DNA of 62,331 bases, taken from contig JBDSMX010000145.1 of assembly GCA_039915645.1 (NCBI GenBank), positions 1 to 62,331 on the forward strand, read 5' to 3'. Of this stretch, positions 1-62,331 are shown piece by piece (within the stretch, counting starts at the first letter, position 1; the number at the start of each line of letters is the position of its first letter). The translations under genes were made by a program, and so were the position numbers. The notes beneath the pieces were generated by a model. That model had not been told where the DNA came from. It worked only from the letters and a program-made list of their open reading frames with translations, and did no database searches. This stretch comes from Gemmatimonadales bacterium (GTDB lineage: Bacteria; Gemmatimonadota; Gemmatimonadetes; Gemmatimonadales; GWC2-71-9).

Positions 1-615
1 CCGGTGGTGTATGTGGCCGGAACTTGCATGAACTCCGGCAAGACCGTGGCAGCGACCGAACTGGTCCGCGGCCTTGCGCGGAGCGGCCTGCGGGTTGCGG
101 CCGCCAAGCTCACCGGCGTCTCGCTGATGCGCGATGCCCTCTCGATGCTGGATGCAGGTGCCATTGCCGCGCTGACCTTCAACGACGCCGGCGCTGCGAG
201 CACCCACGCCGGGATGACGGTGCCGGTGGCGCGCGGGCTCTTCAATCGACTCTCCGATCCGCGCGGCCCGCGGCCCGATGTCATCGTTGCCGAACTGGGC
301 GACGGCATTCTCGGCGAGTACGGTGTGCAGGACATCCTGCGCGCGAAGGACCTGATGTCGATTGGTGCGGCCTACGTGATGGCGGCGCCCGATCCTGTCG
401 GTTGCTGGGGCGCCCGCGAACTGATGCGCGATGACTTCGGCCTGCCGATCACCGTGATCACGGGCCCCGCCACCGACAACCACGTCGGCAGTGACTACAT
501 CACCGCCTCGCTCGGACTTCCCGCACACAATTCGCGGCGCGACGCCGAGGGGCTGGTCGCCCGGGTGCTCGAATCGCTGGAAGTGTGGCAGGCCGCGCAC
601 GGAGTCGTGTCGTGA
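1..615 (+). CDS. DUF1611-like (DgcN-related) P-loop protein, 5'-truncated by the window edge
   Basis: GTCMNSGKT Walker-A-like loop, AAKLTG and VIVAELGDG motifs; its stop overlaps the argC start (GTGA 612-615). Confidence 0.65.
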   Translation, partial: PVVYVAGTCMNSGKTVAATELVRGLARSGLRVAAAKLTGVSLMRDALSMLDAGAIAALTFNDAGAASTHAGMTVPVARGLFNRLSDPRGPRPDVIVAELGDGILGEYGVQDILRAKDLMSIGAAYVMAAPDPVGCWGARELMRDDFGLPITVITGPATDNHVGSDYITASLGLPAHNSRRDAEGLVARVLESLEVWQAAHGVVS

Positions 616-1640
616 AAGTCGCCGTCCTCGGCGGCGCCGGTTACGCCGGCGGGGAGCTGTTGCGGCTGGTGCTGCAGCACCCTGATGTCACCGAAGTGGT
701 GACCACGTCGCGCTCACAGGCGGGAAAGCCGATTGCCGATCTGCATCCGGCGCTGGCGATGTTGACCGATGCGCGCTTTGCAGCGCATGCACCCGGCGAC
801 GTGGCCAAGGGAAAGGACGTGGTCTTCCTCGCGCTCGAGCACGGTGAATCGTCGCGACTGATGGGCGAAATCGTCGATGCCGGGCCGGGGATGATCGTGG
901 ATATCGCGGCCGACTTCCGGATCCAGGATGGCCGGTTGCACGAGCAGTACTACGGCGCCCATCCGGCGCCAGCGCTGGTGCATCGCTTTCGCTACGGTCT
1001 CGCCGATGTCCTTGGCAAAGAGCTGCGCGGCGCCACGGCGATTGCCGCACCCGGCTGCTTCGCGACCGCCGCGCAGCTGGCGCTCTACGGCATCGCTGAT
1101 CTGCCGCTTGCCGCGTCGCCAGCGATCTTCGCGGTCACTGGGTCGAGCGGCGCCGGTGTCACGCCCAAGCCCACGACGCATCATCCGGCGCGGGCGCACA
1201 ACATGTTCGCGTATCAGCCGATGGGTCACCGCCACGAGGGTGAAGTGCTCGAGCAGTGGCGGAGCTGGCGCAAGGATCCCTTGGCGCGTGCGCGGCTGAT
1301 GACGCACTCGGGACCGTTCGTGCGAGGGATTCACGTGACGCTGCACGCGCATCTCGCCGAGGCGATGACCGGTTCGGCGCAGGAGCACCTCGCACGCCGC
1401 TTCGCGAGTCGGCCCTTTGTGCGGGTGACCAACGCGCCACCGGAGCTGACCCACGTGGTCGGGACCAACCTCGCGCAGCTGCACGCGGTGACGTCGCCCG
1501 ATGGTCGCGAAGTGCAGGTGATGTGTGTGATCGACAACCTGATCAAGGGCGCCGGCGGACAGGCCGTCCAGGCGATGAACCTCGCACTCGGCAACGATGA
1601 ACGCGCCGGGTTGCTCGCACCGGGACCATTTCCATGCTGA
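612..1640 (+). CDS. argC: N-acetyl-gamma-glutamyl-phosphate reductase
   Basis: GGAGYAGGEL NADP-binding loop, catalytic PGCF, DNLIKGAGGQAVQAMN; GTG start at 612. Confidence 0.95.
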   Translation: MKVAVLGGAGYAGGELLRLVLQHPDVTEVVTTSRSQAGKPIADLHPALAMLTDARFAAHAPGDVAKGKDVVFLALEHGESSRLMGEIVDAGPGMIVDIAADFRIQDGRLHEQYYGAHPAPALVHRFRYGLADVLGKELRGATAIAAPGCFATAAQLALYGIADLPLAASPAIFAVTGSSGAGVTPKPTTHHPARAHNMFAYQPMGHRHEGEVLEQWRSWRKDPLARARLMTHSGPFVRGIHVTLHAHLAEAMTGSAQEHLARRFASRPFVRVTNAPPELTHVVGTNLAQLHAVTSPDGREVQVMCVIDNLIKGAGGQAVQAMNLALGNDERAGLLAPGPFPC

Positions 1641-2791
1641 CTGCGACTGAGTCGCCGGCCCTGCTGCCGGTCTATGGCACGTTCCCGCTGCGGGCGGCGT
1701 CGGGATACGGCTCCTGGCTCGTCGATGAAGCGGGCAATGAATGGCTCGATGCCTACGGCGGTCACGCCGTGGCGAGTTCGGGGCATTCGCATCCCGATGT
1801 TGTCGCGGCCATCGCCGACCAGGCCGCCAAGCTGCTTTTCTATTCCACGGCGGTGCCGCACGCCGGCCGCGAGGAACTCGCCGAGAAGCTGGCAGCGCTT
1901 TCGCCCGAACCGCTGGGCAAGGTCTTCTTCTGCAACTCGGGTGCGGAGGCCAACGAAAACCTGCTCGGTCTCGCCCGGCGCAAGACCGGCAGGATGCAGG
2001 TGATCTCGATGCTTGGCGGTTGGCATGGCCGGACCGCTGCCACACTCGCTTGCACCGATGGTGCGAAGTACGAGGCCGGTGCCAAGCGTGCCGGCGTGCC
2101 GCTCTCGCGCAGGGTGCCGTTCAACGACATCGCTGCGCTCGAGGCCGCGATGGATGACACGATTGCCGCGGTGCTGCTCGAGCCGGTGCAGGGATTCCAG
2201 GGCGCTCGGTCGGCCACCGTGGAGTACCTCCAGGCGGTGCGCGCGCTCTGCGACACGTTCGGCGCCAAGCTGCTCTTCGATGAGGTGCAGTGCGGAGTCG
2301 GCCGCCTCGGGACGTTCACCGCGGCCGAGTTCTTTGGCGTCGTGCCCGACGCGCTGTCGATGGCGAAGGGACTCGCCGGTGGCCTGCCGATCGGTGCGGT
2401 GCTCGCGGTTCCGTCGCTGGTTGATGACATCAAGGTGGGCGATCTCGGTTCGACCTTCGGCGGCGGACCGGTGGTTTGCGCTGCGGCGCTGGCGAATATC
2501 GGCGTACTCGAACGGGAAGGGTTGCTCGAGAATGTTCGCCAGGTCAGTGCCCAGATTCAGGCCGCAGCGGCGACGATGCCCCACGTGCTGCGCGTGCATG
2601 GACACGGATTCCTGCTCGGCCTCGAGCTGGATATTCCGGCGGCGCAGGTGCAGCAGGCGCTGTGGCCGAAGCGGATTCTCACGGGGACGTCGACGGACCC
2701 GATGACGCTGCGTCTGCTCCCGCCGCTGACCTTCTCGCGCGATGAAGCGGAGCTGCTGATCACGGGACTGCGTGAGGTGCTCGCCGGATGA
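1634..2791 (+). CDS. argD: Acetylornithine aminotransferase (class III PLP)
   Basis: FFCNSGAEANE, HGRT, LLFDEVQCGVGRLG, AKGLAGG, GSTFGGGP; arg operon context. Confidence 0.92.
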   Translation: MLTATESPALLPVYGTFPLRAASGYGSWLVDEAGNEWLDAYGGHAVASSGHSHPDVVAAIADQAAKLLFYSTAVPHAGREELAEKLAALSPEPLGKVFFCNSGAEANENLLGLARRKTGRMQVISMLGGWHGRTAATLACTDGAKYEAGAKRAGVPLSRRVPFNDIAALEAAMDDTIAAVLLEPVQGFQGARSATVEYLQAVRALCDTFGAKLLFDEVQCGVGRLGTFTAAEFFGVVPDALSMAKGLAGGLPIGAVLAVPSLVDDIKVGDLGSTFGGGPVVCAAALANIGVLEREGLLENVRQVSAQIQAAAATMPHVLRVHGHGFLLGLELDIPAAQVQQALWPKRILTGTSTDPMTLRLLPPLTFSRDEAELLITGLREVLAG

Positions 2792-3801
2792 AGCGGGATT
2801 TCCTCGCGATGGAGGAGTGGTCGCCCGATCTGATCGACCACCTGCTCGGGCTGGCGCTGCGCTGCAAGCGGGGCGAGATCGATGGCGGGCTGGTGAAGAA
2901 GGTGCTGGCGATGGTGTTCCTCGATCCCTCGCTGCGCACGCGTTCGTCGATGGAGACGGCGATGTTCCTCCACGGCGGCCACGCCCTCGCGCTCGAGCCC
3001 GGAAAGGGGAGTTGGGCGCTGGAGACCGAGCTCGACACGGTGATGGACGGGACGTCGGTCGAGCATATCATCGAGGCGGCCCGGGTGCTCGGGCGCTACG
3101 CCGATGCGCTGGCGGTGCGCTCCTTTCCGAAGGGGACGGATTGGCAGGTCGAACGTCAGGACCACACCCTGCGGAACTTTGCGAAGTACTGTGAGAAGCC
3201 GGTGATCAATCTCGAGTCGGCGCGACGGCACCCCTGTCAGGGGCTCGCCGATGCGCTCACGATGCGCGAGCATCTCGGCGAGACACAGGGGAAGCGGTTC
3301 GTGCTCATGTGGGCCTGGCATCCGAAGGCGTTGCCGACGGCAGTCCCTGCCAGCGCGGCGCTCGCAGCGGCGCATCTCGGCATGGAGATCACCATCGCGC
3401 GGCCGGCCGGGTTCGATCTTGACCCTGAGGACTACCTCGCGATCGACATGCTTGCCTCGGCACGCGGTGGCACACTTCGGGTGACCGAGGATGTCGACGG
3501 TGCCATCGATGGCGCGCATGCGGTGTACACCAAGGCGTGGGGCTCGTTGCTGCATTTCGGCCGGCCCGACGAAGAGCGGGCGCTGCGTGAAGGGAAGCGC
3601 GACTGGCGGCTCACCCAGGCGCGGATGCGCACGACCGCGCACGAACGCGGCATCGCGCTCCACTGCCTGCCGGTGCGCCGCAACGTCGAGATCGACGGCG
3701 AGGTGCTCGACGGACCAAACAGCGTGGTGGTCGATCAGGCGGAGAATCGGTTGCACGCGCAAAGGGCGCTGCTGCTGGAACTGATTGGCGATACGAGATG
3801 A
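2788..3801 (+). CDS. argF: N-acyl-ornithine carbamoyltransferase (ArgF'; AOTCase/SOTCase family, SOTCase-like residues)
   Basis: SLRT carbamoyl-phosphate motif, HPCQ, WAWHPKALP proline-rich loop and HCLPVRRNV, typical of ArgF' rather than classical OTC. Confidence 0.9.
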   Translation: MKRDFLAMEEWSPDLIDHLLGLALRCKRGEIDGGLVKKVLAMVFLDPSLRTRSSMETAMFLHGGHALALEPGKGSWALETELDTVMDGTSVEHIIEAARVLGRYADALAVRSFPKGTDWQVERQDHTLRNFAKYCEKPVINLESARRHPCQGLADALTMREHLGETQGKRFVLMWAWHPKALPTAVPASAALAAAHLGMEITIARPAGFDLDPEDYLAIDMLASARGGTLRVTEDVDGAIDGAHAVYTKAWGSLLHFGRPDEERALREGKRDWRLTQARMRTTAHERGIALHCLPVRRNVEIDGEVLDGPNSVVVDQAENRLHAQRALLLELIGDTR

Positions 3802-3838
3802 TGGATGATGGATGATGGATGATGGATGATGGATGATG
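3797..3838. repeat. Heptamer tandem repeat (GATGATG)x6
   Basis: Six perfect copies read directly; the first overlaps the argF' stop codon. Confidence 0.95.
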
Positions 3839-3855
3839 GAGGAGGGGGGGGAGGG

Positions 3856-3903
3856 AGGGAGGAGAGGTGGCCGTCTGCCAGGCACGGAACCCCTCTCCTC
3901 CCT
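3856..3903. repeat. Inverted repeat/hairpin AGGGAGGAGAGG...CCTCTCCTCCCT
   Basis: 12-bp perfect arms (3856-3867 / 3892-3903) plus inner CCGT/ACGG pairing. Confidence 0.75.
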
Positions 3904-3927
3904 GAGCTCTCCTCTCTGCTCCTGTGG

Positions 3928-3954
3928 TGATACAATCTTGAATTCGATGGGGAG
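3928..3954 (+). promoter_or_regulatory. Putative internal extended -10 promoter (TGATACAAT) and RBS for argB
   Basis: TG-n-TACAAT at 3928-3936; GGGGAG 4 nt before ATG 3959. Confidence 0.5.
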
Positions 3955-3958
3955 ACAG

Positions 3959-4894
3959 ATGGCAATCGATACAACCAAGGGCATTGCCGGACTCAAGGGC
4001 GCCCTCCGCTACGTTCGCGCGTACCGCGATCACGTCTTCGTCGTCAAGCTCGGCGGCGACGTGCTCTCGGACGCGCACAATCTCGACATGGTGGCGGGGC
4101 AGCTGGCGCTGCTGTCGTCGCTCTCGATCCGGATTGTGGTCGTGCACGGCGGTGGCCCGCAAGCGAGTGCAGTGGCGCGTCGCCTTGGGCAGGAGCCGCA
4201 GATGGTGGCCGGGCGTCGCGTCACTGACGACGGCGCGCTCGAGGTCGCCAAGATGGTCTATCGCGGCCTGCTCAATACCGATCTGGTGTCGGCGCTTCGG
4301 CGGCACGGGGTGCAGGCCACCGGCGTCTCGGGAGTCGATGGCGATCTGCTCACGGCGCACCGACGTCTGCCGATCCGGGTGGTCGATGATGCGGGCGAGT
4401 CGCGGGTCGTGGACTACGGTCACGTGGGCGATATCGACAAGGTCGATCCGCGCATTCTGACCACGCTGATGGATGCTCGCTTCGTGCCGGTGGTGTCTTC
4501 CCTCGCCGGCGATAACGAAGGGAATGTCTACAACGTCAATGCCGACACCGTCGCCGAGACGCTGGCAATCGCGCTCAAGGCGCAGAAGCTCATCTTCCTC
4601 ACCGGCGCGCCCGGCGTGCTGCGGAATCGCAATGATCCCAGCACGCTGGTGACCTTTGCGGATCCGGACGATCTGGCCGAACTGATGGCGAGCGGCGCGC
4701 TGGTTGGCGGGATGAAGCCGAAGGTCGAAGCCTGCATCCGGGCGGCCACCGGTGGCGTGGAGCGCACTCACATCATCGATGGCCGGGTGCCCGACTCGTT
4801 GTTGTACGAAGTGTTCACCGGTGCCGGATTCGGGACCATGATTGTTGGCCGGAAGGAGAAGGCGACCTACCTTGGCGTTGACCTCGCCGACTGA
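3959..4894 (+). CDS. argB: Acetylglutamate kinase
   Basis: FVVKLGG, VVVHGGGPQ, GRRVTD, YNVNAD, GGMKPKVEAC; no C-terminal GNAT domain; ATG 3959 has an RBS. Confidence 0.95.
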   Translation: MAIDTTKGIAGLKGALRYVRAYRDHVFVVKLGGDVLSDAHNLDMVAGQLALLSSLSIRIVVVHGGGPQASAVARRLGQEPQMVAGRRVTDDGALEVAKMVYRGLLNTDLVSALRRHGVQATGVSGVDGDLLTAHRRLPIRVVDDAGESRVVDYGHVGDIDKVDPRILTTLMDARFVPVVSSLAGDNEGNVYNVNADTVAETLAIALKAQKLIFLTGAPGVLRNRNDPSTLVTFADPDDLAELMASGALVGGMKPKVEACIRAATGGVERTHIIDGRVPDSLLYEVFTGAGFGTMIVGRKEKATYLGVDLAD

Positions 4895-5945
4895 GATCGA
4901 GTTCCTCCGCGAGCTGGTGGCCGTCCCGTCGATCAGCGGGAATGAGGCGCCGGCTGCGGAACTGGTCGAGCTGGCAGCGCGCCGGCTCGGCCTCGACGTC
5001 GTGCGCGACGAAACGTCGGTGCGCGTTGCCGTGGGTGATGAGCAGGCCGGGCCAACACTCGCCCTGGCGTCGCATCTCGATGTGGTGCCCCCGGGCGAAG
5101 GCTGGACGCGCGACCCGTTCACGCCGGTGATCGAAGGCGACCTGCTCTACGGTCGCGGCTCCGGCGATGCCAAGGGGTCGGTCAGCGCGATGCTCTTCGC
5201 ACTCGCCGATCTTGCGGCCGGCCGCGTCGCACTCAAGGGACGCGCCCTCGCCATTTTCGCCTATGGTGAGGAGACCCGGAATGCCACGATGCCGCAGGCG
5301 GTACTGCGCGCCGGTCGACTCGATGCGGCACTGGTTGGCGAACCCACCAATCTCAATCTCGCCATTGCCCAGCGCGGCCTGATGATGGTGGATCTTGTCA
5401 CGCGGGGCGATCAACGGCACGCCGGATACGCGGCGAGCTCGGGCTTCAGCAACGCCATCACGCTGCTGGCGCGGGAGCTGGTGAAGCTCGATGACATCGT
5501 GGTCGAGCGAGTGCATCCCGTGCTCGGCGTCACCACGGTCACGCCGACCATGCTCGAAGCGGGGGTCTCGCGGAATGTCACGCCCCCCGCGGCGCGAGCG
5601 ATTCTCGATGTCCGATCGACGCCGGCCTGGACCCACGACGAACTCGAACTGGCGCTCACCGAGCGACTGGCGTGCGAGGTCGTCGTTACCTCCAAGCGAC
5701 TGGTGCCGTGCGAGACTCCAGCCGGCTCCCGGCTGCTCGCCGCGGCGCAGCGCGTGGCACCAGCGGCCACCAGCTACGGCTCACCGACCTGCTCCGACTG
5801 GTGTTTCCTCAGGCATCTCGATGCGATCAAGGTCGGTCCCGGCACGTCGCAGCGGTCGCATACTCCCGATGAGTCGGTGAACATTTCCGAAGTTACAGCG
5901 GCCCGCGCGTTCTACGCACGGGTGGCGGAGGCCTACCTCGCGTGA
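4878..5945 (+). CDS. argE: M20 deacylase (ArgE; N-acyl-citrulline/ornithine deacylase)
   Basis: SHLDVVP, GRGSGDAKG, GEE, VGEPT, SHTPDE; start approximate (TTG 4872 or 4878). Confidence 0.85.
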   Translation: MTSPTEIEFLRELVAVPSISGNEAPAAELVELAARRLGLDVVRDETSVRVAVGDEQAGPTLALASHLDVVPPGEGWTRDPFTPVIEGDLLYGRGSGDAKGSVSAMLFALADLAAGRVALKGRALAIFAYGEETRNATMPQAVLRAGRLDAALVGEPTNLNLAIAQRGLMMVDLVTRGDQRHAGYAASSGFSNAITLLARELVKLDDIVVERVHPVLGVTTVTPTMLEAGVSRNVTPPAARAILDVRSTPAWTHDELELALTERLACEVVVTSKRLVPCETPAGSRLLAAAQRVAPAATSYGSPTCSDWCFLRHLDAIKVGPGTSQRSHTPDESVNISEVTAARAFYARVAEAYLA

Positions 5946-7321
5946 AGCGCTCCGAAACGCTCTGGTCGCCCGGGTCCGCTCCCGATGCCCAGATGCTGGC
6001 CTACACGGTCGCGGACGATCGAGAGATCGACAGCCGACTTCTCCGCTGGGACGTGCTCGGGTCGTTGGGACATCTCGAGGCACTCGCCAAAGGGAAGATC
6101 ATTTCTCCGAAGGAGCGCGCCGGCATGCGGCGAGCGCTCCTTGCCGCGCTCAAAGCGGTCGATGCAGGCGAGCTGCGAATCAGCGGGGCCCACGAGGATG
6201 GCCATTCGGCGGTGGAGTTCTGGCTCACCAAGCGTTTCGGAGATGTGGGGGAGCGACTCCATGCCGGGCGGTCCCGCAACGACCAGGTCGTGACCGATCT
6301 CCGGCTCTGTCTCAAGGACGAAGTGCTGACGCTGCACTCCCGGATGCTCGGGCTCGCTGAGGCGCTCCTCGCCTTTGCCGCACTGCACAAGCGCGTGCTC
6401 TGGCCGGGGTACACCCATCAGCGTATTGCGATGCCATCGTCTGCGGGCCTCTGGGCTGCGGGTTATGCCGAAGGCCTGCTCGATGCCGCCGATGCGGTGC
6501 ACGGCTTCTGGAGCCGACTCGACCGATCGCCGCTCGGGAGTGCCGCTGGATATGGCGTGCCGCTCCCGCTCGCGCGCGAGGCGGCAGCCAAGGCGCTCGG
6601 CTTCGCCGGACTCGATCAGGTCGTCACCTCGGTCCAGGGAGGGCGCGGCACGCTCGAAGCCGCGGTGCTCTTCTGGTGCACCGAGGCTGCCCATCACTGC
6701 GCCAAGTTTTCGGCCGACGTGATTCTCTTCTCGGCGGATGAGTTCGGCTGGATCACGTTGCCCCACGAGCTCTCCACCGGTTCGAGCATCATGCCGCAGA
6801 AGCGGAACCCGGATCTCTTCGAGCTCACACGGGCACGCGGCGCCGCCATCGAAGGCGATCTCGCGACGATCCTCGCCCTCAAGGGGCGGCTCGCGGGCGG
6901 CTATCATCGCGATTTCCAGTTTCTCAAGGCACCGCTCTTCCGAGGTCTCGACCGAATGGCCGAGATGCTGGCCATGCTGACAACGGCGGTACCGCGGCTC
7001 GGAGTCGATGCCGCGGCGGGCCGCGCCGCGCTGCAGGGCGACGTCCTCGCCACCGATGAGGTGATGCGACGTGTCCGCGGCGGAACGCCGTTCCGACGCG
7101 CCTATCGTGATGTGGCCGCGGATGTGAAGGGTGGTGTCGCGATGCCGGCGCTCAGCGCGACCGAGCTGATCGCGGCGCGAAGCAAGAGCAGTGGCGGGAT
7201 CGGCAATCTTCCGATCGCGGGATTGCGGCAACGCATTCGCCTGGCCGCGCGATGGAATGCGGTGCGGCGTGCGTCGTATGCGCGCGCCCTTGCACGTCTC
7301 ACTGCAGCGAGGGCGCGATGA
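5942..7321 (+). CDS. argH: Argininosuccinate lyase
   Basis: HAGRSRNDQV, PGYTHQR, STGSSIMPQKRNPD signature. Confidence 0.96.
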   Translation: MKRSETLWSPGSAPDAQMLAYTVADDREIDSRLLRWDVLGSLGHLEALAKGKIISPKERAGMRRALLAALKAVDAGELRISGAHEDGHSAVEFWLTKRFGDVGERLHAGRSRNDQVVTDLRLCLKDEVLTLHSRMLGLAEALLAFAALHKRVLWPGYTHQRIAMPSSAGLWAAGYAEGLLDAADAVHGFWSRLDRSPLGSAAGYGVPLPLAREAAAKALGFAGLDQVVTSVQGGRGTLEAAVLFWCTEAAHHCAKFSADVILFSADEFGWITLPHELSTGSSIMPQKRNPDLFELTRARGAAIEGDLATILALKGRLAGGYHRDFQFLKAPLFRGLDRMAEMLAMLTTAVPRLGVDAAAGRAALQGDVLATDEVMRRVRGGTPFRRAYRDVAADVKGGVAMPALSATELIAARSKSSGGIGNLPIAGLRQRIRLAARWNAVRRASYARALARLTAARAR

Positions 7322-7782
7322 GCCTCGAACGCCGCAAGCGTCACCTCAAGATTCTCGAGCTGGTCGCCACACGACCGATGCGCACCCAGGACGAGGTCGC
7401 CGACGCGCTCGCTCAGGAGGGGTGGGAGGTGACCCAGAGTTCGGTGTCGCGTGACATTTCCGCGCTCGGACTGGTGAAGTCTGATGGCATCTACCAGCGC
7501 CCCGCTTCGGCGCGGCTCAAGGAGATCGCCGACCCGAACGAGCGTCGACTCGCGGAATCGTTGCTCGCAGTCGAAGCCGCCGGTGAGGCGCTGCTGGTGT
7601 TGCACACTCCGCCGGGTGAGGCGCAGCGCGTCGGGAGCGCACTCGACCTGCTCGCGTGGGCCGAGATCGTTGGCACGATTGCCGGCGACGATACCATATT
7701 CATCGCGGTACCTCACGCCAGCGCGCAAACCAAGATCCTGCGACGCTTGCGTACCATCATGGGCAAGGAGCGCGCTGAGTGA
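7318..7782 (+). CDS. argR: Arginine repressor
   Basis: TQDE, VTQSSVSRDI (SR motif), GTIAGDDTIF; ATGA overlap with argH. Confidence 0.95.
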   Translation: MSLERRKRHLKILELVATRPMRTQDEVADALAQEGWEVTQSSVSRDISALGLVKSDGIYQRPASARLKEIADPNERRLAESLLAVEAAGEALLVLHTPPGEAQRVGSALDLLAWAEIVGTIAGDDTIFIAVPHASAQTKILRRLRTIMGKERAE

Positions 7783-9752
7783 TCCGCAGCGGGTACATCG
7801 TGTTCCTGCTCGCCGCTCTGGCGGGCTGTGCCACCGATGCACCCACGCGCCCACCCGACCGTCCTCTGATTGAATGGCCGAGCTACGGCGGCGATCTGGC
7901 CGCCACGCGCTGGTCTCCCGCCGCCGACATCACGCCCGACAACGTCAGCCAATTGAGACCGGCCTGGACCTGGCGCACGGGCGAGTATGCCCACGTCGAC
8001 CGGCATACTGGCGAGCACATGCTGCCGGGGTTCTTCGAGGCCACGCCGGTGATGGCGGGCGACACCTTGTATCTCAGCACGCCGTTCTCTCGCGCCGTCG
8101 CCCTCGATGCGATCACCGGCAAACAGCTCTGGGCCTTCGATCCCGATGTGACGCGCTATGGGCTGATTGCCAACGAGCATTCGGGCTTCGTCCATCGCGG
8201 GGTCGCCCTCTGGCAGGGAGATGGCGGCCGGCGGGTCTTCCTCAATGCACGCTGGCAACTCTTCGCGCTCGATGCGCAGACCGGTCGACCCATTCCGGAG
8301 TTCGGTGATGCCGGTGTGGTCGATCTCACGAAGAATCTTCGCTGGCCGGTGAACCGACTTCATTTCGGGCAGACGTCACCGCCGCTGATCTGGCGCGACG
8401 TGGTGATCGTCGGCAGTGCGATCGGTGACGCACTCCTCTACCCGCGTGATCCACCCGGTGATGTGCAGGCGTTCGACGCCCGCAGCGGCACGCGCCTCTG
8501 GCGCTGGGATCCGCTTCCGCCGCTTGGCGCGCCGGCCGATTCCTCGTGGCGTGCAGGTTCCGCCGAAGTAACGGGGCACGCCAATGTCTGGGCACCGATG
8601 TCGCTCGATACTGCGCGTGGTCTGGTCTACCTCCCGATCAGCGCCGCGAGCAATGACTTCTATGGTGGCCACCGGCTCGGCGACAATCGGTGGGCGCAGT
8701 CGATCGTCTGTCTCGATGCGCGCACCGGCAAGTTCGTCTGGGCCCAGCAACTCGTGCATCACGGCCTCTGGGACTATGACCCGCCCGGAGCGCCGGTTCT
8801 GCTCGATGTGATGCAAAACGGGGTGTCGGTTCCGGTCGTCGCGGTCGCCGGGAAGACCGGCTTCCTCTACCTCTACAATCGCGTTACTGGCGCTCCGCTC
8901 TGGCCGATCGAGGAGCGTACCGCCCCTGCGAGCACGACGCCCGGCGAGATGACATCCGCGACCCAGCCTGCTCCGACTCGACCGATACCGTTCGCACGTC
9001 AGGGGATCGCCGATAGCGACCTGGTGGATTTCACGCCTCGGGTACGGGCGATGGCACGGGCGCTGGTGGCTGGTCACACGCTCGGGCCGATGTTTACCCC
9101 TCCCACACTCGCCGGAACGATTGCATTGCCGGGATGGATCGGCGGAGCTGGCTGGGGTGGCATGACGGCGAACCCCGACCGTGGTGTGCTGTTCATCAAG
9201 GGGACCAACAAGCCGTCGCTGCTCACGCTCGTCGCGAGCGACTCGGCTCGCGGCTACATCCGCGATCCGGCACCACGCTCGATCGACTCCCGGATCATGC
9301 TCCGGCTGCCCCCGTGGCGCGATTGGGGTACGCTGAGGTCACACGTTGCCACGCTGCCGGTGATCAAGCCTCCCTATGGTACGCTGAGCGCCTATTCGAT
9401 CGCGACCGGTGAGCGACTCTGGCAAGTCACCCTCGGCGACCTGCCGGAGGTCCGCAACCATCCGTGGTTGCGCGATCTGCACCTGCCGCCTCTCGGCGTA
9501 CCGGGTGCACCGGGCGGGATGACAACCCGGGGTGGCTTGATCTTCATCACCGGCGGCGGGACCGTGCTCTACGCCATCGATCAGCGCGATGGCGCGGTTC
9601 GCTGGAGCAGCGATCTCGACGTGCGGGGCTACAGCAATCCGATGTCCTATCGCGCCAGCGATGGACGTCAGTATGTGGTGGTCGCCACGGGCGATGGCGC
9701 CGAGGCGAGCCTGCGCGCGTTCGTTCTACCTCTGCAGCAGGAGGAGCGATGA
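7779..9752 (+). CDS. PQQ-dependent dehydrogenase (quinoprotein glucose dehydrogenase family), lipoprotein
   Basis: LAALAGC lipobox, WPSYGGD, FEATP, HRGVA, HHGLWDYD, PPYGTL, NPMSY..DGRQYVVV. Confidence 0.88.
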   Translation: MIRSGYIVFLLAALAGCATDAPTRPPDRPLIEWPSYGGDLAATRWSPAADITPDNVSQLRPAWTWRTGEYAHVDRHTGEHMLPGFFEATPVMAGDTLYLSTPFSRAVALDAITGKQLWAFDPDVTRYGLIANEHSGFVHRGVALWQGDGGRRVFLNARWQLFALDAQTGRPIPEFGDAGVVDLTKNLRWPVNRLHFGQTSPPLIWRDVVIVGSAIGDALLYPRDPPGDVQAFDARSGTRLWRWDPLPPLGAPADSSWRAGSAEVTGHANVWAPMSLDTARGLVYLPISAASNDFYGGHRLGDNRWAQSIVCLDARTGKFVWAQQLVHHGLWDYDPPGAPVLLDVMQNGVSVPVVAVAGKTGFLYLYNRVTGAPLWPIEERTAPASTTPGEMTSATQPAPTRPIPFARQGIADSDLVDFTPRVRAMARALVAGHTLGPMFTPPTLAGTIALPGWIGGAGWGGMTANPDRGVLFIKGTNKPSLLTLVASDSARGYIRDPAPRSIDSRIMLRLPPWRDWGTLRSHVATLPVIKPPYGTLSAYSIATGERLWQVTLGDLPEVRNHPWLRDLHLPPLGVPGAPGGMTTRGGLIFITGGGTVLYAIDQRDGAVRWSSDLDVRGYSNPMSYRASDGRQYVVVATGDGAEASLRAFVLPLQQEER

Positions 9753-11719
9753 AGGGATTCCGCCGTGGGTTGCTGGTGCTGGCTGGCATTGGCGTCGTGC
9801 TGCTGCTGGGGTCAGCCGGGGGATTCGTCGTCGGCCGTCGCTGGCCGCTCGCGCGACTCGAGCGACTCCGCGTCAAACTCTTCGGCAAGCCGCCTGAAGG
9901 CTGGAGTGTTGCTGCCCGCACTGACCTCGATCGCTACGAGGTGATGCGACTGCTGCACGGCTCCTCACTCTTCCTCTTCAGCGGCTTCGTGACCGACGAC
10001 CAGAAGGTCACCTCTCGCGTTGAAGCACTCGACTTGCTCAACGGTGTCTGGTCGAGAAAGCGGGACATGCCGCAGACACTCACGCACGCGTCACCGGTCG
10101 TGATCCGGGATACGGCGTGGTTTGTCGGTGGCTTCGAGGGAAATCATCCCGGGCCCGCGACCACGCGCGTCTGGCGCTACGCCATCAACGACGACGCCTG
10201 GTCCAATGGTCCGCCGCTCCCGGCCGCGCGCGGGGGCGGTGCCCTCGTGGCGGTGGGAGATACGCTCCATTACTTCGGTGGCTGGCTTCCCGATCGCAAT
10301 ACCGATTCGCCCGATCACTGGACGCTCGTGATTGGCGACTCGGCGTGGCACGCTTCGGCACCGTTGCCGCTGCCGCGTGGCCATCTTGCCGGCGGACTGC
10401 TGTCGGGATCGATCTATGCCATCGGCGGTGTGCTGGGACACGATCCGGTGCCGATCGATGTCGCCGCCGTGCACCGCTTCGATCTGGTGACCCAACAATG
10501 GGACACCGCGGCCTCGCTCCCGTTTCCGATGTCGCACAGCGAGCCCGCGACTGTGCTCTATGACGGACGCCTGATCGTTGCCGGAGGTCGCTCTCGCGGC
10601 GGTGGCCGCGAAAATCTCGATGACATCCTTGCCTACGATCCGGCCCTCGGTCGCTGGCTGCACGTGGGCCGGATGCCGAAACCGTTTCTCGGCGGCATCG
10701 CCGCGACGATCGGTGACACCTTCTACGCCGGGCTGGGCGCGTCGCGCGGCGCCGACCCCGACAACCCGCTGATCTGGCGCACCACGCTCCGCAACCGCTG
10801 GCGTAAGGGGGATTCTCTCCTTGCACCGATGGGCGAAGTCGCCGGCGGCATCATCGACGGCCGGCTCTATCTCGTGGGCGAAGGGGAACGATCCACCGCC
10901 GTCTATGACATCGCAGCGGGACGCTGGCGACCGGATGCCGCAGAGGAACGGCCGGCAGCCGGCAATCATCACGCGGCGGAAGTGGTCAACGGCAAGCTCT
11001 ATCTGCTCGGTGGCCTGGGTCGCGATGCCGAGGGACGGGTGCAGATCTACGATCCGGTGAGCAACCGGTGGAGCCTGGGTCCGCCGATGCCGTTCGCTGC
11101 AGGCTCAAGCAGTTCGGCCCTCATCGACGGCAGGCTCTATGTCGCCGGCGGGATTGTCGGACACGCCACCACGGCGAGCGCCGCCGTCCTCGATATTGCC
11201 TCCGGCACCTGGTCGACGATCAAGTCGATGCCGCGGCCGAGAAACCACGCAGCGAGCGGGACCGACGGCAAGCGGTTCTTTGTCTTTGGTGGGCGCGGCC
11301 CCGGCAGTGGCGACAGCAATGTTGTCGCGAACGGATTCAACGACGTGCAGATCTACGATCCGGAGAGTGGCACCTGGAGCGTGAGCGACGGTTCGCCAGA
11401 GGCACCGCAGCCGCTGCCGCAGGCGCGCGGCGGAACCGGGAAAGCAGCCTGGCTCGACGGCGAGTTCTGGATCATGGGTGGTGAAACGTTGTCGGGCGCC
11501 GGCGCCACGAAGCAGGGCACCTATGCGCGGGTCGACATTTATGATCCGGCTCGAAACCAGTGGCGCGTTGGCGCAGCGCTGCCGACACCGCGCCATGGGA
11601 TCTTCCCGCTCAGTTATGGTGGGATGATCTTCGTCGCCGGCGGCGGGACGATGGCAGCCGGCAGTGAGTCGAACGTGCTCGAGATTCTCTGGCCCCGAAA
11701 GGCCGTCGCTCCGAGATAG
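9749..11719 (+). CDS. Membrane-anchored Kelch-repeat protein (about 12 blades, probably two propellers)
   Basis: Repeated hydrophobic-GG...YDP...W...P.PR units; N-terminal TM helix; ATGA overlap with the upstream gene. Confidence 0.85.
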   Translation: MKGFRRGLLVLAGIGVVLLLGSAGGFVVGRRWPLARLERLRVKLFGKPPEGWSVAARTDLDRYEVMRLLHGSSLFLFSGFVTDDQKVTSRVEALDLLNGVWSRKRDMPQTLTHASPVVIRDTAWFVGGFEGNHPGPATTRVWRYAINDDAWSNGPPLPAARGGGALVAVGDTLHYFGGWLPDRNTDSPDHWTLVIGDSAWHASAPLPLPRGHLAGGLLSGSIYAIGGVLGHDPVPIDVAAVHRFDLVTQQWDTAASLPFPMSHSEPATVLYDGRLIVAGGRSRGGGRENLDDILAYDPALGRWLHVGRMPKPFLGGIAATIGDTFYAGLGASRGADPDNPLIWRTTLRNRWRKGDSLLAPMGEVAGGIIDGRLYLVGEGERSTAVYDIAAGRWRPDAAEERPAAGNHHAAEVVNGKLYLLGGLGRDAEGRVQIYDPVSNRWSLGPPMPFAAGSSSSALIDGRLYVAGGIVGHATTASAAVLDIASGTWSTIKSMPRPRNHAASGTDGKRFFVFGGRGPGSGDSNVVANGFNDVQIYDPESGTWSVSDGSPEAPQPLPQARGGTGKAAWLDGEFWIMGGETLSGAGATKQGTYARVDIYDPARNQWRVGAALPTPRHGIFPLSYGGMIFVAGGGTMAAGSESNVLEILWPRKAVAPR

Positions 11720-11727
11720 TCACGCAA

Positions 11728-13446
11728 TCAGAGCGCGGGGCCGCCGTTCGCCCCGAGCATCGCGGCACGCACCAGCGGGACCGGTGGCCCGCCGAAATTC
11801 AGGAAGGCATCGTGGAAGGCCTTCCATGACGTCTTGCCGCCGTGCGTGGCGGTCCAATCTTCACGCAATTTCCGAATCATCAACTTGCCCAATGTGTAAT
11901 TGAGGTAGGCCGGGTCATAGGTGCCGCGCGCGGCTTGCTGCCGTGCCGTTGCGGCATCCTGGAATGCCTCTTCGCGGAAGAGCTTCTCACTTTCGGCCAC
12001 GGTCATGGTGCCGCTGTGAAGGCCGATCGCCGAGAGGTAGCGAGCGTTGCGGAGCAGCGCATTGGAGAGCTGACCGATGTGGGTTTCAGGATCGCCGGCG
12101 CCGAGTCCGGCTTCCCACATCATCTCTTCGCTGTAGTGGGCCCACCCTTCCGAGAAGGCGTAGCCGACGAAGAGCTGGCCGACCCGCGACGGGGCGCGAT
12201 TGGCATGCAGGAACTGGAGGAAATGTCCGGGCCAGACTTCGTGGACCGAGGTGAAGAGCAGATCCTTCACGCCCGGAATGTAGGAAGCCTGCTCGGCCTT
12301 GCTCCACTTGGGATCGGCAGGCGCGATGTAGTAGATCGACGGCAGCCCCTTCTCGAATGGGCCGGGGATGTCGATGTATGCCGAGTTGGCGCGCTGGTAC
12401 GGTGGCGACTCGTGGACCTGTGCCGTCTCGGTGCCGGGGATGGTGACGAGATCCTTGGCGCGGAGGAATGCCTGCAAGGTGTCGAGCTGTTCGGTTGCTT
12501 CGGCCACCGGCCCGACCTTTGGCTTGTGGGCATTCATCTTCGCCATGCACTCGGGGATGCTCTTCCCCGGAGCGAAGGCGGCACACGCTTCCTTGAGCGA
12601 CGCCACGTTGCGCGCCATATCCTCACGACCAACCTGCGTCAGGCGCTCGAGGGGCACGTCGACGCGCTCAGTGGCGCGCAGCATTTCGGCGAAGAGCTTC
12701 GGGCCGAGGGCGAAATTCTCGGTCTGGGTCGCGCGCTGTGTCTCGAGCCAGTTGTCGAGGTCAACGAAGGCCGCTGCCGCTGCGGCGTTGGCCGTCCGGA
12801 ATTCACCCTGAAGGGCGGTGTCGGTGATCGAAGTGAAGACGCCGGGTAGGTCGTCCTTGAGGTAGGCCGCGAGTCCGCCATAGCGGGTCCGGCCGATGTC
12901 GATCAGCGGTCTCGCAAGTGGCGCGTGAAGGTTGGTCTTGACCTGCGTCAGCACGGCGGGGATGCCCTTGGCCCAGTTGATGTAGGCGCGCATCCGATCG
13001 GGAAGCGGGGCATAGGGCCGCGTCAGGTAAACGTCGGGCGAGACGCCGGGGCCGAGCATGAAGAAGCCGATGTAGAAATCGGGATTCTTGTGGGGCGCAT
13101 CGGCCGACTCGGTCCAGAAGAGCGACTGATCGACGACTGCGAGGAGGTAGTCCCGCTCAAAGCGGCGCACCGAGTCGAGCGCTTCCGCCGGAAACGCCTG
13201 CGCCGAGTCGCGCGCCGTCTTCAGCCGGGCGATTTCGGTCTTGATTCCGGCCTCGCTCCAGTCAGGAAACTTGCCGTCGAATTCGTGACGGCCCTGGTAA
13301 ACCGCGAAAGTTGGATTGGCGGCGAGATGCGACTCGAGGAACTTGTCGCGGAAGGCGTCCCAGTCGGCGTTGCGATCGGGGGGTGCCGGCTTGGCACAGG
13401 CGACAAGGAGTGCGAGGCAGGGCAGGAGCAGCTGGCGGGGACTCAC
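11728..13446 (-). CDS. DUF885 family lipoprotein (putative metallopeptidase)
   Basis: LLVAC lipobox, HEVWPGHFLQ, FSEGWAHYSE, YLNYTLGK. Confidence 0.85.
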   Translation of the reverse strand: MSPRQLLLPCLALLVACAKPAPPDRNADWDAFRDKFLESHLAANPTFAVYQGRHEFDGKFPDWSEAGIKTEIARLKTARDSAQAFPAEALDSVRRFERDYLLAVVDQSLFWTESADAPHKNPDFYIGFFMLGPGVSPDVYLTRPYAPLPDRMRAYINWAKGIPAVLTQVKTNLHAPLARPLIDIGRTRYGGLAAYLKDDLPGVFTSITDTALQGEFRTANAAAAAAFVDLDNWLETQRATQTENFALGPKLFAEMLRATERVDVPLERLTQVGREDMARNVASLKEACAAFAPGKSIPECMAKMNAHKPKVGPVAEATEQLDTLQAFLRAKDLVTIPGTETAQVHESPPYQRANSAYIDIPGPFEKGLPSIYYIAPADPKWSKAEQASYIPGVKDLLFTSVHEVWPGHFLQFLHANRAPSRVGQLFVGYAFSEGWAHYSEEMMWEAGLGAGDPETHIGQLSNALLRNARYLSAIGLHSGTMTVAESEKLFREEAFQDAATARQQAARGTYDPAYLNYTLGKLMIRKLREDWTATHGGKTSWKAFHDAFLNFGGPPVPLVRAAMLGANGGPAL

Positions 13447-13506
13447 GGAGTTCTCCTCGGGGAGAGCGAGTGGAATCCGGACGATAGCGCGTTTCCCTCG
13501 GCCCTG

Positions 13507-14154
13507 CTAGGCGCGAATCAACGTCAACAACTCTTCCGGCGTGTCGCAGTAGTAGTCGGGCGCCGCGAACTCGAGGTGGGCCCGGTCGAAGGGTCCCCAG
13601 GTAACGCCTGCCGTGAGCACGCCGGCCGCACGACCGGAATAGATGTCGTGGTGGGAGTCGCCCACGAAAATGGTGGTTTCGGCAGGCTCGCTGAGCCGTG
13701 CGAGCGCCAGCAGGACCGGTTCCGGATCGGGCTTCGGCTTCACGACATCGTCTGCTCCAACAATTACTTCCATCACACCGTCGAGCCCCATCAGCTTGAG
13801 CCCGCGCTCGGCGCCGCCGCGATTCTTGCTGGTGACGAGCCCGAGTCGGTGCCCGGCGGCCTTGATGCGGCGGACCATGTCGACGGTACCGGGGTAGGCC
13901 CGTGCCCGCGCGTCGTGGTGGGCAAGATTGTATTCGCGGTAGGTGGCGACCCAGGAGGCGATGGTGTCGCGATCGTCGGTCATCCGACCGAACACGGCGT
14001 AGAGCGTGGTACCGAGGCCAGCGAGAATTTCGTCGCGGGTCATCGGGGGCAACGAGTGCGCGGCGAGGGTGTGGTGGTAGCTGTCGACGATCAGATCGAC
14101 CGAATCGAGGAGGGTGCCGTCGAGGTCGAAGAGTACGGTATGGATGTCAGGCAT
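13507..14154 (-). CDS. HAD-superfamily phosphatase (PpaX-like)
   Basis: FDLDGTLLDS, VTSK, KPDPEP, VGDSHHD. Confidence 0.9.
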   Translation of the reverse strand: MPDIHTVLFDLDGTLLDSVDLIVDSYHHTLAAHSLPPMTRDEILAGLGTTLYAVFGRMTDDRDTIASWVATYREYNLAHHDARARAYPGTVDMVRRIKAAGHRLGLVTSKNRGGAERGLKLMGLDGVMEVIVGADDVVKPKPDPEPVLLALARLSEPAETTIFVGDSHHDIYSGRAAGVLTAGVTWGPFDRAHLEFAAPDYYCDTPEELLTLIRA

Positions 14155-14158
14155 GGGG

Positions 14159-16231
14159 TCAACGTAGCGGCGAAGCTCGAGAACGGAAGAGGAGCGCTGC
14201 GACCACTCGTGCTGCGGGAGCCGACGGTCGCGGCAGGTCAGGGACGGCGGCCCGGAGCAGCTCCGGATCCGGGGCCGCCGCGATGGTGTCGATCAGGATC
14301 TGGCCACCGAGTGTCGGCGGCGCAATCGCGAAACGAAGAAGCCGATCGAGCGCGGCCAGCGCCGACGCGTCGCGACGACCGGCGGCAGCGCGAGCGAGTC
14401 GCTGGATCCTGGCGGTAAGGGCCGGTGCACTGCCCGGCGTCGGAGCGAGAGATCCCAGCACCCTGCGGAGTGCCGCCGCGAAATTCTCGGCGAGGTCACC
14501 AGGGAGGGAGTCGAGTACCTGCTCCTCCGATTTTCGAGCGCGTTGCCACAGCTTCGCCGCTTCGGCGGCGTCTTCATGCCAAGCCTCATCGCCGGACCGG
14601 ACCAGCAGCCGGACTCCGCTCCGGCTCCCGCGGCTACTGGTCACAATGAGCATCGCTGCGTCGGGAAGGTCGCTCTCGAAGAGGGCCACGAGCGGCGTCA
14701 TCGGCAGCGGCTTCACTTCGGGTGCCGGGTGCCTGAGTCGTGCGAGCCAGAGCTCGCTGAGCGATCGCTTGCGGCGAATACGCGCACGGCTCTCGAGCGC
14801 GGCTTCCATCTGCGGGGGTGGTAGCCGCACCACGACGCGCACCGCCTCGTGCTGCTGTCCGATTCGGAGCAGTCGTCCTTCGCGCTGTTCCAGGCGCATC
14901 GCCGTCCACGGCAGATCGACGTGCACCAGGCATCCGGCGGCCTGCAGGTCGAGCCCTTCGGCGGCCACATCGGTCGCGACCAGAATCCGGGGCAGCTCGC
15001 GTCGCGCACGCCAGGCATCTCGCCGGGTTCCGAATGCCTCGAGTACGGTCTGCCGCGCGAGGCGATGGGGACCGATCCCCGCCGCGCTGCCGGTCACCCA
15101 CGCGGTGCCGTCGCCGAGGGTCTCACGAAGGGCCTGGGCGGTGGCGCGATGGCGGGTGAAGCAAATGGAGACGCTCGTCGGAGAGCCAGGATTCGCTCGC
15201 GGCAGGGCCGAGAACAGCTCCTGAATCCAGGCGCCGTCGGCAGGCGGAACCGATCGCAGCGTGTCGACGCGGTCGATGTCTTCGACGGCGAGTTCCGGGT
15301 CGTGCTCGGCTCCGAGCAGATCCCAGAGGACCAGTTGATCGAGCGACTCTCCCGTGAATTGGCGAATGGTGGTTCTCGAGATGCCACCGCCATCGCGTGC
15401 GTGGAGGAGGAGGGCACGGTAGCGCGAGAGTGCGCGGTGCCATGCCGCATCACTCGAGGCGGCGGCGTCGAGCAACACGCTACGCAACAACTGACGGAGA
15501 GCAGGCGTTCGACTCAGCAACAGCGAATCGATCCCGGCAATGGCGCGACCCACCCGGGCGACTTCCTCGGGATCGGAGCCGATCCGTTGGAGCTGACGAT
15601 GCGCGAAGAGCGGTGGGGCTGCGCTCCGGATTATCACCCGGCGTAATGCAGCAGGCGGCGCGGTGAACTTCTCGAGGGCGGAGAGTGAGCTGATGCCGTC
15701 GAGCAGGAGGGCGTCGTCCGGCAGAATCAAGCGCAACAAGGTGATGAGGTCGCGCAGGCGATTCACGATCGGCGTCGCCGTCAACAGCAACGCGCGCTTG
15801 CCCAGCAGCCACGGTGCCAGCGTTGCCACCCGCCGGGTGCCCGGGTCGCGGAAGCGATGCGCCTCATCGACGACGACGAGCGACGGCTCCTCGCGAGGCA
15901 GGGAACCGCGACTCAATCGTTCGTGTGACCAGAGCCGGATCGCGACGTCGGCCGCGGCCGCCGTCTGCTGCCACTGCCCGAGCAACACGGCGGGAGCGAT
16001 GACCAGCGGCGGCCTTGGCTCCGAGAGCGCGAGTCCAAGCGCGATCCAGCTCTTGCCCTGGCCAACCGGTTCCGCGAGTACCGCCCCACCGAATTGGCCC
16101 AGCGCATACCTCGCACGACGCCACGCATCGACCTGATGCAGGTGGAGGAAGCCCGGTGGCGTCTCGGCGGTGCGGCCGACCGCGAATGCGGCACTCGCGA
16201 CGGCGCGCACGTCGGCCAGGGTCGCGGGCAC
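14159..16231 (-). CDS. SNF2-like DEAH helicase/ATPase
   Basis: LAEPVGQGKS (I), VVVDEAH (II), LLTATP (III), TDVAAEGLDLQ (V), DLPW..MRLEQREGRLLRIGQ (VI); GTG 16231 has GGAG upstream. Confidence 0.85.
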   Translation of the reverse strand: MPATLADVRAVASAAFAVGRTAETPPGFLHLHQVDAWRRARYALGQFGGAVLAEPVGQGKSWIALGLALSEPRPPLVIAPAVLLGQWQQTAAAADVAIRLWSHERLSRGSLPREEPSLVVVDEAHRFRDPGTRRVATLAPWLLGKRALLLTATPIVNRLRDLITLLRLILPDDALLLDGISSLSALEKFTAPPAALRRVIIRSAAPPLFAHRQLQRIGSDPEEVARVGRAIAGIDSLLLSRTPALRQLLRSVLLDAAASSDAAWHRALSRYRALLLHARDGGGISRTTIRQFTGESLDQLVLWDLLGAEHDPELAVEDIDRVDTLRSVPPADGAWIQELFSALPRANPGSPTSVSICFTRHRATAQALRETLGDGTAWVTGSAAGIGPHRLARQTVLEAFGTRRDAWRARRELPRILVATDVAAEGLDLQAAGCLVHVDLPWTAMRLEQREGRLLRIGQQHEAVRVVVRLPPPQMEAALESRARIRRKRSLSELWLARLRHPAPEVKPLPMTPLVALFESDLPDAAMLIVTSSRGSRSGVRLLVRSGDEAWHEDAAEAAKLWQRARKSEEQVLDSLPGDLAENFAAALRRVLGSLAPTPGSAPALTARIQRLARAAAGRRDASALAALDRLLRFAIAPPTLGGQILIDTIAAAPDPELLRAAVPDLPRPSAPAARVVAALLFRSRASPLR

Positions 16232-16280
16232 CGGTCTCCGCCCCACCGTGCAGAGCGGATCGCTGACGCGGGCCAGCGAC

Positions 16281-19223
16281 TCAGCGACGATGCGCGGCCA
16301 GCGGTGCAAGGAGGGTGCGATCATGTTGGTCGAGGCCGAGCAGGTCTGCGGTGCAATCATCGAGCGCATCGGTGATGTCGTGATCCGCGGCCGAATGGAA
16401 GAGTGCTGCGAGCACGGGATGGCCCAGCACTGCACGAGGGAGTGGCACCCGCCCCACTGCGCGGGCACCGAATCGGGCAGCACCACCGGCGGCCGGCTCG
16501 GCGCGCAGCCGTGCGAGCGCACGGATCCAGCTGCAATTGAGCCAGGCCGCAAGCGATTCGGCCGCGCTCGGCGAAGGCAGAGCCGCCACGTAGCAGCTGT
16601 TGATCGGAATCACGCGCGCATCGGCGACGACGGTGGCCTCGAGTCGTCGGGCGAGATCGCCCCACGCGACGCGGTGCGCGGCGGTTGCGGCCCCGGTGCG
16701 AAAGAGTCGCCACCAGGTGCCGTCGTGCAGGTCGGCGCGTCGACGCAGCCTGGCCTGATGCGGCGCGAAGTGCTGCAGCAGCTCGGGCGGCAGCTTTGGC
16801 CAAGGCGCACCACGCGGGTCGGCCGGCCAGAGCAACCGGGTATGCGGCCGACAGCGAAAGGCGCGGACATCGCGTCCACGAAGCGCGAGCAGCGACCACG
16901 GACCGAGCGCCTCCGGCGGGTCAAGAAATGCCTCGTTGGCACCGGTCTTCACCCCGAGTTGCGGCGCCACGACATCGCCCAGCGCCGGATGATCGCTTGA
17001 GAGGCGACTGGCAAGGCGCTGAACAGCTGGCGATGCGAGAAGCCAGGCATCACTGGCGACCCACTCGACCTGTGGTGTCCCGGGTGCATCGAGAGTGAGG
17101 CCGAGTCGGACCACGTGCGACGGCGCGGCAACGCGGCGCGATGCCACGATGGCCAGCGGATAGGTGGTGGCATCGAAGCCTGCGCGTTCGTCGTTGGCGA
17201 GGTCGGCGACCCGGTGCAATGTGGCGCTGGCGCCGAGTGCATCGCGGCAGACTCGCGCGTAGCCCGCAGTCGCGAGTTTGGCCGGAACCAGCATCGCGAG
17301 CGTGCCACTCGGCGCGAGCAACTCGTGACTCCGTTCGAGAAATGCGACCGAGAGATCGGGGAGGTGCCGCCAACCCCCGCCGATCGATCGCCACCACTTG
17401 TAGCGAGCGCCGAGGGCACGACGCATCGGCTCGGGGAGTCGTTCGGCCCGCACCCAGGGCGGATTGCCCACCACCATGTCGAAGCCGCCGCGACGCGCGA
17501 GCACCGGCCCGAACGCCGCCGCGAGCGCGAAGGGTGCCGCGCTCTGTGCCCGGGTCATCCGGCGCCGTTCGCGGCGTACTTCGGCCCGTTCCTGTCGGAG
17601 TGCGGCGAGGCTGCGCCCATCACTCCGCTGCAAGCGGGTACGCTCGCCGAACAGATCGATGCGCCTGCCGCGCGAAAGGAGTTCGGCGATCGTTCGCTCG
17701 AGCGCCGCTTCACGATGGGTGAGCGCCTCGACAATTCCGCGCGCCTCGAGGCGCTGGAGATCATTGAGCAGGGTCCGCTTGGCAGCACCACTCGCTGCGG
17801 CAAGCGCGCGTTGGCGCTTCGCGAGTGCGGCGACGCTCCCAGGTGCCAGCGGATGACCGCTCAACGGATCGAGGAGGGCATCGCCTGCGCGAACCGCCGC
17901 ATCAAGATTCGGGAGCGGTGGAACCCGGTGCGCGGCCCGGCCGCGCATCGAACGGAGCACTTCGAGCCAGAGTCGGAGTTCGGTGAGACGGACCGCGTCG
18001 GGATGCCGGTCGACGCCGAAGAGCCGTCGCGTGACGAGATGTCGCACCCGTGCGGGATGCCGCGGCCCGGGGCCGTGCAGCAGCGTGAGGGCGCCCACGA
18101 GAAAGGCGCCGGAGCCCACGGCCGGATCGAGGATGGTGACGTCGAGCAGCGCGCGTGAGAGTTCGGTGTCGGGGTCGTCGAGCGCACGCAGCACGGCCGC
18201 TTCCGACCGACGCAGGCGATGCGCGAGGTGGCAGGCGAGCGCTTCGCGCACCACGGCATCGACGAGCCGGGGTGGCGTGAAAAACGCCCCCTCCTGTTTC
18301 CTCTCGTCGACATCCATCACTCCCTCGAACACCCTGCCGAGGAGTTCCGGTGTCACGCGACCGTCGCATGCTTCCGCATCGAGCGACACTTCGACGCGAT
18401 CCACCAGGGCCGCGAAGGCGTCGCGCCAGAACTCGGTAGGGAGTCGCATTGGGCGTGCCCGCTCGATCGGATGCGGCTCGAAGAGGCCACCGTTGAGGAA
18501 CGGCACTATCCCGAATCGCTGCGCGTAGCGCGAACGAAGTGCCGGAGGGCGATTCAGTGTCCCGAAGAAGAGTGGGTGCAGCAAGTGCCGCGTCGGATCG
18601 CGCCGTGAGATCAGGCAACGATCGATCGCCTCGGCGAGAAAGCGGGGATTCCCATCGAGCCACCCTTCCGATTCGACGAAGCGGAGGAAGAGCAGCCGGG
18701 TGAGCTGAATCAGCGTCCAGGCGTGGCGCTCCTCGGCGGGCACGCGACCCGGCAGCAGCGACGTGGCGCGGTTGAGCAGCCCACGGAGCAAGGCGAAGGT
18801 CTGTCGCCCGGCCGCGTCGACATCAAGCGCCTCGGCGAAGACTATTGCCTGCTCCAGAGCGGTCGCGCGCGGCTGATGCATGCCCTCGGCGATACGGCGA
18901 AGCGGAAGGGTAGCGAGCGGGTCCGATCCGAGTGCCACCAGACGGAACGGCGCGATGGTGACGCCGATGCCGTGATCCCCGGAGGTGGGGTCGCGCACCA
19001 GCAGGAGTCCGAGCGAACCGCCGCGTGTGAGCAGTCGCCCGAGGGCACGGGCCGAGACGAGGGAACTCGCGGTGCTCCAGACCGGAAGCTGGGCGAGCTC
19101 ACCGACTTCGAGATGGCTGCCAGCCTGCGATGCCGGCACCGGCACGAGACAGGCCGCGCCACCGAGGTGGTGGATCAGTGACGCGTGCTGCTGCGCCGTC
19201 GACAGAGAACTCGGAGTAAACAC
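16281..19223 (-). CDS. N6-adenine DNA methyltransferase, Eco57I/Type IIG-like, with TaqI-C-like TRD and no evident nuclease
   Basis: PFLNGGLFE, GAFFTP, ILDPAVGSGAFL (motif I), GFDMVVGNPPW (motif IV), LGVKTGANEAF. Confidence 0.88.
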   Translation of the reverse strand: MFTPSSLSTAQQHASLIHHLGGAACLVPVPASQAGSHLEVGELAQLPVWSTASSLVSARALGRLLTRGGSLGLLLVRDPTSGDHGIGVTIAPFRLVALGSDPLATLPLRRIAEGMHQPRATALEQAIVFAEALDVDAAGRQTFALLRGLLNRATSLLPGRVPAEERHAWTLIQLTRLLFLRFVESEGWLDGNPRFLAEAIDRCLISRRDPTRHLLHPLFFGTLNRPPALRSRYAQRFGIVPFLNGGLFEPHPIERARPMRLPTEFWRDAFAALVDRVEVSLDAEACDGRVTPELLGRVFEGVMDVDERKQEGAFFTPPRLVDAVVREALACHLAHRLRRSEAAVLRALDDPDTELSRALLDVTILDPAVGSGAFLVGALTLLHGPGPRHPARVRHLVTRRLFGVDRHPDAVRLTELRLWLEVLRSMRGRAAHRVPPLPNLDAAVRAGDALLDPLSGHPLAPGSVAALAKRQRALAAASGAAKRTLLNDLQRLEARGIVEALTHREAALERTIAELLSRGRRIDLFGERTRLQRSDGRSLAALRQERAEVRRERRRMTRAQSAAPFALAAAFGPVLARRGGFDMVVGNPPWVRAERLPEPMRRALGARYKWWRSIGGGWRHLPDLSVAFLERSHELLAPSGTLAMLVPAKLATAGYARVCRDALGASATLHRVADLANDERAGFDATTYPLAIVASRRVAAPSHVVRLGLTLDAPGTPQVEWVASDAWLLASPAVQRLASRLSSDHPALGDVVAPQLGVKTGANEAFLDPPEALGPWSLLALRGRDVRAFRCRPHTRLLWPADPRGAPWPKLPPELLQHFAPHQARLRRRADLHDGTWWRLFRTGAATAAHRVAWGDLARRLEATVVADARVIPINSCYVAALPSPSAAESLAAWLNCSWIRALARLRAEPAAGGAARFGARAVGRVPLPRAVLGHPVLAALFHSAADHDITDALDDCTADLLGLDQHDRTLLAPLAAHRR

Positions 19224-19298
19224 GCCGGCATCCTCGCAGGATACCGGCGTGTGACGCGGCGCAATTGCCCGCGTTCGGGTACTGCGCGATGCGTGACG

Positions 19299-20057
19299 CT
19301 ACGGCATCCGCGTCAGAGCGGCAGTGACGGTGGTCGTCATCGGAATGCTGCTGCCCGCCATCGCCATCGACATTTCGGCCTTGGTTTCGCTGGTCCCTTC
19401 ACGCATGGGGCCCTGCTTCGCCGCAACCAGGTGCTGCTTGCCACTCGTGGTTGCCTGGACGTCGTTGCCCATCAGGTTCATCGTGGTGGTGCCGGTAGTC
19501 GTGGCATCGAGGACGATGTTATCACCGTTTTGCGAGGTCACGGTCCAGGTCGTCATGGTCTTGTTGGCGATGTGCAGGTCGGTGCCGGCGACCGACGCCG
19601 TGCTGTCGACCGCGACGGTATCGACCCAGGAGGCGCCCACCGGACGATCGGCCTTGATGCCGGGAAAGAGCATCTGGATTCCGGGAAGCGTCTGGGCCGC
19701 GCCCATGCTCATCTGCGACGGCGTCAGGCCATCCTTGATCTTGCCATTCACGATGTAGAGATGGAAGAAGGTGCCCGGCTTGGTCTGCAGCATCGAGTCC
19801 GGCAGCATGGCACCCATCTGGCCGGCATCGAGCTGGAGCGAGTCGATCAGGACGTGCGCGATCTGGCCGCCGGTGGTGTCCGACATCGTGACCGCGAGGA
19901 ATGCCGTGACACTCATGGTGATGTCCTGCTTTCCCTGGCCCATCGCCGAAAGATCGGCCGAGGTCACGTTCTTCGAGGTGAACTTGTACTTGACCGGCGG
20001 ACCAGCCGGTCCGACTCCGGCAAGAAGCGACAGCGCCAGCAGTGATGGAAGCAGCAC
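19299..20057 (-). CDS. Hypothetical secreted beta-rich protein
   Basis: Signal-peptide-like N-terminus; Thr/Met-rich beta-strand pattern; host-like codon usage. Confidence 0.7.
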   Translation of the reverse strand: MLLPSLLALSLLAGVGPAGPPVKYKFTSKNVTSADLSAMGQGKQDITMSVTAFLAVTMSDTTGGQIAHVLIDSLQLDAGQMGAMLPDSMLQTKPGTFFHLYIVNGKIKDGLTPSQMSMGAAQTLPGIQMLFPGIKADRPVGASWVDTVAVDSTASVAGTDLHIANKTMTTWTVTSQNGDNIVLDATTTGTTTMNLMGNDVQATTSGKQHLVAAKQGPMREGTSETKAEMSMAMAGSSIPMTTTVTAALTRMP

Positions 20058-20109
20058 GAGGGCCTCAGCGGAGAAGGGAGGGGATGATCATTGTCGGGAA
20101 AGCTAACGT

Positions 20110-20694
20110 TCAGTGACGCGCAGTGATGGCGCCGAGTTCCGACTCGAAGACATTCAACTGGCGGCCAACCGAGTCGGCCGTCGCCTCGGTGAGCGGGTGT
20201 TCGGTCTGCTCGTCGGTCATCATCAGCGAGGCCACCAGCGCATCGGTGTAGCCCACCACCGCGAAGGCAATTCCACGGTCGACGATGGCATTGAGGCGCA
20301 GGAAGACGGCCACGGCCCGGCGCGGACGCATCGCGGCCACCAACGGTCCGATATACTTGATCAGCATCACGCGCAGTTGTTGGAGCTCTTCGACCACTTC
20401 ACCCGCGGCAAGGCCTCGCGCGGCGGCGGTCCGACCGTAATGTTCCATGGCCTGTTGCCAGACCGGGTTGGCTTCACGGTGCAGCGGCCCTAGCATTTCG
20501 ACCAGGGTATCGATGATCAGGCGATATTGCCGCTCGATGCTCGGGCGCGGAATGGCGCTGGAACCGGCACGATCGTCGAGCCAATCAGCCCATTCGGCAA
20601 CCATCGCCTCGCGGGCATCGAGTACGGCCTTGGCGGCCGCCAGTTGAGTCGGATGGGACGAGCGCAGGCGCCGTCTCCTGAAAAAGTGGTTCAA
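20110..20694 (-). CDS. Stand-alone helical RsbRD_N/globin-like sensor-type protein
   Basis: EW...L and HYGRTAAARGLAAGEVVEELQQLR resemble RsbRD N-terminal domains; start uncertain (TTG 20694 or ATG 20604). Confidence 0.5.
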   Translation of the reverse strand: MNHFFRRRRLRSSHPTQLAAAKAVLDAREAMVAEWADWLDDRAGSSAIPRPSIERQYRLIIDTLVEMLGPLHREANPVWQQAMEHYGRTAAARGLAAGEVVEELQQLRVMLIKYIGPLVAAMRPRRAVAVFLRLNAIVDRGIAFAVVGYTDALVASLMMTDEQTEHPLTEATADSVGRQLNVFESELGAITARH

Positions 20695-20711
20695 TCGTAA
20701 CCGGAGTTCAG

Positions 20712-21671
20712 ATGCTTCCCAAGCCGATCCTGCCGCCTCGTCTGGCGCCCGGTGCGCGTGTTGCCCTGATCGCACCTTCCGGGCCGTTGCTGGAGCGCGA
20801 CGACCGCGAACGCGGTGCCGAACTCTGCCGTGCCCTCGGCTTCGAGCCCACGGTGGGCCCAAACGCTGGCAAGGCCTACGGTTACCTCGCCGGCACCGAC
20901 GACGAGCGACTGACGGACCTCAACGCGGCACTGGCCTCGAGCAGCGTCGATGCCGTGTGGTGCCTCCGTGGTGGCAACGGCATGAACCGGATCATCGACA
21001 AGGTCGACTTCGCCGGATTCGCGCGCCACCCGAAGCCGGTGATCGGCTTTTCGGACATCACGGTCCTGTTGCTGGCACTCTGGAAGAAAACCGGCGTCGT
21101 GACATTTCACGGACCGATCGCACGCGCGCCGATGCCGAATTTCCAGCGGTGGCATTTCGACCGCGTGTTGACGAACGTCAGCGCGCCGGGAACACTCGGC
21201 AGTCCGGCACCGAAGCCCGACGTCCTGGTGCCGAAGGACGGACGGATCATCACCATTGCGCCGGGCACGGCACGCGGGCCGCTCATTGGTGGCAATCTCA
21301 CGCTGCTGCAGGCACTCATCGGGACACCACATTTCCCTGATCTCGATGGTGCCATTCTCTTCATCGAGGATGTAAGTGAGGATGTCTACCGGATTGACCG
21401 GATGCTGGCGCATCTGCGGGGAATCGGCGCGTTGCAGAAGGTGGCGGGCGTGGCGGTGGGGCGGTTCACCGAAATGAAGAACGGCACCGACGGCGGTGCG
21501 CTCGGGCTCGATGAGGTCCTGCACACCTATCTCGCCCCGCTCAAGGTGCCAGTGGCCGCCGGCTTCCCGATCGGCCACATCGATGATCAGTGGACGCTGC
21601 CCATAGGTGTCACCGCCGAACTCGATGCCACGCGCGGAGAACTCGCGTTGATCGAGGCGGCTGTGCGCTAG
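20712..21671 (+). CDS. LD-carboxypeptidase (peptidase S66)
   Basis: IAPSG, RGGNG, IGFSDIT, GGNL, LFIEDV, PIGH (Ser-Glu-His triad motifs). Confidence 0.92.
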   Translation: MLPKPILPPRLAPGARVALIAPSGPLLERDDRERGAELCRALGFEPTVGPNAGKAYGYLAGTDDERLTDLNAALASSSVDAVWCLRGGNGMNRIIDKVDFAGFARHPKPVIGFSDITVLLLALWKKTGVVTFHGPIARAPMPNFQRWHFDRVLTNVSAPGTLGSPAPKPDVLVPKDGRIITIAPGTARGPLIGGNLTLLQALIGTPHFPDLDGAILFIEDVSEDVYRIDRMLAHLRGIGALQKVAGVAVGRFTEMKNGTDGGALGLDEVLHTYLAPLKVPVAAGFPIGHIDDQWTLPIGVTAELDATRGELALIEAAVR

Positions 21672-22801
21672 GGGTTCGCGGCACTCCCCTTGGGCCAGGG
21701 GTTGCTGAAGAGCGTGTTGCCGATGAAGTCGCTATCCGTCAGCGCGTTGAGAAAGGCGAGCAGGTCAGCGCGCTGCTGCGTCCCGAGGATGAAGCCGTTG
21801 ACGCGGTTGCTCTTGAACGGATTGTTGCGGCCGTCGCCGGCGTTGGGACCGGTCGCGGTCAGGCGCCCACCGCGGGCGTAGATATCGAGGACTTCGTCGA
21901 GTGTCGCCACACTACCGTCGTGCATGTAGGGCGCGGTGAGCGCGATGTTGCGCAACGTCGGTGCCTTGAAGCGACCCATGTCCTGCGGAGTTCCGGTAAT
22001 GGCGAAGAGACCGGTGTTGTCTGCGGGATACGCGCCCGTGCCGCCGAGATTGTAGAGCCCGTTGTTGAAGAATTCGGTCGGCGGTGCCCCCGGCGGCGGC
22101 TGCGACGTTGCCCCCGAGAAGGTGAATCCTCCGTGACAAGTCGCGCACGCCAGCTGCGGTGAACGAAAAAGCTGTTCCCCCCGACTCGCCGATGCCGACA
22201 TCGTTCCCTTGTCGAAAGCACTCCCGCCCGAAATCAAGGTACGCTCGAAGGCCGCGATCGCGCGGGTGATGTTGTCGACGGTGATGCCGTTGTTGCCCTG
22301 CCCTGGGAACGCGACGCCAAAACGAGTGCGATACTCTGCTTCGGCGGTAAGCCGCGTAAGGAATTCGTCGTCGAGTGCCGTGAGCCCAAGTTCAACCGGA
22401 CTCTGCCCGAACATCGGCACCTGTGCCTGCACTTCGAGGCGAAGCTGATCGGGGTTGGCCCAGGTGAGTGCCGCCGCATACGCCGCGTTGGTAAGGCTCA
22501 TGCTGTTTCGCGGATGCGATTGACCGGTGCTGCCGAGGCCGGTCATCCGGCCATCGGTGAAGGCGAGCGCCTGTTTGTGGCAGGAGCCGCAGGACTGGGT
22601 CTGATTCTGGCTCAGTCTGACGTCGTAGAAGAGGCGCCGTCCGAGTTCCACCTTGGCCGTCGACATTTGATTGTCGGCCGGCACAATCGGGGACGGGAAA
22701 CCCGCCGGAATGCTGAAGGTGAACGGCGGATCTGCCGTGGGGTCGGTGCCGGCATCGCTCGGCGAACTGCAGGCGGCGCTCAGGCCGGCCAACACTCCCA
22801 T
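21668..22801 (-). CDS. MbnH-like di-heme cytochrome c peroxidase (bCcP/MauG superfamily), lipoprotein
   Basis: LSAAC lipobox, KVELGRRLFYD, CGSCH, HPRNSMSLTN, LTWAN, CATCH, FKAPTLRNIALTAPYMHDGS; start uncertain. Confidence 0.85.
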   Translation of the reverse strand: MGVLAGLSAACSSPSDAGTDPTADPPFTFSIPAGFPSPIVPADNQMSTAKVELGRRLFYDVRLSQNQTQSCGSCHKQALAFTDGRMTGLGSTGQSHPRNSMSLTNAAYAAALTWANPDQLRLEVQAQVPMFGQSPVELGLTALDDEFLTRLTAEAEYRTRFGVAFPGQGNNGITVDNITRAIAAFERTLISGGSAFDKGTMSASASRGEQLFRSPQLACATCHGGFTFSGATSQPPPGAPPTEFFNNGLYNLGGTGAYPADNTGLFAITGTPQDMGRFKAPTLRNIALTAPYMHDGSVATLDEVLDIYARGGRLTATGPNAGDGRNNPFKSNRVNGFILGTQQRADLLAFLNALTDSDFIGNTLFSNPWPKGSAANP

Positions 22802-22822
22802 CAGCAACCTTATCTTTCTGCC

Positions 22823-23659
22823 ATGGCCACGCCGACGCTCTCGCATCACACCCTCCCAGGTGCACTCGGTGACATTCTTGTCGATGTGCGGTCGGCATCG
22901 CGGAGCGCGAGGCAACCAGCGGTCCTGCTCCATCACGGCTTCAAGGGCTTCAAGGACTACGCCTTCTTCCCGCCGTTCGCCGACCGCCTTGCTCGTGCCG
23001 GCTTTGCTGCGGTGACGCTCTCGGTAAGCGGCTCCGGAGTGGACGAGTCCGGCGAATTCACCCGGCTCGACCGCTTTGCCCACAACACCTATTCCATGGA
23101 ACTCGACGACCTCGGCGTCGTCGTGCGCGCGCTCGTTGCCGGCACCCTCGGCGTGGCGCCCCCGACATCGCTCGGGGTGGTCGGTCACTCACGCGGCGGC
23201 GGCATGGTGCTCTGCCTCGCCCGAGAGACCCCCGCGATAGCCGCGGTCGCCACATGGGCCGCCATCGGAACCGCTCGACGCCACTCAGATGCCGAACTCG
23301 CCGCCTGGCAGCAGGCCGGCACCATCCAGATTCTCCACCAGCGGCTGCGTATCCAGATGCCGCTGAGCTTCGATGTCGCCGCCGACTGTCTGCTCCACGA
23401 GCACGATCGGCTCGACATCCCTGCTGCGGCTCGAACTCTGGGCCGGCCCTGGCTCCAGGTGCACGGCAGGGCGGACCAGGCCGTGCCTTTTGCTGAAGCC
23501 GAGGCGCTCGATGCGGTCGCCGGCGCGGGACACGAGACGCTCTTTCTCGATGGCGCCGATCACACCTTTGGCACCAAACACCCGTGGGCTGGTTCGTCGG
23601 CCGAGAGTGACAGGGTCTTCGACGCGACCGTGAAATTCTTCTCCCGGACGTTGGACTGA
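22823..23659 (+). CDS. Alpha/beta hydrolase
   Basis: HGFKGFKD, GHSRGG nucleophile elbow, HG..D..V, ADHTF. Confidence 0.88.
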   Translation: MATPTLSHHTLPGALGDILVDVRSASRSARQPAVLLHHGFKGFKDYAFFPPFADRLARAGFAAVTLSVSGSGVDESGEFTRLDRFAHNTYSMELDDLGVVVRALVAGTLGVAPPTSLGVVGHSRGGGMVLCLARETPAIAAVATWAAIGTARRHSDAELAAWQQAGTIQILHQRLRIQMPLSFDVAADCLLHEHDRLDIPAAARTLGRPWLQVHGRADQAVPFAEAEALDAVAGAGHETLFLDGADHTFGTKHPWAGSSAESDRVFDATVKFFSRTLD

Positions 23660-23717
23660 GGATGCGGTCATTCGATTTCATTGGCGGCGCGAGGCCGGCG
23701 CGCGCCGTGGAGCGACC

Positions 23718-24317
23718 GTGCGGGAACTGAGTCGACTCGAGCGCCTCATCGCGGGCGTCGCGGCGCGCGACCCGATCCGGGTCAACGACCCGGGTCGCCC
23801 CGAGGCCGCAGTCGCGCTGCTGCTGCTCGCCGATCCCGATCGGATATTGCTGATCCGGCGCGCCGATCGTGAGAGCGACCCCTGGTCGGGCCAACTCGCG
23901 CTCCCGGGTGGCCGTCGCGATCCTGAAGATTCTGACCTGCTCGCGACCGCGATCCGCGAGACCCGGGAGGAGACCGGCCTCGAGCTGCAGCGGGAATGGC
24001 ACGTCGCCACCCTCGACGATCTCGCGCCCCGGTCGTCGGTACTGCCGCCGATTCTGGTCCGGCCTTTCGTTTTCCGGCTCGAAACCGAGTTGGTGCCCCA
24101 GGTGAGTGATGAAGTCGCGCAAGTGGGGTGGGTCTCGCTCGACTTCCTGAGCGGGCCGGGAGTCTTCCGGACGGCCTCGATCAACATCCGAGGCGCCGAC
24201 CGCGAGGTTGAGGGGTACCACCTCCCCGAGGGCTTCCTCTGGGGGATGACCGAGCGGATCGTGACCCCGGTTTTGCAGCGCTGGCAGCTGCTCGGTGCGG
24301 ACGGGAAGGAGGGTTAG
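23718..24317 (+). CDS. Nudix hydrolase, CoA pyrophosphatase family
   Basis: WSGQLALPGGRRDPED...RETREETGL Nudix box; LWGMT. Confidence 0.88.
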   Translation: MRELSRLERLIAGVAARDPIRVNDPGRPEAAVALLLLADPDRILLIRRADRESDPWSGQLALPGGRRDPEDSDLLATAIRETREETGLELQREWHVATLDDLAPRSSVLPPILVRPFVFRLETELVPQVSDEVAQVGWVSLDFLSGPGVFRTASINIRGADREVEGYHLPEGFLWGMTERIVTPVLQRWQLLGADGKEG

Positions 24318-24350
24318 CCCGGGGGCGCACTTTGTTAGTTGGACCATCCG

Positions 24351-24393
24351 TTGACAATTCGGATGGGCGATTGCAAATATTAGGCATGACTAA
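24351..24393 (+). promoter_or_regulatory. sigma70 promoter (TTGACA...TGcAAATAT) with a DtxR/MntR-type operator TTAGGCATGACTAA over the mntR start codon
   Basis: Perfect -35 at 24351-24356; 14-bp near-palindrome at 24380-24393 in an AT-rich patch. Confidence 0.7.
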
Positions 24394-25081
24394 ATATGCC
24401 GCCGCCGACCTGACCCGGTCGGTCGAGGATTACCTCAAAACCATCTATACCCTCTCCGAATCGGGCCAGCCGGCCACCACAACCGGGATCGCCGAGGCAC
24501 TCGTCCTCGCGGCCCCGTCGGTGAGCGGGATGATCAAGCGCCTGGCTGAAGCCGGTCTGGTGGAGCACCTCCCCTACAAGGGCGTGACGCTCACGGGCGA
24601 CGGTCGCCGCGCTGCCTTGCGGATGCTCCGACGCCATCGGCTCATCGAAGCCTATCTCGTGAAGTTCCTCGGCTACTCGTGGGACACGGTGCACGACGAG
24701 GCCGAGCGACTCGAGCATGCGGTTTCGGATGATCTGATCGACCGGATGGCGCGCGCGCTCGGCAACCCGCGAGTCGACCCCCACGGTGATCCGATTCCGA
24801 CCGCCGACGGGACGATGCACGAGGTCGCCGCCGTTCCGCTTCCCGATGTGGCGATTGGTGAGACTGTGGTGATCACGCGCGTCGATTCCGGGTCGGCCGA
24901 GCGGTTGCGCTGGCTCGGCGAGGCGGGCCTGGTGCCCGGTGCGGAAGTCACCGTTCGCGAGATCCAGCCGTTTTCGGGGCCGATCACGCTCGATCTCGGC
25001 GACCAGCAGCGGGTCGTCGGTCGCGATCTCGCGCAGCAGCTGCATTGCTGCCGGCAGTGCGAAGTGGACGCTGCGGTATGA
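24386..25081 (+). CDS. mntR: DtxR/MntR-family metal-dependent repressor with C-terminal FeoA-like domain
   Basis: [35 protein letters not shown]; directly upstream of mntH. Confidence 0.9.
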
Positions 25082-26451
25082 GCGCGGTCCCAGCGGTCTC
25101 AACCGAGGCACCTACCAGCGGCGGCATCGGCGGCTGGCGCTATCCGCGTCATCAGCCTTCGCTCCCCGAAGTCTTCCAGAGTGTCTCGGTGCCGATCACC
25201 GGGCCGTGGTGGCGGAAGGCGCTGGCCTTCGCCGGACCCGGGTACATGGTGGCCGTGGGTTACATGGACCCGGGCAACTGGGCCACCGATCTCGCCGGTG
25301 GTGCCTCGTTTGGTTATCGCCTGCTCAGCGTGATCCTGATTTCGAATCTGATGGCGATCCTGCTGCAGATGCTCGCCGTGAAGCTCGGCGTCGTCACCGG
25401 GCGCGACCTGGCGCAGGCGTGTCGCGATCACTATTCGCGACCGGTCTCATTCGTCCTCTGGATCCTCTGCGAAATCGCGATTGCCGCGTGCGACCTTGCC
25501 GAAGTGATCGGCTCGGCGATCGCACTCAATCTGCTCTTCGGTATTCCGCTGATCTGGGGCGTGGTGCTCACCGCGCTCGACGTGCTGCTCATCCTGGCGC
25601 TGCAGAATCGCGGCTTCCGTTGGCTCGAAGCGCTGGTAATCGCGCTCGTCGCCACGGTCGGAGTGTGCTTCGCGGTGGAAATGCTGTTGTCGCGGCCGTC
25701 GATGGCGGGGATTCTTGCGGGGCTGGTGCCGTCGGCGCAGGTGGTCACCAATCCGGCGATGCTGTACATCGCGCTCGGCATTCTCGGTGCGACGGTGATG
25801 CCGCACAATCTGTATCTCCACTCCGCCGTGGTGCAAACGCGGAAGATCGGGCCCACTCCCGATGAGAAACGTCAGGCGATCCGGTACGGCACACTCGACT
25901 CCACGCTCGCGCTGCTGTTCGCCTTCCTCATCAATGGCGCGATCCTGATCCTTTCGGCGGCAACCTTTCACGGCTCCGGTCACCAGAGCGTGGCCGACAT
26001 TGGTGACGCCTACAAGTTGCTGACGCCGTTGCTGGGCACGTCGCTGGCCTCGACGCTCTTCGCAGTTGCGCTCCTCGCCTCGGGACAGAACTCCACCATC
26101 ACGGGAACGCTCGCCGGCCAGATCGTGATGGAAGGCTTTTTGGATATCAGGTTGCCGCCCTGGTTGCGGCGGCTAATTACCCGGATGATCGCAATCGTTC
26201 CAGCGGTGATCGTCACGGCGTTGTATGGTGAGAAGGGTGTCGGTGCCCTGCTGATCCTGAGCCAGGTGATCCTCTCCTTGCAGCTGACCTTTGCCGTGGT
26301 GCCACTGGTGCTCTTTACATCATCGAAGGGGAAGATGGGCGAGTTCGCCAATCACCCCTTCACTTCGGGGGTTGCGTGGCTGACGGCAATTGTCATTGCG
26401 GGGCTCAATGGTTGGCTTCTCTGGGGCACGGCCCGGGCGTGGCTCGCGTGA
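25078..26451 (+). CDS. mntH: NRAMP Mn2+ transporter
   Basis: YMDPGNW and [13 protein letters not shown] motifs; GQIVMEGF. Confidence 0.95.
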
Positions 26452-27221
26452 GGTGGCTCCCGCTCGCGGCGCTCGCCGTGTCGATCACTACTACACTCTC
26501 GGCGCAGTCGTCGACGGAACCGATCAATACTGATCGACCCGACTTCACCGAGTCGAGCACACTCGTCCCGCTGCACCGGCTGCAATTCGAGAGTGGCTAC
26601 TCCTGGACCGAGGCGAAAGCGAACGCCGGCGGCGGAGGTAGCGCAACCTTTCCCGAACTGCTGATTCGCTACGGGCTCAGCAATCGACTTGAGTTCCGGG
26701 TGGGGCAGTCGTTCACGAGGGTCTCGCCTCCCGCCGGACAGGGAAGTGGTATCACCGGACGCGATGATCTTTACCTCGGCCTGAAGATCGGCCTCGGGGC
26801 GCAGCGCGGCGGACAACCGGCGTTGGCGCTGCTGGCGCACACCTCGCTCCCCACCGGCGACAGCAAGACCAGCGCGAGCGGCACCTACCCGGGGCTGGCG
26901 ATTCTCGCCGGCTGGGATCTCTCTCCCGACTGGTCACTCGACACTGGTATCGAGGCCAATCGCGTGAGCGGCGATGCCTGGGAGATCGCTCCCTCCCTCT
27001 CGCTCGGTCGCACCATCTCTGCGCGAGTGAAGGGTTACGCCGAGATCTATTCGCTGCTGCCAGTGCTGGCTGAATCGGGTGCCGGGAATTCCCATTACGT
27101 CAACGGCGGCCTGGCCTTCCTCATCACCGACAATTTTCAGCTCGATGCGCGGGTCGGGGCCGGACTCAGCGATCGCGCCGATCGATACTTCTTCGGATTC
27201 GGGTTCGCGATCAGGCGATAG
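26448..27221 (+). CDS. Outer-membrane beta-barrel ('transporter', MetA-pathway/phenol-degradation family)
   Basis: Signal peptide, TDRPDFTES motif, LPTG, aromatic C-terminal strand; GTGA overlap with mntH. Confidence 0.75.
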
Positions 27222-27259
27222 TCCACACTGATGCACGCGGCAGCGGGTAGATTCCGGTC

Positions 27260-28081
27260 GTGAACCGTTTCCTGCTCGCCCTGCTCATCTGCGCACCACT
27301 GCCCTTGCGGGCCCAGCTGCTCGAGATCGCCGTCGAGCGGCGCTTCGCCGACGATGCCAAGGTCCACATTGGCGACACCGTCTGGATCGCCGCCTCTGCG
27401 GATGCGCCGGAGCACGCGGCCCGCGTGGTGGCGGTCACGGAGCCTGCTGCCGACCCCGCCACCATCATGCGTCGCGACTATCGGGTGCGACTCCACCTGC
27501 CGGACCTTGCTGCGATCCTTGGCCAGCCCGACCGCGTCGACCGCTTTGGTGTCGGCCTCGAACCGGGTGTCGATCCTGATAGTGCCGCCGAGCGACTCAA
27601 CCGCGTGGCATTTGGCTACCAGGTGTTCCGGTCGAGTGAAATCGCCTCGCAGTCGTCGACCACCTTCCTGGTGGTCTCCCGATTTCATCGTGCCATTGCG
27701 ATCATCTCCATCCTCGCGAGCGCGGTGTTCCTGCTCTGCCTGATGGTGCTCAAGGTCGAAGAACGGCGACTCGACGTGGCCGTGCTGCGGTTTACCGGTA
27801 TCTCGCGCCGGACGGTCTTCCGCTCGTTGCTGCTCGAGGCGATGGTCGTCGCGGTGGCAGGCGCGCTGCTCGGCACCGGGATCGCGGCGGTGGCGAGCGC
27901 GATCGTGAACTGGTACTACCAGCGCACCTTCTCGACCGCGCTGATCTTCTCGCTGCTGCAGTGGCGCACGATACTCTTTGCCGTGGTGCTCTCGATCGTC
28001 CTCGGGCTGGGGGCGGGATCGCTCGCGGCCTGGCGGCTGGTCCGCACGCCGCCACTGACACTCTGGCGGCGCGCCGGATGA
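27260..28081 (+). CDS. FtsX/MacB-like ABC permease (short, signal-peptide-like N-terminus)
   Basis: VEERRLDVAVLRFTGISR..V...LLLEA FtsX motif and three TM helices. Confidence 0.8.
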   Translation: MNRFLLALLICAPLPLRAQLLEIAVERRFADDAKVHIGDTVWIAASADAPEHAARVVAVTEPAADPATIMRRDYRVRLHLPDLAAILGQPDRVDRFGVGLEPGVDPDSAAERLNRVAFGYQVFRSSEIASQSSTTFLVVSRFHRAIAIISILASAVFLLCLMVLKVEERRLDVAVLRFTGISRRTVFRSLLLEAMVVAVAGALLGTGIAAVASAIVNWYYQRTFSTALIFSLLQWRTILFAVVLSIVLGLGAGSLAAWRLVRTPPLTLWRRAG

Positions 28082-29268
28082 AAGGCTCCTGGGCACTTCG
28101 CGATCTCCTGCGCCACCCTGTGCGGAGTGGGCTGGCGCTGCTTGGCGTCGCGATCTCGGCCGCACTGCTGCTCGACATGGTGCTATTGAGCGGCGGCATC
28201 GAGCGATCATTCGAAAAATTGTTGTTGAGCCGCGGCTACCAGGTGCGAGTCTCCCCCAAGGGGACGCTCCCGTTCGACACCGAGGCGACGCTCGGCAATG
28301 CCGCACAGATCGTTGCCGGTATCCGCAGCACGCCCGGTGTGGTGCAGGCCGGTCCGGTGCTCGGTGCCTCGCTCTTTGCACGTCACGACGGCGCCCTGTT
28401 GCCCCTCGTGGCATATGGCATTGATCCGACGGCGCAGGGGATCTACGTCCTCGAAGATGGCCGTGATCTGTCGCTCGGCGACAGCACGCATGTTCTGCTC
28501 GGCAAGCCCGTCGCGCGACGACTCGGAGCAAAGCTCGGCGACACCCTGGTGCTCGTGGGCAGACTCGATCCCGAAGTGGCCGCGCCGGCACGGAGCGTGA
28601 AAGTTGTCGTCAGCGGGTTGGTGCACTTTCTCTATGATGCCAAGGACCAGCCATCGATTGCGCTGACCCTGCCGATGGTGCAGGGGCTGGGTGGGCCGCA
28701 TCTGGTCGATCGGGCGTCGGTGATTCTGGTGCGCGCGGCTGATGGTGCCGACACGGGCGCGGTGGTAACCCAACTGCGACAGACGTTCCCCAAGCTTGGC
28801 GTGAACACCGTCGGCGATCTGGTGGCGAAGTTTCGTGAACGACTCGCCTACTTCCGACAGCTGTCGCTCATTCTTGGTTCGATCGCGCTCATCGTCACGG
28901 TGCTGCTGGTCGGTACCCTGCTCGCGATCACGGTGAATGAGCGGCTCGGCGAAATCGCCACCATGCGCGCCATTGGCATCTCGCGCACAACCGTGATTGC
29001 GCAGGTGGTGACACAGGGGCTGTTGCTGGTGGTGCCGGGGGGTGTGCTGGGAATTTTCCTCGGGCTTGGCACCGCACGCTGGCTCGACGCCATCCTCACG
29101 TCGTTTCCTGGTCTGCCGGCCGCGATTTCGTTTTTCGTGGCCGAGCCGCGCCAGCTCACCATTGCTGCCCTCACCCTGTTGGTCACTGGCCTGCTCGCCG
29201 GTGTGCCGCCGGCGTGGCGCGCGGCCAACGCCCCGATTGCTGCCACGCTCAGGAGCGACGCCCCGTGA
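28078..29268 (+). CDS. MacB/FtsX ABC permease
   Basis: RHPVRSGLALLGVAIS, periplasmic domain, VNERLGEIATMRAIG. Confidence 0.9.
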   Translation: MKGSWALRDLLRHPVRSGLALLGVAISAALLLDMVLLSGGIERSFEKLLLSRGYQVRVSPKGTLPFDTEATLGNAAQIVAGIRSTPGVVQAGPVLGASLFARHDGALLPLVAYGIDPTAQGIYVLEDGRDLSLGDSTHVLLGKPVARRLGAKLGDTLVLVGRLDPEVAAPARSVKVVVSGLVHFLYDAKDQPSIALTLPMVQGLGGPHLVDRASVILVRAADGADTGAVVTQLRQTFPKLGVNTVGDLVAKFRERLAYFRQLSLILGSIALIVTVLLVGTLLAITVNERLGEIATMRAIGISRTTVIAQVVTQGLLLVVPGGVLGIFLGLGTARWLDAILTSFPGLPAAISFFVAEPRQLTIAALTLLVTGLLAGVPPAWRAANAPIAATLRSDAP

Positions 29269-29936
29269 CGACTGTCCTTGCTGCGCAGGATCTCGAGAAA
29301 CGCTATCCGCTGCACGGTCAGGATGTGGCCGCCTTGCGCGGTGTCACCCTCTCGATTGAGCAGGGCGAATATGTGGCGATCGTGGGACCATCAGGCTCCG
29401 GCAAGTCGACCCTGCTGACGCTGCTCGGCGGACTCGATACGCCGACTGCCGGCACTGTGCGCATCCTCGGCACCTCGCTCGGCGAACTCGACGATCGCAA
29501 ACTCACCCGACTCCGGCTCGAGCGCATCGGCTTCATCTTCCAGCGCTTCCACTTGCTTCCGGTGCTCACGGCCCGCGAAAACGTCGAGCTGCCGCTCGCC
29601 GAGCGTGGTGTTGGCGTGGCGGAGCGACGGGCTCGTGCCGAGGAATTGCTGGCCTATGTGGGGCTCGCCACGCGGACCCACCATCGGGCTACCCAGCTCT
29701 CGGGCGGCGAGATGCAGCGCGTTGCGATTGCTCGCGCGCTCGCGAACGGGCCGGCCATCGTACTCGCCGATGAGCCGACCGGCGAACTCGATGCCGCCAC
29801 GGGAAAGGAGATCCTCGCCCTCTTCCGTCGCCTGCACAACGATGGCACCACACTCGTGGTCGTGACCCACGATGATCAGCTCGCGGCCGAAGCAGGGCGC
29901 GTGATTCGGATGCTCGACGGACGGATCGTCGCCTGA
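29265..29936 (+). CDS. ABC ATP-binding protein (LolD/MacB type)
   Basis: GPSGSGKST, LSGGEMQRVAIARA, LADEPTG, VTHD. Confidence 0.95.
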   Translation: MTTVLAAQDLEKRYPLHGQDVAALRGVTLSIEQGEYVAIVGPSGSGKSTLLTLLGGLDTPTAGTVRILGTSLGELDDRKLTRLRLERIGFIFQRFHLLPVLTARENVELPLAERGVGVAERRARAEELLAYVGLATRTHHRATQLSGGEMQRVAIARALANGPAIVLADEPTGELDAATGKEILALFRRLHNDGTTLVVVTHDDQLAAEAGRVIRMLDGRIVA

Positions 29937-31360
29937 TGGAGTGGACGCTCGCGTTGCGGCATCTGCTGGTGCGTCCGGGTCGAGCGGCGGTGCTGCTGCT
30001 CGGCTTCGCGCTCGGCGTTGCCGTGATGATCGTGCTGCTCTCGGTGGGTGATGCGATGCTGGAACAGTCGCGCGACATCGCGCTCGTCGGTGGGGGCGAA
30101 CTCACCGTGCTCCCCGAAGGGGTCGACGTCGAAGCGCTGCGCACCGGCGGCATGACCGGGATGTTCTTCGGCATCGACCGCGCCCGATTCGTGACGCGCC
30201 AGTTGCTCGGCGGCGCGCGTCAGCGAGGCACGGTGCGCGAAGTGTCACCGGTGCTCGAGCAGAAGCTGATGGTGATCCGGACCCGCGACAGCAGCTGGAC
30301 CGTCCGTGCCGGTGGCGAGCTGCCGAGCACGGCGCGCAGTCTGGGCGCTGGGGCGCAGGTATTGAGTGGCGCGTGGCGCGACAATAACCGCGACAGCAGT
30401 TGGCGCGCTCCGGCAGCGCAGGCCCTCTACGATGAACTCGACCGCTTCCACATCCCTGCGGGACACGACTCGACCTGGGGAGAGTGGCACTACTTCAACA
30501 TCGTGGCCGGACCCTCAGAATGGTGGTACGTCACCTTCCTGGTTGGCGGCGATGTTAGCGGAGCACGTTGGGGTGGTCAGCTCCTGGTGACGCACCGGCG
30601 CGCCGACGGCCAGTATCAGCGATTTGTCAGCGCCGTCCCCGGCAGCATGGTGCGGTTCGACACCACGCGTGCCGACATCACCATTGGCAGCCACACCGTG
30701 ACCCAGCGCGACGGGGTCTATCGCGTGACCGGGAGTGCGGGCACGGCATCGTTTGACTTCACCCTGACACCGGAACCGCTCCGCTACTTCCCTCCGGTGG
30801 AGCTTCGGGACGACAAGCTGACCTCGGGCTACGTGGTGCCGGGGCTCATGGCCCAAGCCACTGGCCGCTTCTGCGATGGAGGTCGCTGTCGCGAGCTCCA
30901 GAATGCCCCGGCCTATCACGACCACAACTGGGGCGTCTGGCGCGACGTGACCTGGGAGTGGGGGAGCGGTCGCGGGAGCTCCCACGCGATCCTCTATGGT
31001 GGTGTCCTGCGCACGGGCGAGGAGAGCTCCGGGGCACCGCTCTTCTTCACCCTGGTGGATTCCCTCGGGGTGCGGCAGGTCTATCGCTTCGAGCGGGTGG
31101 AGCGAGTCGGGGGGCGGCCGATCGCCGGAGTGCCGGGGGTCCTGGCTCCCGATTCTCTCCGCTTCGTGGCATCCCGGAAGAGCGACAGCGTTGCAATCCG
31201 GATCGCGATCGATGACGCCGCCGCAACGCAATCAGGGGGGTTGAGCATCAAACGATGGTTCCTCCAGATGCGCGGCCGCTGGTGGCTCACGGGTCGGGCC
31301 GCCGGACAGGCAGTGTCCGACAGCGGCAGCGGCTTCTTCGAGATCTGGCAACAGCCATAG
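29936..31360 (+). CDS. Fusion of a MacB-like N-terminal TM/periplasmic fragment and an AttH/CrtC lipocalin-like domain
   Basis: Permease-like start (RPGRAAVLLLGFALGVAV); then WGEWHYF, WWY, YHDHNWG..WEW motifs. Confidence 0.6.
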   Translation: MEWTLALRHLLVRPGRAAVLLLGFALGVAVMIVLLSVGDAMLEQSRDIALVGGGELTVLPEGVDVEALRTGGMTGMFFGIDRARFVTRQLLGGARQRGTVREVSPVLEQKLMVIRTRDSSWTVRAGGELPSTARSLGAGAQVLSGAWRDNNRDSSWRAPAAQALYDELDRFHIPAGHDSTWGEWHYFNIVAGPSEWWYVTFLVGGDVSGARWGGQLLVTHRRADGQYQRFVSAVPGSMVRFDTTRADITIGSHTVTQRDGVYRVTGSAGTASFDFTLTPEPLRYFPPVELRDDKLTSGYVVPGLMAQATGRFCDGGRCRELQNAPAYHDHNWGVWRDVTWEWGSGRGSSHAILYGGVLRTGEESSGAPLFFTLVDSLGVRQVYRFERVERVGGRPIAGVPGVLAPDSLRFVASRKSDSVAIRIAIDDAAATQSGGLSIKRWFLQMRGRWWLTGRAAGQAVSDSGSGFFEIWQQP

Positions 31361-31457
31361 CCCGGTGAGCCCCGGAGACTCTCGGAGCGCCCGGGTTACC
31401 GCAGGCGCCGGATGGCTTAGTTTCCACTGACTCCCCACTCAGGACACCGACCCAGAA

Positions 31458-34346
31458 ATGTCCGATATCCTTGAGCGTCTACGTACGGCGCTGCGCGAGA
31501 CCTATGCGGTCGAACGCCAGGTCGGTGAAGGTGGCATGGCCACGGTCTTCCTCGCCGAAGACCTGAAGCACCACCGTCAGGTCGCCATCAAGGTCCTTCG
31601 TCCTGAGCTCGCTGCCACCCTCGGCGCCGAGCGCTTCCTCCGCGAAATCGAGATGGCTGCGCGGCTGCAGCACCCGCACATCGTGCCGGTCTACGACTCC
31701 GGGGCCGCCGATGGCCTCCTCTACTATGTCATGCCGTTTGTCGAAGGCGAGTCGCTGCGCGACCTGCTGACGCGAACCACCCGGGTGCCGCTGGCGCGCG
31801 CCGCCGTGATCGTCGGCGAAGCCGCCAGCGGCCTCGCCTATGCGCATGCGCAGGGGATCGTGCACCGCGACGTCAAACCCGAAAACATCATGCTCTCCGG
31901 TGGGCACGCGGTGGTGACCGATTTCGGCATCGCGCGCGCAGTCGATGCCTCGCGCGCCGATGGCAACATCACCGGCTCCGGCATGGCGATCGGGACCCCG
32001 GCGTACATGAGCCCCGAGCAGGCGACCGCCGACAAGGTCGATGCCCGCAGCGATCAATACGCCCTCGCCTGTGTCTTCTACGAGATGGTCACCGGCAAGC
32101 AGGCGTTCTCCGGACCGTCGATGCAGGCGATGTTGACCTCGATGCTCACCGGTCCGCGGCCGCGCCTCGCTGCCGTAATGCGGGAAACGCCGGCTGAAGT
32201 CGATCTCGCCACGCAGCGTGCCCTCGATACCGATCCCGCCAAGCGCTTCCCCAGCATCACCGCCTTTGCCGAAGCGGTGGCGCAGGAGAGCACCGGTGCG
32301 GCCGCGGCAACGCGTGAGAGTCGCCGCTGGAAGCGACTCGCGATCGTGCTCCCGGCGCTGGTGGCAGTCGCCGCCGGACTCTGGGTGGTCTTCTTCGCGA
32401 AGCCGGCGGCCATCGTCGTCTCGGGCGCCGAGACCATTGCCGTGATGCCGTTCAGTACCAGTGGTGCGGCTGCGGCAGGGCTTGGCGAAGGAATGGTCGA
32501 TCTGCTTTCGAGCAACTTCGAAGGCGTCGGCGGGATCCATGCGATCGAGCCGCGCACGGTGCTGCGCGAGTGGCGTCGCCGGGTCAAGAACGGTGACGGC
32601 GCGCGCGAGGATGCGCTCGCCGTGGGCCGCAGCGTGAAGGCAGCGTCGGTGCTCACCGGCACCGTCGTCGCCACCGGCAACACGGCCAGGCTCACGGCCG
32701 AACTCCTCGACATGCAGGGGAAGTCGCTCGCGCAGGCGACGCTCGATGGACCGTCGGATTCGATTCTCATTCTTGCCGATCGGCTCGCGCTCAAGGTGCT
32801 GCAGAGCATCTGGCGCTCGAAGGAGCCGATGCCGTCGGCAAACTCGAGCGGCATCGTCTCCGCTTCGATGCCGGCGATTCGCGATTACCTCAAGGGCGAA
32901 TGGTTCCACCGTCGCGGCCAGTGGGACTCGGCACAGATCGCCTTCGAAGGCGCAGTGGCCGCCGACTCGACCTTCGCACTCGCCTGGTATCGACTCGCCA
33001 ACACCCTCGGCTGGACCGGCAACTATCTCTCGCCCGCGGCGATCAAGGCGTCGGCCAACGCGGTGAAGTATTCGACCACGCTCTCGCCCAGGCTCCGCAC
33101 CATTCTCGGCGCGTACTCGTTGTTCCAGCAGGGCGATCCCTCTGCCGCCGACTCGATGCGCGGCTACCTGCAGAAATTCCCCAATGACGCCGACGCCTGG
33201 TATCTGCTGGGTGAGTCGCAGTATCACGCCAACGGCTACATCCCGATGGCGCCTGCCAAGTTGCGGGCGCCGTTTGATCACGTGCTCGAACTCGATTCAT
33301 CGCTCACGCCTGCCGCGATCCATCCGATGGAACTCGCCCTCGGACAGCGCGACACCGCCGCAATTCGGCGCTATGCCGCGGTCTTCAAACTGGCGGGGGC
33401 GAAGGCCGAGATTCAGCAGGTCGAGGCAGCACAGGCGATCATGGCGGGCGATGGCAGCGGCTTCGCGCGGATCGTTCAGGGACCGGTGTCGGGCTCCGGC
33501 CTCGCGCGCGCCGCGCTCAACTCGGTGATTCGCGACACCAGGTCAACCGGTGACTCGCTGGAGAAGCTGGGGAAGACCATCGCCTCGACTCCGGCAAATG
33601 GCGGTCTCAAGCTGCAGTTCGTCGGGCTCGAGGCGATGCTGAGTTCGGCGGTGGGACGGCCGTCGGGAGCCAAGGGGATCGTCGATTCATTGCGCACGGC
33701 TGGCGAGATGCAGACGGCCTCGACACTCTCGATGACGCCGTTCTACGGTGGCTTTGCCGACAGCACCCTCTTGCAGCGACTCGATACCGGCCTCGCGGCC
33801 GCACCATCGAACATGTACGTCAACTTCATCCGGGCGATGCTGGCGTTTGACCGCGGTCAGGCCGCGCGCGCGGGCACGCTCATCCAGCAGACGCTCGCGG
33901 TCGCGCGCGACACCATGCCGAACTGGTTGCGCGGCGCGTTGATTGGGCTTGATGGCATGCGGATGGTCAGTCAGGGTGATACGGTGCGAGGCATGGCGCG
34001 CGCCGACTCGGGGCTGCGGATGGTCGGTGGGCTCGCGATCACCGGCTTCACGACGCCGGTGCAGCTGCGGTATGCCATGCTGCTCTCGACGCGCCCGGCC
34101 ACGCGGAAGCAGGGGATCGAGCGACTCCGCTATGGCTTTGAGCTTTCGCCTGAGTTGATGCCGATCACGATGTACTACCTCGGCAAGGCCTACGAAGCCG
34201 ACGGTCAACGCGACGAAGCGCTGGCGTCGTACGGGCAGTTCCTCCGACTCTGGAATCATCCGGATTCCAACTATGTCGCGCGTCAGCGGGAAGCCAAGGA
34301 AGCGCTGCAGCGGCTCACCGCGGAAGGCGGCAAGGGCAGGAGCTAG
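31458..34346 (+). CDS. Hanks-type Ser/Thr protein kinase with TM, TolB-like and TPR regions
   Basis: GEGGMATV, VAIK, HRDVKPEN, DFG, GTPAYMSPE; TM at about residues 295-313; TPR-like C-terminus. Confidence 0.95.
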   Translation: MSDILERLRTALRETYAVERQVGEGGMATVFLAEDLKHHRQVAIKVLRPELAATLGAERFLREIEMAARLQHPHIVPVYDSGAADGLLYYVMPFVEGESLRDLLTRTTRVPLARAAVIVGEAASGLAYAHAQGIVHRDVKPENIMLSGGHAVVTDFGIARAVDASRADGNITGSGMAIGTPAYMSPEQATADKVDARSDQYALACVFYEMVTGKQAFSGPSMQAMLTSMLTGPRPRLAAVMRETPAEVDLATQRALDTDPAKRFPSITAFAEAVAQESTGAAAATRESRRWKRLAIVLPALVAVAAGLWVVFFAKPAAIVVSGAETIAVMPFSTSGAAAAGLGEGMVDLLSSNFEGVGGIHAIEPRTVLREWRRRVKNGDGAREDALAVGRSVKAASVLTGTVVATGNTARLTAELLDMQGKSLAQATLDGPSDSILILADRLALKVLQSIWRSKEPMPSANSSGIVSASMPAIRDYLKGEWFHRRGQWDSAQIAFEGAVAADSTFALAWYRLANTLGWTGNYLSPAAIKASANAVKYSTTLSPRLRTILGAYSLFQQGDPSAADSMRGYLQKFPNDADAWYLLGESQYHANGYIPMAPAKLRAPFDHVLELDSSLTPAAIHPMELALGQRDTAAIRRYAAVFKLAGAKAEIQQVEAAQAIMAGDGSGFARIVQGPVSGSGLARAALNSVIRDTRSTGDSLEKLGKTIASTPANGGLKLQFVGLEAMLSSAVGRPSGAKGIVDSLRTAGEMQTASTLSMTPFYGGFADSTLLQRLDTGLAAAPSNMYVNFIRAMLAFDRGQAARAGTLIQQTLAVARDTMPNWLRGALIGLDGMRMVSQGDTVRGMARADSGLRMVGGLAITGFTTPVQLRYAMLLSTRPATRKQGIERLRYGFELSPELMPITMYYLGKAYEADGQRDEALASYGQFLRLWNHPDSNYVARQREAKEALQRLTAEGGKGRS

Positions 34347-34849
34347 CGTCGCTGCTCGATCTGCAGTGCGTGACGCTCACCGTGCGTCGCGGCCATCAGA
34401 AACCATTGCCCCAGATCGATCCGCCCAAGCAGGGGATGCGCGAAGTGATGCGCATCCCAGGCCACGTCGAGCGACCGCGCGAGGTCGAGCGTGGTGTTGC
34501 GTCGTTCCCGAAAGACTCGCATCGCATCGGCGAGAGTTTCGTAGCGGCCCTTGGGATGGACCATCTCCGGTGCATTCACCGCGGTGGGGTAGTCGGCGAG
34601 ACCAGCGACCATGGCATCCTTCTGTCGCGTCCGCAACTCGCCCGGTTCCTCTCCGGCCGCCGTGGTGATCGCCTTGTGGACCGCGCGCTCGACCACGGTG
34701 AGGTGTTCGAGAATTTCGAGGACGGACCATTCCTCGGGCGCGGGACGGATGGCGGCCGTTTCGGGGTCAACGTGAGCAACCAGCCGCTCGATATGGCGCA
34801 GATTGGCTTCGAGTGCAGCGACCACAGCGGGCCGGTCGGTCAGCGACAT
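34343..34849 (-). CDS. DinB family protein
   Basis: WSVLEILEHL, HPLLG, H...H; RBS GGAGG before ATG 34849. Confidence 0.85.
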   Translation of the reverse strand: MSLTDRPAVVAALEANLRHIERLVAHVDPETAAIRPAPEEWSVLEILEHLTVVERAVHKAITTAAGEEPGELRTRQKDAMVAGLADYPTAVNAPEMVHPKGRYETLADAMRVFRERRNTTLDLARSLDVAWDAHHFAHPLLGRIDLGQWFLMAATHGERHALQIEQRR

Positions 34850-34903
34850 CCGTCCTCCGGGGCGAGACCTTCGAATGTAGTCGCGCCGGTGTAGGTTCCA
34901 GTG

Positions 34904-35323
34904 ATGAGCACCGAATCGATGCCTGATATCGCCGTCATGCGGGTCGTGGCCCGCGAACTCGTCGATGACTTTGCCACCGGGTGGACCCGGGGACGAGTCG
35001 ACCAGATGCTCGGCGTCTTCGCCGAAGGGGCCGTCCTGATCGAGACCCCGTTCTCGACCCCGCTCACCGGGATCGAGGCCATCCGCAGCTGGGCCTCCGA
35101 CATTCCCTACCACCAGTCCGAGTGCGCATTCACGACTGGGGAAGTCTTCCTGGCCGGTCCCTGGATCTCGACCGAATTCAAGCTGGTTTTCCGCCGCCGG
35201 AAGAGCGGTGACTGGGTCGAGGCCCGGGGAGCCTTCTTTGCCGAGACCGACGGGGCCAAGATCACCGAACTGCGGATGTACTGGCACCGCTGGAATGGCG
35301 GCCAGGAGACCTCGCTCCCCTGA
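34904..35323 (+). CDS. NTF2/SnoaL-like protein
   Basis: FAEGAV..ETP....G.EAIR and C-terminal KITELRMYW pattern. Confidence 0.75.
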   Translation: MSTESMPDIAVMRVVARELVDDFATGWTRGRVDQMLGVFAEGAVLIETPFSTPLTGIEAIRSWASDIPYHQSECAFTTGEVFLAGPWISTEFKLVFRRRKSGDWVEARGAFFAETDGAKITELRMYWHRWNGGQETSLP

Positions 35324-35483
35324 AGCGTCCCAATGCGTGTCATCCAGTGTCCATTCCTGGTGACACCGGGGCGTGGGAGGACTGGCTAAGTCATTGTCAG
35401 GCAACACCGTTGGTCTGGCACGGAACTGGAAGCTCTGCCGGCCATCCAGTACCGTCCCAAGTCCGTCGCAGGTGGAGGTTCTT

Positions 35484-36947
35484 ATGCTGATGCTGCTCGC
35501 CGCACTCATGGCTGCCGCCCCGGGTCCCGTTGGAGCCGTCGGCCGCCCCGTTGTCGATCCCATCCCGCAAGCCACAGTTCGCATCACCCTCAACGGCGGC
35601 GATTACGCCCCCGGTGACCGGGTGCGCGTCCAGGTCGAGCCGAGCCAGGATGGGTATCTGGTGGTCTTCCGGGTCGATGGCGATGGCAGGATCCGGGTCC
35701 TCTTCCCGCTCGATCCGGACCTCGATCCGTTCGTCCGTGGCGGCAAGCGCTACGAGCTCCGCGGCAGGGGCGAGCGGGAGACCTTCGTCGCCGACGATCG
35801 GGGTGGCAACGGCCTCATCTACGCCGCGCTCTCGCGCCAGCCGCTGGCCTTCGGACCCTATGCCGTCAACGAGCACTGGGACTACGACGCGCTGCGGCTC
35901 CGCGACCAGGATAGCGATCCCGAGGCGGACCTCGCCGCCATTGTTCGCCGGATGGGCGACAACGGTCGCTTCGATTATGACGTGACCAGCTACCGCGTCC
36001 ACGATTCGCGCGTCATCGTCGCGAGCGGTGGCCGTGGCTACGACCAGGGCTACGATCCGTACTGGAGCTGCCTGTCGTGCGGCTGGGGCTACGGTCGCGG
36101 TGGCTCGATCGGGATTTCGTTCGGCTCGCGCTACAACAACTGGTATGGCTATCCGGCTTACGGCGATCCCTGGTCCTACAATCCGTGGGGCTACGATCCG
36201 TACGCCTATGACTCGTACTTCGGCTACTACGGTTATCCGTACTACGGCTCGCGCTTCAACTATCCCGGTCAGTATCGCCCGATCACGGTGGTGAATCTGC
36301 CGCGACCGGTGACGCCGAACTCGCCCTATGGTGTCCGGGCGCGCGCGCGTCAGCCGATCAACACCGCCGGCCTCTTTGCACCGGACCTGACGCGGGCGAT
36401 GCGTCCGGATTCGCGGCCCGGCGGTATTGGTGGTGGCAACACGGGTGGTGCAGATCGCAGTGGCTACGACGCCCGCGGTCGGCAGCGAAACGACGAAGGA
36501 TCGCGCGGCCGTACCAGCTCCGGGAACGGCAGCGACCGGCGTGAATCGCCGCCGCAATCGGCGCCGCCGCCGTCGAGTCGGCCGGCCTCGTCGGCCCCGC
36601 CGCCGAGCTCGGGCAACAATGGTTCGGATCGGGCACGCCGCCGTCCCGAAATGTCGGCAGACCTGACGCCGCGCGTCTTCGAGCCGGCGGCCGAGCGGCG
36701 TCAGTTCGAGGGAACGCAGCCGATCTACCGCGAGCCGCGCCGGGAACAGCCGCCGGCCGATCGCAGCCAGCCCACCCGGTCGGCCCCGACTGAGCGCCCG
36801 GTGTATCGCGAGCCGGCGCGGACGGAACGGTCGTCACCTCCGCCGCAGCAGTCGGCACCACCGCGGGTCGAGCGGCCGTCGGTTCCGCCGCCATCGGCTC
36901 CCGCGACTCCGAGTAGTGGTGGTGACCGGGCCCGTCGCCGGCCCTGA
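35484..36947 (+). CDS. DUF4384-domain secreted protein with YG-rich and Pro/Arg-rich disordered tail
   Basis: Y.PGDRVRV....QDGYLVVF.VD.DG.IRVLFP; GGAGG RBS; low-complexity C-terminus. Confidence 0.75.
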   Translation: MLMLLAALMAAAPGPVGAVGRPVVDPIPQATVRITLNGGDYAPGDRVRVQVEPSQDGYLVVFRVDGDGRIRVLFPLDPDLDPFVRGGKRYELRGRGERETFVADDRGGNGLIYAALSRQPLAFGPYAVNEHWDYDALRLRDQDSDPEADLAAIVRRMGDNGRFDYDVTSYRVHDSRVIVASGGRGYDQGYDPYWSCLSCGWGYGRGGSIGISFGSRYNNWYGYPAYGDPWSYNPWGYDPYAYDSYFGYYGYPYYGSRFNYPGQYRPITVVNLPRPVTPNSPYGVRARARQPINTAGLFAPDLTRAMRPDSRPGGIGGGNTGGADRSGYDARGRQRNDEGSRGRTSSGNGSDRRESPPQSAPPPSSRPASSAPPPSSGNNGSDRARRRPEMSADLTPRVFEPAAERRQFEGTQPIYREPRREQPPADRSQPTRSAPTERPVYREPARTERSSPPPQQSAPPRVERPSVPPPSAPATPSSGGDRARRRP

Positions 36948-36970
36948 TCAAGACCCGCACTCCACACACA

Positions 36971-37002
36971 CGAAGGGCTCCGCCAGTCAGCGGAGCCCTT
37001 CG
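36971..37002. terminator. Hairpin between convergent genes (probable bidirectional terminator)
   Basis: CGAAGGGCTCCGC-CAGTCA-GCGGAGCCCTTCG, perfect 13-bp stem. Confidence 0.75.
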
Positions 37003-37024
37003 GATTTCCGGCATTCTCGCTCAG

Positions 37025-37486
37025 CTATCCCTGCTTGCTCCGGGCATACTCGCTGCCCCACGCCATGAACTCGGCACTGCGCAGTCCCACCCGCATCGCC
37101 GCATCAACAGCGTCCTGCTCGTTCATTCCCTCGTCGAGAATGAGGTAGGGAAGCAGGGCACCACCCACGCGATTGGCACTCGCGCAATGGAGGATCGTGG
37201 GCGTCCCGGCATGTGCGCGCAACGCGGCGAGAATCTTCTCGAGTGTCGCGGTGCTCAGCGCGCCCGGCGACACGGGGATGTTGATGTATTCGATCCCGAG
37301 TCCGCGAAGCGTGGCGGGCTCATCGAAGGGGCGCTGTTCCATCGGATCGCGGAGGTCGATCACGACCTTGACCCCGGCCTCCTTGGCCGCGGCGAACATC
37401 TCCGCGCTCGGCTGTCCGGCCGTGGCAAGCCAGGGGAGGGGCTGAGAGGCATTGGTTGCGCCGGCGATGGCGTCGAGCAGGGACAT
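37025..37486 (-). CDS. DUF442/PTP-like (sulfur-transferase/phosphatase) protein
   Basis: TAGQP, VIDLR...E, HCASANR loop. Confidence 0.8.
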   Translation of the reverse strand: MSLLDAIAGATNASQPLPWLATAGQPSAEMFAAAKEAGVKVVIDLRDPMEQRPFDEPATLRGLGIEYINIPVSPGALSTATLEKILAALRAHAGTPTILHCASANRVGGALLPYLILDEGMNEQDAVDAAMRVGLRSAEFMAWGSEYARSKQG

Positions 37487-37544
37487 CGGGGTTCTCGCGA
37501 TAGGTGACGCGGCAATATACGTCCTCCACCGGGTATCTTTGAGC

Positions 37545-39338
37545 ATGTCTGCGATCACCGTGGCGCTCTGTTCATTCCGGCCGACCAAGGGGTCGCCGAG
37601 CGCGAATCTCGACCGGATCGAGGAGCTGTTCCGGACCTTCGCCGCCTCGCCGGCGCCGCCGGACCTGATCTGCCTCCCCGAAACGATTCTCACCGGCTAT
37701 TTCCTCGAAGGCGGGGTGCGGGAACATGCCCTCACCGCCGAGGCGCTGTTTGCCGAGTTGGCGGAGCGGCACGCCCGTGCCGGTGGGCCGCCGGTCGAGA
37801 TCACCCTCGGCTTCTACGAGCGCTGGAACGACCGGCTCCACAACTCGGCGATCTGGATCGCGCTGGGTGGTGACGATGCCGGCGTGCGCCACATCCATCG
37901 CAAGATCTTCCTGCCGACCTACGGTGTCTTTGACGAGGAGCGCTTCGTCGAGGCAGGACGTGAGGTGCGCGCATTCAACACCCGCTTCGGTCGCGCGGCG
38001 ATGCTGGTCTGCGAAGATGCCTGGCACGCCATCACCGGCACGATTGCGGCGGTCGATGGCGCGCAGTTGATCGCCGTGGTCGCGGCGAGTCCGGCGCGAG
38101 GGATTGCGCCAGACGAGGTCCAGCCGGGGCAGCCCGGGTCGCTGGCACGCTGGGAGCGCCTCGCGCGCGATATCGCAGGCGAGCACGGGGTCTACGTCAC
38201 GCTGACCCAGCTCGTCGGCTTCGAGGGCGGCAAGAATTTTCCCGGCGGATCGGTGATGGCGGGACCGAGCGGCGATACCCTGGTGAGGGCGCCGCTATTC
38301 GAGGATGCGGTGGTGCAGCACACCATCGATCTCGAGGAGATCGCCCGGGAGCGCGCGGGATCGCCGTTGCTGGCCGATCTCGAGCAGCGACTGCCGCACA
38401 TGATCGAGGAGCTCGATCGCGCCCGCAAGCAATCGCTCACCGGGCGACCCGAGACCGCCGTGCCAGCGAGCGTGGCACCCAATGCATCTGCAAAGAGCCG
38501 ACACGATGCGCCGGCGCCGACTTCCCGCCTCGCGATCGATCCCGAGCTTACCCGTCGCTGGCTGGTGGGATTTCTGCGCGACGAAGTGTCGCGTCGGCGC
38601 GGCTTCAGCAAGGCGATCGTGGGTCTCTCGGGAGGGGTCGACTCGGCCGTGGTCGCGACGCTGGCCGCCGAGGCGTTTGGCCCCGAGAATGTGATCGCGG
38701 TGCGGATGCCGTATCGGATGTCGAGCCCGGATTCGCTGGCGCACGCTCGCCTCGTGGTCGAGTCCCTCGGCATCACCGAGCGCACCGTCGATATTTCTGC
38801 TGCGGTCGATGGCTACGCTGCCGCATGCGGTTCGACGCCGACCCCGGCTCGTCTCGGCAACGTGATGGCGCGGACTCGAATGCTCACGCTGTTCGACCTG
38901 AGTGCTGCCTACGCGGCGCTGCCGCTGGGCACCGGCAACAAGAGCGAACGCCTGCTCGGCTACTTCACCTGGCACGCCGATGACGCGCCGCCAGTGAATC
39001 CGCTTGGCGACCTCTTCAAGTCCCAGGTCTGGGAACTGGCCCGGCACCTCGGCGTGCCAGCCCAGGTCATCGACAAGCCCGCCAGCGCCGACCTGGTGCA
39101 GGGGCAGACTGACGAGTCCGACTTCGGCATTTCGTATGCGCATGCCGATGCTATTCTGGACCTGCTGCTGCAGGGGCACGCCGAGCGGTCGATCGTCGCG
39201 GCAGGGTTTACCCAGGCAGAAATCTCCCTCGTCCGAAAGCGGCTCGACACCACGCACTGGAAGCGCAAGCTGCCGAGCGTGGCGATGCTGAGCCAGACCG
39301 CAATTGGCGAGTACTACCTCCGGCCGGTGGACTATTGA
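37545..39338 (+). CDS. nadE: Glutamine-dependent NAD+ synthetase
   Basis: Nitrilase domain (LPE, HRK.FLPTYGVFDE.R, VCED) plus GLSGGVDS and GTGNKSE. Confidence 0.93.
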   Translation: MSAITVALCSFRPTKGSPSANLDRIEELFRTFAASPAPPDLICLPETILTGYFLEGGVREHALTAEALFAELAERHARAGGPPVEITLGFYERWNDRLHNSAIWIALGGDDAGVRHIHRKIFLPTYGVFDEERFVEAGREVRAFNTRFGRAAMLVCEDAWHAITGTIAAVDGAQLIAVVAASPARGIAPDEVQPGQPGSLARWERLARDIAGEHGVYVTLTQLVGFEGGKNFPGGSVMAGPSGDTLVRAPLFEDAVVQHTIDLEEIARERAGSPLLADLEQRLPHMIEELDRARKQSLTGRPETAVPASVAPNASAKSRHDAPAPTSRLAIDPELTRRWLVGFLRDEVSRRRGFSKAIVGLSGGVDSAVVATLAAEAFGPENVIAVRMPYRMSSPDSLAHARLVVESLGITERTVDISAAVDGYAAACGSTPTPARLGNVMARTRMLTLFDLSAAYAALPLGTGNKSERLLGYFTWHADDAPPVNPLGDLFKSQVWELARHLGVPAQVIDKPASADLVQGQTDESDFGISYAHADAILDLLLQGHAERSIVAAGFTQAEISLVRKRLDTTHWKRKLPSVAMLSQTAIGEYYLRPVDY

Positions 39339-39805
39339 TGTCGCTTCCCGAAAGTCGCCCGATGTCGTACTCGCGTGGAGAGATCTCCACGCTGGTGATG
39401 CCGCACATGTCGAACCTGCTGGGCGATCTCTTCGGCGGCAACCTGCTCGCGCTGGTCGACCAGGCGGCGGCGATCGCGGCGATCCGGCACGCGGGTGGCC
39501 GTTGCGTCACGGCGTCGATCCACACGATGGACTTCCGGGAGCGGATTCCGATCGGGTCGCTGGTGACCTGTCAGGCCACGGTTGATTTCGTCGGCAAGTC
39601 GTCGATGGATATCACGGTGGAAGTGTTTGCCGAGAAGCCGAGCACGGGCGAGCGACACAACACGCACACGGCGCATGTGGTGTTTGTCGCAATCGATGAC
39701 TACGGCCGACCGAAGCAGGTGCCGCGGCTGATTCCGGGGAACGAAGAAGAGCAGGCGCGTTACACGGCTGCCGAAGCGTACCGCGAACACCACAAGAAGC
39801 AGTGA
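39338..39805 (+). CDS. Acyl-CoA thioesterase (hotdog, YciA-like)
   Basis: N..G.LFGG.LL..VD, CVTAS, VGKSSM, VFVAIDD.GRP. Confidence 0.9.
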   Translation: MSLPESRPMSYSRGEISTLVMPHMSNLLGDLFGGNLLALVDQAAAIAAIRHAGGRCVTASIHTMDFRERIPIGSLVTCQATVDFVGKSSMDITVEVFAEKPSTGERHNTHTAHVVFVAIDDYGRPKQVPRLIPGNEEEQARYTAAEAYREHHKKQ

Positions 39806-40638
39806 ACGCGCCACGAGTCGTGCTGGTGCTGAGCGGGGGCGGCGCCAAGGCGGCGGCGCATATCGGCGCGGCGCGCGCGTTGTACGAGGCGGGAATCCGG
39901 CCGATCCATTTTGTCGGGACGTCGATGGGCGCCGTCATTGCCGTCGCGCTCGCAAGCGGTGAGGATCCGGCGGTGATTCTCGAGCGATTCGCGAGCGTGA
40001 AGCAGAGCGAGGTCATTGCGCCCGAGCGGATGCAGCTCTTCAAGGGGATCTGGGCGAGAGCGCTGCTCAAGACCGGCCCGTTGCGCGAGGCGATCCGTCG
40101 GATCATCCCGGTGCAGCGCTTCGCCGAGCTCGCGACGCCGGTGACGGTCACGGCTACGGAAGTGAAAACCGGCAAGGAAGTCGCCTTCGGGGCCGGTGGT
40201 GAAGATGCGCCGGTGCTCGATGTGCTCGTCGCGACCTGTGCCTTGCCGCCATATTTTGCTGCGGCACCGGTGAATGGTCGCGGTTTCTACGATGGCGGGC
40301 TTCGCGCAGTGGTTCCGCTGCGGCAGGCGCGCGATATTGAGTGCGACTTCGTGGTCGCGATCCATGTGGGTCCGGCGTTCGACGAACAAGGGGCGCCGGT
40401 GCAGGTGCCGCCACCGTTCGTCGCGGCGGCCGACACCGCAATTGGCTGGCTGATGGCAGGTACCACCGAACTGATGCGGGAGCACTGGGAACTCGATCCG
40501 GGCGCTCCACCGTTGATCTGGTTGCGGCCGATCAGCGACCGGGCGGCTACCTTCGCGATGGAAAAGATCCCCGAGTATGCCGAAGCGGGTTACACGTCGA
40601 TGCAGAAGGCGCTCGTTGACCTGCAGGAGGACGCATGA
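39802..40638 (+). CDS. Patatin-like phospholipase
   Basis: LSGGGAK, GTSMG, DGG. Confidence 0.9.
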   Translation: MNAPRVVLVLSGGGAKAAAHIGAARALYEAGIRPIHFVGTSMGAVIAVALASGEDPAVILERFASVKQSEVIAPERMQLFKGIWARALLKTGPLREAIRRIIPVQRFAELATPVTVTATEVKTGKEVAFGAGGEDAPVLDVLVATCALPPYFAAAPVNGRGFYDGGLRAVVPLRQARDIECDFVVAIHVGPAFDEQGAPVQVPPPFVAAADTAIGWLMAGTTELMREHWELDPGAPPLIWLRPISDRAATFAMEKIPEYAEAGYTSMQKALVDLQEDA

Positions 40639-41069
40639 CCGAGACTGTCACCGTTGATGTCCGCCACTTCTCTGTCGACCAGGCGAATGCGACGCTGCCG
40701 CTGGTGCGGCGGATCGTGAGCGACCTGATCGATCTGCATCCGCGCTGGCGGGCCGCCGTGGCCGCCTACGAGCTCGCCCAGGCCGACGTGACCGCCGACG
40801 GCGAGACCGATTCGGCGCGCGAGCAGCGGCTAGCCGCGGGCCGGCTGGCCGGCGAGATCGAGTCGTGCCTCGACGAGTTGACGCAGATCGGCTGCCACTT
40901 CAAGGACTTCGAGGCGGGGCTGGTCGACTTCCCCACGATCCATGACGACCGGCTGGTCTATCTCTGCTGGCGCGCGGGTGAGGAGCGGGTCGAGTACTGG
41001 CACGAGATCACCGGTGGTGTCGATGGCCGTCAGCCAATCGATGCGACCTTCGCTGCGGTGGCGTCGTGA
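40635..41069 (+). CDS. DUF2203 family protein
   Basis: F....AN..LPLV, KD...GLVDFP, YLCWR.GE....WH....G..GR.PI. Confidence 0.88.
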   Translation: MTETVTVDVRHFSVDQANATLPLVRRIVSDLIDLHPRWRAAVAAYELAQADVTADGETDSAREQRLAAGRLAGEIESCLDELTQIGCHFKDFEAGLVDFPTIHDDRLVYLCWRAGEERVEYWHEITGGVDGRQPIDATFAAVAS

Positions 41070-41524
41070 GCGGCATCTGGCGCCTGGTGCACTTCCTCTC
41101 CTTCGTCGCCTGGATTGGGGGCGGTCTCGGGGTGATGATGGCCGGCATCACGATGAACCGGCTCGATCGCTCGTTGTGGGGTGGCGTTGCCGACGTGCAG
41201 GCCGCGCTCTATCGCTGGCTGGTGGCGCCCGGGTCGCTGCTCACGGTCGGGTCTGGCGTGGTGCTCACGCTGCGGATGTATGGCGCCCTCTCGGGTCAGT
41301 CAGTGCCCTGGCTCGGCATGATGCAGGGGATGGGGCTGCTCGGCGCCCTGGTCACCCTGCTGGGCGCAATGCCTGCCGCTGGCCGACTCACGCGGCTCGA
41401 GCCCCTGGGTGAGACTGCCGCTGCGTTCGATGCTGCGCGCTCCCGGCTCAAGATCACCGGGATGATCGGCGGCATTCTCTCCCTCCTCGCGCTGGTGGCT
41501 GGCGCCCTGTACCGCACCGGATGA
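41066..41524 (+). CDS. Hypothetical four-TM membrane protein
   Basis: Four hydrophobic segments, H...WIGG start; overlaps neighbours by 4 bp. Confidence 0.7.
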   Translation: MSGIWRLVHFLSFVAWIGGGLGVMMAGITMNRLDRSLWGGVADVQAALYRWLVAPGSLLTVGSGVVLTLRMYGALSGQSVPWLGMMQGMGLLGALVTLLGAMPAAGRLTRLEPLGETAAAFDAARSRLKITGMIGGILSLLALVAGALYRTG

Positions 41525-42762
41525 CGATCTCGCGCCGCGACCTGCTTGCGCTGGCCGCCGCGCTCCCCGGCTTCTCGGGTCTGGCTCACGCGGCGCTGCC
41601 GCCGCGACCAACGTCGGCGCTGCCGAAGGGCCCCGGGCCCGACGACGAGGCGGCCTGGGAGCGGATCGCGAACGAGTTCGTGATCGAAGGGACCCATCTC
41701 AACACCGGTACCTACGGCGCCTGTCCGCTGCCGGTGCTCGATGCGACAATCCATCATATGCGCGCGTTCGAGCGGATGATCGGTCAGGAAGCGGTCGACG
41801 TGAAGGCGGTGCACGCCGAACTCGAGACCTTCCTCGGCGCGTGGCCCGGCAGCGTGGCGATCCTGCGCAACACCACCGAAGCGATGAATGTCGTGGCCAA
41901 CGGCCTCGAACTCGCTGCGGGTGATGAGGTGCTCGCGACGACGCACGAACATATCGGCGGACGCTGCGCCTGGGACCTGCTCGCGAAACGACGTGGTGTG
42001 GTGTTCAAGCAGTTCACCCCGCCACTCGATCCGAGTGACGACGGCGAACTGATCGCGGCCTGGCAGCGCGAAGTCACGCCACGCACCAAGGTGCTGATGA
42101 TCTCGCAGGTGCTGTTCACCACCGGGATGATTCAGCCCGCTGCGGCACTGGTGAAATGGGCGCGATCACGAGGGATTGTGAGCGTGATCGATGCGGCGCA
42201 TCCGCCGGGAATGCTGGTGAACAACCTGCAGGCCCTCGATGCGGACTACTACTGCACGTCGACGCACAAGTGGCTGCTGGCGCCCAAGGGCACCGGCCTG
42301 CTCGTGGTGCACCCCGAGCGCATCAAGAGCACTTGGCCGCTGATTGCATCTGGCGACTGGAACAGCGACCTCATCGCGCGCTTCGAGCATGTCGGAACCA
42401 GTAACGACTCGCTGGTGGCCGGCATGCGTGCGGCAGTGGCTTTCCAGAATGCCATTGGCTCTGCCGCAATAGAGCAGCGGATCCGCGGGCTGGGCACGCG
42501 CCTTTTCGACGCGCTGCGGGATGTTCCACGGGTGAAACTGCTATCGCCGCGCCGCGCGTCGATGCGATCGCCGATGGTGTCGTTCAGGATGGATGGCACC
42601 AATGCAGAGCAACTGCAGGGTTACCTTGGGCGGGAGCGGATCCGGACGCGACGGATCGCGGAGTACGGCTATGAGTATCTGCGGCTGAGCTCGCACATCT
42701 ACGTCTTGCCGCGCGACCTCGACCGGACCGTGGCGCTCTTGCGAGAGGCGCCGCGCAGCTGA
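41521..42762 (+). CDS. Tat-exported class V PLP enzyme (isopenicillin-N-epimerase/cysteine-lyase-like)
   Basis: SRRDLL Tat signal, LNTGTYG, NTTEA, DAAH, STHKWL.APKGTG. Confidence 0.85.
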   Translation: MTISRRDLLALAAALPGFSGLAHAALPPRPTSALPKGPGPDDEAAWERIANEFVIEGTHLNTGTYGACPLPVLDATIHHMRAFERMIGQEAVDVKAVHAELETFLGAWPGSVAILRNTTEAMNVVANGLELAAGDEVLATTHEHIGGRCAWDLLAKRRGVVFKQFTPPLDPSDDGELIAAWQREVTPRTKVLMISQVLFTTGMIQPAAALVKWARSRGIVSVIDAAHPPGMLVNNLQALDADYYCTSTHKWLLAPKGTGLLVVHPERIKSTWPLIASGDWNSDLIARFEHVGTSNDSLVAGMRAAVAFQNAIGSAAIEQRIRGLGTRLFDALRDVPRVKLLSPRRASMRSPMVSFRMDGTNAEQLQGYLGRERIRTRRIAEYGYEYLRLSSHIYVLPRDLDRTVALLREAPRS

Positions 42763-43430
42763 ACCACTCCGGTGCGACAGAGATCGCGCACCGGGCAGCG
42801 GTCGCAGTGCATGACGCGCGCAGTGCAGATCAGGGCACCGAGTTCCATGAGTGCCTGGTTGATGGTCCAGGTGGTGAGTCCGCGGCGCGATACCAGGGTA
42901 CTCGCGGTGGCCCAGAGTTGCCTTTCACCCTTGGCACCTGGGCGAAGCCGGGGATGGAAAATCCGGCGCAGCACCCGCGCCACGTTGGTGTCGACGGCGG
43001 GCTCGGGGAGCTCGAAGGCGAAGGAGGCCACGGCCCCTGCCGTGTAGGCCCCGACCCCCGGGAGAGCCCGTAGCGCGGCGACGTCGCGTGGCAATTCTCC
43101 GCCGTGGTGCGTCACCACCTCGCGGGCGAGCAGGTGGAGGTTGCTGGCACGGCGGTAGTAGCCGAGCCCGGCCCACGATTCCTGCACCCTGCGCGGTGGT
43201 GCCTCGGCGAGATGATGGATGGTCGGGAAGCGTTCGAGGAAACGGGCCCAGTAGCCTTCGACCCGCGACACCTGCGTCTGCTGGAGCATGACTTCCGAGA
43301 CGAGGATCTGATAGGGGTCGCGCGTTCGACGCCAGGGCAGGTCACGACCATGCCGGCGGAACCAGGCGAGCAGGCGTCGCTTGACCCGGAGGCGTTGCTC
43401 GGCGAGAACAGGGATAGACTTGAGGTTCAC
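42699..43430 (-). CDS. mutY: A/G-specific adenine glycosylase, short form without the C-terminal domain
   Basis: RDLPWR, SEVMLQQTQV, WAGLGYY.RA, LPGVGAYTA, VDTNV, C-x6-C-x2-C-x5-C. Confidence 0.88.
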   Translation of the reverse strand: MNLKSIPVLAEQRLRVKRRLLAWFRRHGRDLPWRRTRDPYQILVSEVMLQQTQVSRVEGYWARFLERFPTIHHLAEAPPRRVQESWAGLGYYRRASNLHLLAREVVTHHGGELPRDVAALRALPGVGAYTAGAVASFAFELPEPAVDTNVARVLRRIFHPRLRPGAKGERQLWATASTLVSRRGLTTWTINQALMELGALICTARVMHCDRCPVRDLCRTGVVQLRGASRKSATVRSRSRGKT

Positions 43431-43481
43431 CACGGCACAAGATAGAGGTGTGATGATCCACGGTCGAGGAGTCGGGAGCCG

Positions 43482-44270
43482 GTGAGTTCGCTCGTCACAC
43501 GCGTGCAACACAGCGCGGGTCGCGCCGTTCTCGACACGCTCGCCGCCGTCGGCCGCTTTGCCGCGCTGATGGTCGAGCTCGTGCGCGGGCTCACCGAGTG
43601 GCGGATCTGGGTCCCCCGCGCCTTCGACGAGGCGTGGAACATCGGGATCGGCTCGCTCTTCATCGTGCTGCTGATCTCCTCCTTTGCCGGCGCCGTGACG
43701 GCGCTGCAGGCGGGCTATCAGTTCACCGGCAACATCCCGATCTACGTGGTTGGCTCCCTGGTGACCGAGTCGGTGGTGCTGGAGCTCGGGCCGGTGCTGG
43801 TCGGGCTCATTCTCGCCGGGCGGATCGGTGCCTCCTACGCCGCCGAACTCGGCACGATGCGCGTCACCGAACAGATCGATGCGCTCGAGTCGCTGGGGCG
43901 GTCGCCGGCGAGCCATCTGCTGATTCCGCGGGTGATGGCCTGCCTGCTGATGATTCCGATCCTGGTGATCTTTGCCGACGTGGTCGCCGTGCTCGCGGGG
44001 TGGCTCGCGGCCAAGCAAGCGCTGCCCATTACCGACCAGGACTTCATCTACGGGGCCCGGATCTTCTGGCGCCCGTTTGATGCCACCTACTCGGTCACCA
44101 AGGCGTTCTTCTTTGCCGCGGCGATTTCGCTGATCTCGTGCTATCGCGGCTACACCACCAAGCAGGGTGCCGAGGGGGTCGGGAAGGCGGCCACGGGTGC
44201 CGTGGTCACGTCGTCGGTCCTGATCCTGCTGCTCGACACCGTGCTCGCCAAGCTGCTGCTCAAGGCATGA
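43482..44270 (+). CDS. mlaE: MlaE ABC permease
   Basis: ELGPVL..L..AGR.G..YAAELGTMRVTEQIDALE, GAEGVG.A.T.AVV. Confidence 0.92.
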   Translation: MSSLVTRVQHSAGRAVLDTLAAVGRFAALMVELVRGLTEWRIWVPRAFDEAWNIGIGSLFIVLLISSFAGAVTALQAGYQFTGNIPIYVVGSLVTESVVLELGPVLVGLILAGRIGASYAAELGTMRVTEQIDALESLGRSPASHLLIPRVMACLLMIPILVIFADVVAVLAGWLAAKQALPITDQDFIYGARIFWRPFDATYSVTKAFFFAAAISLISCYRGYTTKQGAEGVGKAATGAVVTSSVLILLLDTVLAKLLLKA

Positions 44271-45013
44271 TCGAACTCCGCGATGTCGCGAAGCGCTTCG
44301 GCGCCCAGGTGGTCCTCGACGGGGTCACGCTCACGGTGAATGAGGGCGAGACGCTCGCGCTGCTCGGGCCCTCGGGCACCGGCAAGAGCGTGCTGCTCAA
44401 GCATATCATCGGGTTGCTGCGCCCCGACCGGGGCGAGGTCATCGTCGACGGGCTGTACGTGGCGAAGCTCAAGCGCAAGGAACTCGCGGCATTGCGCGCG
44501 ACGATCGGTTACGTCTTCCAGAACGGCGCCCTGTTCGACTCGATGAATGTGCACGAGAATATCCGCCTCGGGCTCACCGATCCGGAGCAGTTCAACGACG
44601 CGGAGTATGTCGAGAAGCGGGTCGGTGAATGCCTCAAGATCGTGAATCTCGCGCCCGAGACCGCGCGGAAGATGCCGGCCGAACTTTCGGGTGGCATGCG
44701 GAAGCGAGTCGGCATCGCCCGGGCCATCGCCGGCAAGCCGAAGTACCTGCTCTATGACGAGCCGACGTCGGGTCTCGATCCGGTGAACTCCGACGTCATC
44801 GACACGATGATCAAGCGGCTCGACACCGAACTGGGCGTGACCTCGATCATGGTGACCCACGACGTGCGCGGTGCCTTCCGCACCGCCGATCGGATCGCGC
44901 TGCTGACGCAGGGCAAGATCGTGGCGATCGGCACGCCGGAAGAATTCCGGGATTCGACCGTACCAGAAGTCAAAGCGTTCCTCGAACGCGACTTCGACAA
45001 TGAGCCCATCTGA
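44267..45013 (+). CDS. mlaF: MlaF ABC ATPase
   Basis: GPSGTGKS, FQNGALFDS, LSGGMRKRV, YDEPTSGLDP. Confidence 0.92.
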   Translation: MIELRDVAKRFGAQVVLDGVTLTVNEGETLALLGPSGTGKSVLLKHIIGLLRPDRGEVIVDGLYVAKLKRKELAALRATIGYVFQNGALFDSMNVHENIRLGLTDPEQFNDAEYVEKRVGECLKIVNLAPETARKMPAELSGGMRKRVGIARAIAGKPKYLLYDEPTSGLDPVNSDVIDTMIKRLDTELGVTSIMVTHDVRGAFRTADRIALLTQGKIVAIGTPEEFRDSTVPEVKAFLERDFDNEPI

Positions 45014-45026
45014 CCGGGACTGACCG

Positions 45027-45902
45027 ATGAATTCATATCAGAAGGAAGCCGCCGTCGGACTCCTCGTCATCGTGGGCGCACTCGCGTTCGTGGGCGGCGG
45101 GATGTTCCTGCGCAACAAGAGCATCAAGAGCCCCGATGTGCTGGTGCTCTTCGACAACATCGGCAATCTCAAGGACGGCGCCCCGGTCCGGATCTCCGGC
45201 GCTCCGGTCGGCCGAGTCGACGGGATCACCTTCGAGGGCGTCGGCAAGGTGCGCATCGGCATCATCTTCACCGAAAAGATCGTCCCGGCGAAGAATGCCC
45301 AGGCCTCCATCGGCAGTGTCGGCATGCTGGGTGACGTGATCGTGAATTTCAATCCCGGCACGGGCGAGCCGCTGCCCAAGGGTGCCACGATCATCGGCAC
45401 GGTCGAGAAGGGGATCTTCGACAAGGGCGCGGTGATCGCCGATCAGGCATCGCAGACGCTGACCTCGCTGAACCGGATGCTCGATACCGGGCTGGTCATC
45501 GACCTGCGCCACACCCTGACCACGACCGACAAGCTGCTCCGCTACCTGTCCGACCAGAAGGGCGGCCCCACGGCCGAAGTGAACTCGACCATGCGGTCGC
45601 TGCAGCAGACGTCGGCGCGGCTCGATACCACGCTGCAGCAGCTCGACGCCAAGTCGCTGCAGACGCGGCTCGACTCCACCATGCGTTCGACCGGGGCGCT
45701 CGCCGACCGGCTCGCCGCGACCTCGACCCGGATGGACTCGCTCCTGGCCAAGATCCAGCGGGGCGACGGCACCCTGGGCAAGCTCGCCTCGGACTCGGGG
45801 TTGTATGTTGATCTCCGCAAAACGCTGCAGGCGACCAACGGGCTGATCGACGAGCTCAAGAAGAACCCCGGCAAGATCGGGGTGACCGTCAAGCTCTTCT
45901 GA
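45027..45902 (+). CDS. mlaD: MlaD/MCE-domain protein
   Basis: N-terminal TM, L..G.PV...G..VG.V MCE motif, helical tail with GTLGKL. Confidence 0.88.
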
Positions 45903-45913
45903 GGAGTAACTGC

Positions 45914-46471
45914 GTGACCGATTTCCAGGACCATATCCGCGCCATTCTCGAGGGAGTTGGAGAAGATCCCGACCGCGATGGCCTGCAGAAGACGCCGGAG
46001 CGGGTCGAGAAGTCGCTGCGCTTCCTCACCCAGGGGTATCAGCAGAGCGCAGCCGGAGTGATTGGCGAGGCGCTCTTCGAGGAGTCGCACCACAACATGG
46101 TGGTGGTCCGCGATATCGAGTTCTACTCGATGTGCGAGCACCATATGCTGCCGTTCTTCGGCAAGGCGCACGTGGCCTACATCCCGAACGGCCGGATCGT
46201 CGGGCTCTCGAAGATGGCTCGCGTGGTCGATGTCTTCGCCCGCCGCTTGCAGGTGCAGGAGCGGATGACCGACCAGATCGCCGATGCGCTTTCGGCTGAA
46301 CTCGAGCCGCGCGGCGTTGGGGTGGTGCTCGAGGCAGCCCACTTCTGCATGATGATGCGCGGCGTCCAGAAGCAGGGGTCGCAAACCGTGACCTCCGCAA
46401 TGCGCGGCGCCTTCCTCGATGATCCGCGCACCCGCGAGGAATTCCTCCGACTGGTGCACGCCTCCCGATGA
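45914..46471 (+). CDS. folE: GTP cyclohydrolase I
   Basis: [44 protein letters not shown]. Confidence 0.97.
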
Positions 46472-47385
46472 TCCAGGTGATCTTCCTCGGCACCAGCGCT
46501 GCGCTCCCGACCACCGAGCGCAACGTCTCCGGGCTGATGCTGCAGCGGGAAGGGGAACTGCTCCTGTTCGATTGCGGCGAGGGCACCCAGCGGCAGATGA
46601 TGCGCTACGGTGCCGGCTTCACGATGTCGGACATCTTCTTCTCGCACTACCACTCCGATCATACCCTCGGGCTCCCGGGGCTCCTGCGTTCGCTCGGGAT
46701 GATGGCGCGCACCGCGCCGCTTACGCTGCACGGCCCGCGCGGCGCGCACAAGCACCTCGGCCAGCTGGTCGCGCTCGGCATGGAGAAGGTGAAATTTCCG
46801 GTCGAGATCGTCGAGCTCGCTCCGGGTCAGGTGTTGCCGCGCGGCGATTACGATCTGCACGTCGGCGAGGCGAGTCATCGCGGCGACTGCATCGCCTACG
46901 CGCTGGTGGAACACGACCGACTCGGGCGCTTCGATCCCGAGCTCGCGCGCACCATCGGGATCCCGGAGGGCCCGCTCTGGGGGCGGATCCACAAGGGGGA
47001 GAGCGTGACGCTCGAAAACGGTCGGGTGGTGACGCCGGAGGAACTGGTCGGCCCCGCGCGTCCGGGTCGCCGGGTGACCTATTCCGGCGACTCGGCCCCA
47101 ACCGACGCGATGCTCCATCTCGCCGTCGGCGCCGATCTGCTGATTCACGAGGCCACATTCGGGGAAGATGAGCGGGAACGCGCGCGCGAGACGATGCACT
47201 CGACCGCCCGCGAGGCCGCCACCCTGGCAATGGAAGCCGGCGTGAAGCGGCTGGTGCTGACGCACATCTCGGCGCGCTATTCCCGCGAAGCACCTGAGCT
47301 GCTCGCCGAGGCGCGCGCGGTCTTCGAGGCGACCACCATCGCGAAGGACGGGATGGTGATCGAGGTGCCGTACCGAAGCGCCTAG
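46468..47385 (+). CDS. rnz: Ribonuclease Z
   Basis: [27 protein letters not shown]-rich exosite, [16 protein letters not shown]. Confidence 0.95.
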
Positions 47386-47458
47386 CCGAATCGGTCGGGC
47401 GCCTGAACGGCGCCCGTTTTTCCGGTGGTGCCGCGCTTGCGCGGCACCGGTCTCCGCC
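47386..47458. repeat. Palindromic dispersed repeat, module A copy 1 (first hairpin doubles as the rnz terminator)
   Basis: CGGGCGCC-TGAAC-GGCGCCCG-TTTTT then GGTGCCGCGC-TT-GCGCGGCACC; close copy at 52051-52123. Confidence 0.85.
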
Positions 47459-47471
47459 TCACACACCAGCA

Positions 47472-47501
47472 CTGTCATCCTGAGCGAAGTCGAAGGATCT
47501 C
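47472..47501. repeat. REP-like repeat, module B copy 1 (CTGTCATCCTGAGCGAAGTCGAAGGATCTC)
   Basis: Related copy at 51980-52029. Confidence 0.8.
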
Positions 47502-47505
47502 CTGC

Positions 47506-47632
47506 CGAGGCGTCGCTCGTGGGCTGCCTCTCCGCGACTCCCGAAGGTCCGACGAACATCGCGCTGGCGACGTAGGCTCCGCTCGCGGACATTCGAAGGC
47601 CGCTGCGAGGCACCCACGACGCGACGCCCTCG
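47506..47632. repeat. Long imperfect inverted repeat (about 127 nt rod)
   Basis: GGCGTCGC/GCGACGCC, TCGTGGG/CCCACGA, TGCCTC/GAGGCA and GTCCG/CGGAC nested arms. Confidence 0.7.
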
Positions 47633-47717
47633 AAGTACGGGCACGCTGACACAAACCCGAAACCGACAACACTCCGCCCTCGTCATTGCTTTCGTTCCGC
47701 TCACCTCGGAGAAAGTT

Positions 47718-48779
47718 GTGAAGAAGCTTCACATCATCGCGATGCTTGTCATGTGTGGCGCCGCGTCGCTGCCGGCGCAGAGTGCCGGCGCCATCGATGC
47801 AGCAGAGCGCAAGGCAGCCATCAACACGCTCGCCGAGCAGCTCACCAAGCTCTACGTGTTTCCCGAGAAGGCCACGGTGATGGCGAACGCGTTGCACGAG
47901 AATCTCGCGCGCGGCGACTACGATTCACTGAACAGCGGGCCGGCGTTCGCGCAGCGACTCACGCGCGATCTCGACGCCCTGGTGCACGACAAGCACCTCC
48001 GGATCGCGTACTCGATGGATGTGCTGCCGGAGTTCCATGGCTTCGAGGGGCGCGCGCCGAGCGAGGAGCAGGTGGCACGAGCGCGCGCGAATCACTTCGG
48101 CTTCGTGAACGTGAAGGTGCTCCCCGGCAATGTCGGCCTGCTCCAGTTCACCGGATTCCAGCAGCCCGAGGGGGAGATTCGCGACACCGCGATCGCGGTG
48201 ATGAAGCGGCTTGCCGGGGTCGATGCGCTACTGGTGGACTTGCGGAGCAATGGCGGCGGCGATCCGGAGATGGTGGCGCTGCTGTCGTCGCAGCTCTTTC
48301 CCAAGGGAAAGAAGGTCCACCTCAACGATCTCTACTGGCGCCCGACCGAACACACCGACGAGTTCTATACCGACCCCACGCTCGCCGTGGGGCGGATCAC
48401 CGGCCCGGTCTACACGGTGACTTCCTCGCGCACCTTTTCGGCGGCCGAGGAGTACACCAGCAACCTCAAGGCATTGAAGCGAGCGACGCAGGTGGGCGAG
48501 ACCACGGGGGGCGGGGCGCATCCTGGTGGGCAGGCGCGGCTTTCGGATCACTATTCGGCGTTCATTCCGCGGGGGAGGGCGATCAACCCGATCACCAAAG
48601 GGAACTGGGAAGGGACCGGCAATGTGCCAGAGATTGCCACCACGCGTGACGAGGCGCTCAAGGTGGCCTATCTCGAGGCGTTGAAGACGCTCGAGAAGTC
48701 GGCGAAGACGGACTTGAAGATCAATGAACTTCGCGCGGCGCGAAAGAAACTTGAGAGCGGAGTTACGTCGTTGAATTGA
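47718..48779 (+). CDS. Peptidase S41 family (IRBP-like), secreted
   Basis: DKHL, DLRSNGGG, TFSAAE, GETTGGGAHP, WEGTG..P; signal peptide. Confidence 0.9.
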   Translation: MKKLHIIAMLVMCGAASLPAQSAGAIDAAERKAAINTLAEQLTKLYVFPEKATVMANALHENLARGDYDSLNSGPAFAQRLTRDLDALVHDKHLRIAYSMDVLPEFHGFEGRAPSEEQVARARANHFGFVNVKVLPGNVGLLQFTGFQQPEGEIRDTAIAVMKRLAGVDALLVDLRSNGGGDPEMVALLSSQLFPKGKKVHLNDLYWRPTEHTDEFYTDPTLAVGRITGPVYTVTSSRTFSAAEEYTSNLKALKRATQVGETTGGGAHPGGQARLSDHYSAFIPRGRAINPITKGNWEGTGNVPEIATTRDEALKVAYLEALKTLEKSAKTDLKINELRAARKKLESGVTSLN

Positions 48780-50136
48780 TGAACTTTGCCGTGTCGAATT
48801 TCGTTTTCGCGGCCTTGAGCGACATGTAGCGCACCGTGCCGAAGATCGGGCGGCGATAGAACGGTCGATCGAACTTGCCGAAGCACCAGAGTACGCCGCC
48901 ATAGGAGTTGGGGTCGCGGCCATCGAGCGAGTACTTGTTGTTGAGATGTTCGAGGATGCGGAGGGCGGTCGCCGCATCCCTGGTCCAGCCGATCACCGAC
49001 TTCCCCCACAACATGCGCAGATAGTTGGGCATCCAGCCATCGCGGAGGTATGTGCGCTGGCAGGCGTTCCAGAGCTCGTCGCCGGTCGAGGCGTATTCGA
49101 GCTGCGAACTGGAGTAGATGGTGCGCGGATCACCCTCGTGGTCGGCGAGTTCCTTCTGGGCCCATTCCGGAATCGCGGCCGTGGTGCGGTGCTTGGCGTT
49201 GTGGGTGCAGAGATTGAAGGCGAGTTCGCGCCAGGTGAGCGTCTCGTCGAGGAATTTCTCCCACGCTTCCTGCGGCCCGGCCTTCTTCGCCGCGAGAAGC
49301 ACCTCGTGTGGCGAGACGTGCCCGAAGTGCAGCCAGGGCGACATCTTGCTGGTGACATCGAGGTTGGGATCGTTGCGCTCGAGATAGTTGGGCAGCCCGT
49401 TCTTGGTCCACCACTTGAGTCGCTTTCTTGCCGCCGTGGTTCCGCCGCGCCAGCCAACGGCAGGTGCCACGTCGTGATCAATCGCGCACGACGCCACCAG
49501 CGACGCGATCGTCTCGTCGCTCGGCCGGGTGACCTCGAATGGCAAATCAATCGGGCCGCGCTTCGCAGGCTCGGGATTCTCCGGCGGGAGCAGCCAGTCG
49601 TCGAGATCCTTCATCAGCACCGGCCGGATATGCCGAGCGCCTGAGAAGGCCTTGTCGAGGCGCTTGGCTGGGATCACGGTCGAGGAGTCGACGGCGACCA
49701 CGGGGCAATCGGCGCTGGCGCGGAGTTCCTTGGTCCGCCGCGGCACCACGAAGGTGGGGAACCAGTCGGTCACCACCATCGCGGCGCGGTTGGCGAGGGC
49801 GATCAGCGGCGGCGCGGCTTCGGTATCTCCGGTGACGAGGTGGCAGGCGTACTGGATCCCCCGGGCGGCGAAATCGCGCTGGAGGTCAACCACGCCCTCG
49901 AGAACAAAGGTGTGGAAGCGGTCACTCGCCCAGGGGTAGTCGTGCCGGAGCTCCTGATAGACCAGCACCGGGAGTCCGAGCTCGTCGGCCCGTTCGATGG
50001 CGAAATTGAGGGCGAAGTTGTCGTGGGCCCGCTGGACCACCTGCATCCAGTAGAGCACGAACTCCCGGCCCGGGAGCGGGCGGGTCGCCCCTTTGGTCCA
50101 GAGTCGGTCGTCGGTGAGTGGTGCGAAGCGTTGCAT
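48763..50136 (-). CDS. phr: Class II CPD photolyase
   Basis: VLYWMQ..QR..DN.AL, SPWLHFGH, MPNYLRMLWGK, LNNKYSLDGRDPNSY, RPIFG.VRYM. Confidence 0.9.
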   Translation of the reverse strand: MQRFAPLTDDRLWTKGATRPLPGREFVLYWMQVVQRAHDNFALNFAIERADELGLPVLVYQELRHDYPWASDRFHTFVLEGVVDLQRDFAARGIQYACHLVTGDTEAAPPLIALANRAAMVVTDWFPTFVVPRRTKELRASADCPVVAVDSSTVIPAKRLDKAFSGARHIRPVLMKDLDDWLLPPENPEPAKRGPIDLPFEVTRPSDETIASLVASCAIDHDVAPAVGWRGGTTAARKRLKWWTKNGLPNYLERNDPNLDVTSKMSPWLHFGHVSPHEVLLAAKKAGPQEAWEKFLDETLTWRELAFNLCTHNAKHRTTAAIPEWAQKELADHEGDPRTIYSSSQLEYASTGDELWNACQRTYLRDGWMPNYLRMLWGKSVIGWTRDAATALRILEHLNNKYSLDGRDPNSYGGVLWCFGKFDRPFYRRPIFGTVRYMSLKAAKTKFDTAKFINSTT

Positions 50137-50244
50137 TGCTCCAAGGTACGTCGGTCCGGTCGGTCCGGATTGGTGCAGCTGTTCGGAATCTGCCCATTGC
50201 CGCCATTGAGGGGGCCGACGCACCGCGAATTGCGGTCGTCGCAC

Positions 50245-50273
50245 TTGCCCCGGATGCCCTCAGACCCTATTGT
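50245..50273 (+). promoter_or_regulatory. Putative sigma70 promoter of tRNA-Ala
   Basis: TTGCCC-17 nt-TATTGT. Confidence 0.55.
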
Positions 50274-50286
50274 TTCGCCCCTTCCC

Positions 50287-50359
50287 GGGGCTGTAGCTCA
50301 GCTGGGAGAGCGCTGCTTTCGCATAGCAGAGGTCAGGGGTTCGATCCCCCTCAGCTCCA
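50287..50359 (+). tRNA. tRNA-Ala(CGC)
   Basis: GGGGCTG/CAGCTCC acceptor with G3:U70; anticodon arm CTGCT-TTCGCAT-AGCAG; GGTTCGATCC T-arm; CCA not encoded. Confidence 0.97.
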
Positions 50360-50361
50360 TA

Positions 50362-50397
50362 GACGCCCGCACCGATTCCGGTGTGGGCATCTTTTTT
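50362..50397 (+). terminator. Rho-independent terminator after tRNA-Ala
   Basis: GCCCGCACCG-ATTC-CGGTGTGGGC stem followed by T6. Confidence 0.8.
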
Positions 50398-50415
50398 GCC
50401 CCTCCCATCCCGCAT

Positions 50416-52005
50416 ATGTCGTCCGGACTCCTCGAACTCACCCAGAAGGCCACCACGCTCCGGTTCCCCCGGAGCAGTCGGGTGACCTATCCGGCCCCGG
50501 CGCCCGCCGCTCTCCGTTCCGACTCCGCAGTGGAGTCAGGCGGGGGGCGGGCGGGCGCTACCACTCCCCTTCAGGTCCTCCCCAATTCACGGGCGACCAG
50601 GGGGACGTCGGTTCAGGCGCTCAAAGAGGATCCGCCGATTGATGGTGTCCGGCTCTCGGAAGTGGTGAGTGCGCTCTCCTTTGCGCTCGACCTCACCGAA
50701 GGTCAGCCGATGGGGCACTCGGTGCGCACCACTCTTATCGGGATGCGTATCGGTGACACCCTCGGCCTCACCGACGAGCAGAAGAGTTCGCTCTACTACG
50801 CGCTGCTGCTCAAGGATCTCGGTTGCTCAAGCAATGCCGCTCGGCTGACCTCGCTCTTCGGCGCCGATGACCGGCTCCTCAAGCACGCGCACAAGCTCAC
50901 CGACTGGACCGCCGGCTCGGATCGCGCGAAGCTGGCCTTCAAGTTCTCGGTGCCGGGAAAGTCGAAGCTCGCGAAGGCGTGGCACATGCTGATGCTCGGT
51001 GTGAATCAGCGCGGCAGTGCGCACGAGATGATGCAGCAGCGCTGCGAGCGCGGCGCCGATATCGCCACTCTGTTGCAGTTGCCACGCGGGACTTCCGAAG
51101 CGATTCGCACGCTCGATGAACATTGGGATGGCAACGGCCTGCCGTTCGGTCTCCGCGGCTCGGGGATTCCGATGCTCGGTCGTATCGTTTCGCTGGCGCA
51201 GACCGTCGAGGTCTTCCAGAACGCATTCGATGTGCGCACCGCCTACGAGATGGCGCACGCCCGGCGCGGCCGCTGGTTCGATCCTGTCCTGGTCGATTGC
51301 CTCGATGCATTCCAGATGGACAGCGATTTCTGGAGCCGGCTGCGCACTGCCGATACCCTCAAGGCCGTCAGCGCGCTCGAACCCGAAGACCGCGTGATCG
51401 TGGCCAACGACGAGCGACTCGATACCGTGGCCGAAGCATTCGCGCGCGTGATCGACGCGAAGAGCCCGTACACCGCGCAGCACTCACAGAATGTGGCGTC
51501 CATCGCCGTCACGGCCGCGAGTTCGATGGGAATGGTTGACAAGGACATGCGCACCCTCAAGCGCGCCGCCCTGCTCCACGACATCGGCAAGCTTGGTGTC
51601 AGCAACACGATTCTCGACAAGCCGTCGGCGCTTGATCCGGTGGAGTACGAGACGATGAAGCAGCACACGCGCTTCACGCTCGAGATCCTCAAGCGGGTGA
51701 CCCGCTTCCGTCAGTTCGCCGCCACCGCGGCAGCACATCACGAACGGCTCAATGGCGATGGCTATCACCTCGGCCTGCGCGGCGAAGAGCTCGGGCCAGT
51801 GGCTCGAATGATCGCTGTCGCCGATGTCACCGAGGCGCTCTCCGCCGACCGGCCGTATCGCGCCGGGATGGCCAAGGAAGAGACGTTCCGGATTCTCGAT
51901 CGTCTGGTGGCCGAAGGGCACCTCTGTCCGGCGGCGGTCGAGGCGGTTCAAGGGACTTTCATTGGGCTTCCCTCCAACGCTGTCATCCTGAGCGAAGCGG
52001 CCTGA
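50416..52005 (+). CDS. Tandem HD-GYP domain protein (cyclic dinucleotide phosphodiesterase-like)
   Basis: First domain degenerate (LLKDLG, EHWDG.GLP); second has LLHDIGK, HHERLNG.GY, DRPYR; start approximate. Confidence 0.88.
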   Translation: MSSGLLELTQKATTLRFPRSSRVTYPAPAPAALRSDSAVESGGGRAGATTPLQVLPNSRATRGTSVQALKEDPPIDGVRLSEVVSALSFALDLTEGQPMGHSVRTTLIGMRIGDTLGLTDEQKSSLYYALLLKDLGCSSNAARLTSLFGADDRLLKHAHKLTDWTAGSDRAKLAFKFSVPGKSKLAKAWHMLMLGVNQRGSAHEMMQQRCERGADIATLLQLPRGTSEAIRTLDEHWDGNGLPFGLRGSGIPMLGRIVSLAQTVEVFQNAFDVRTAYEMAHARRGRWFDPVLVDCLDAFQMDSDFWSRLRTADTLKAVSALEPEDRVIVANDERLDTVAEAFARVIDAKSPYTAQHSQNVASIAVTAASSMGMVDKDMRTLKRAALLHDIGKLGVSNTILDKPSALDPVEYETMKQHTRFTLEILKRVTRFRQFAATAAAHHERLNGDGYHLGLRGEELGPVARMIAVADVTEALSADRPYRAGMAKEETFRILDRLVAEGHLCPAAVEAVQGTFIGLPSNAVILSEAA

Positions 52006-52029
52006 AAGGGCGCGAAGTCGAAGGACCTC
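51980..52029. repeat. REP-like repeat, module B copy 2, overlapping the HD-GYP 3' end
   Basis: CTGTCATCCTGAGCGAAG-(20 nt extra)-TCGAAGGACCTC; encodes VILSEAA-stop. Confidence 0.8.
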
Positions 52030-52050
52030 GTTTTCGCGCTGCCCAACCCA

Positions 52051-52123
52051 CCGAACGGGCGGGCGCGTGAACGGCGCCCGGAATACTGGTCGTGCCGCGC
52101 TTGCGCGGCACCGGTCTCGCCCC
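52051..52123. repeat. Palindromic dispersed repeat, module A copy 2
   Basis: CCGAA..CGGGCGC.TGAACGGCGCCCG...GTGCCGCGCTTGCGCGGCACCGGTCTC shared with 47386-47458. Confidence 0.85.
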
Positions 52124-52393
52124 CGAATTGAGTCTACTCGACCCGGCGGGACGGGAGCCGTTCTCGTCGTATCGGATCCACGCGCCATCGATTCGCTCGC
52201 AAATGCCTCGCGAATCGCCGCCGCCGCAGGAGCGACGGCTACTGGCGCGCTCCTACCGATGCGACTGCGAACGACCCCCGTCCCTTGGTTGCCCGGGCCG
52301 TCTGCCGGGATTGCCCACCGAGCGCGATGCCTTGCCCCCTCACACCGTTCAGGGCGACGGGGCAGCCCCCCAGTCCCAATCCGAACCGCGATA

Positions 52394-52422
52394 TTGCCCC
52401 CCGGCTGGCTCGGTTTTAGCTT
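52394..52422 (+). promoter_or_regulatory. Putative sigma70 promoter of tRNA-Gln
   Basis: TTGCCC-17 nt-TAGCTT; same -35 hexamer as the tRNA-Ala promoter. Confidence 0.5.
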
Positions 52423-52439
52423 ATCCCTCCCAGTAGCGA

Positions 52440-52512
52440 TGCCCTGTGGTGTAACTGGCAACACGTCTGCCTCTGGAGCAGAAGACTCCTGGTTCGACCC
52501 CAGGCGGGGCAA
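52440..52512 (+). tRNA. tRNA-Gln(CTG)
   Basis: TGCCCTG/CGGGGCA acceptor (U1-A72); anticodon arm TCTGC-CTCTGGA-GCAGA; CCTGGTTCGACCCCAGG T-arm. Confidence 0.95.
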
Positions 52513-52539
52513 TTTTCCAAGTAGTTGAGCCGTAAAAGG

Positions 52540-52572
52540 TTGGCCGTTCAGCGATCAGCGCTGGGCGGCCAA
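52540..52572 (+). terminator. Hairpin downstream of tRNA-Gln
   Basis: TTGGCCGTTCAGCG-ATCAG-CGCTGGGCGGCCAA (with G:U pairs), TTTT shortly after. Confidence 0.6.
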
Positions 52573-52580
52573 TCGGCGTT

Positions 52581-52602
52581 TTGGGGTAAGGTTAGGGTAA
52601 GG
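52581..52602. repeat. 11-bp tandem direct repeat, possible integrase arm-type site
   Basis: TTGGGGTAAGG-TTAGGGTAAGG about 70 bp from the tRNA 3' end. Confidence 0.5.
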
Positions 52603-52702
52603 AGTGCCAATTTCGTGGGTGCGGCTTTGCGTTTGGGTTGGCCGGGCCCAGACGGGGCCTACCGGATCGATACTCTAGGCTGGTTTGATCACGGAGAGGA
52701 CA

Positions 52703-53182
52703 GTGAAGGCAGAGCTCGTTATCTCGATGGTGGGTGCCGCCACAGGGCTTTGGGCCCTCCGCCTAGCCGTCCTCTCCCTTCGCGCTTCATCGCGAGAGGC
52801 GCGCCGAGGGAATTTGCTCCAGGAGCGGATGCTCGCATTGGAGATCCGCAGGGAGGCAGTTCAAACTCGCCAGGGCAATTCTGCTCGTCTGATTGCAAGG
52901 CTCACCCCTAGCGTAGCCGGCTCGCATCGATCCCTCGTCATCAAGAACCTAGGCCAAGCTACGGCTGCTGACATCGTGTTGCGGATGGATGGGACGCCGA
53001 TCCGGGAGCACCCGGAGCATCTTCGCCCGGATCAGGAGATCCCTCAGCTCGGGCCCGACGCCGAATTTGCCTATCAGCTTTTCATTACGGCATCCAGCCC
53101 CACCAATGCGCGGACGGTTGAACTCACTTGGACAAATGCTGACGGAACGAACGGTATTCACATGACGACCATCCAGCCCTAG
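52703..53182 (+). CDS. Hypothetical protein: N-terminal TM, coiled segment and Ig-like beta domain
   Basis: GGAGAGGA RBS before GTG 52703; hydrophobic N-terminus; LVIKNLG...A.DI motif. Confidence 0.65.
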   Translation: MKAELVISMVGAATGLWALRLAVLSLRASSREARRGNLLQERMLALEIRREAVQTRQGNSARLIARLTPSVAGSHRSLVIKNLGQATAADIVLRMDGTPIREHPEHLRPDQEIPQLGPDAEFAYQLFITASSPTNARTVELTWTNADGTNGIHMTTIQP

Positions 53183-53223
53183 CAGGGCTCAGAAGCTGCA
53201 TAGCCGTCGATTTCAGGGAGCTT

Positions 53224-54336
53224 ATGCGAGTCATCGTGTTAGGTGCGGGGGCATCCGTCCACGCCGGCTATCCTCTCGCGTCGGAGTTGCTGGCAAAAGT
53301 CGAAGAACGTGCGAAAACTTCGTCCTTTGGCAACCTCGGGGATGCCTGGAGTAGATGGGTCGAGTTTCGAGACGGTTGTCCCGAGAGTCTGCAGCTGGTT
53401 GTTCGAAATAACAATCCGGAAATTGTGCTCACGCTTCCCACGCTACTCCAGGCTGCGGCCGACTCCGAGGACGCATCTCGTACGCGAGCGGCTGTCAAGG
53501 AAGCTCAAGCCCATGGGGTTGATGGCCCAGCCCGAACGCTTGAGGAATATTACGCGTCCGCTAGCCGAGATTTCCTTTCACGCGCGAAGATTGGATTGGC
53601 CCACCTGCTTCATGCACTTGACTTGTATTTCCTTGATCATCACGTAAGCGATGGGCATGACGCTCCGGTTCGTGGCCCGTTGACTCGGCTATTAGAAGAG
53701 CTGGAGCCAGGCGATGCTGTAGTTACTCTGAACTGGGACACTACGGCAGAGCGAACATTGTGGGAGTTGGGCAAGTGGAGTCCCCTGGACGGGTATGGAT
53801 TCCAAAAGCGGCTCCTTGTTCGATCCGCCGCTGACGTCGAAGGTCCGGTGCCTGCAACTGCTATGGCGAGTCCCGTCAAGGTTTTGAAGCTGCACGGTTC
53901 ATTCGGCTGGTATCAGGAGGACTCCGAGATCCTTTTTGAGAACGCTATTTACCTCGACGCTTTCAGGTTTGCTTCTGCAGGTCAACTTGTGCCGCTTCTC
54001 GATCCGGGCTTTGGGGTATCTCGCTATCAAGGAGACCACCTGCTGATTACGCCAGCGTTCATCAAGAATTTGACTCATCCTGCTCTAATTGCAATTTGGG
54101 GTGGAGCGAGCGAGGCTCTCGGATCCGCAGATCAAGTCGACGTCTGGGGGTATAGCCTCCCAGATGCCGACGGGGCCGCGCGCGCGTTGTTCCTACCGCT
54201 GAGGGAGAGAGTGCGCACCGGAACAACTGAGGTTCGGATACATGACCCGAGCGAAGGCACTCGTGACCGATGGCGGGCACTCCTTGGTACAGGAGTCACG
54301 ATGCTCAATGAGTCTTTAGGCCGCGATGTGGAGTAA
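53224..54336 (+). CDS. Stand-alone SIR2-like (SIR2_2) protein, putative NADase
   Basis: VLGAGAS, TLNWD, LKLHGS, WGYSLPDAD. Confidence 0.85.
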   Translation: MRVIVLGAGASVHAGYPLASELLAKVEERAKTSSFGNLGDAWSRWVEFRDGCPESLQLVVRNNNPEIVLTLPTLLQAAADSEDASRTRAAVKEAQAHGVDGPARTLEEYYASASRDFLSRAKIGLAHLLHALDLYFLDHHVSDGHDAPVRGPLTRLLEELEPGDAVVTLNWDTTAERTLWELGKWSPLDGYGFQKRLLVRSAADVEGPVPATAMASPVKVLKLHGSFGWYQEDSEILFENAIYLDAFRFASAGQLVPLLDPGFGVSRYQGDHLLITPAFIKNLTHPALIAIWGGASEALGSADQVDVWGYSLPDADGAARALFLPLRERVRTGTTEVRIHDPSEGTRDRWRALLGTGVTMLNESLGRDVE

Positions 54337-54434
54337 CCAATTCAGGCGTGGGGCCGCAGCCGCACCCCCTGCAGGAGCGGGTCGCCACCGGTCGATCGAG
54401 CCTATCATCTCAACAAGAAGTCGGAGTCAGACGG

Positions 54435-55106
54435 ATGGCCCAGCTGGTTATTAAGGACCTACCAAGTCGACTTGTCCGAGCCTTTGCCGAACGCGATCAC
54501 GCCGCGGCGATGGTCGCTGGGCGCATCCGGCTCAGGTCCATACGTTACTACCGCGAGATTGAGGACGAGGGGCGTAGAGACTCAGATGAGTCCGTTGGTC
54601 GGTTACGAGTGCCGGCGGATGTGCAGCGGGTTGCAATTGATTTAGACGGCGGTCTCCCTCGCGATCTTGGAGCTACTCCAGGTCATCTAAATCTCGCGAC
54701 GGAGTTCCTAGATCCGACCTATTTGGTCTGTTGTTCGGATGCTTCGGCCGGTGTTTCCAGCGGAATTGTAAAGTTCGGAGACTTCTTAGTCGACATCTTC
54801 AACCCCAAAGGATTCTCCGAGGCTGTGCTAGAGGCCGCTGGGCGCTCGTCGCTCGGCGGGCGCGGACTGCATTTTGTGGACGCCTTTCCTGTGGAATACA
54901 CCAAAGGAGATGTTGGTGCTGCGCCGCTCGCCGGTGCGTCGATGAGGCTTTCGTATGGCCAAAAGCCTCCGTCCTTCGCTGATGAGAAGGAGTTCCGATT
55001 GGCAGTTGTGGTTACTGGGGGGCTTCGGGATGCACCAGAATTCATCGACCTGACGTTGGAAAATCCTCGGGAATATCTGCGCCATTTTGAATCGCCACCC
55101 GCATAG
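54435..55106 (+). CDS. Hypothetical protein, DUF2971-like
   Basis: YLVCCS, VEY, K...F.DEKEFR pattern; family call tentative. Confidence 0.5.
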   Translation: MAQLVIKDLPSRLVRAFAERDHAAAMVAGRIRLRSIRYYREIEDEGRRDSDESVGRLRVPADVQRVAIDLDGGLPRDLGATPGHLNLATEFLDPTYLVCCSDASAGVSSGIVKFGDFLVDIFNPKGFSEAVLEAAGRSSLGGRGLHFVDAFPVEYTKGDVGAAPLAGASMRLSYGQKPPSFADEKEFRLAVVVTGGLRDAPEFIDLTLENPREYLRHFESPPA

Positions 55107-55318
55107 GCTATGAGGCCGATTGGTAGTTCGTGAATCACCCGGCTCCGCGAGCACTGACTCGTCAGCGCTGAGCGGGATGAACGAGCCGGTCCCTCGCAGA
55201 GCAAGATGTTAGAGTCCTCCATCGAGTTGTCGCTGCTCGCGTGAGGATCTAAGTAGAGTGCGCAACGGACCGTGATTGATTGGGATTGCACCCAGTCCTA
55301 GGTCAGATCGGAGGCTCC

Positions 55319-55999
55319 ATGGATCATCTGAAGCTGTTGGCTAGGTTGAGGCACCAAGAGGACAGCCTAGTAGAGCGGAAACCCGAGGGAGTCAAAGCGG
55401 GCGAGATTCGCGCCACGGCGTGCGCGTTTGCCAATTCTGTTGAAACCGAAGGCACGGCCGTGCTGTTTCTTGGTGTGTCGAACGACGGGGCCATGCTTGG
55501 TGTAACCAACGCAGATAGTCTTCAGAAGACCATTCGGCGACAGCTCTCTTCAGAGTGCTATCCGCCGATAGCATACCAAGCGTACGTGCTCGAGGAGGCG
55601 GGGAAGGCGATCGTCGCAATTGTGATTCCCGCCAGCGCGACGCGCCCTCACTTTTCCGGGTCCGCTTTCGTACGCACCGGATCGCAAAGTGTCAGCGCAA
55701 GCCCTGAACAATATGAACGGCTCATTGCGTCGCGAAACACCGTCGCAGGTGCCCTCGGCCGGGCGATCGGGGAGACATGGACAGTTGTGGCCATCGGGAA
55801 GCGACTAGGAGATACGAAGCCGATTCAACAGGCGTCGCATCGCGAGTCGCTCGCATGTAGGATAGTCGACGTGAATGCCCATTTTGTTCGTCTGCACGAC
55901 CCAAGTTCAGGAACGAATCTGACTGAAGTGCTCGTTAGGGCCGAACTGTCGTTCGATGAGAAGCGGCATCGACGAATGCTTATCGTACGGGGTTCCTAA
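55319..55999 (+). CDS. Schlafen/AlbA_2-domain protein with small C-terminal domain
   Basis: EDSLVERK, CAFANS, LFLGVSNDG..LGV, RPHF...FVRTGSQS; GGAGG RBS. Confidence 0.85.
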   Translation: MDHLKLLARLRHQEDSLVERKPEGVKAGEIRATACAFANSVETEGTAVLFLGVSNDGAMLGVTNADSLQKTIRRQLSSECYPPIAYQAYVLEEAGKAIVAIVIPASATRPHFSGSAFVRTGSQSVSASPEQYERLIASRNTVAGALGRAIGETWTVVAIGKRLGDTKPIQQASHRESLACRIVDVNAHFVRLHDPSSGTNLTEVLVRAELSFDEKRHRRMLIVRGS

Positions 56000-56089
56000 C
56001 CAATCCGCGCGAAGCACTCTGTCCCACCGCTGCGGGCAACTGTAGTCTTGCTTGGCGTGCCATGGCCCAACCTTGCGAGGGGCCTCTCC

Positions 56090-56755
56090 ATGAAGCTCAA
56101 AGATTACTCTCCACTGACATGGCTATTCGAACGTTCTTTTAGACTCCTGGAGTGGCTGCCACCCTCGAACATTGCAACTGCTATACACGGCCGCCGTTCA
56201 AAAATCTCATCTGCCGCGCTCCTCGATCCGAAGCAAACGGCGATTCGAGCAAGAAGCGTGGAGCGGTTTCTGATGGGTTACTTCGGGTGCGACCTCCTCG
56301 GGTTCGGCTCGATGTTCTCAAGCGTGCCCTGTTTTCGGCTGGCCGGGGCTGCTTGGGCGGTTTTGCGAATCACCGCCATCCTCCAAGTGACCATGAACGT
56401 CGCGCTTTTCGATCGACTGCGAGGCCGGACAGACAATCGAATTGCCTCGCTGTCAAGGATGGTAGTTCTCGCGTTTCTGAATTTTGGCGAGTTGCTAGTC
56501 TGCTTCGCAACGATCTATTCCTTCGGCCTTTCGCTGCTTAGCAATGCAAGCGATCCGTGGGATGCTCTGTATTTTAGCGTCACCACTCAGCTCACAATCG
56601 GCTACGGTGATATCACACCTACGGGAGTCCTCCGGGCGGTCGTAGTTTGTCAGGCGTTGAGCGGCCTTGTGTTCGGCGCTCTGGTATTTGCCAGATTTGT
56701 CGCAGCGCTCCCGCCAATCACGGAAATCCTTTCACCAGAAAGTGACGAGGAGTAG
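56090..56755 (+). CDS. Potassium-channel pore (Ion_trans_2) membrane protein without RCK domain
   Basis: DALYFSVTTQLTIGYGDITP selectivity filter flanked by TM helices. Confidence 0.85.
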   Translation: MKLKDYSPLTWLFERSFRLLEWLPPSNIATAIHGRRSKISSAALLDPKQTAIRARSVERFLMGYFGCDLLGFGSMFSSVPCFRLAGAAWAVLRITAILQVTMNVALFDRLRGRTDNRIASLSRMVVLAFLNFGELLVCFATIYSFGLSLLSNASDPWDALYFSVTTQLTIGYGDITPTGVLRAVVVCQALSGLVFGALVFARFVAALPPITEILSPESDEE

Positions 56756-56759
56756 TCGG

Positions 56760-56840
56760 CCAGCAAATGGTTGGAACGATACTTCGATCGTCGATTCGAA
56801 CGATTCTTCCCCAATGCGCTTAAGCTAGCCTCCGTTAGGC
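56760..56840 (+). other. Possible degenerate attC-like site
   Basis: Imperfect palindrome right after a stop codon, ending in GTTAGGC 29 nt before the next ATG; no intact RYYYAAC. Confidence 0.3.
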
Positions 56841-56869
56841 TCGCACTCTCCTGCCCTTTGGACGGTACC

Positions 56870-57745
56870 ATGGACGACGAACCAGGAACACTAGCCGGAA
56901 TCCAGTACTCAGGACTGCCTGGAGTTTCGAAAGAGTGTGTCCGAGCCGTTCTCCGGCTGATTCAATTTGGTGATCACATTTCGCGGGCGAGAATCTTGTC
57001 GTGCGCTAACCGCCATTCCTTCCTGCTAACCATCAATGCTGGTGACTTGATTGCAGTTAAGTCCGGGTTCGGCTCCGGATATGCTGGGGAGGGCGCGTAC
57101 GCCTTGTCCTACGTCCTAGATCTTCTGGACGCCTATTCGGTAGAGATCGAAGAATACGATGTGGCAGACGAGGTCCTCGAGCGTTTGGACAGATCGGGCC
57201 TTACATGGGGTGACCTCCAGGCGATCGACGACTCCCAGTCTCTTTCTCCCGCTCGATGGTACGACTATCAGTTACCGAGTTCAGGTGGTCAGATTGGCGG
57301 CAACTCGCTCTGGAGTCGATTTCCGATGGTGGTGCCGTTCGCGATTCTCGACCCCAGGCTTGAGGATTTGGCTAAATCATTTTCGTCCCAACCCGATCAG
57401 GCGCTGCTGGTAGGCTATCGGCGGCTCGAGGATCTGGTTCGAGGTAGGACTGGGTTGGAGGATTCAGGCCAGAAGTTATTCTCCCAAGCATTCCTCGGAT
57501 CGACACCCCGACTCACTTGGGATGTTATCGACGGCGCAGAGACGGGAGGAAGGGGAACGCTGTTTACAGCGACCTTTTTGGCCCATCGGAATCCGCGGGC
57601 CCACCGAGAAGGACAACGCGATTCACATTGGCAAGCCTTGGAGTTCCTGCTGCTCAATCACCTCTACAGATTGGAAGCTGACGCCCACCTTGTGCCGGAC
57701 TCGCAAGGCAACCGATTGGGTGAATCTCCTCGATCAGGGAAGTAG
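56870..57745 (+). CDS. TIGR02391 (Ymh) family HEPN protein with distinct N-terminal domain
   Basis: LED.VR.RTG...G.KL..QAF and HRNPRAH (RxxxxH); N-terminal VKSGFGSGYAGEG. Confidence 0.75.
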   Translation: MDDEPGTLAGIQYSGLPGVSKECVRAVLRLIQFGDHISRARILSCANRHSFLLTINAGDLIAVKSGFGSGYAGEGAYALSYVLDLLDAYSVEIEEYDVADEVLERLDRSGLTWGDLQAIDDSQSLSPARWYDYQLPSSGGQIGGNSLWSRFPMVVPFAILDPRLEDLAKSFSSQPDQALLVGYRRLEDLVRGRTGLEDSGQKLFSQAFLGSTPRLTWDVIDGAETGGRGTLFTATFLAHRNPRAHREGQRDSHWQALEFLLLNHLYRLEADAHLVPDSQGNRLGESPRSGK

Positions 57746-57748
57746 CAT

Positions 57749-58663
57749 ATGAACTCAGATTATGACGTGGCATTTTCGTACTTGGCGGAGGATGAAGCCT
57801 TAGCAAACACATTGTCCTCACGCCTGAGAGAGCGGTACTCTGTTTTCCACTTCCCGGAAGCGCAAAAGGAGATCGCTGGGCGCGATGGAATTGAGGTGTT
57901 CGGTCGTGTCTTCGGACGTGACGCACGGGTTTGCGTCGTTCTGTATCGTAGCACTTGGGGCCACACCAAATGGACACGTATTGAGGAAACAGCCATCAAA
58001 GAGAGGGCCCTGGAGCAGGGCTGGGAATTCCTGCTTGTGATCTCGCTGGATGGAGGCCAGTCACCCGTCTGGCTCCCGAAGACAAAGATATGGCTCGGCT
58101 ATGAGGCGTATGGCGCGGATGCCGCAATTGGGGCGATTGATAGTAAGATCGCGGAGGCGGGCGGTGTGCCGGTGACCGAGTCGCCCGGAGACAAGGCGCG
58201 CCGAATTGGAGAGCTCTCGGAACGCCGTCAGGCTAGAGAAGTATTTCTCGCGTGTTCTCGGGGGCTCGTCCTAGCGGGGGACGAAGTGCGCCATCTCCAG
58301 ACCCACTTGGAACGGCACGTGAGTGAGATCGTTCGCGCCCCGGGGATGGCTGGCGTGCGTTTCATCGGCGCTACGACCTCTGTCACGGCCGTTTCCTCGC
58401 CTGCTTTAAGTGTGAGCTTCGGCTGGCATACCCCGTTCCAATCCTCGTTGCACGACGCGGCATTGACCGTGCGATACTACGACGGTCTATATCTTCCTCA
58501 AGCCTACGGGGGTGGACCCCAGCTCATCGAGGAGCATGTCTACATATTCTCGCTCGGCAGTGATGATGAACCACAGTGGATGCAGCTGCACGACTCGCAG
58601 CTGATCTCAACCGTGGCTCTCGCCAACGCTGCACTTCATCGCATCATCGATGCCCTTGGATAG
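57749..58663 (+). CDS. TIR-domain protein with unknown C-terminal domain
   Basis: YDVAFSY..ED, CVVLY..TWG.TKWTRIE (candidate catalytic Glu), P.WLP. Confidence 0.82.
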   Translation: MNSDYDVAFSYLAEDEALANTLSSRLRERYSVFHFPEAQKEIAGRDGIEVFGRVFGRDARVCVVLYRSTWGHTKWTRIEETAIKERALEQGWEFLLVISLDGGQSPVWLPKTKIWLGYEAYGADAAIGAIDSKIAEAGGVPVTESPGDKARRIGELSERRQAREVFLACSRGLVLAGDEVRHLQTHLERHVSEIVRAPGMAGVRFIGATTSVTAVSSPALSVSFGWHTPFQSSLHDAALTVRYYDGLYLPQAYGGGPQLIEEHVYIFSLGSDDEPQWMQLHDSQLISTVALANAALHRIIDALG

Positions 58664-58685
58664 ACGTGGTCTCGGGAGGAAACGA

Positions 58686-59417
58686 ATGTCAGGAATGGGA
58701 CTTCATACTGGACGACTCCAGCAGTCACTCGCTGCAATCGATGGCCTCCTCGTCGACGGGTCGACCGCGCACTCGGCCGCATTTCAGGAATGGCGCGATG
58801 GGACCCTGCGAGCGCTACGCGCGATGCGAGGGGAGGATAGCCCTTCGGTTAAAGCCTTCGGCAGCCTCGGTTTCTGGAATCTCCGGGTGATGGTTGGGAG
58901 GGCGACGACCTGGAACGACCGCGATCAGGCGCGATACGAGACGGACCTGGGCAGGACGAAGGGGCTGTTGTCTGAAATACTTGAGGAGGAGGCCGGAATC
59001 GCACCACCGGCAGCGGGACTTGGGGGTGGGTTGTGGGGCCTTATGCACCCGGAAATCACGGCGCTCTCCAAAGCTCGCTTTGAGGCTGGCCACTTTGCCG
59101 ATGCAGTCGAGGCGGCGCTGAAGGAAGTCAACCTAGCGGTAAAGGCCAAGGTAGCGGCCAGAGGCGCACCGGGCGCAGACGGGGCGGCACTAATGACGCA
59201 GGCCTTTTCGCTAAAGAATCCTCTCGTCACCCTGGACGATCTAAGCACCGAGAGTGGAAGGAACGTGCAGCAGGGCTATCTCCAAATATTCGCAGGAGCG
59301 ATGACCGGCATCCGAAACCCCAAAGCCCACGGAAATCTCACGATCTCGCCAGAGAGGGCGATTCACCTGCTATTTCTCGCGAGTCTGCTTCGATTCAAGG
59401 TGGACGAAGCATTGTAA
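58686..59417 (+). CDS. TIGR02391 (Ymh) family HEPN protein with helical N-terminal domain
   Basis: HPEI...F..GH..DAV..A.K.V, DG..LM.QAFS, QQG...FAGA..GIRNPKAH; GGGAGG RBS. Confidence 0.88.
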   Translation: MSGMGLHTGRLQQSLAAIDGLLVDGSTAHSAAFQEWRDGTLRALRAMRGEDSPSVKAFGSLGFWNLRVMVGRATTWNDRDQARYETDLGRTKGLLSEILEEEAGIAPPAAGLGGGLWGLMHPEITALSKARFEAGHFADAVEAALKEVNLAVKAKVAARGAPGADGAALMTQAFSLKNPLVTLDDLSTESGRNVQQGYLQIFAGAMTGIRNPKAHGNLTISPERAIHLLFLASLLRFKVDEAL

Positions 59418-59504
59418 TCGCTGGCCGGAAGATGCCTCAGCTGATTTGGGGTTGGAAGATGTGTCGCTTGAGACGACCCGCGACTGCTGTGCAGGGAGAC
59501 TGAC

Positions 59505-60509
59505 GTGGCCAGGAAGCCCAATCCGAGCAAAAGCCACCACCACAATCCGCAGCACTACTTGAAACGGTTCTGTCCCGGGGGCGGGGAGGAGCTTTACGTG
59601 TACAGGCGTGAGTGGCAGACGCCAAAGTTCCTCCATACCCGAGTCACAGGGCAACAAACCAGGCTGTACACGCCAACAATGACTTCGGCGGACGTCTCGC
59701 CGGATGTGATAGAGCACGCACTACGGGACCTGGTTGACGGGCCGGCCTCCCTACTGCTTCCGAAGCTGGCAGCCGGAGAAGTATTGTCAATCGACGAGCG
59801 GCTGACTGTCGCCAGGCACATTGGCGTCCAGTCGATTCGCGGCCCCTGGATGAGAGCTCAGTACGACGCCTCTGCTGAATTCCTGAATTTGCGGACTTTC
59901 AGGGGCTACCTCGAATACACAGCGAAGCGAAGCGCGCAAGACCCCGCGTATGACGGCCCGAAGCTCGAGCAGGCGGAACTAGTGAGCATGCTCGCAGCGA
60001 TAGACAGTGGGGAGGTCGGGCTGGATTTCACGAAGGATCACTGGCTCAGCTTCGTAGTGGAGGCGCTCTTGGATCCCGAAATACCGGCCATCATCGCTTC
60101 ATTGCCATGGGTCGTGGTCACAACGCATTCTGGTGTCTTTGTGACTTCGGATAACCCTGTCGTAAAGGCAAGGGTTTTTGACCGGTTCCCTGGGCAGCCT
60201 AGAGCTGGCTGGCTGTCCCCGAGCATCGAAACGACCTACGCCTTGGACCCAAAGCGCTTGCTAGTGATGAGAGCCGGACTCAAGGAAGGGTTGGGAACGG
60301 CCTCGAAGTCATGGCGAGAGGATGTCAATCGACGGTGCGTCGAGTACGCGAATGAAGAGTTCTATTCAGTGAATGAACAGCCAGGTCTCCATCTTCGATT
60401 CGCTCAGGCAGCTCCCGTCAGAGTTCATACTGGCACGATCGACGATGGGAAGAGGGAGCCAGTCTTGCACGTCGCTGAGCCATACGTCGAGGGACGCCCG
60501 TTCTCTTGA
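59505..60509 (+). CDS. DUF4238 family protein
   Basis: HH.PQ.YLKRF N-terminus, LY, IE, FVTSDNPV. Confidence 0.82.
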   Translation: MARKPNPSKSHHHNPQHYLKRFCPGGGEELYVYRREWQTPKFLHTRVTGQQTRLYTPTMTSADVSPDVIEHALRDLVDGPASLLLPKLAAGEVLSIDERLTVARHIGVQSIRGPWMRAQYDASAEFLNLRTFRGYLEYTAKRSAQDPAYDGPKLEQAELVSMLAAIDSGEVGLDFTKDHWLSFVVEALLDPEIPAIIASLPWVVVTTHSGVFVTSDNPVVKARVFDRFPGQPRAGWLSPSIETTYALDPKRLLVMRAGLKEGLGTASKSWREDVNRRCVEYANEEFYSVNEQPGLHLRFAQAAPVRVHTGTIDDGKREPVLHVAEPYVEGRPFS

Positions 60510-60581
60510 CGACCTTCGCTCGAATCGGATGATGCAAGTTGGAGATCGCCAGCTAGGTCTCCGCACACCCCAGAGGCACGA

Positions 60582-62147
60582 ATGAACACGCCCGACGATC
60601 ATCAGAGGGCATTTCAGGAACTCGCCGGCCCAGCGTACGAGGCTCTACGGGAAAGTCCAGTGCGGGCGATCGCCATTGCTCGGACGCTAGTTGCAATACC
60701 TCCGCTCACGGAGGCGGACACGGTGGTGCTTAAAGCGGGCATTCTCGTTGACGCAGGCGGGGACCTTGGCGATCTCAAGGTGGTCGAGGAGGGCGCGGGC
60801 TTACTTCGTGAGGTCCTCACAGTCACCCCCGCTCGCCAGGATGCGACATATAGCCTTGGAAACGCATTGAGTGTGCTGGCAGACGTACGCAGCTTCGATG
60901 GCCCAGAGTGGTACTTGAAAACCGGCGCGATGCGAAGAGAAGCGCGAGCGCTATTCGAAGTCGTGGCACAGTCAGATGCACCCGCCGATTTGCGTGCGAG
61001 GGCAATCACAAATCGCGGCAACCTTCTCTGGGAATCACATCGTTGGGTGGAAGCCTACGAATGCTACCGTGCTGCTGCGGAATTGGACCCAACGAACACT
61101 GTCGCCTCATCGGGAGCAGCGCGGCTGTTGCTCTATGCTGCGGAGAAGGGACTCGGACCTGCCACAACTCTGACCGGCTTAGCCCGTGGATACATAGAAC
61201 TTGCTAGGAGGAGCTACCGTGACGACCCGGACCTCCCACGTGACCTAAGACGGCTTATCGCCAAGTTACCGCCTGCATCTGCGCTTGTACCGTGGTCCCC
61301 AAAGCTCCAGAATGCAGACGTATATACTGCGTTCGTTGCGAGGAACCACCTTGCTCTCGGGCTGACGCTTGACGGGCTTGAACCATCGTTGCGTCGATGG
61401 GACAATCTGATGGTGGATTCGATTTCGAAGGACTTCGAGGTCAGACTGGATGAAGGTGACAGCGGGGTTCCGACTCTATTTGCGATGTTCAACCTACTGA
61501 AGGCCGACTTCCTGAGCGCTAGGTACGTCGTGCACCTGGCACTCAACGATCCACCGCAGGAGACTGCGCAGTACGCTGACACACTTGACTACGCACGCTA
61601 TGGGGTGAAGACGGGCTTGCTCCTGCTGGGCCAGCGTGCCGCGATTGACATTCTTGATAAGGTCGCGGTGGCTGTCACTGAGTACTTGAAACTCCCAGGT
61701 AACAGCGATTCGATTCAGTTTACTCGTCGCTGGCTACGCCCGGATAAGAAGAGTGGCAAACCAGCTGTTCCTCTTGCTTGGCAGCGGGAGGTGGCAGCAG
61801 AGATTGGGGCGGGCAACGTGTACCTGATCGCCTTGGCGGAGCTTGCAGAGGATATTGCCCGGGGAGGTGCTCTTGCGACCCATCAGCAGTCCAGGAGTCT
61901 GGCCACTCACGGATTTGTGGTAATGCATGATGAAAGGGTTGAACCTTCGGCCAAGTCACCTCATGTGACCCATCGGGACTTGGCTGAATGTGAAGAACAA
62001 GCAATCCGCTCTCTTCGTGTCGCAAGAGCAGCGATCATTTACCTCGAGATGGTCATCAGGACTCATGAGTCGAACAGGCCATCACGTCGATTCGTGGTAC
62101 CGATGGTTGTGCCAAATCACCACTACATCCGAGGGGAGGAAGATTAG
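60582..62147 (+). CDS. TPR plus LA2681-like HEPN domain protein
   Basis: TPR-like N-half; FN.LK.DF..ARY, DTLDY..YG, R...DILDK.A, N..L.AL..L..D, RSLATH (RxxxxH). Confidence 0.82.
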   Translation: MNTPDDHQRAFQELAGPAYEALRESPVRAIAIARTLVAIPPLTEADTVVLKAGILVDAGGDLGDLKVVEEGAGLLREVLTVTPARQDATYSLGNALSVLADVRSFDGPEWYLKTGAMRREARALFEVVAQSDAPADLRARAITNRGNLLWESHRWVEAYECYRAAAELDPTNTVASSGAARLLLYAAEKGLGPATTLTGLARGYIELARRSYRDDPDLPRDLRRLIAKLPPASALVPWSPKLQNADVYTAFVARNHLALGLTLDGLEPSLRRWDNLMVDSISKDFEVRLDEGDSGVPTLFAMFNLLKADFLSARYVVHLALNDPPQETAQYADTLDYARYGVKTGLLLLGQRAAIDILDKVAVAVTEYLKLPGNSDSIQFTRRWLRPDKKSGKPAVPLAWQREVAAEIGAGNVYLIALAELAEDIARGGALATHQQSRSLATHGFVVMHDERVEPSAKSPHVTHRDLAECEEQAIRSLRVARAAIIYLEMVIRTHESNRPSRRFVVPMVVPNHHYIRGEED

Positions 62148-62331
62148 GCCGTGATTTGTCATTGCACCGGACATCCACGCTAGCAGCCAGGGGCAGAACT
62201 GGTTCTGGAGTGGTCTCGCAAAAACGGACACCTAGTTACGCGGCTCGGGTGAGCTGCGCTTCGTACGCGATCGGACTGACATAGCCGAGGTGCGAGTGTT
62301 GCCGCTCCGGATTGTACCACCCCTCGATATA

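Follow-up and report, generated by a model that had tools for sequence, protein, structure and literature searches.

A tRNA-Gln island of a Gemmatimonadales bacterium carrying stand-alone genes predicted to act in anti-phage defense

The window analyzed here, a 62,331-nucleotide stretch of a Gemmatimonadales genome, ends in ten plus-strand open reading frames that fill 52685-62147, 3' of a tRNA-Gln(CTG) gene (Table 1). We asked how these genes came to lie there, and whether they act against phages singly, as multi-gene systems, or in the service of a mobile element. At a probability of roughly two in three, we favor the reading that they belong to an ~18.5-kb island at tRNA-Gln(CTG), in which seven stand-alone SIR2, TIR, Schlafen, HEPN and DUF4238 genes are independent abortive-infection phage defenses.

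The first-pass annotation had noticed a compositional shift at this point, and it is pronounced: directly after the tRNA gene, GC content drops from 0.663 (1-52512) to 0.576 (52513-62205), and none of 1444 genome windows of 9.7 kb was as low (genome mean 0.655). The 3' part of the tRNA gene recurs on another contig, C178, which carries no tRNA gene, and on either side of this 43-bp repeat the sequences of C178 and of the window's contig (C60) diverge. About 180 bp from the second copy lies a P4-type tyrosine integrase gene (Arm-DNA-bind_3 and Phage_integrase domains). Both the integrase and the duplicated tRNA 3' end, which the annotation had proposed to seek beyond the contig's end, were thereby recovered. 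The evidence supports a horizontally acquired integrative island whose insertion site is the 3' end of tRNA-Gln(CTG).

The contig breaks at 62331 because of an IS3-type element, within which it stops; the whole element is 1247 bp long, and both C60 and C178 terminate in it. A target-site duplication, GTTC, stands at 62202-62205, directly before the element's end in the window. Since the duplications read GTTC for C60 and C178 but AAG for C200 and C18, the sole fitting pairing is C60/C178 with C200/C18. Element sequence, inverted repeats and target-site duplications together pair C60 with C178, a join based on contig-end overlaps of 126/127 bp and duplications of 3-4 bp rather than on a spanning read. 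Because the window's end is thus paired with the contig that bears the integrase and the 43-bp tRNA copy, the island is likely ~18.5 kb long and probably continuous over the IS-caused assembly gap. Nowhere else in the assembly is GC as low as in its two halves (0.576 and 0.584).

Table 1. Features of the island and its ends. Positions are those of the window unless another contig is named.
Feature	Position	Strand	Evidence
tRNA-Gln (anticodon CTG), integration target	52440..52512	+	ARAGORN; Rfam tRNA, 60.5 bits
attL core, 43 bp	52471..52513	+	exact repeat at far island end
g01, 165 aa, one N-terminal TM helix	52685..53182	+	hydrophobic stretch, residues 11-30
g02, 370-aa stand-alone SIR2-like, predicted NADase	53224..54336	+	partial PADLOC SIR2 match; family conservation
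g03, 223-aa orphan	54435..55106 (ORF open from 54348)	+	phrog_13198, 3.4e-11
g04, prokaryotic Schlafen (AlbA_2) nuclease domain, predicted tRNase	55280..55999	+	SLFN_AlbA_2, 3.7e-15
g05, small K+ channel pore protein	56048..56755	+	Ion_trans_2, 6.3e-14; TIGYGD
g06, 291 aa, TT1805-like N-domain + Ymh-type HEPN, predicted RNase	56870..57745 (ORF open from 56771)	+	Hypoth_Ymh, 1.2e-10
g07, 304 aa, TIR + C-terminal domain, predicted NADase	57749..58663	+	TIR_2 family matches; structure model
g08, 255 aa, N-domain + Ymh-type HEPN, predicted RNase	58650..59417	+	Hypoth_Ymh, 1.2e-26
g09, DUF4238 protein	59505..60509	+	PF14022, 3e-21
g10, TPR + LA2681-type HEPN, predicted RNase	60582..62147	+	HEPN_LA2681, 1.7e-33; TPR_2, 6.6e-6
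IS3-type insertion sequence end (3' end of transposase gene)	62206..62331	-	100% identical to C200:7083-7208; rve/HTH_21 transposase
attR	G000:C178:14045-14087	-	43 bp, 100% match to attL core / tRNA 3' part

Comparison across relatives bore out the expectation that these genes are not core: the cargo DNA could be detected in none of the 51 genus genomes searched, whereas all 51 have the 2.3 kb of flanking core beside it. Low-GC inserts occupy 6 of the 31 relatives' tRNA-Gln loci. Two of these (G049 and G050) have ~90 bp after the tRNA in common with the island at 94-97% identity, together with an XRE module (83% amino acid identity); G049 also has a g01 homologue (58% identical) in the same place, and g01 is island backbone, not cargo. 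Neither shares any of g02-g10, and neither integrase nor attR was found in their fetched DNA. Their cargo includes AriAB, a RES domain (G050), HNH and a Dsr1-like protein; one sister-species insert has a full-length fused PARIS AriAB (1.5e-129) and another a Dsr1-like SIR2 (1.9e-42). PARIS and Dsr1 are phage-defense systems. Recognizable defense genes were present in only three of the six occupied sites (G050, G049 and G012, the last with a type I restriction-modification S subunit); the G009 insert carries genes for a cytochrome c peroxidase and a DsbA-like protein, and those of G040 and G041 only ORFs without Pfam matches.

Nine of the annotation's ten domain calls stood up to Pfam, PADLOC, motif and family evidence. 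The g02 protein itself has no Pfam match and matches PADLOC SIR2 partially (9e-9). It has 205 homologues, mostly of 365-375 aa, and PF13289 was found in 23 of the 120 listed; GAGxS (G7, A8, G9, S11), N170, D172 and H224 are invariant across 32 sequences, and the g02 profile weakly matches solved SIR2 NADases, including KomC. These features uphold the SIR2 call, and g02 is a predicted SIR2-like NADase. The g07 protein matches TIR_2 at 1.2e-3 (19.7 bits against a Pfam cut-off of 28 bits). TIR_2 was matched by 41 of 56 members of its family, which numbers 1956 representative clusters and in which E79 is invariant, and the g07 structure model (pLDDT 93) resembles TIR domains (AbTir, TMt 0.70; MAL, 0.67). 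The TIR call is sustained by the family matches and the model, and we predict a TIR NADase followed by a conserved C-terminal domain of ~160 aa without a family. Both g02 and g07 score under curated thresholds.

The Schlafen, DUF4238 and three RxxxxH HEPN calls were likewise confirmed by Pfam matches and motifs. In g04, the SLFN_AlbA_2 match spans residues 27-140 and EDSLVERK at residue 27 fits E-x4-E-x-K, in line with Ex4(E/D)xK as the catalytic motif of prokaryotic Schlafens, or pSlfns (PMC13056530); ~90 aa without a family follow, and the protein is a predicted tRNase. The three putative HEPN RNases carry RNPRAH (g06), RNPKAH (g08) and RSLATH at residue 438 (g10). There are 891 g06 homologues, 50-58% identical, and g06 was found in one of the 400 other genomes of the phylum; its modeled N-domain resembles Thermus thermophilus TT1805 (1wn9, Z 13.4) and its C-domain HEPN toxins (Z ~7). 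In addition to Hypoth_Ymh, g08 matches TIGR02391 (3.3e-19) and, in its HEPN part only, PD-Lambda-3_B (3.8e-12; model positions 143-263 of 270). The g09 match covers positions 2-277 of the 281 in the DUF4238 model. Several of these architectures have been published: Schlafen (PMC13056530), DUF4238 (10.1101/2021.01.21.427644), and the Ymh and TPR-LA2681 HEPN forms (PMC3710099, with TPR + LA2681 in its Table 1). The annotation's picture of a horizontally acquired tRNA-Gln island rich in defense-type effector domains was sound, and the catalytic motifs are intact.

Defense-associated domains occur in only seven of the ten window genes. The annotation's small transmembrane protein, g01, indeed has a single hydrophobic stretch, and matched no family searched, Pfam, PADLOC and NCBIfam among them. 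The one call not verified was 'DUF2971-like' for g03 (54348-55106), which has no Pfam, PADLOC or NCBIfam match and for which 5.8 billion proteins yielded just 2 homologues; its only lead is an Atlas cluster with DUF2971 in 21% of members. For g05, the K+ pore call agrees with the Ion_trans_2 match and with a TIGYGD motif (residue 183) between hydrophobic helices; homologues occur in 5 of 400 phylum genomes, in native-GC, non-defense contexts. Both g03 and g05 are most likely passengers. In its distal half the island adds the integrase, regulators, the IS and a DsbA-like/Cys-rich secreted module without a PADLOC match. To call the island 'almost entirely' effectors was therefore an overstatement, its distal half being backbone and DsbA-like genes, and the reported lack of replication, structural and metabolic genes is true of the window part but not of the whole island with its distal genes.

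In the mechanism we propose, the element would have entered when its integrase recombined attP with the 3' end of the tRNA gene, and backbone genes, g01 on the left and the XRE-type regulator on the right, would bound a cargo bay in which genes are exchanged. Each effector would be one polypeptide that joins a toxic catalytic domain to a second domain without a family. The second domain, a candidate phage sensor in the annotation's reading, may hold the effector off until a phage cue; once released, SIR2 and TIR would hydrolyze NAD+, Schlafen would cleave tRNA and HEPN would cleave RNA, so that the infected cell would stop growing or die ahead of phage release.

The toxic-domain genes might instead serve the mobile element, through addiction or stabilization or as weapons against competing elements, without useful phage protection. 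They do sit on an integrase-bearing element, and HEPN and RES, the latter found in G050, are common toxin-antitoxin toxins (PMC3710099). However, we detected no small antitoxin-like genes, such as MNT, adjoining the HEPN genes, and defense systems (PARIS and a Dsr1-like protein) are present on sister islands. Phage protection has moreover been shown for homologues of three cargo types: prokaryotic Schlafens are reported as anti-phage defense effectors (PMC13056530), a DUF4238 protein protected against T7 (10.1101/2021.01.21.427644), and in E. coli single-protein TIR systems provide defense (PMC11350192). We regard service to the element as unlikely.

It is also quite improbable that the cargo genes form new multi-gene systems, either a sensor-signal-effector cassette of g05-g08 (56048-59417) or a pair of g02 with g03. 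Spacing suggests such units: on one strand, gaps of 15 bp (g05/g06) and 3 bp (g06/g07) are followed by an overlap of 14 bp (g07/g08), 11 bp part the ORFs of g02 and g03, and a consensus scan found no excess of terminator-like sites over shuffled sequence. Surveys of relatives point the other way. No other cargo gene, g03 included, lay beside g02 relatives at 80 genome loci, and g05, g06 and g08 homologues were absent beside g07 relatives at 80 metagenome loci, with a single weak and partial g02-like match, at L150. The other cassette members were missing at 5 g05 loci and at 4 g06 loci, where no other cargo gene was seen apart from a weak HEPN cross-match. Because such surveys recognize only similar sequences, analogous partners with no sequence relationship could escape them. 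The g02, g06 and g07 families are each uniform in length, with heterogeneous neighbors and no conserved partner; the TIR family often has housekeeping genes as neighbors, so this family is not exclusively island-borne. PADLOC (2023 library) matched none of g04, g05, g06, g07, g09 and g10, and among the island proteins it gave partial domain-level matches but no complete multi-gene system and no ThsA, ThsB or PD-Lambda-3_A, in agreement with the annotation's view that most architectures lie outside named multi-gene systems. Judged from sequence, the SIR2, TIR and TT1805-like-HEPN genes appear to be single-gene modules that act independently rather than parts of a new multi-gene system. That the low-GC stretch is foreign DNA misjoined in binning or assembly is highly improbable, for although the genome is metagenome-assembled (286 contigs, 1.3% estimated contamination), the island is joined to 52 kb of core DNA on a single contig, C178 carries the att repeat and the integrase together with core flank, and related backbone sequences stand at the same tRNA in sister genomes.

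Read as independent single-gene defenses on an integrative element, the cargo would make this a clear but fairly ordinary case of a bacterial anti-phage defense island. Thoeris comprises a SIR2 protein, ThsA, and a TIR protein, ThsB. The island likewise holds a SIR2-like and a TIR-like gene, but they lie four genes apart, neither matches a ThsA or ThsB model, and their relatives occur apart save for the one weak match above. PD-lambda-3 is a two-gene abortive-infection system (PMC13190303) whose B protein g08 resembles in its HEPN domain, whereas the N-terminal half of g08 does not match and no island protein matched the PD-Lambda-3_A model. The single-protein TIR systems of E. coli (PMC11350192) resemble g07 in standing alone, in a conserved glutamate and in having no obligatory partner, a likeness in described features, and g07 differs in its C-terminal domain. 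Like pSlfns, 17% of which are fused to an unannotated domain (PMC13056530), g04 joins AlbA_2/Schlafen with Ex4(E/D)xK to such a domain, although its C-terminal part has no family and the resemblance is read from the protein sequence. The three HEPN genes, all Rx4H, belong to the Ymh (PF09509; g06 and g08) and LA2681 (g10, with TPR) families of Anantharaman et al. (2013, PMC3710099), but the g06 fusion to a TT1805 fold was not found among those described in the parts of that survey drawn on here. A further comparison is with P2 prophage and P4 satellite hotspots, which are defense hotspots inside integrated mobile elements (Rousset et al., 10.1101/2021.01.21.427644). Here the host is an uncultured Gemmatimonadales-type bacterium, the target is tRNA-Gln, a distal DsbA-like/Cys-rich secreted module is present and neither structural nor replication genes of a phage or satellite turned up, yet the two are alike in an integrase-bearing element at a tRNA, in conserved backbone genes around a bay of short, mostly single-gene cargo that varies between close relatives, and in DUF4238 among the cargo types.

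The island that begins at the tRNA-Gln(CTG) gene is probably a tRNA-integrated element: an intact tRNA gene marks one boundary and a direct repeat of the 3′ end of that gene the other, a site-specific recombinase lies inside, the composition is atypical, and the cargo DNA had no match in close relatives. Its source assembly (G000) is metagenome-assembled (286 contigs, 3.35 Mb, 92.5% complete), and the window is the entirety of contig C60. The first-pass annotation had described a compositional shift and proposed a sliding-window check, which bore it out: GC content is 0.663 upstream of the island versus 0.576 at 52513-62205, against 0.655 for the genome as a whole, and across the assembly 0/1444 windows of 9.7 kb are equally low. 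After the two island halves, the next lowest GC in the assembly (~0.60) lies at C177:1-4000, on another contig. It had also proposed extending the contig to an integrase and a duplicated tRNA 3′ end, and both were found on contig C178. This contig carries the 43-bp repeat of the 3′ part of tRNA-Gln despite having no tRNA gene; GC steps from 0.652 to 0.584 at the repeat, the latter being the value of the distal island half, and the neighbour on the outside is a core prolyl oligopeptidase gene.

Ten plus-strand ORFs (g01 to g10, in order) occupy 52685-62147 of the window, and the window closes with 126 bp that recur without a mismatch at C200:7083-7208, within an IS3-type transposase gene on another contig. 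The opposite end of this 1247-bp element is matched both by the last 127 bp of C178 and by the start of a further contig, C18. At least two copies of this IS are present in the assembly, with target duplications of 3-4 bp: GTTC for the C60/C178 pair and AAG for the C200/C18 pair. The other pairing of contigs across the IS gave no target duplication. Because the element is present at these contig ends, the assembly was broken twice, and from the ends and the duplications we infer an island order of C60:52513-62205, IS, and C178:21679-14088 reversed, for a total of ~18.5 kb.

Boundaries, recombination features, distal-half ORFs and Pfam-less inserts associated with the tRNA-Gln site
Feature	Location	Description
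tRNA-Gln(CTG)	window 52440-52512	one island boundary; intact gene
Direct repeat, far end	C178:14045-14087	exact 43-bp copy of window 52471-52513
Site-specific recombinase	C178:14268-15482	404 aa; P4-type integrase; Arm-DNA-bind_3 + Phage_integrase; ~180 bp inside the repeat
IS3-type element, 1247 bp	window 62206-62331; C200:7083-8329; C18:1-127; C178:21680-21806	TG...CA-type inverted ends
Distal-half ORF, XRE-like, 72 aa		labelled by eye
Distal-half ORF, AlpA/Xis-like, 73 aa		labelled by eye
Distal-half ORF, HTH protein, 159 aa		weak HTH_23 and phrog_66 matches
Distal-half ORF, 411 aa		
Distal-half ORF, 136 aa		
Insert L226	G040:C7:49700-61800	Pfam-less
Insert L227	G041:C25:77950-84000	Pfam-less

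Comparison of the locus across strains set the cargo apart from its surroundings. The 9-kb cargo DNA was matched in 0/51 other genus genomes at E ≤ 1e-6 (five candidates scored per genome), whereas the adjacent 2.3-kb flank was matched in 51/51, so that, judged by these matches, the island cargo is not core in the genus. Across 400 other genomes of the phylum, homologues of g06 were found in one and of g05 in five. The sole g06 homologue, at 6239-7012 of locus L224 (G204:C33), lies ~2.5 kb from a tRNA-Leu(CAA) gene (9523-9607) among ORFs without a Pfam match, and possibly sits in another tRNA-anchored island. Upstream of the island, the stretch at 50287-52440 holds tRNA-Ala and one conserved gene of ~1.3 kb before tRNA-Gln, an order repeated in the closer genus genomes. 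We also sought an empty site in which tRNA-Gln is directly joined to the prolyl oligopeptidase flank. Peptidase orthologues (73-74% amino acid identity) in four genus genomes had no tRNA within 1.5 kb, and DNA downstream of tRNA-Gln was non-syntenic among the relatives compared; a clean empty site was not obtained.

We fetched the DNA 3′ of tRNA-Gln from 33 relatives and dropped two stretches of less than 1 kb. A low-GC stretch beginning at the tRNA was present in six of the remaining 31 (G049, G050, G009, G040, G041 and G012), and tRNA-Gln is therefore a recurrent insertion point in the genus. The ~90 bp right after the tRNA are common to G000, G049 and G050 (94-97% identity); a g01 homologue (58% amino acid identity) is found in G049 and an XRE module (83%) in both relatives, and no counterpart of g02 to g10 occurs in either insert. 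Among the G050 cargo are a fused PARIS AriAB matched over its full length (1.5e-129) and proteins with RES and HNH domains; that of G049 includes a 1201-aa SIR2_2 + DUF4020 protein whose N-terminal part matches Dsr1 at 1.9e-42. Neither an attR nor an integrase was found within 15 kb for the G049 island or within 10.6 kb for the G050 island. The G012 insert encodes a type I R-M specificity subunit and an AAA_14-DUF4143 ATPase, and that of G009 a cytochrome c peroxidase, a propeller protein and a DsbA-like gene. At this site, which elsewhere bears PARIS and a Dsr1-like protein, the inserts of G040 (14 ORFs) and G041 (7 ORFs) gave no Pfam match for any ORF of at least 90 aa.

Cargo thus appears to be swapped between conserved backbone ends at tRNA-Gln. 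Other known defence systems, as predicted from their sequences, occupy the same site in related genomes, and the initial reading of this predicted-defence island as a dense defence hotspot is supported by its anatomy and by the AriAB and Dsr1-like cargo of sister species. The qualification is one of extent, since defence genes are recognisable in only 3/6, or about half, of the occupied sites.

The distal half on C178 has a different character, as none of its proteins had a PADLOC match. On the cargo strand, C178:15483-21679 (L005:4484-10680) contains a module of a Cys-rich secreted protein of 153 aa, a 209-aa TM protein, a DsbA-like thioredoxin (Thioredoxin_4, 1.6e-19) and the 411-aa protein; the module may supply a secreted peptide rich in disulfides along with the oxidoreductases for it. 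The G009 island at the same tRNA has a DsbA-like gene too, as well as a propeller protein of weak similarity. The island had been described as made almost entirely of putative anti-phage effectors, which is overstated: of the ten genes in the window, seven belong to defence-associated families (SIR2-like, Schlafen, TIR, three HEPN and DUF4238) and the other three have no defence link, and the distal half is not defensive.

Most of the original domain calls held. The SIR2-like protein g02 has no Pfam match of its own at E ≤ 0.01 and a partial PADLOC SIR2 match (9e-9). Its family consists of proteins 365-375 aa long (205 at E ≤ 0.001), and PF13289 is found in 23 of 120 homologues among those listed. 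In an alignment of 32 family sequences the GAGxS, N170, D172 and H224 columns are invariant, and the Asn and His of SIR2 type are presumably the catalytic residues. The family profile gave weak matches to solved SIR2 NADases, including KomC at 1.3e-4, and together these features argue for g02 as a putative NADase of SIR2_2 type. Neither g03 nor any other cargo gene was found near g02 relatives at 80 genome loci, 23 close ones of which we examined gene by gene, and their neighbours were not recurrent. In several long-read-derived genomes (L065, L068, L069, L070 and L102) the g02 homologue is cut into two ORFs, through sequencing errors that shift the frame or because the gene is decaying.

The TIR_2 score of g07 itself falls below the Pfam cut-off, and 41/56 family members match TIR_2. 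Residue E79 is invariant in the family alignments. Foldseek matched the g07 model (pLDDT 93) to the TIR domains of SPARTA, MAL, AbTir and SARM1, pointing to g07 as a predicted TIR protein with E79 as the candidate catalytic Glu. Whole-model fold searches were dominated by the TIR domain, and neither the C-terminal domain of g07 nor the N-terminal domain of g08 was assigned a fold. PDB sequence searches with single g02, g03 and g07 proteins returned nothing meaningful. The g07 family is large (1956 representative clusters, nearly all of 300-330 aa). At 80 metagenome loci, recovered with a 14-sequence alignment, homologues of g05, g06 and g08 were never alongside and no partner was conserved. 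We surveyed neighbours at 28 loci of at least 5 kb, scanning with Pfam 122 of 143 ORFs of at least 100 aa; the other 21 were duplicates from the near-identical loci L128, L136 and L201 plus about a dozen ORFs of 104-305 aa. These neighbours were mixed, comprising housekeeping genes, transposases, integrases and defence genes (GmrSD, Mrr, type III R-M, Shedu, HNH).

Three proteins are predicted HEPN RNases by family model and intact Rx4H motif (RNPRAH, RNPKAH and RSLATH): g06 and g08 carry Hypoth_Ymh HEPN (PF09509), and g10 carries TPR and HEPN_LA2681 (PF18733). In the g06 model, the N-terminal domain (residues 11-134) superimposes on T. thermophilus TT1805 (1wn9; Z 13.4, rmsd 2.3 Å, 116 residues), and the modelled C-terminal domain aligns with HEPN toxins at a Z of about 7. 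The g06 family has 891 homologues from bacteria to archaea, with best matches 50-58% identical, and at four g06 loci (one genome and three viral contigs) g05 and g07 were absent.

The Schlafen protein g04 has an SLFN_AlbA_2 domain (PF04326, 3.7e-15) and EDSLVERK at residue 27, the combination of AlbA_2 domain and Ex4(E/D)xK motif expected of a pSlfn. For g09, DUF4238 (PF14022) was matched at 3e-21 over almost the whole model, with no match in PADLOC or in phage records. The label that could not be verified was 'DUF2971-like' for the 223-aa orphan g03: neither PF11185 nor any other Pfam model matched at E ≤ 0.01, only two homologues were found, and the DUF2971 lead came from an Atlas cluster only (21% DUF2971 share, score 0.91). 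The remaining genes are g01, with one TM helix, and g05, identified as a K+ pore by Ion_trans_2 and a TIGYGD motif. A role for g05 as a defence effector was considered and rejected. Across the phylum its five homologues, 36-38% identical, are found in regions of native GC without enrichment beside defence or mobile genes; their neighbours vary by locus (esterase, permease, Nramp, gamma-glutamyltranspeptidase, polyphosphate kinase, MFS). No homologue was found in plasmids, the papers listed by a loose literature search did not mention potassium channels, and g05 is most likely passenger cargo.

Because relatives of g02, g06 and g07 have no recurring partners, tight spacing of the g05-g08 type most likely reflects the packing of independent single-gene modules. 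Scans for consensus promoters and terminators performed no better than on shuffled sequence. The element thus offers a short list for experiments of seven compact single-gene defence candidates with intact catalytic motifs, and three of the seven families are large and not named in the defence catalogues queried: a ~315-aa TIR with a C-terminal domain, a ~285-aa TT1805-fold with Ymh-HEPN, and a ~370-aa minimal SIR2. We put at roughly 40% the chance that at least one of these three widespread families is a new stand-alone abortive-infection system, its unassigned domain being a new kind of phage sensor. If so, the TT1805/DUF3197-type fold would gain its first function. The island also gives this uncultured and little-studied phylum an integrative element with predicted defence cargo whose two ends are both placed.

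Several of these families have precedents. TIR systems made of a single protein protect E. coli (PMC11350192), a DUF4238 protein of a P2 hotspot confers strong T7 resistance (10.1101/2021.01.21.427644), and Ymh and TPR-fused LA2681 HEPN families have been on record since 2013 (PMC3710099). PMC13056530 defines the pSlfn Ex4(E/D)xK motif, distinguishes 55 pSlfn architectures and describes prokaryotic Schlafens with diverse or unannotated fused domains that guard against phages, 69.6% of them near defence genes. Our PADLOC searches relied on a 2023 library, which is older than pSlfn. Thoeris, which requires ThsA (SIR2 or Macro with SLOG) beside ThsB (TIR), is ruled out, as the SIR2 and TIR genes of the island are not adjacent and neither ThsA nor ThsB was matched by PADLOC at E ≤ 0.01. 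PD-lambda-3, described as an abortive-infection system in PMC13190303, needs both A and B proteins. Its B model covers only the HEPN part of g08 and its A protein has no match in the island, so membership is rejected. The island reveals no new principle, since mobile elements with defence hotspots that swap their cargo are well established, as are abortive-infection effectors of NADase and RNase type. The first-pass view that most architectures fall outside named multi-gene systems stands as far as Thoeris and PD-lambda-3 are concerned, but the cargo is drawn from single-gene effector families that are already known, either as members or as variants of them.
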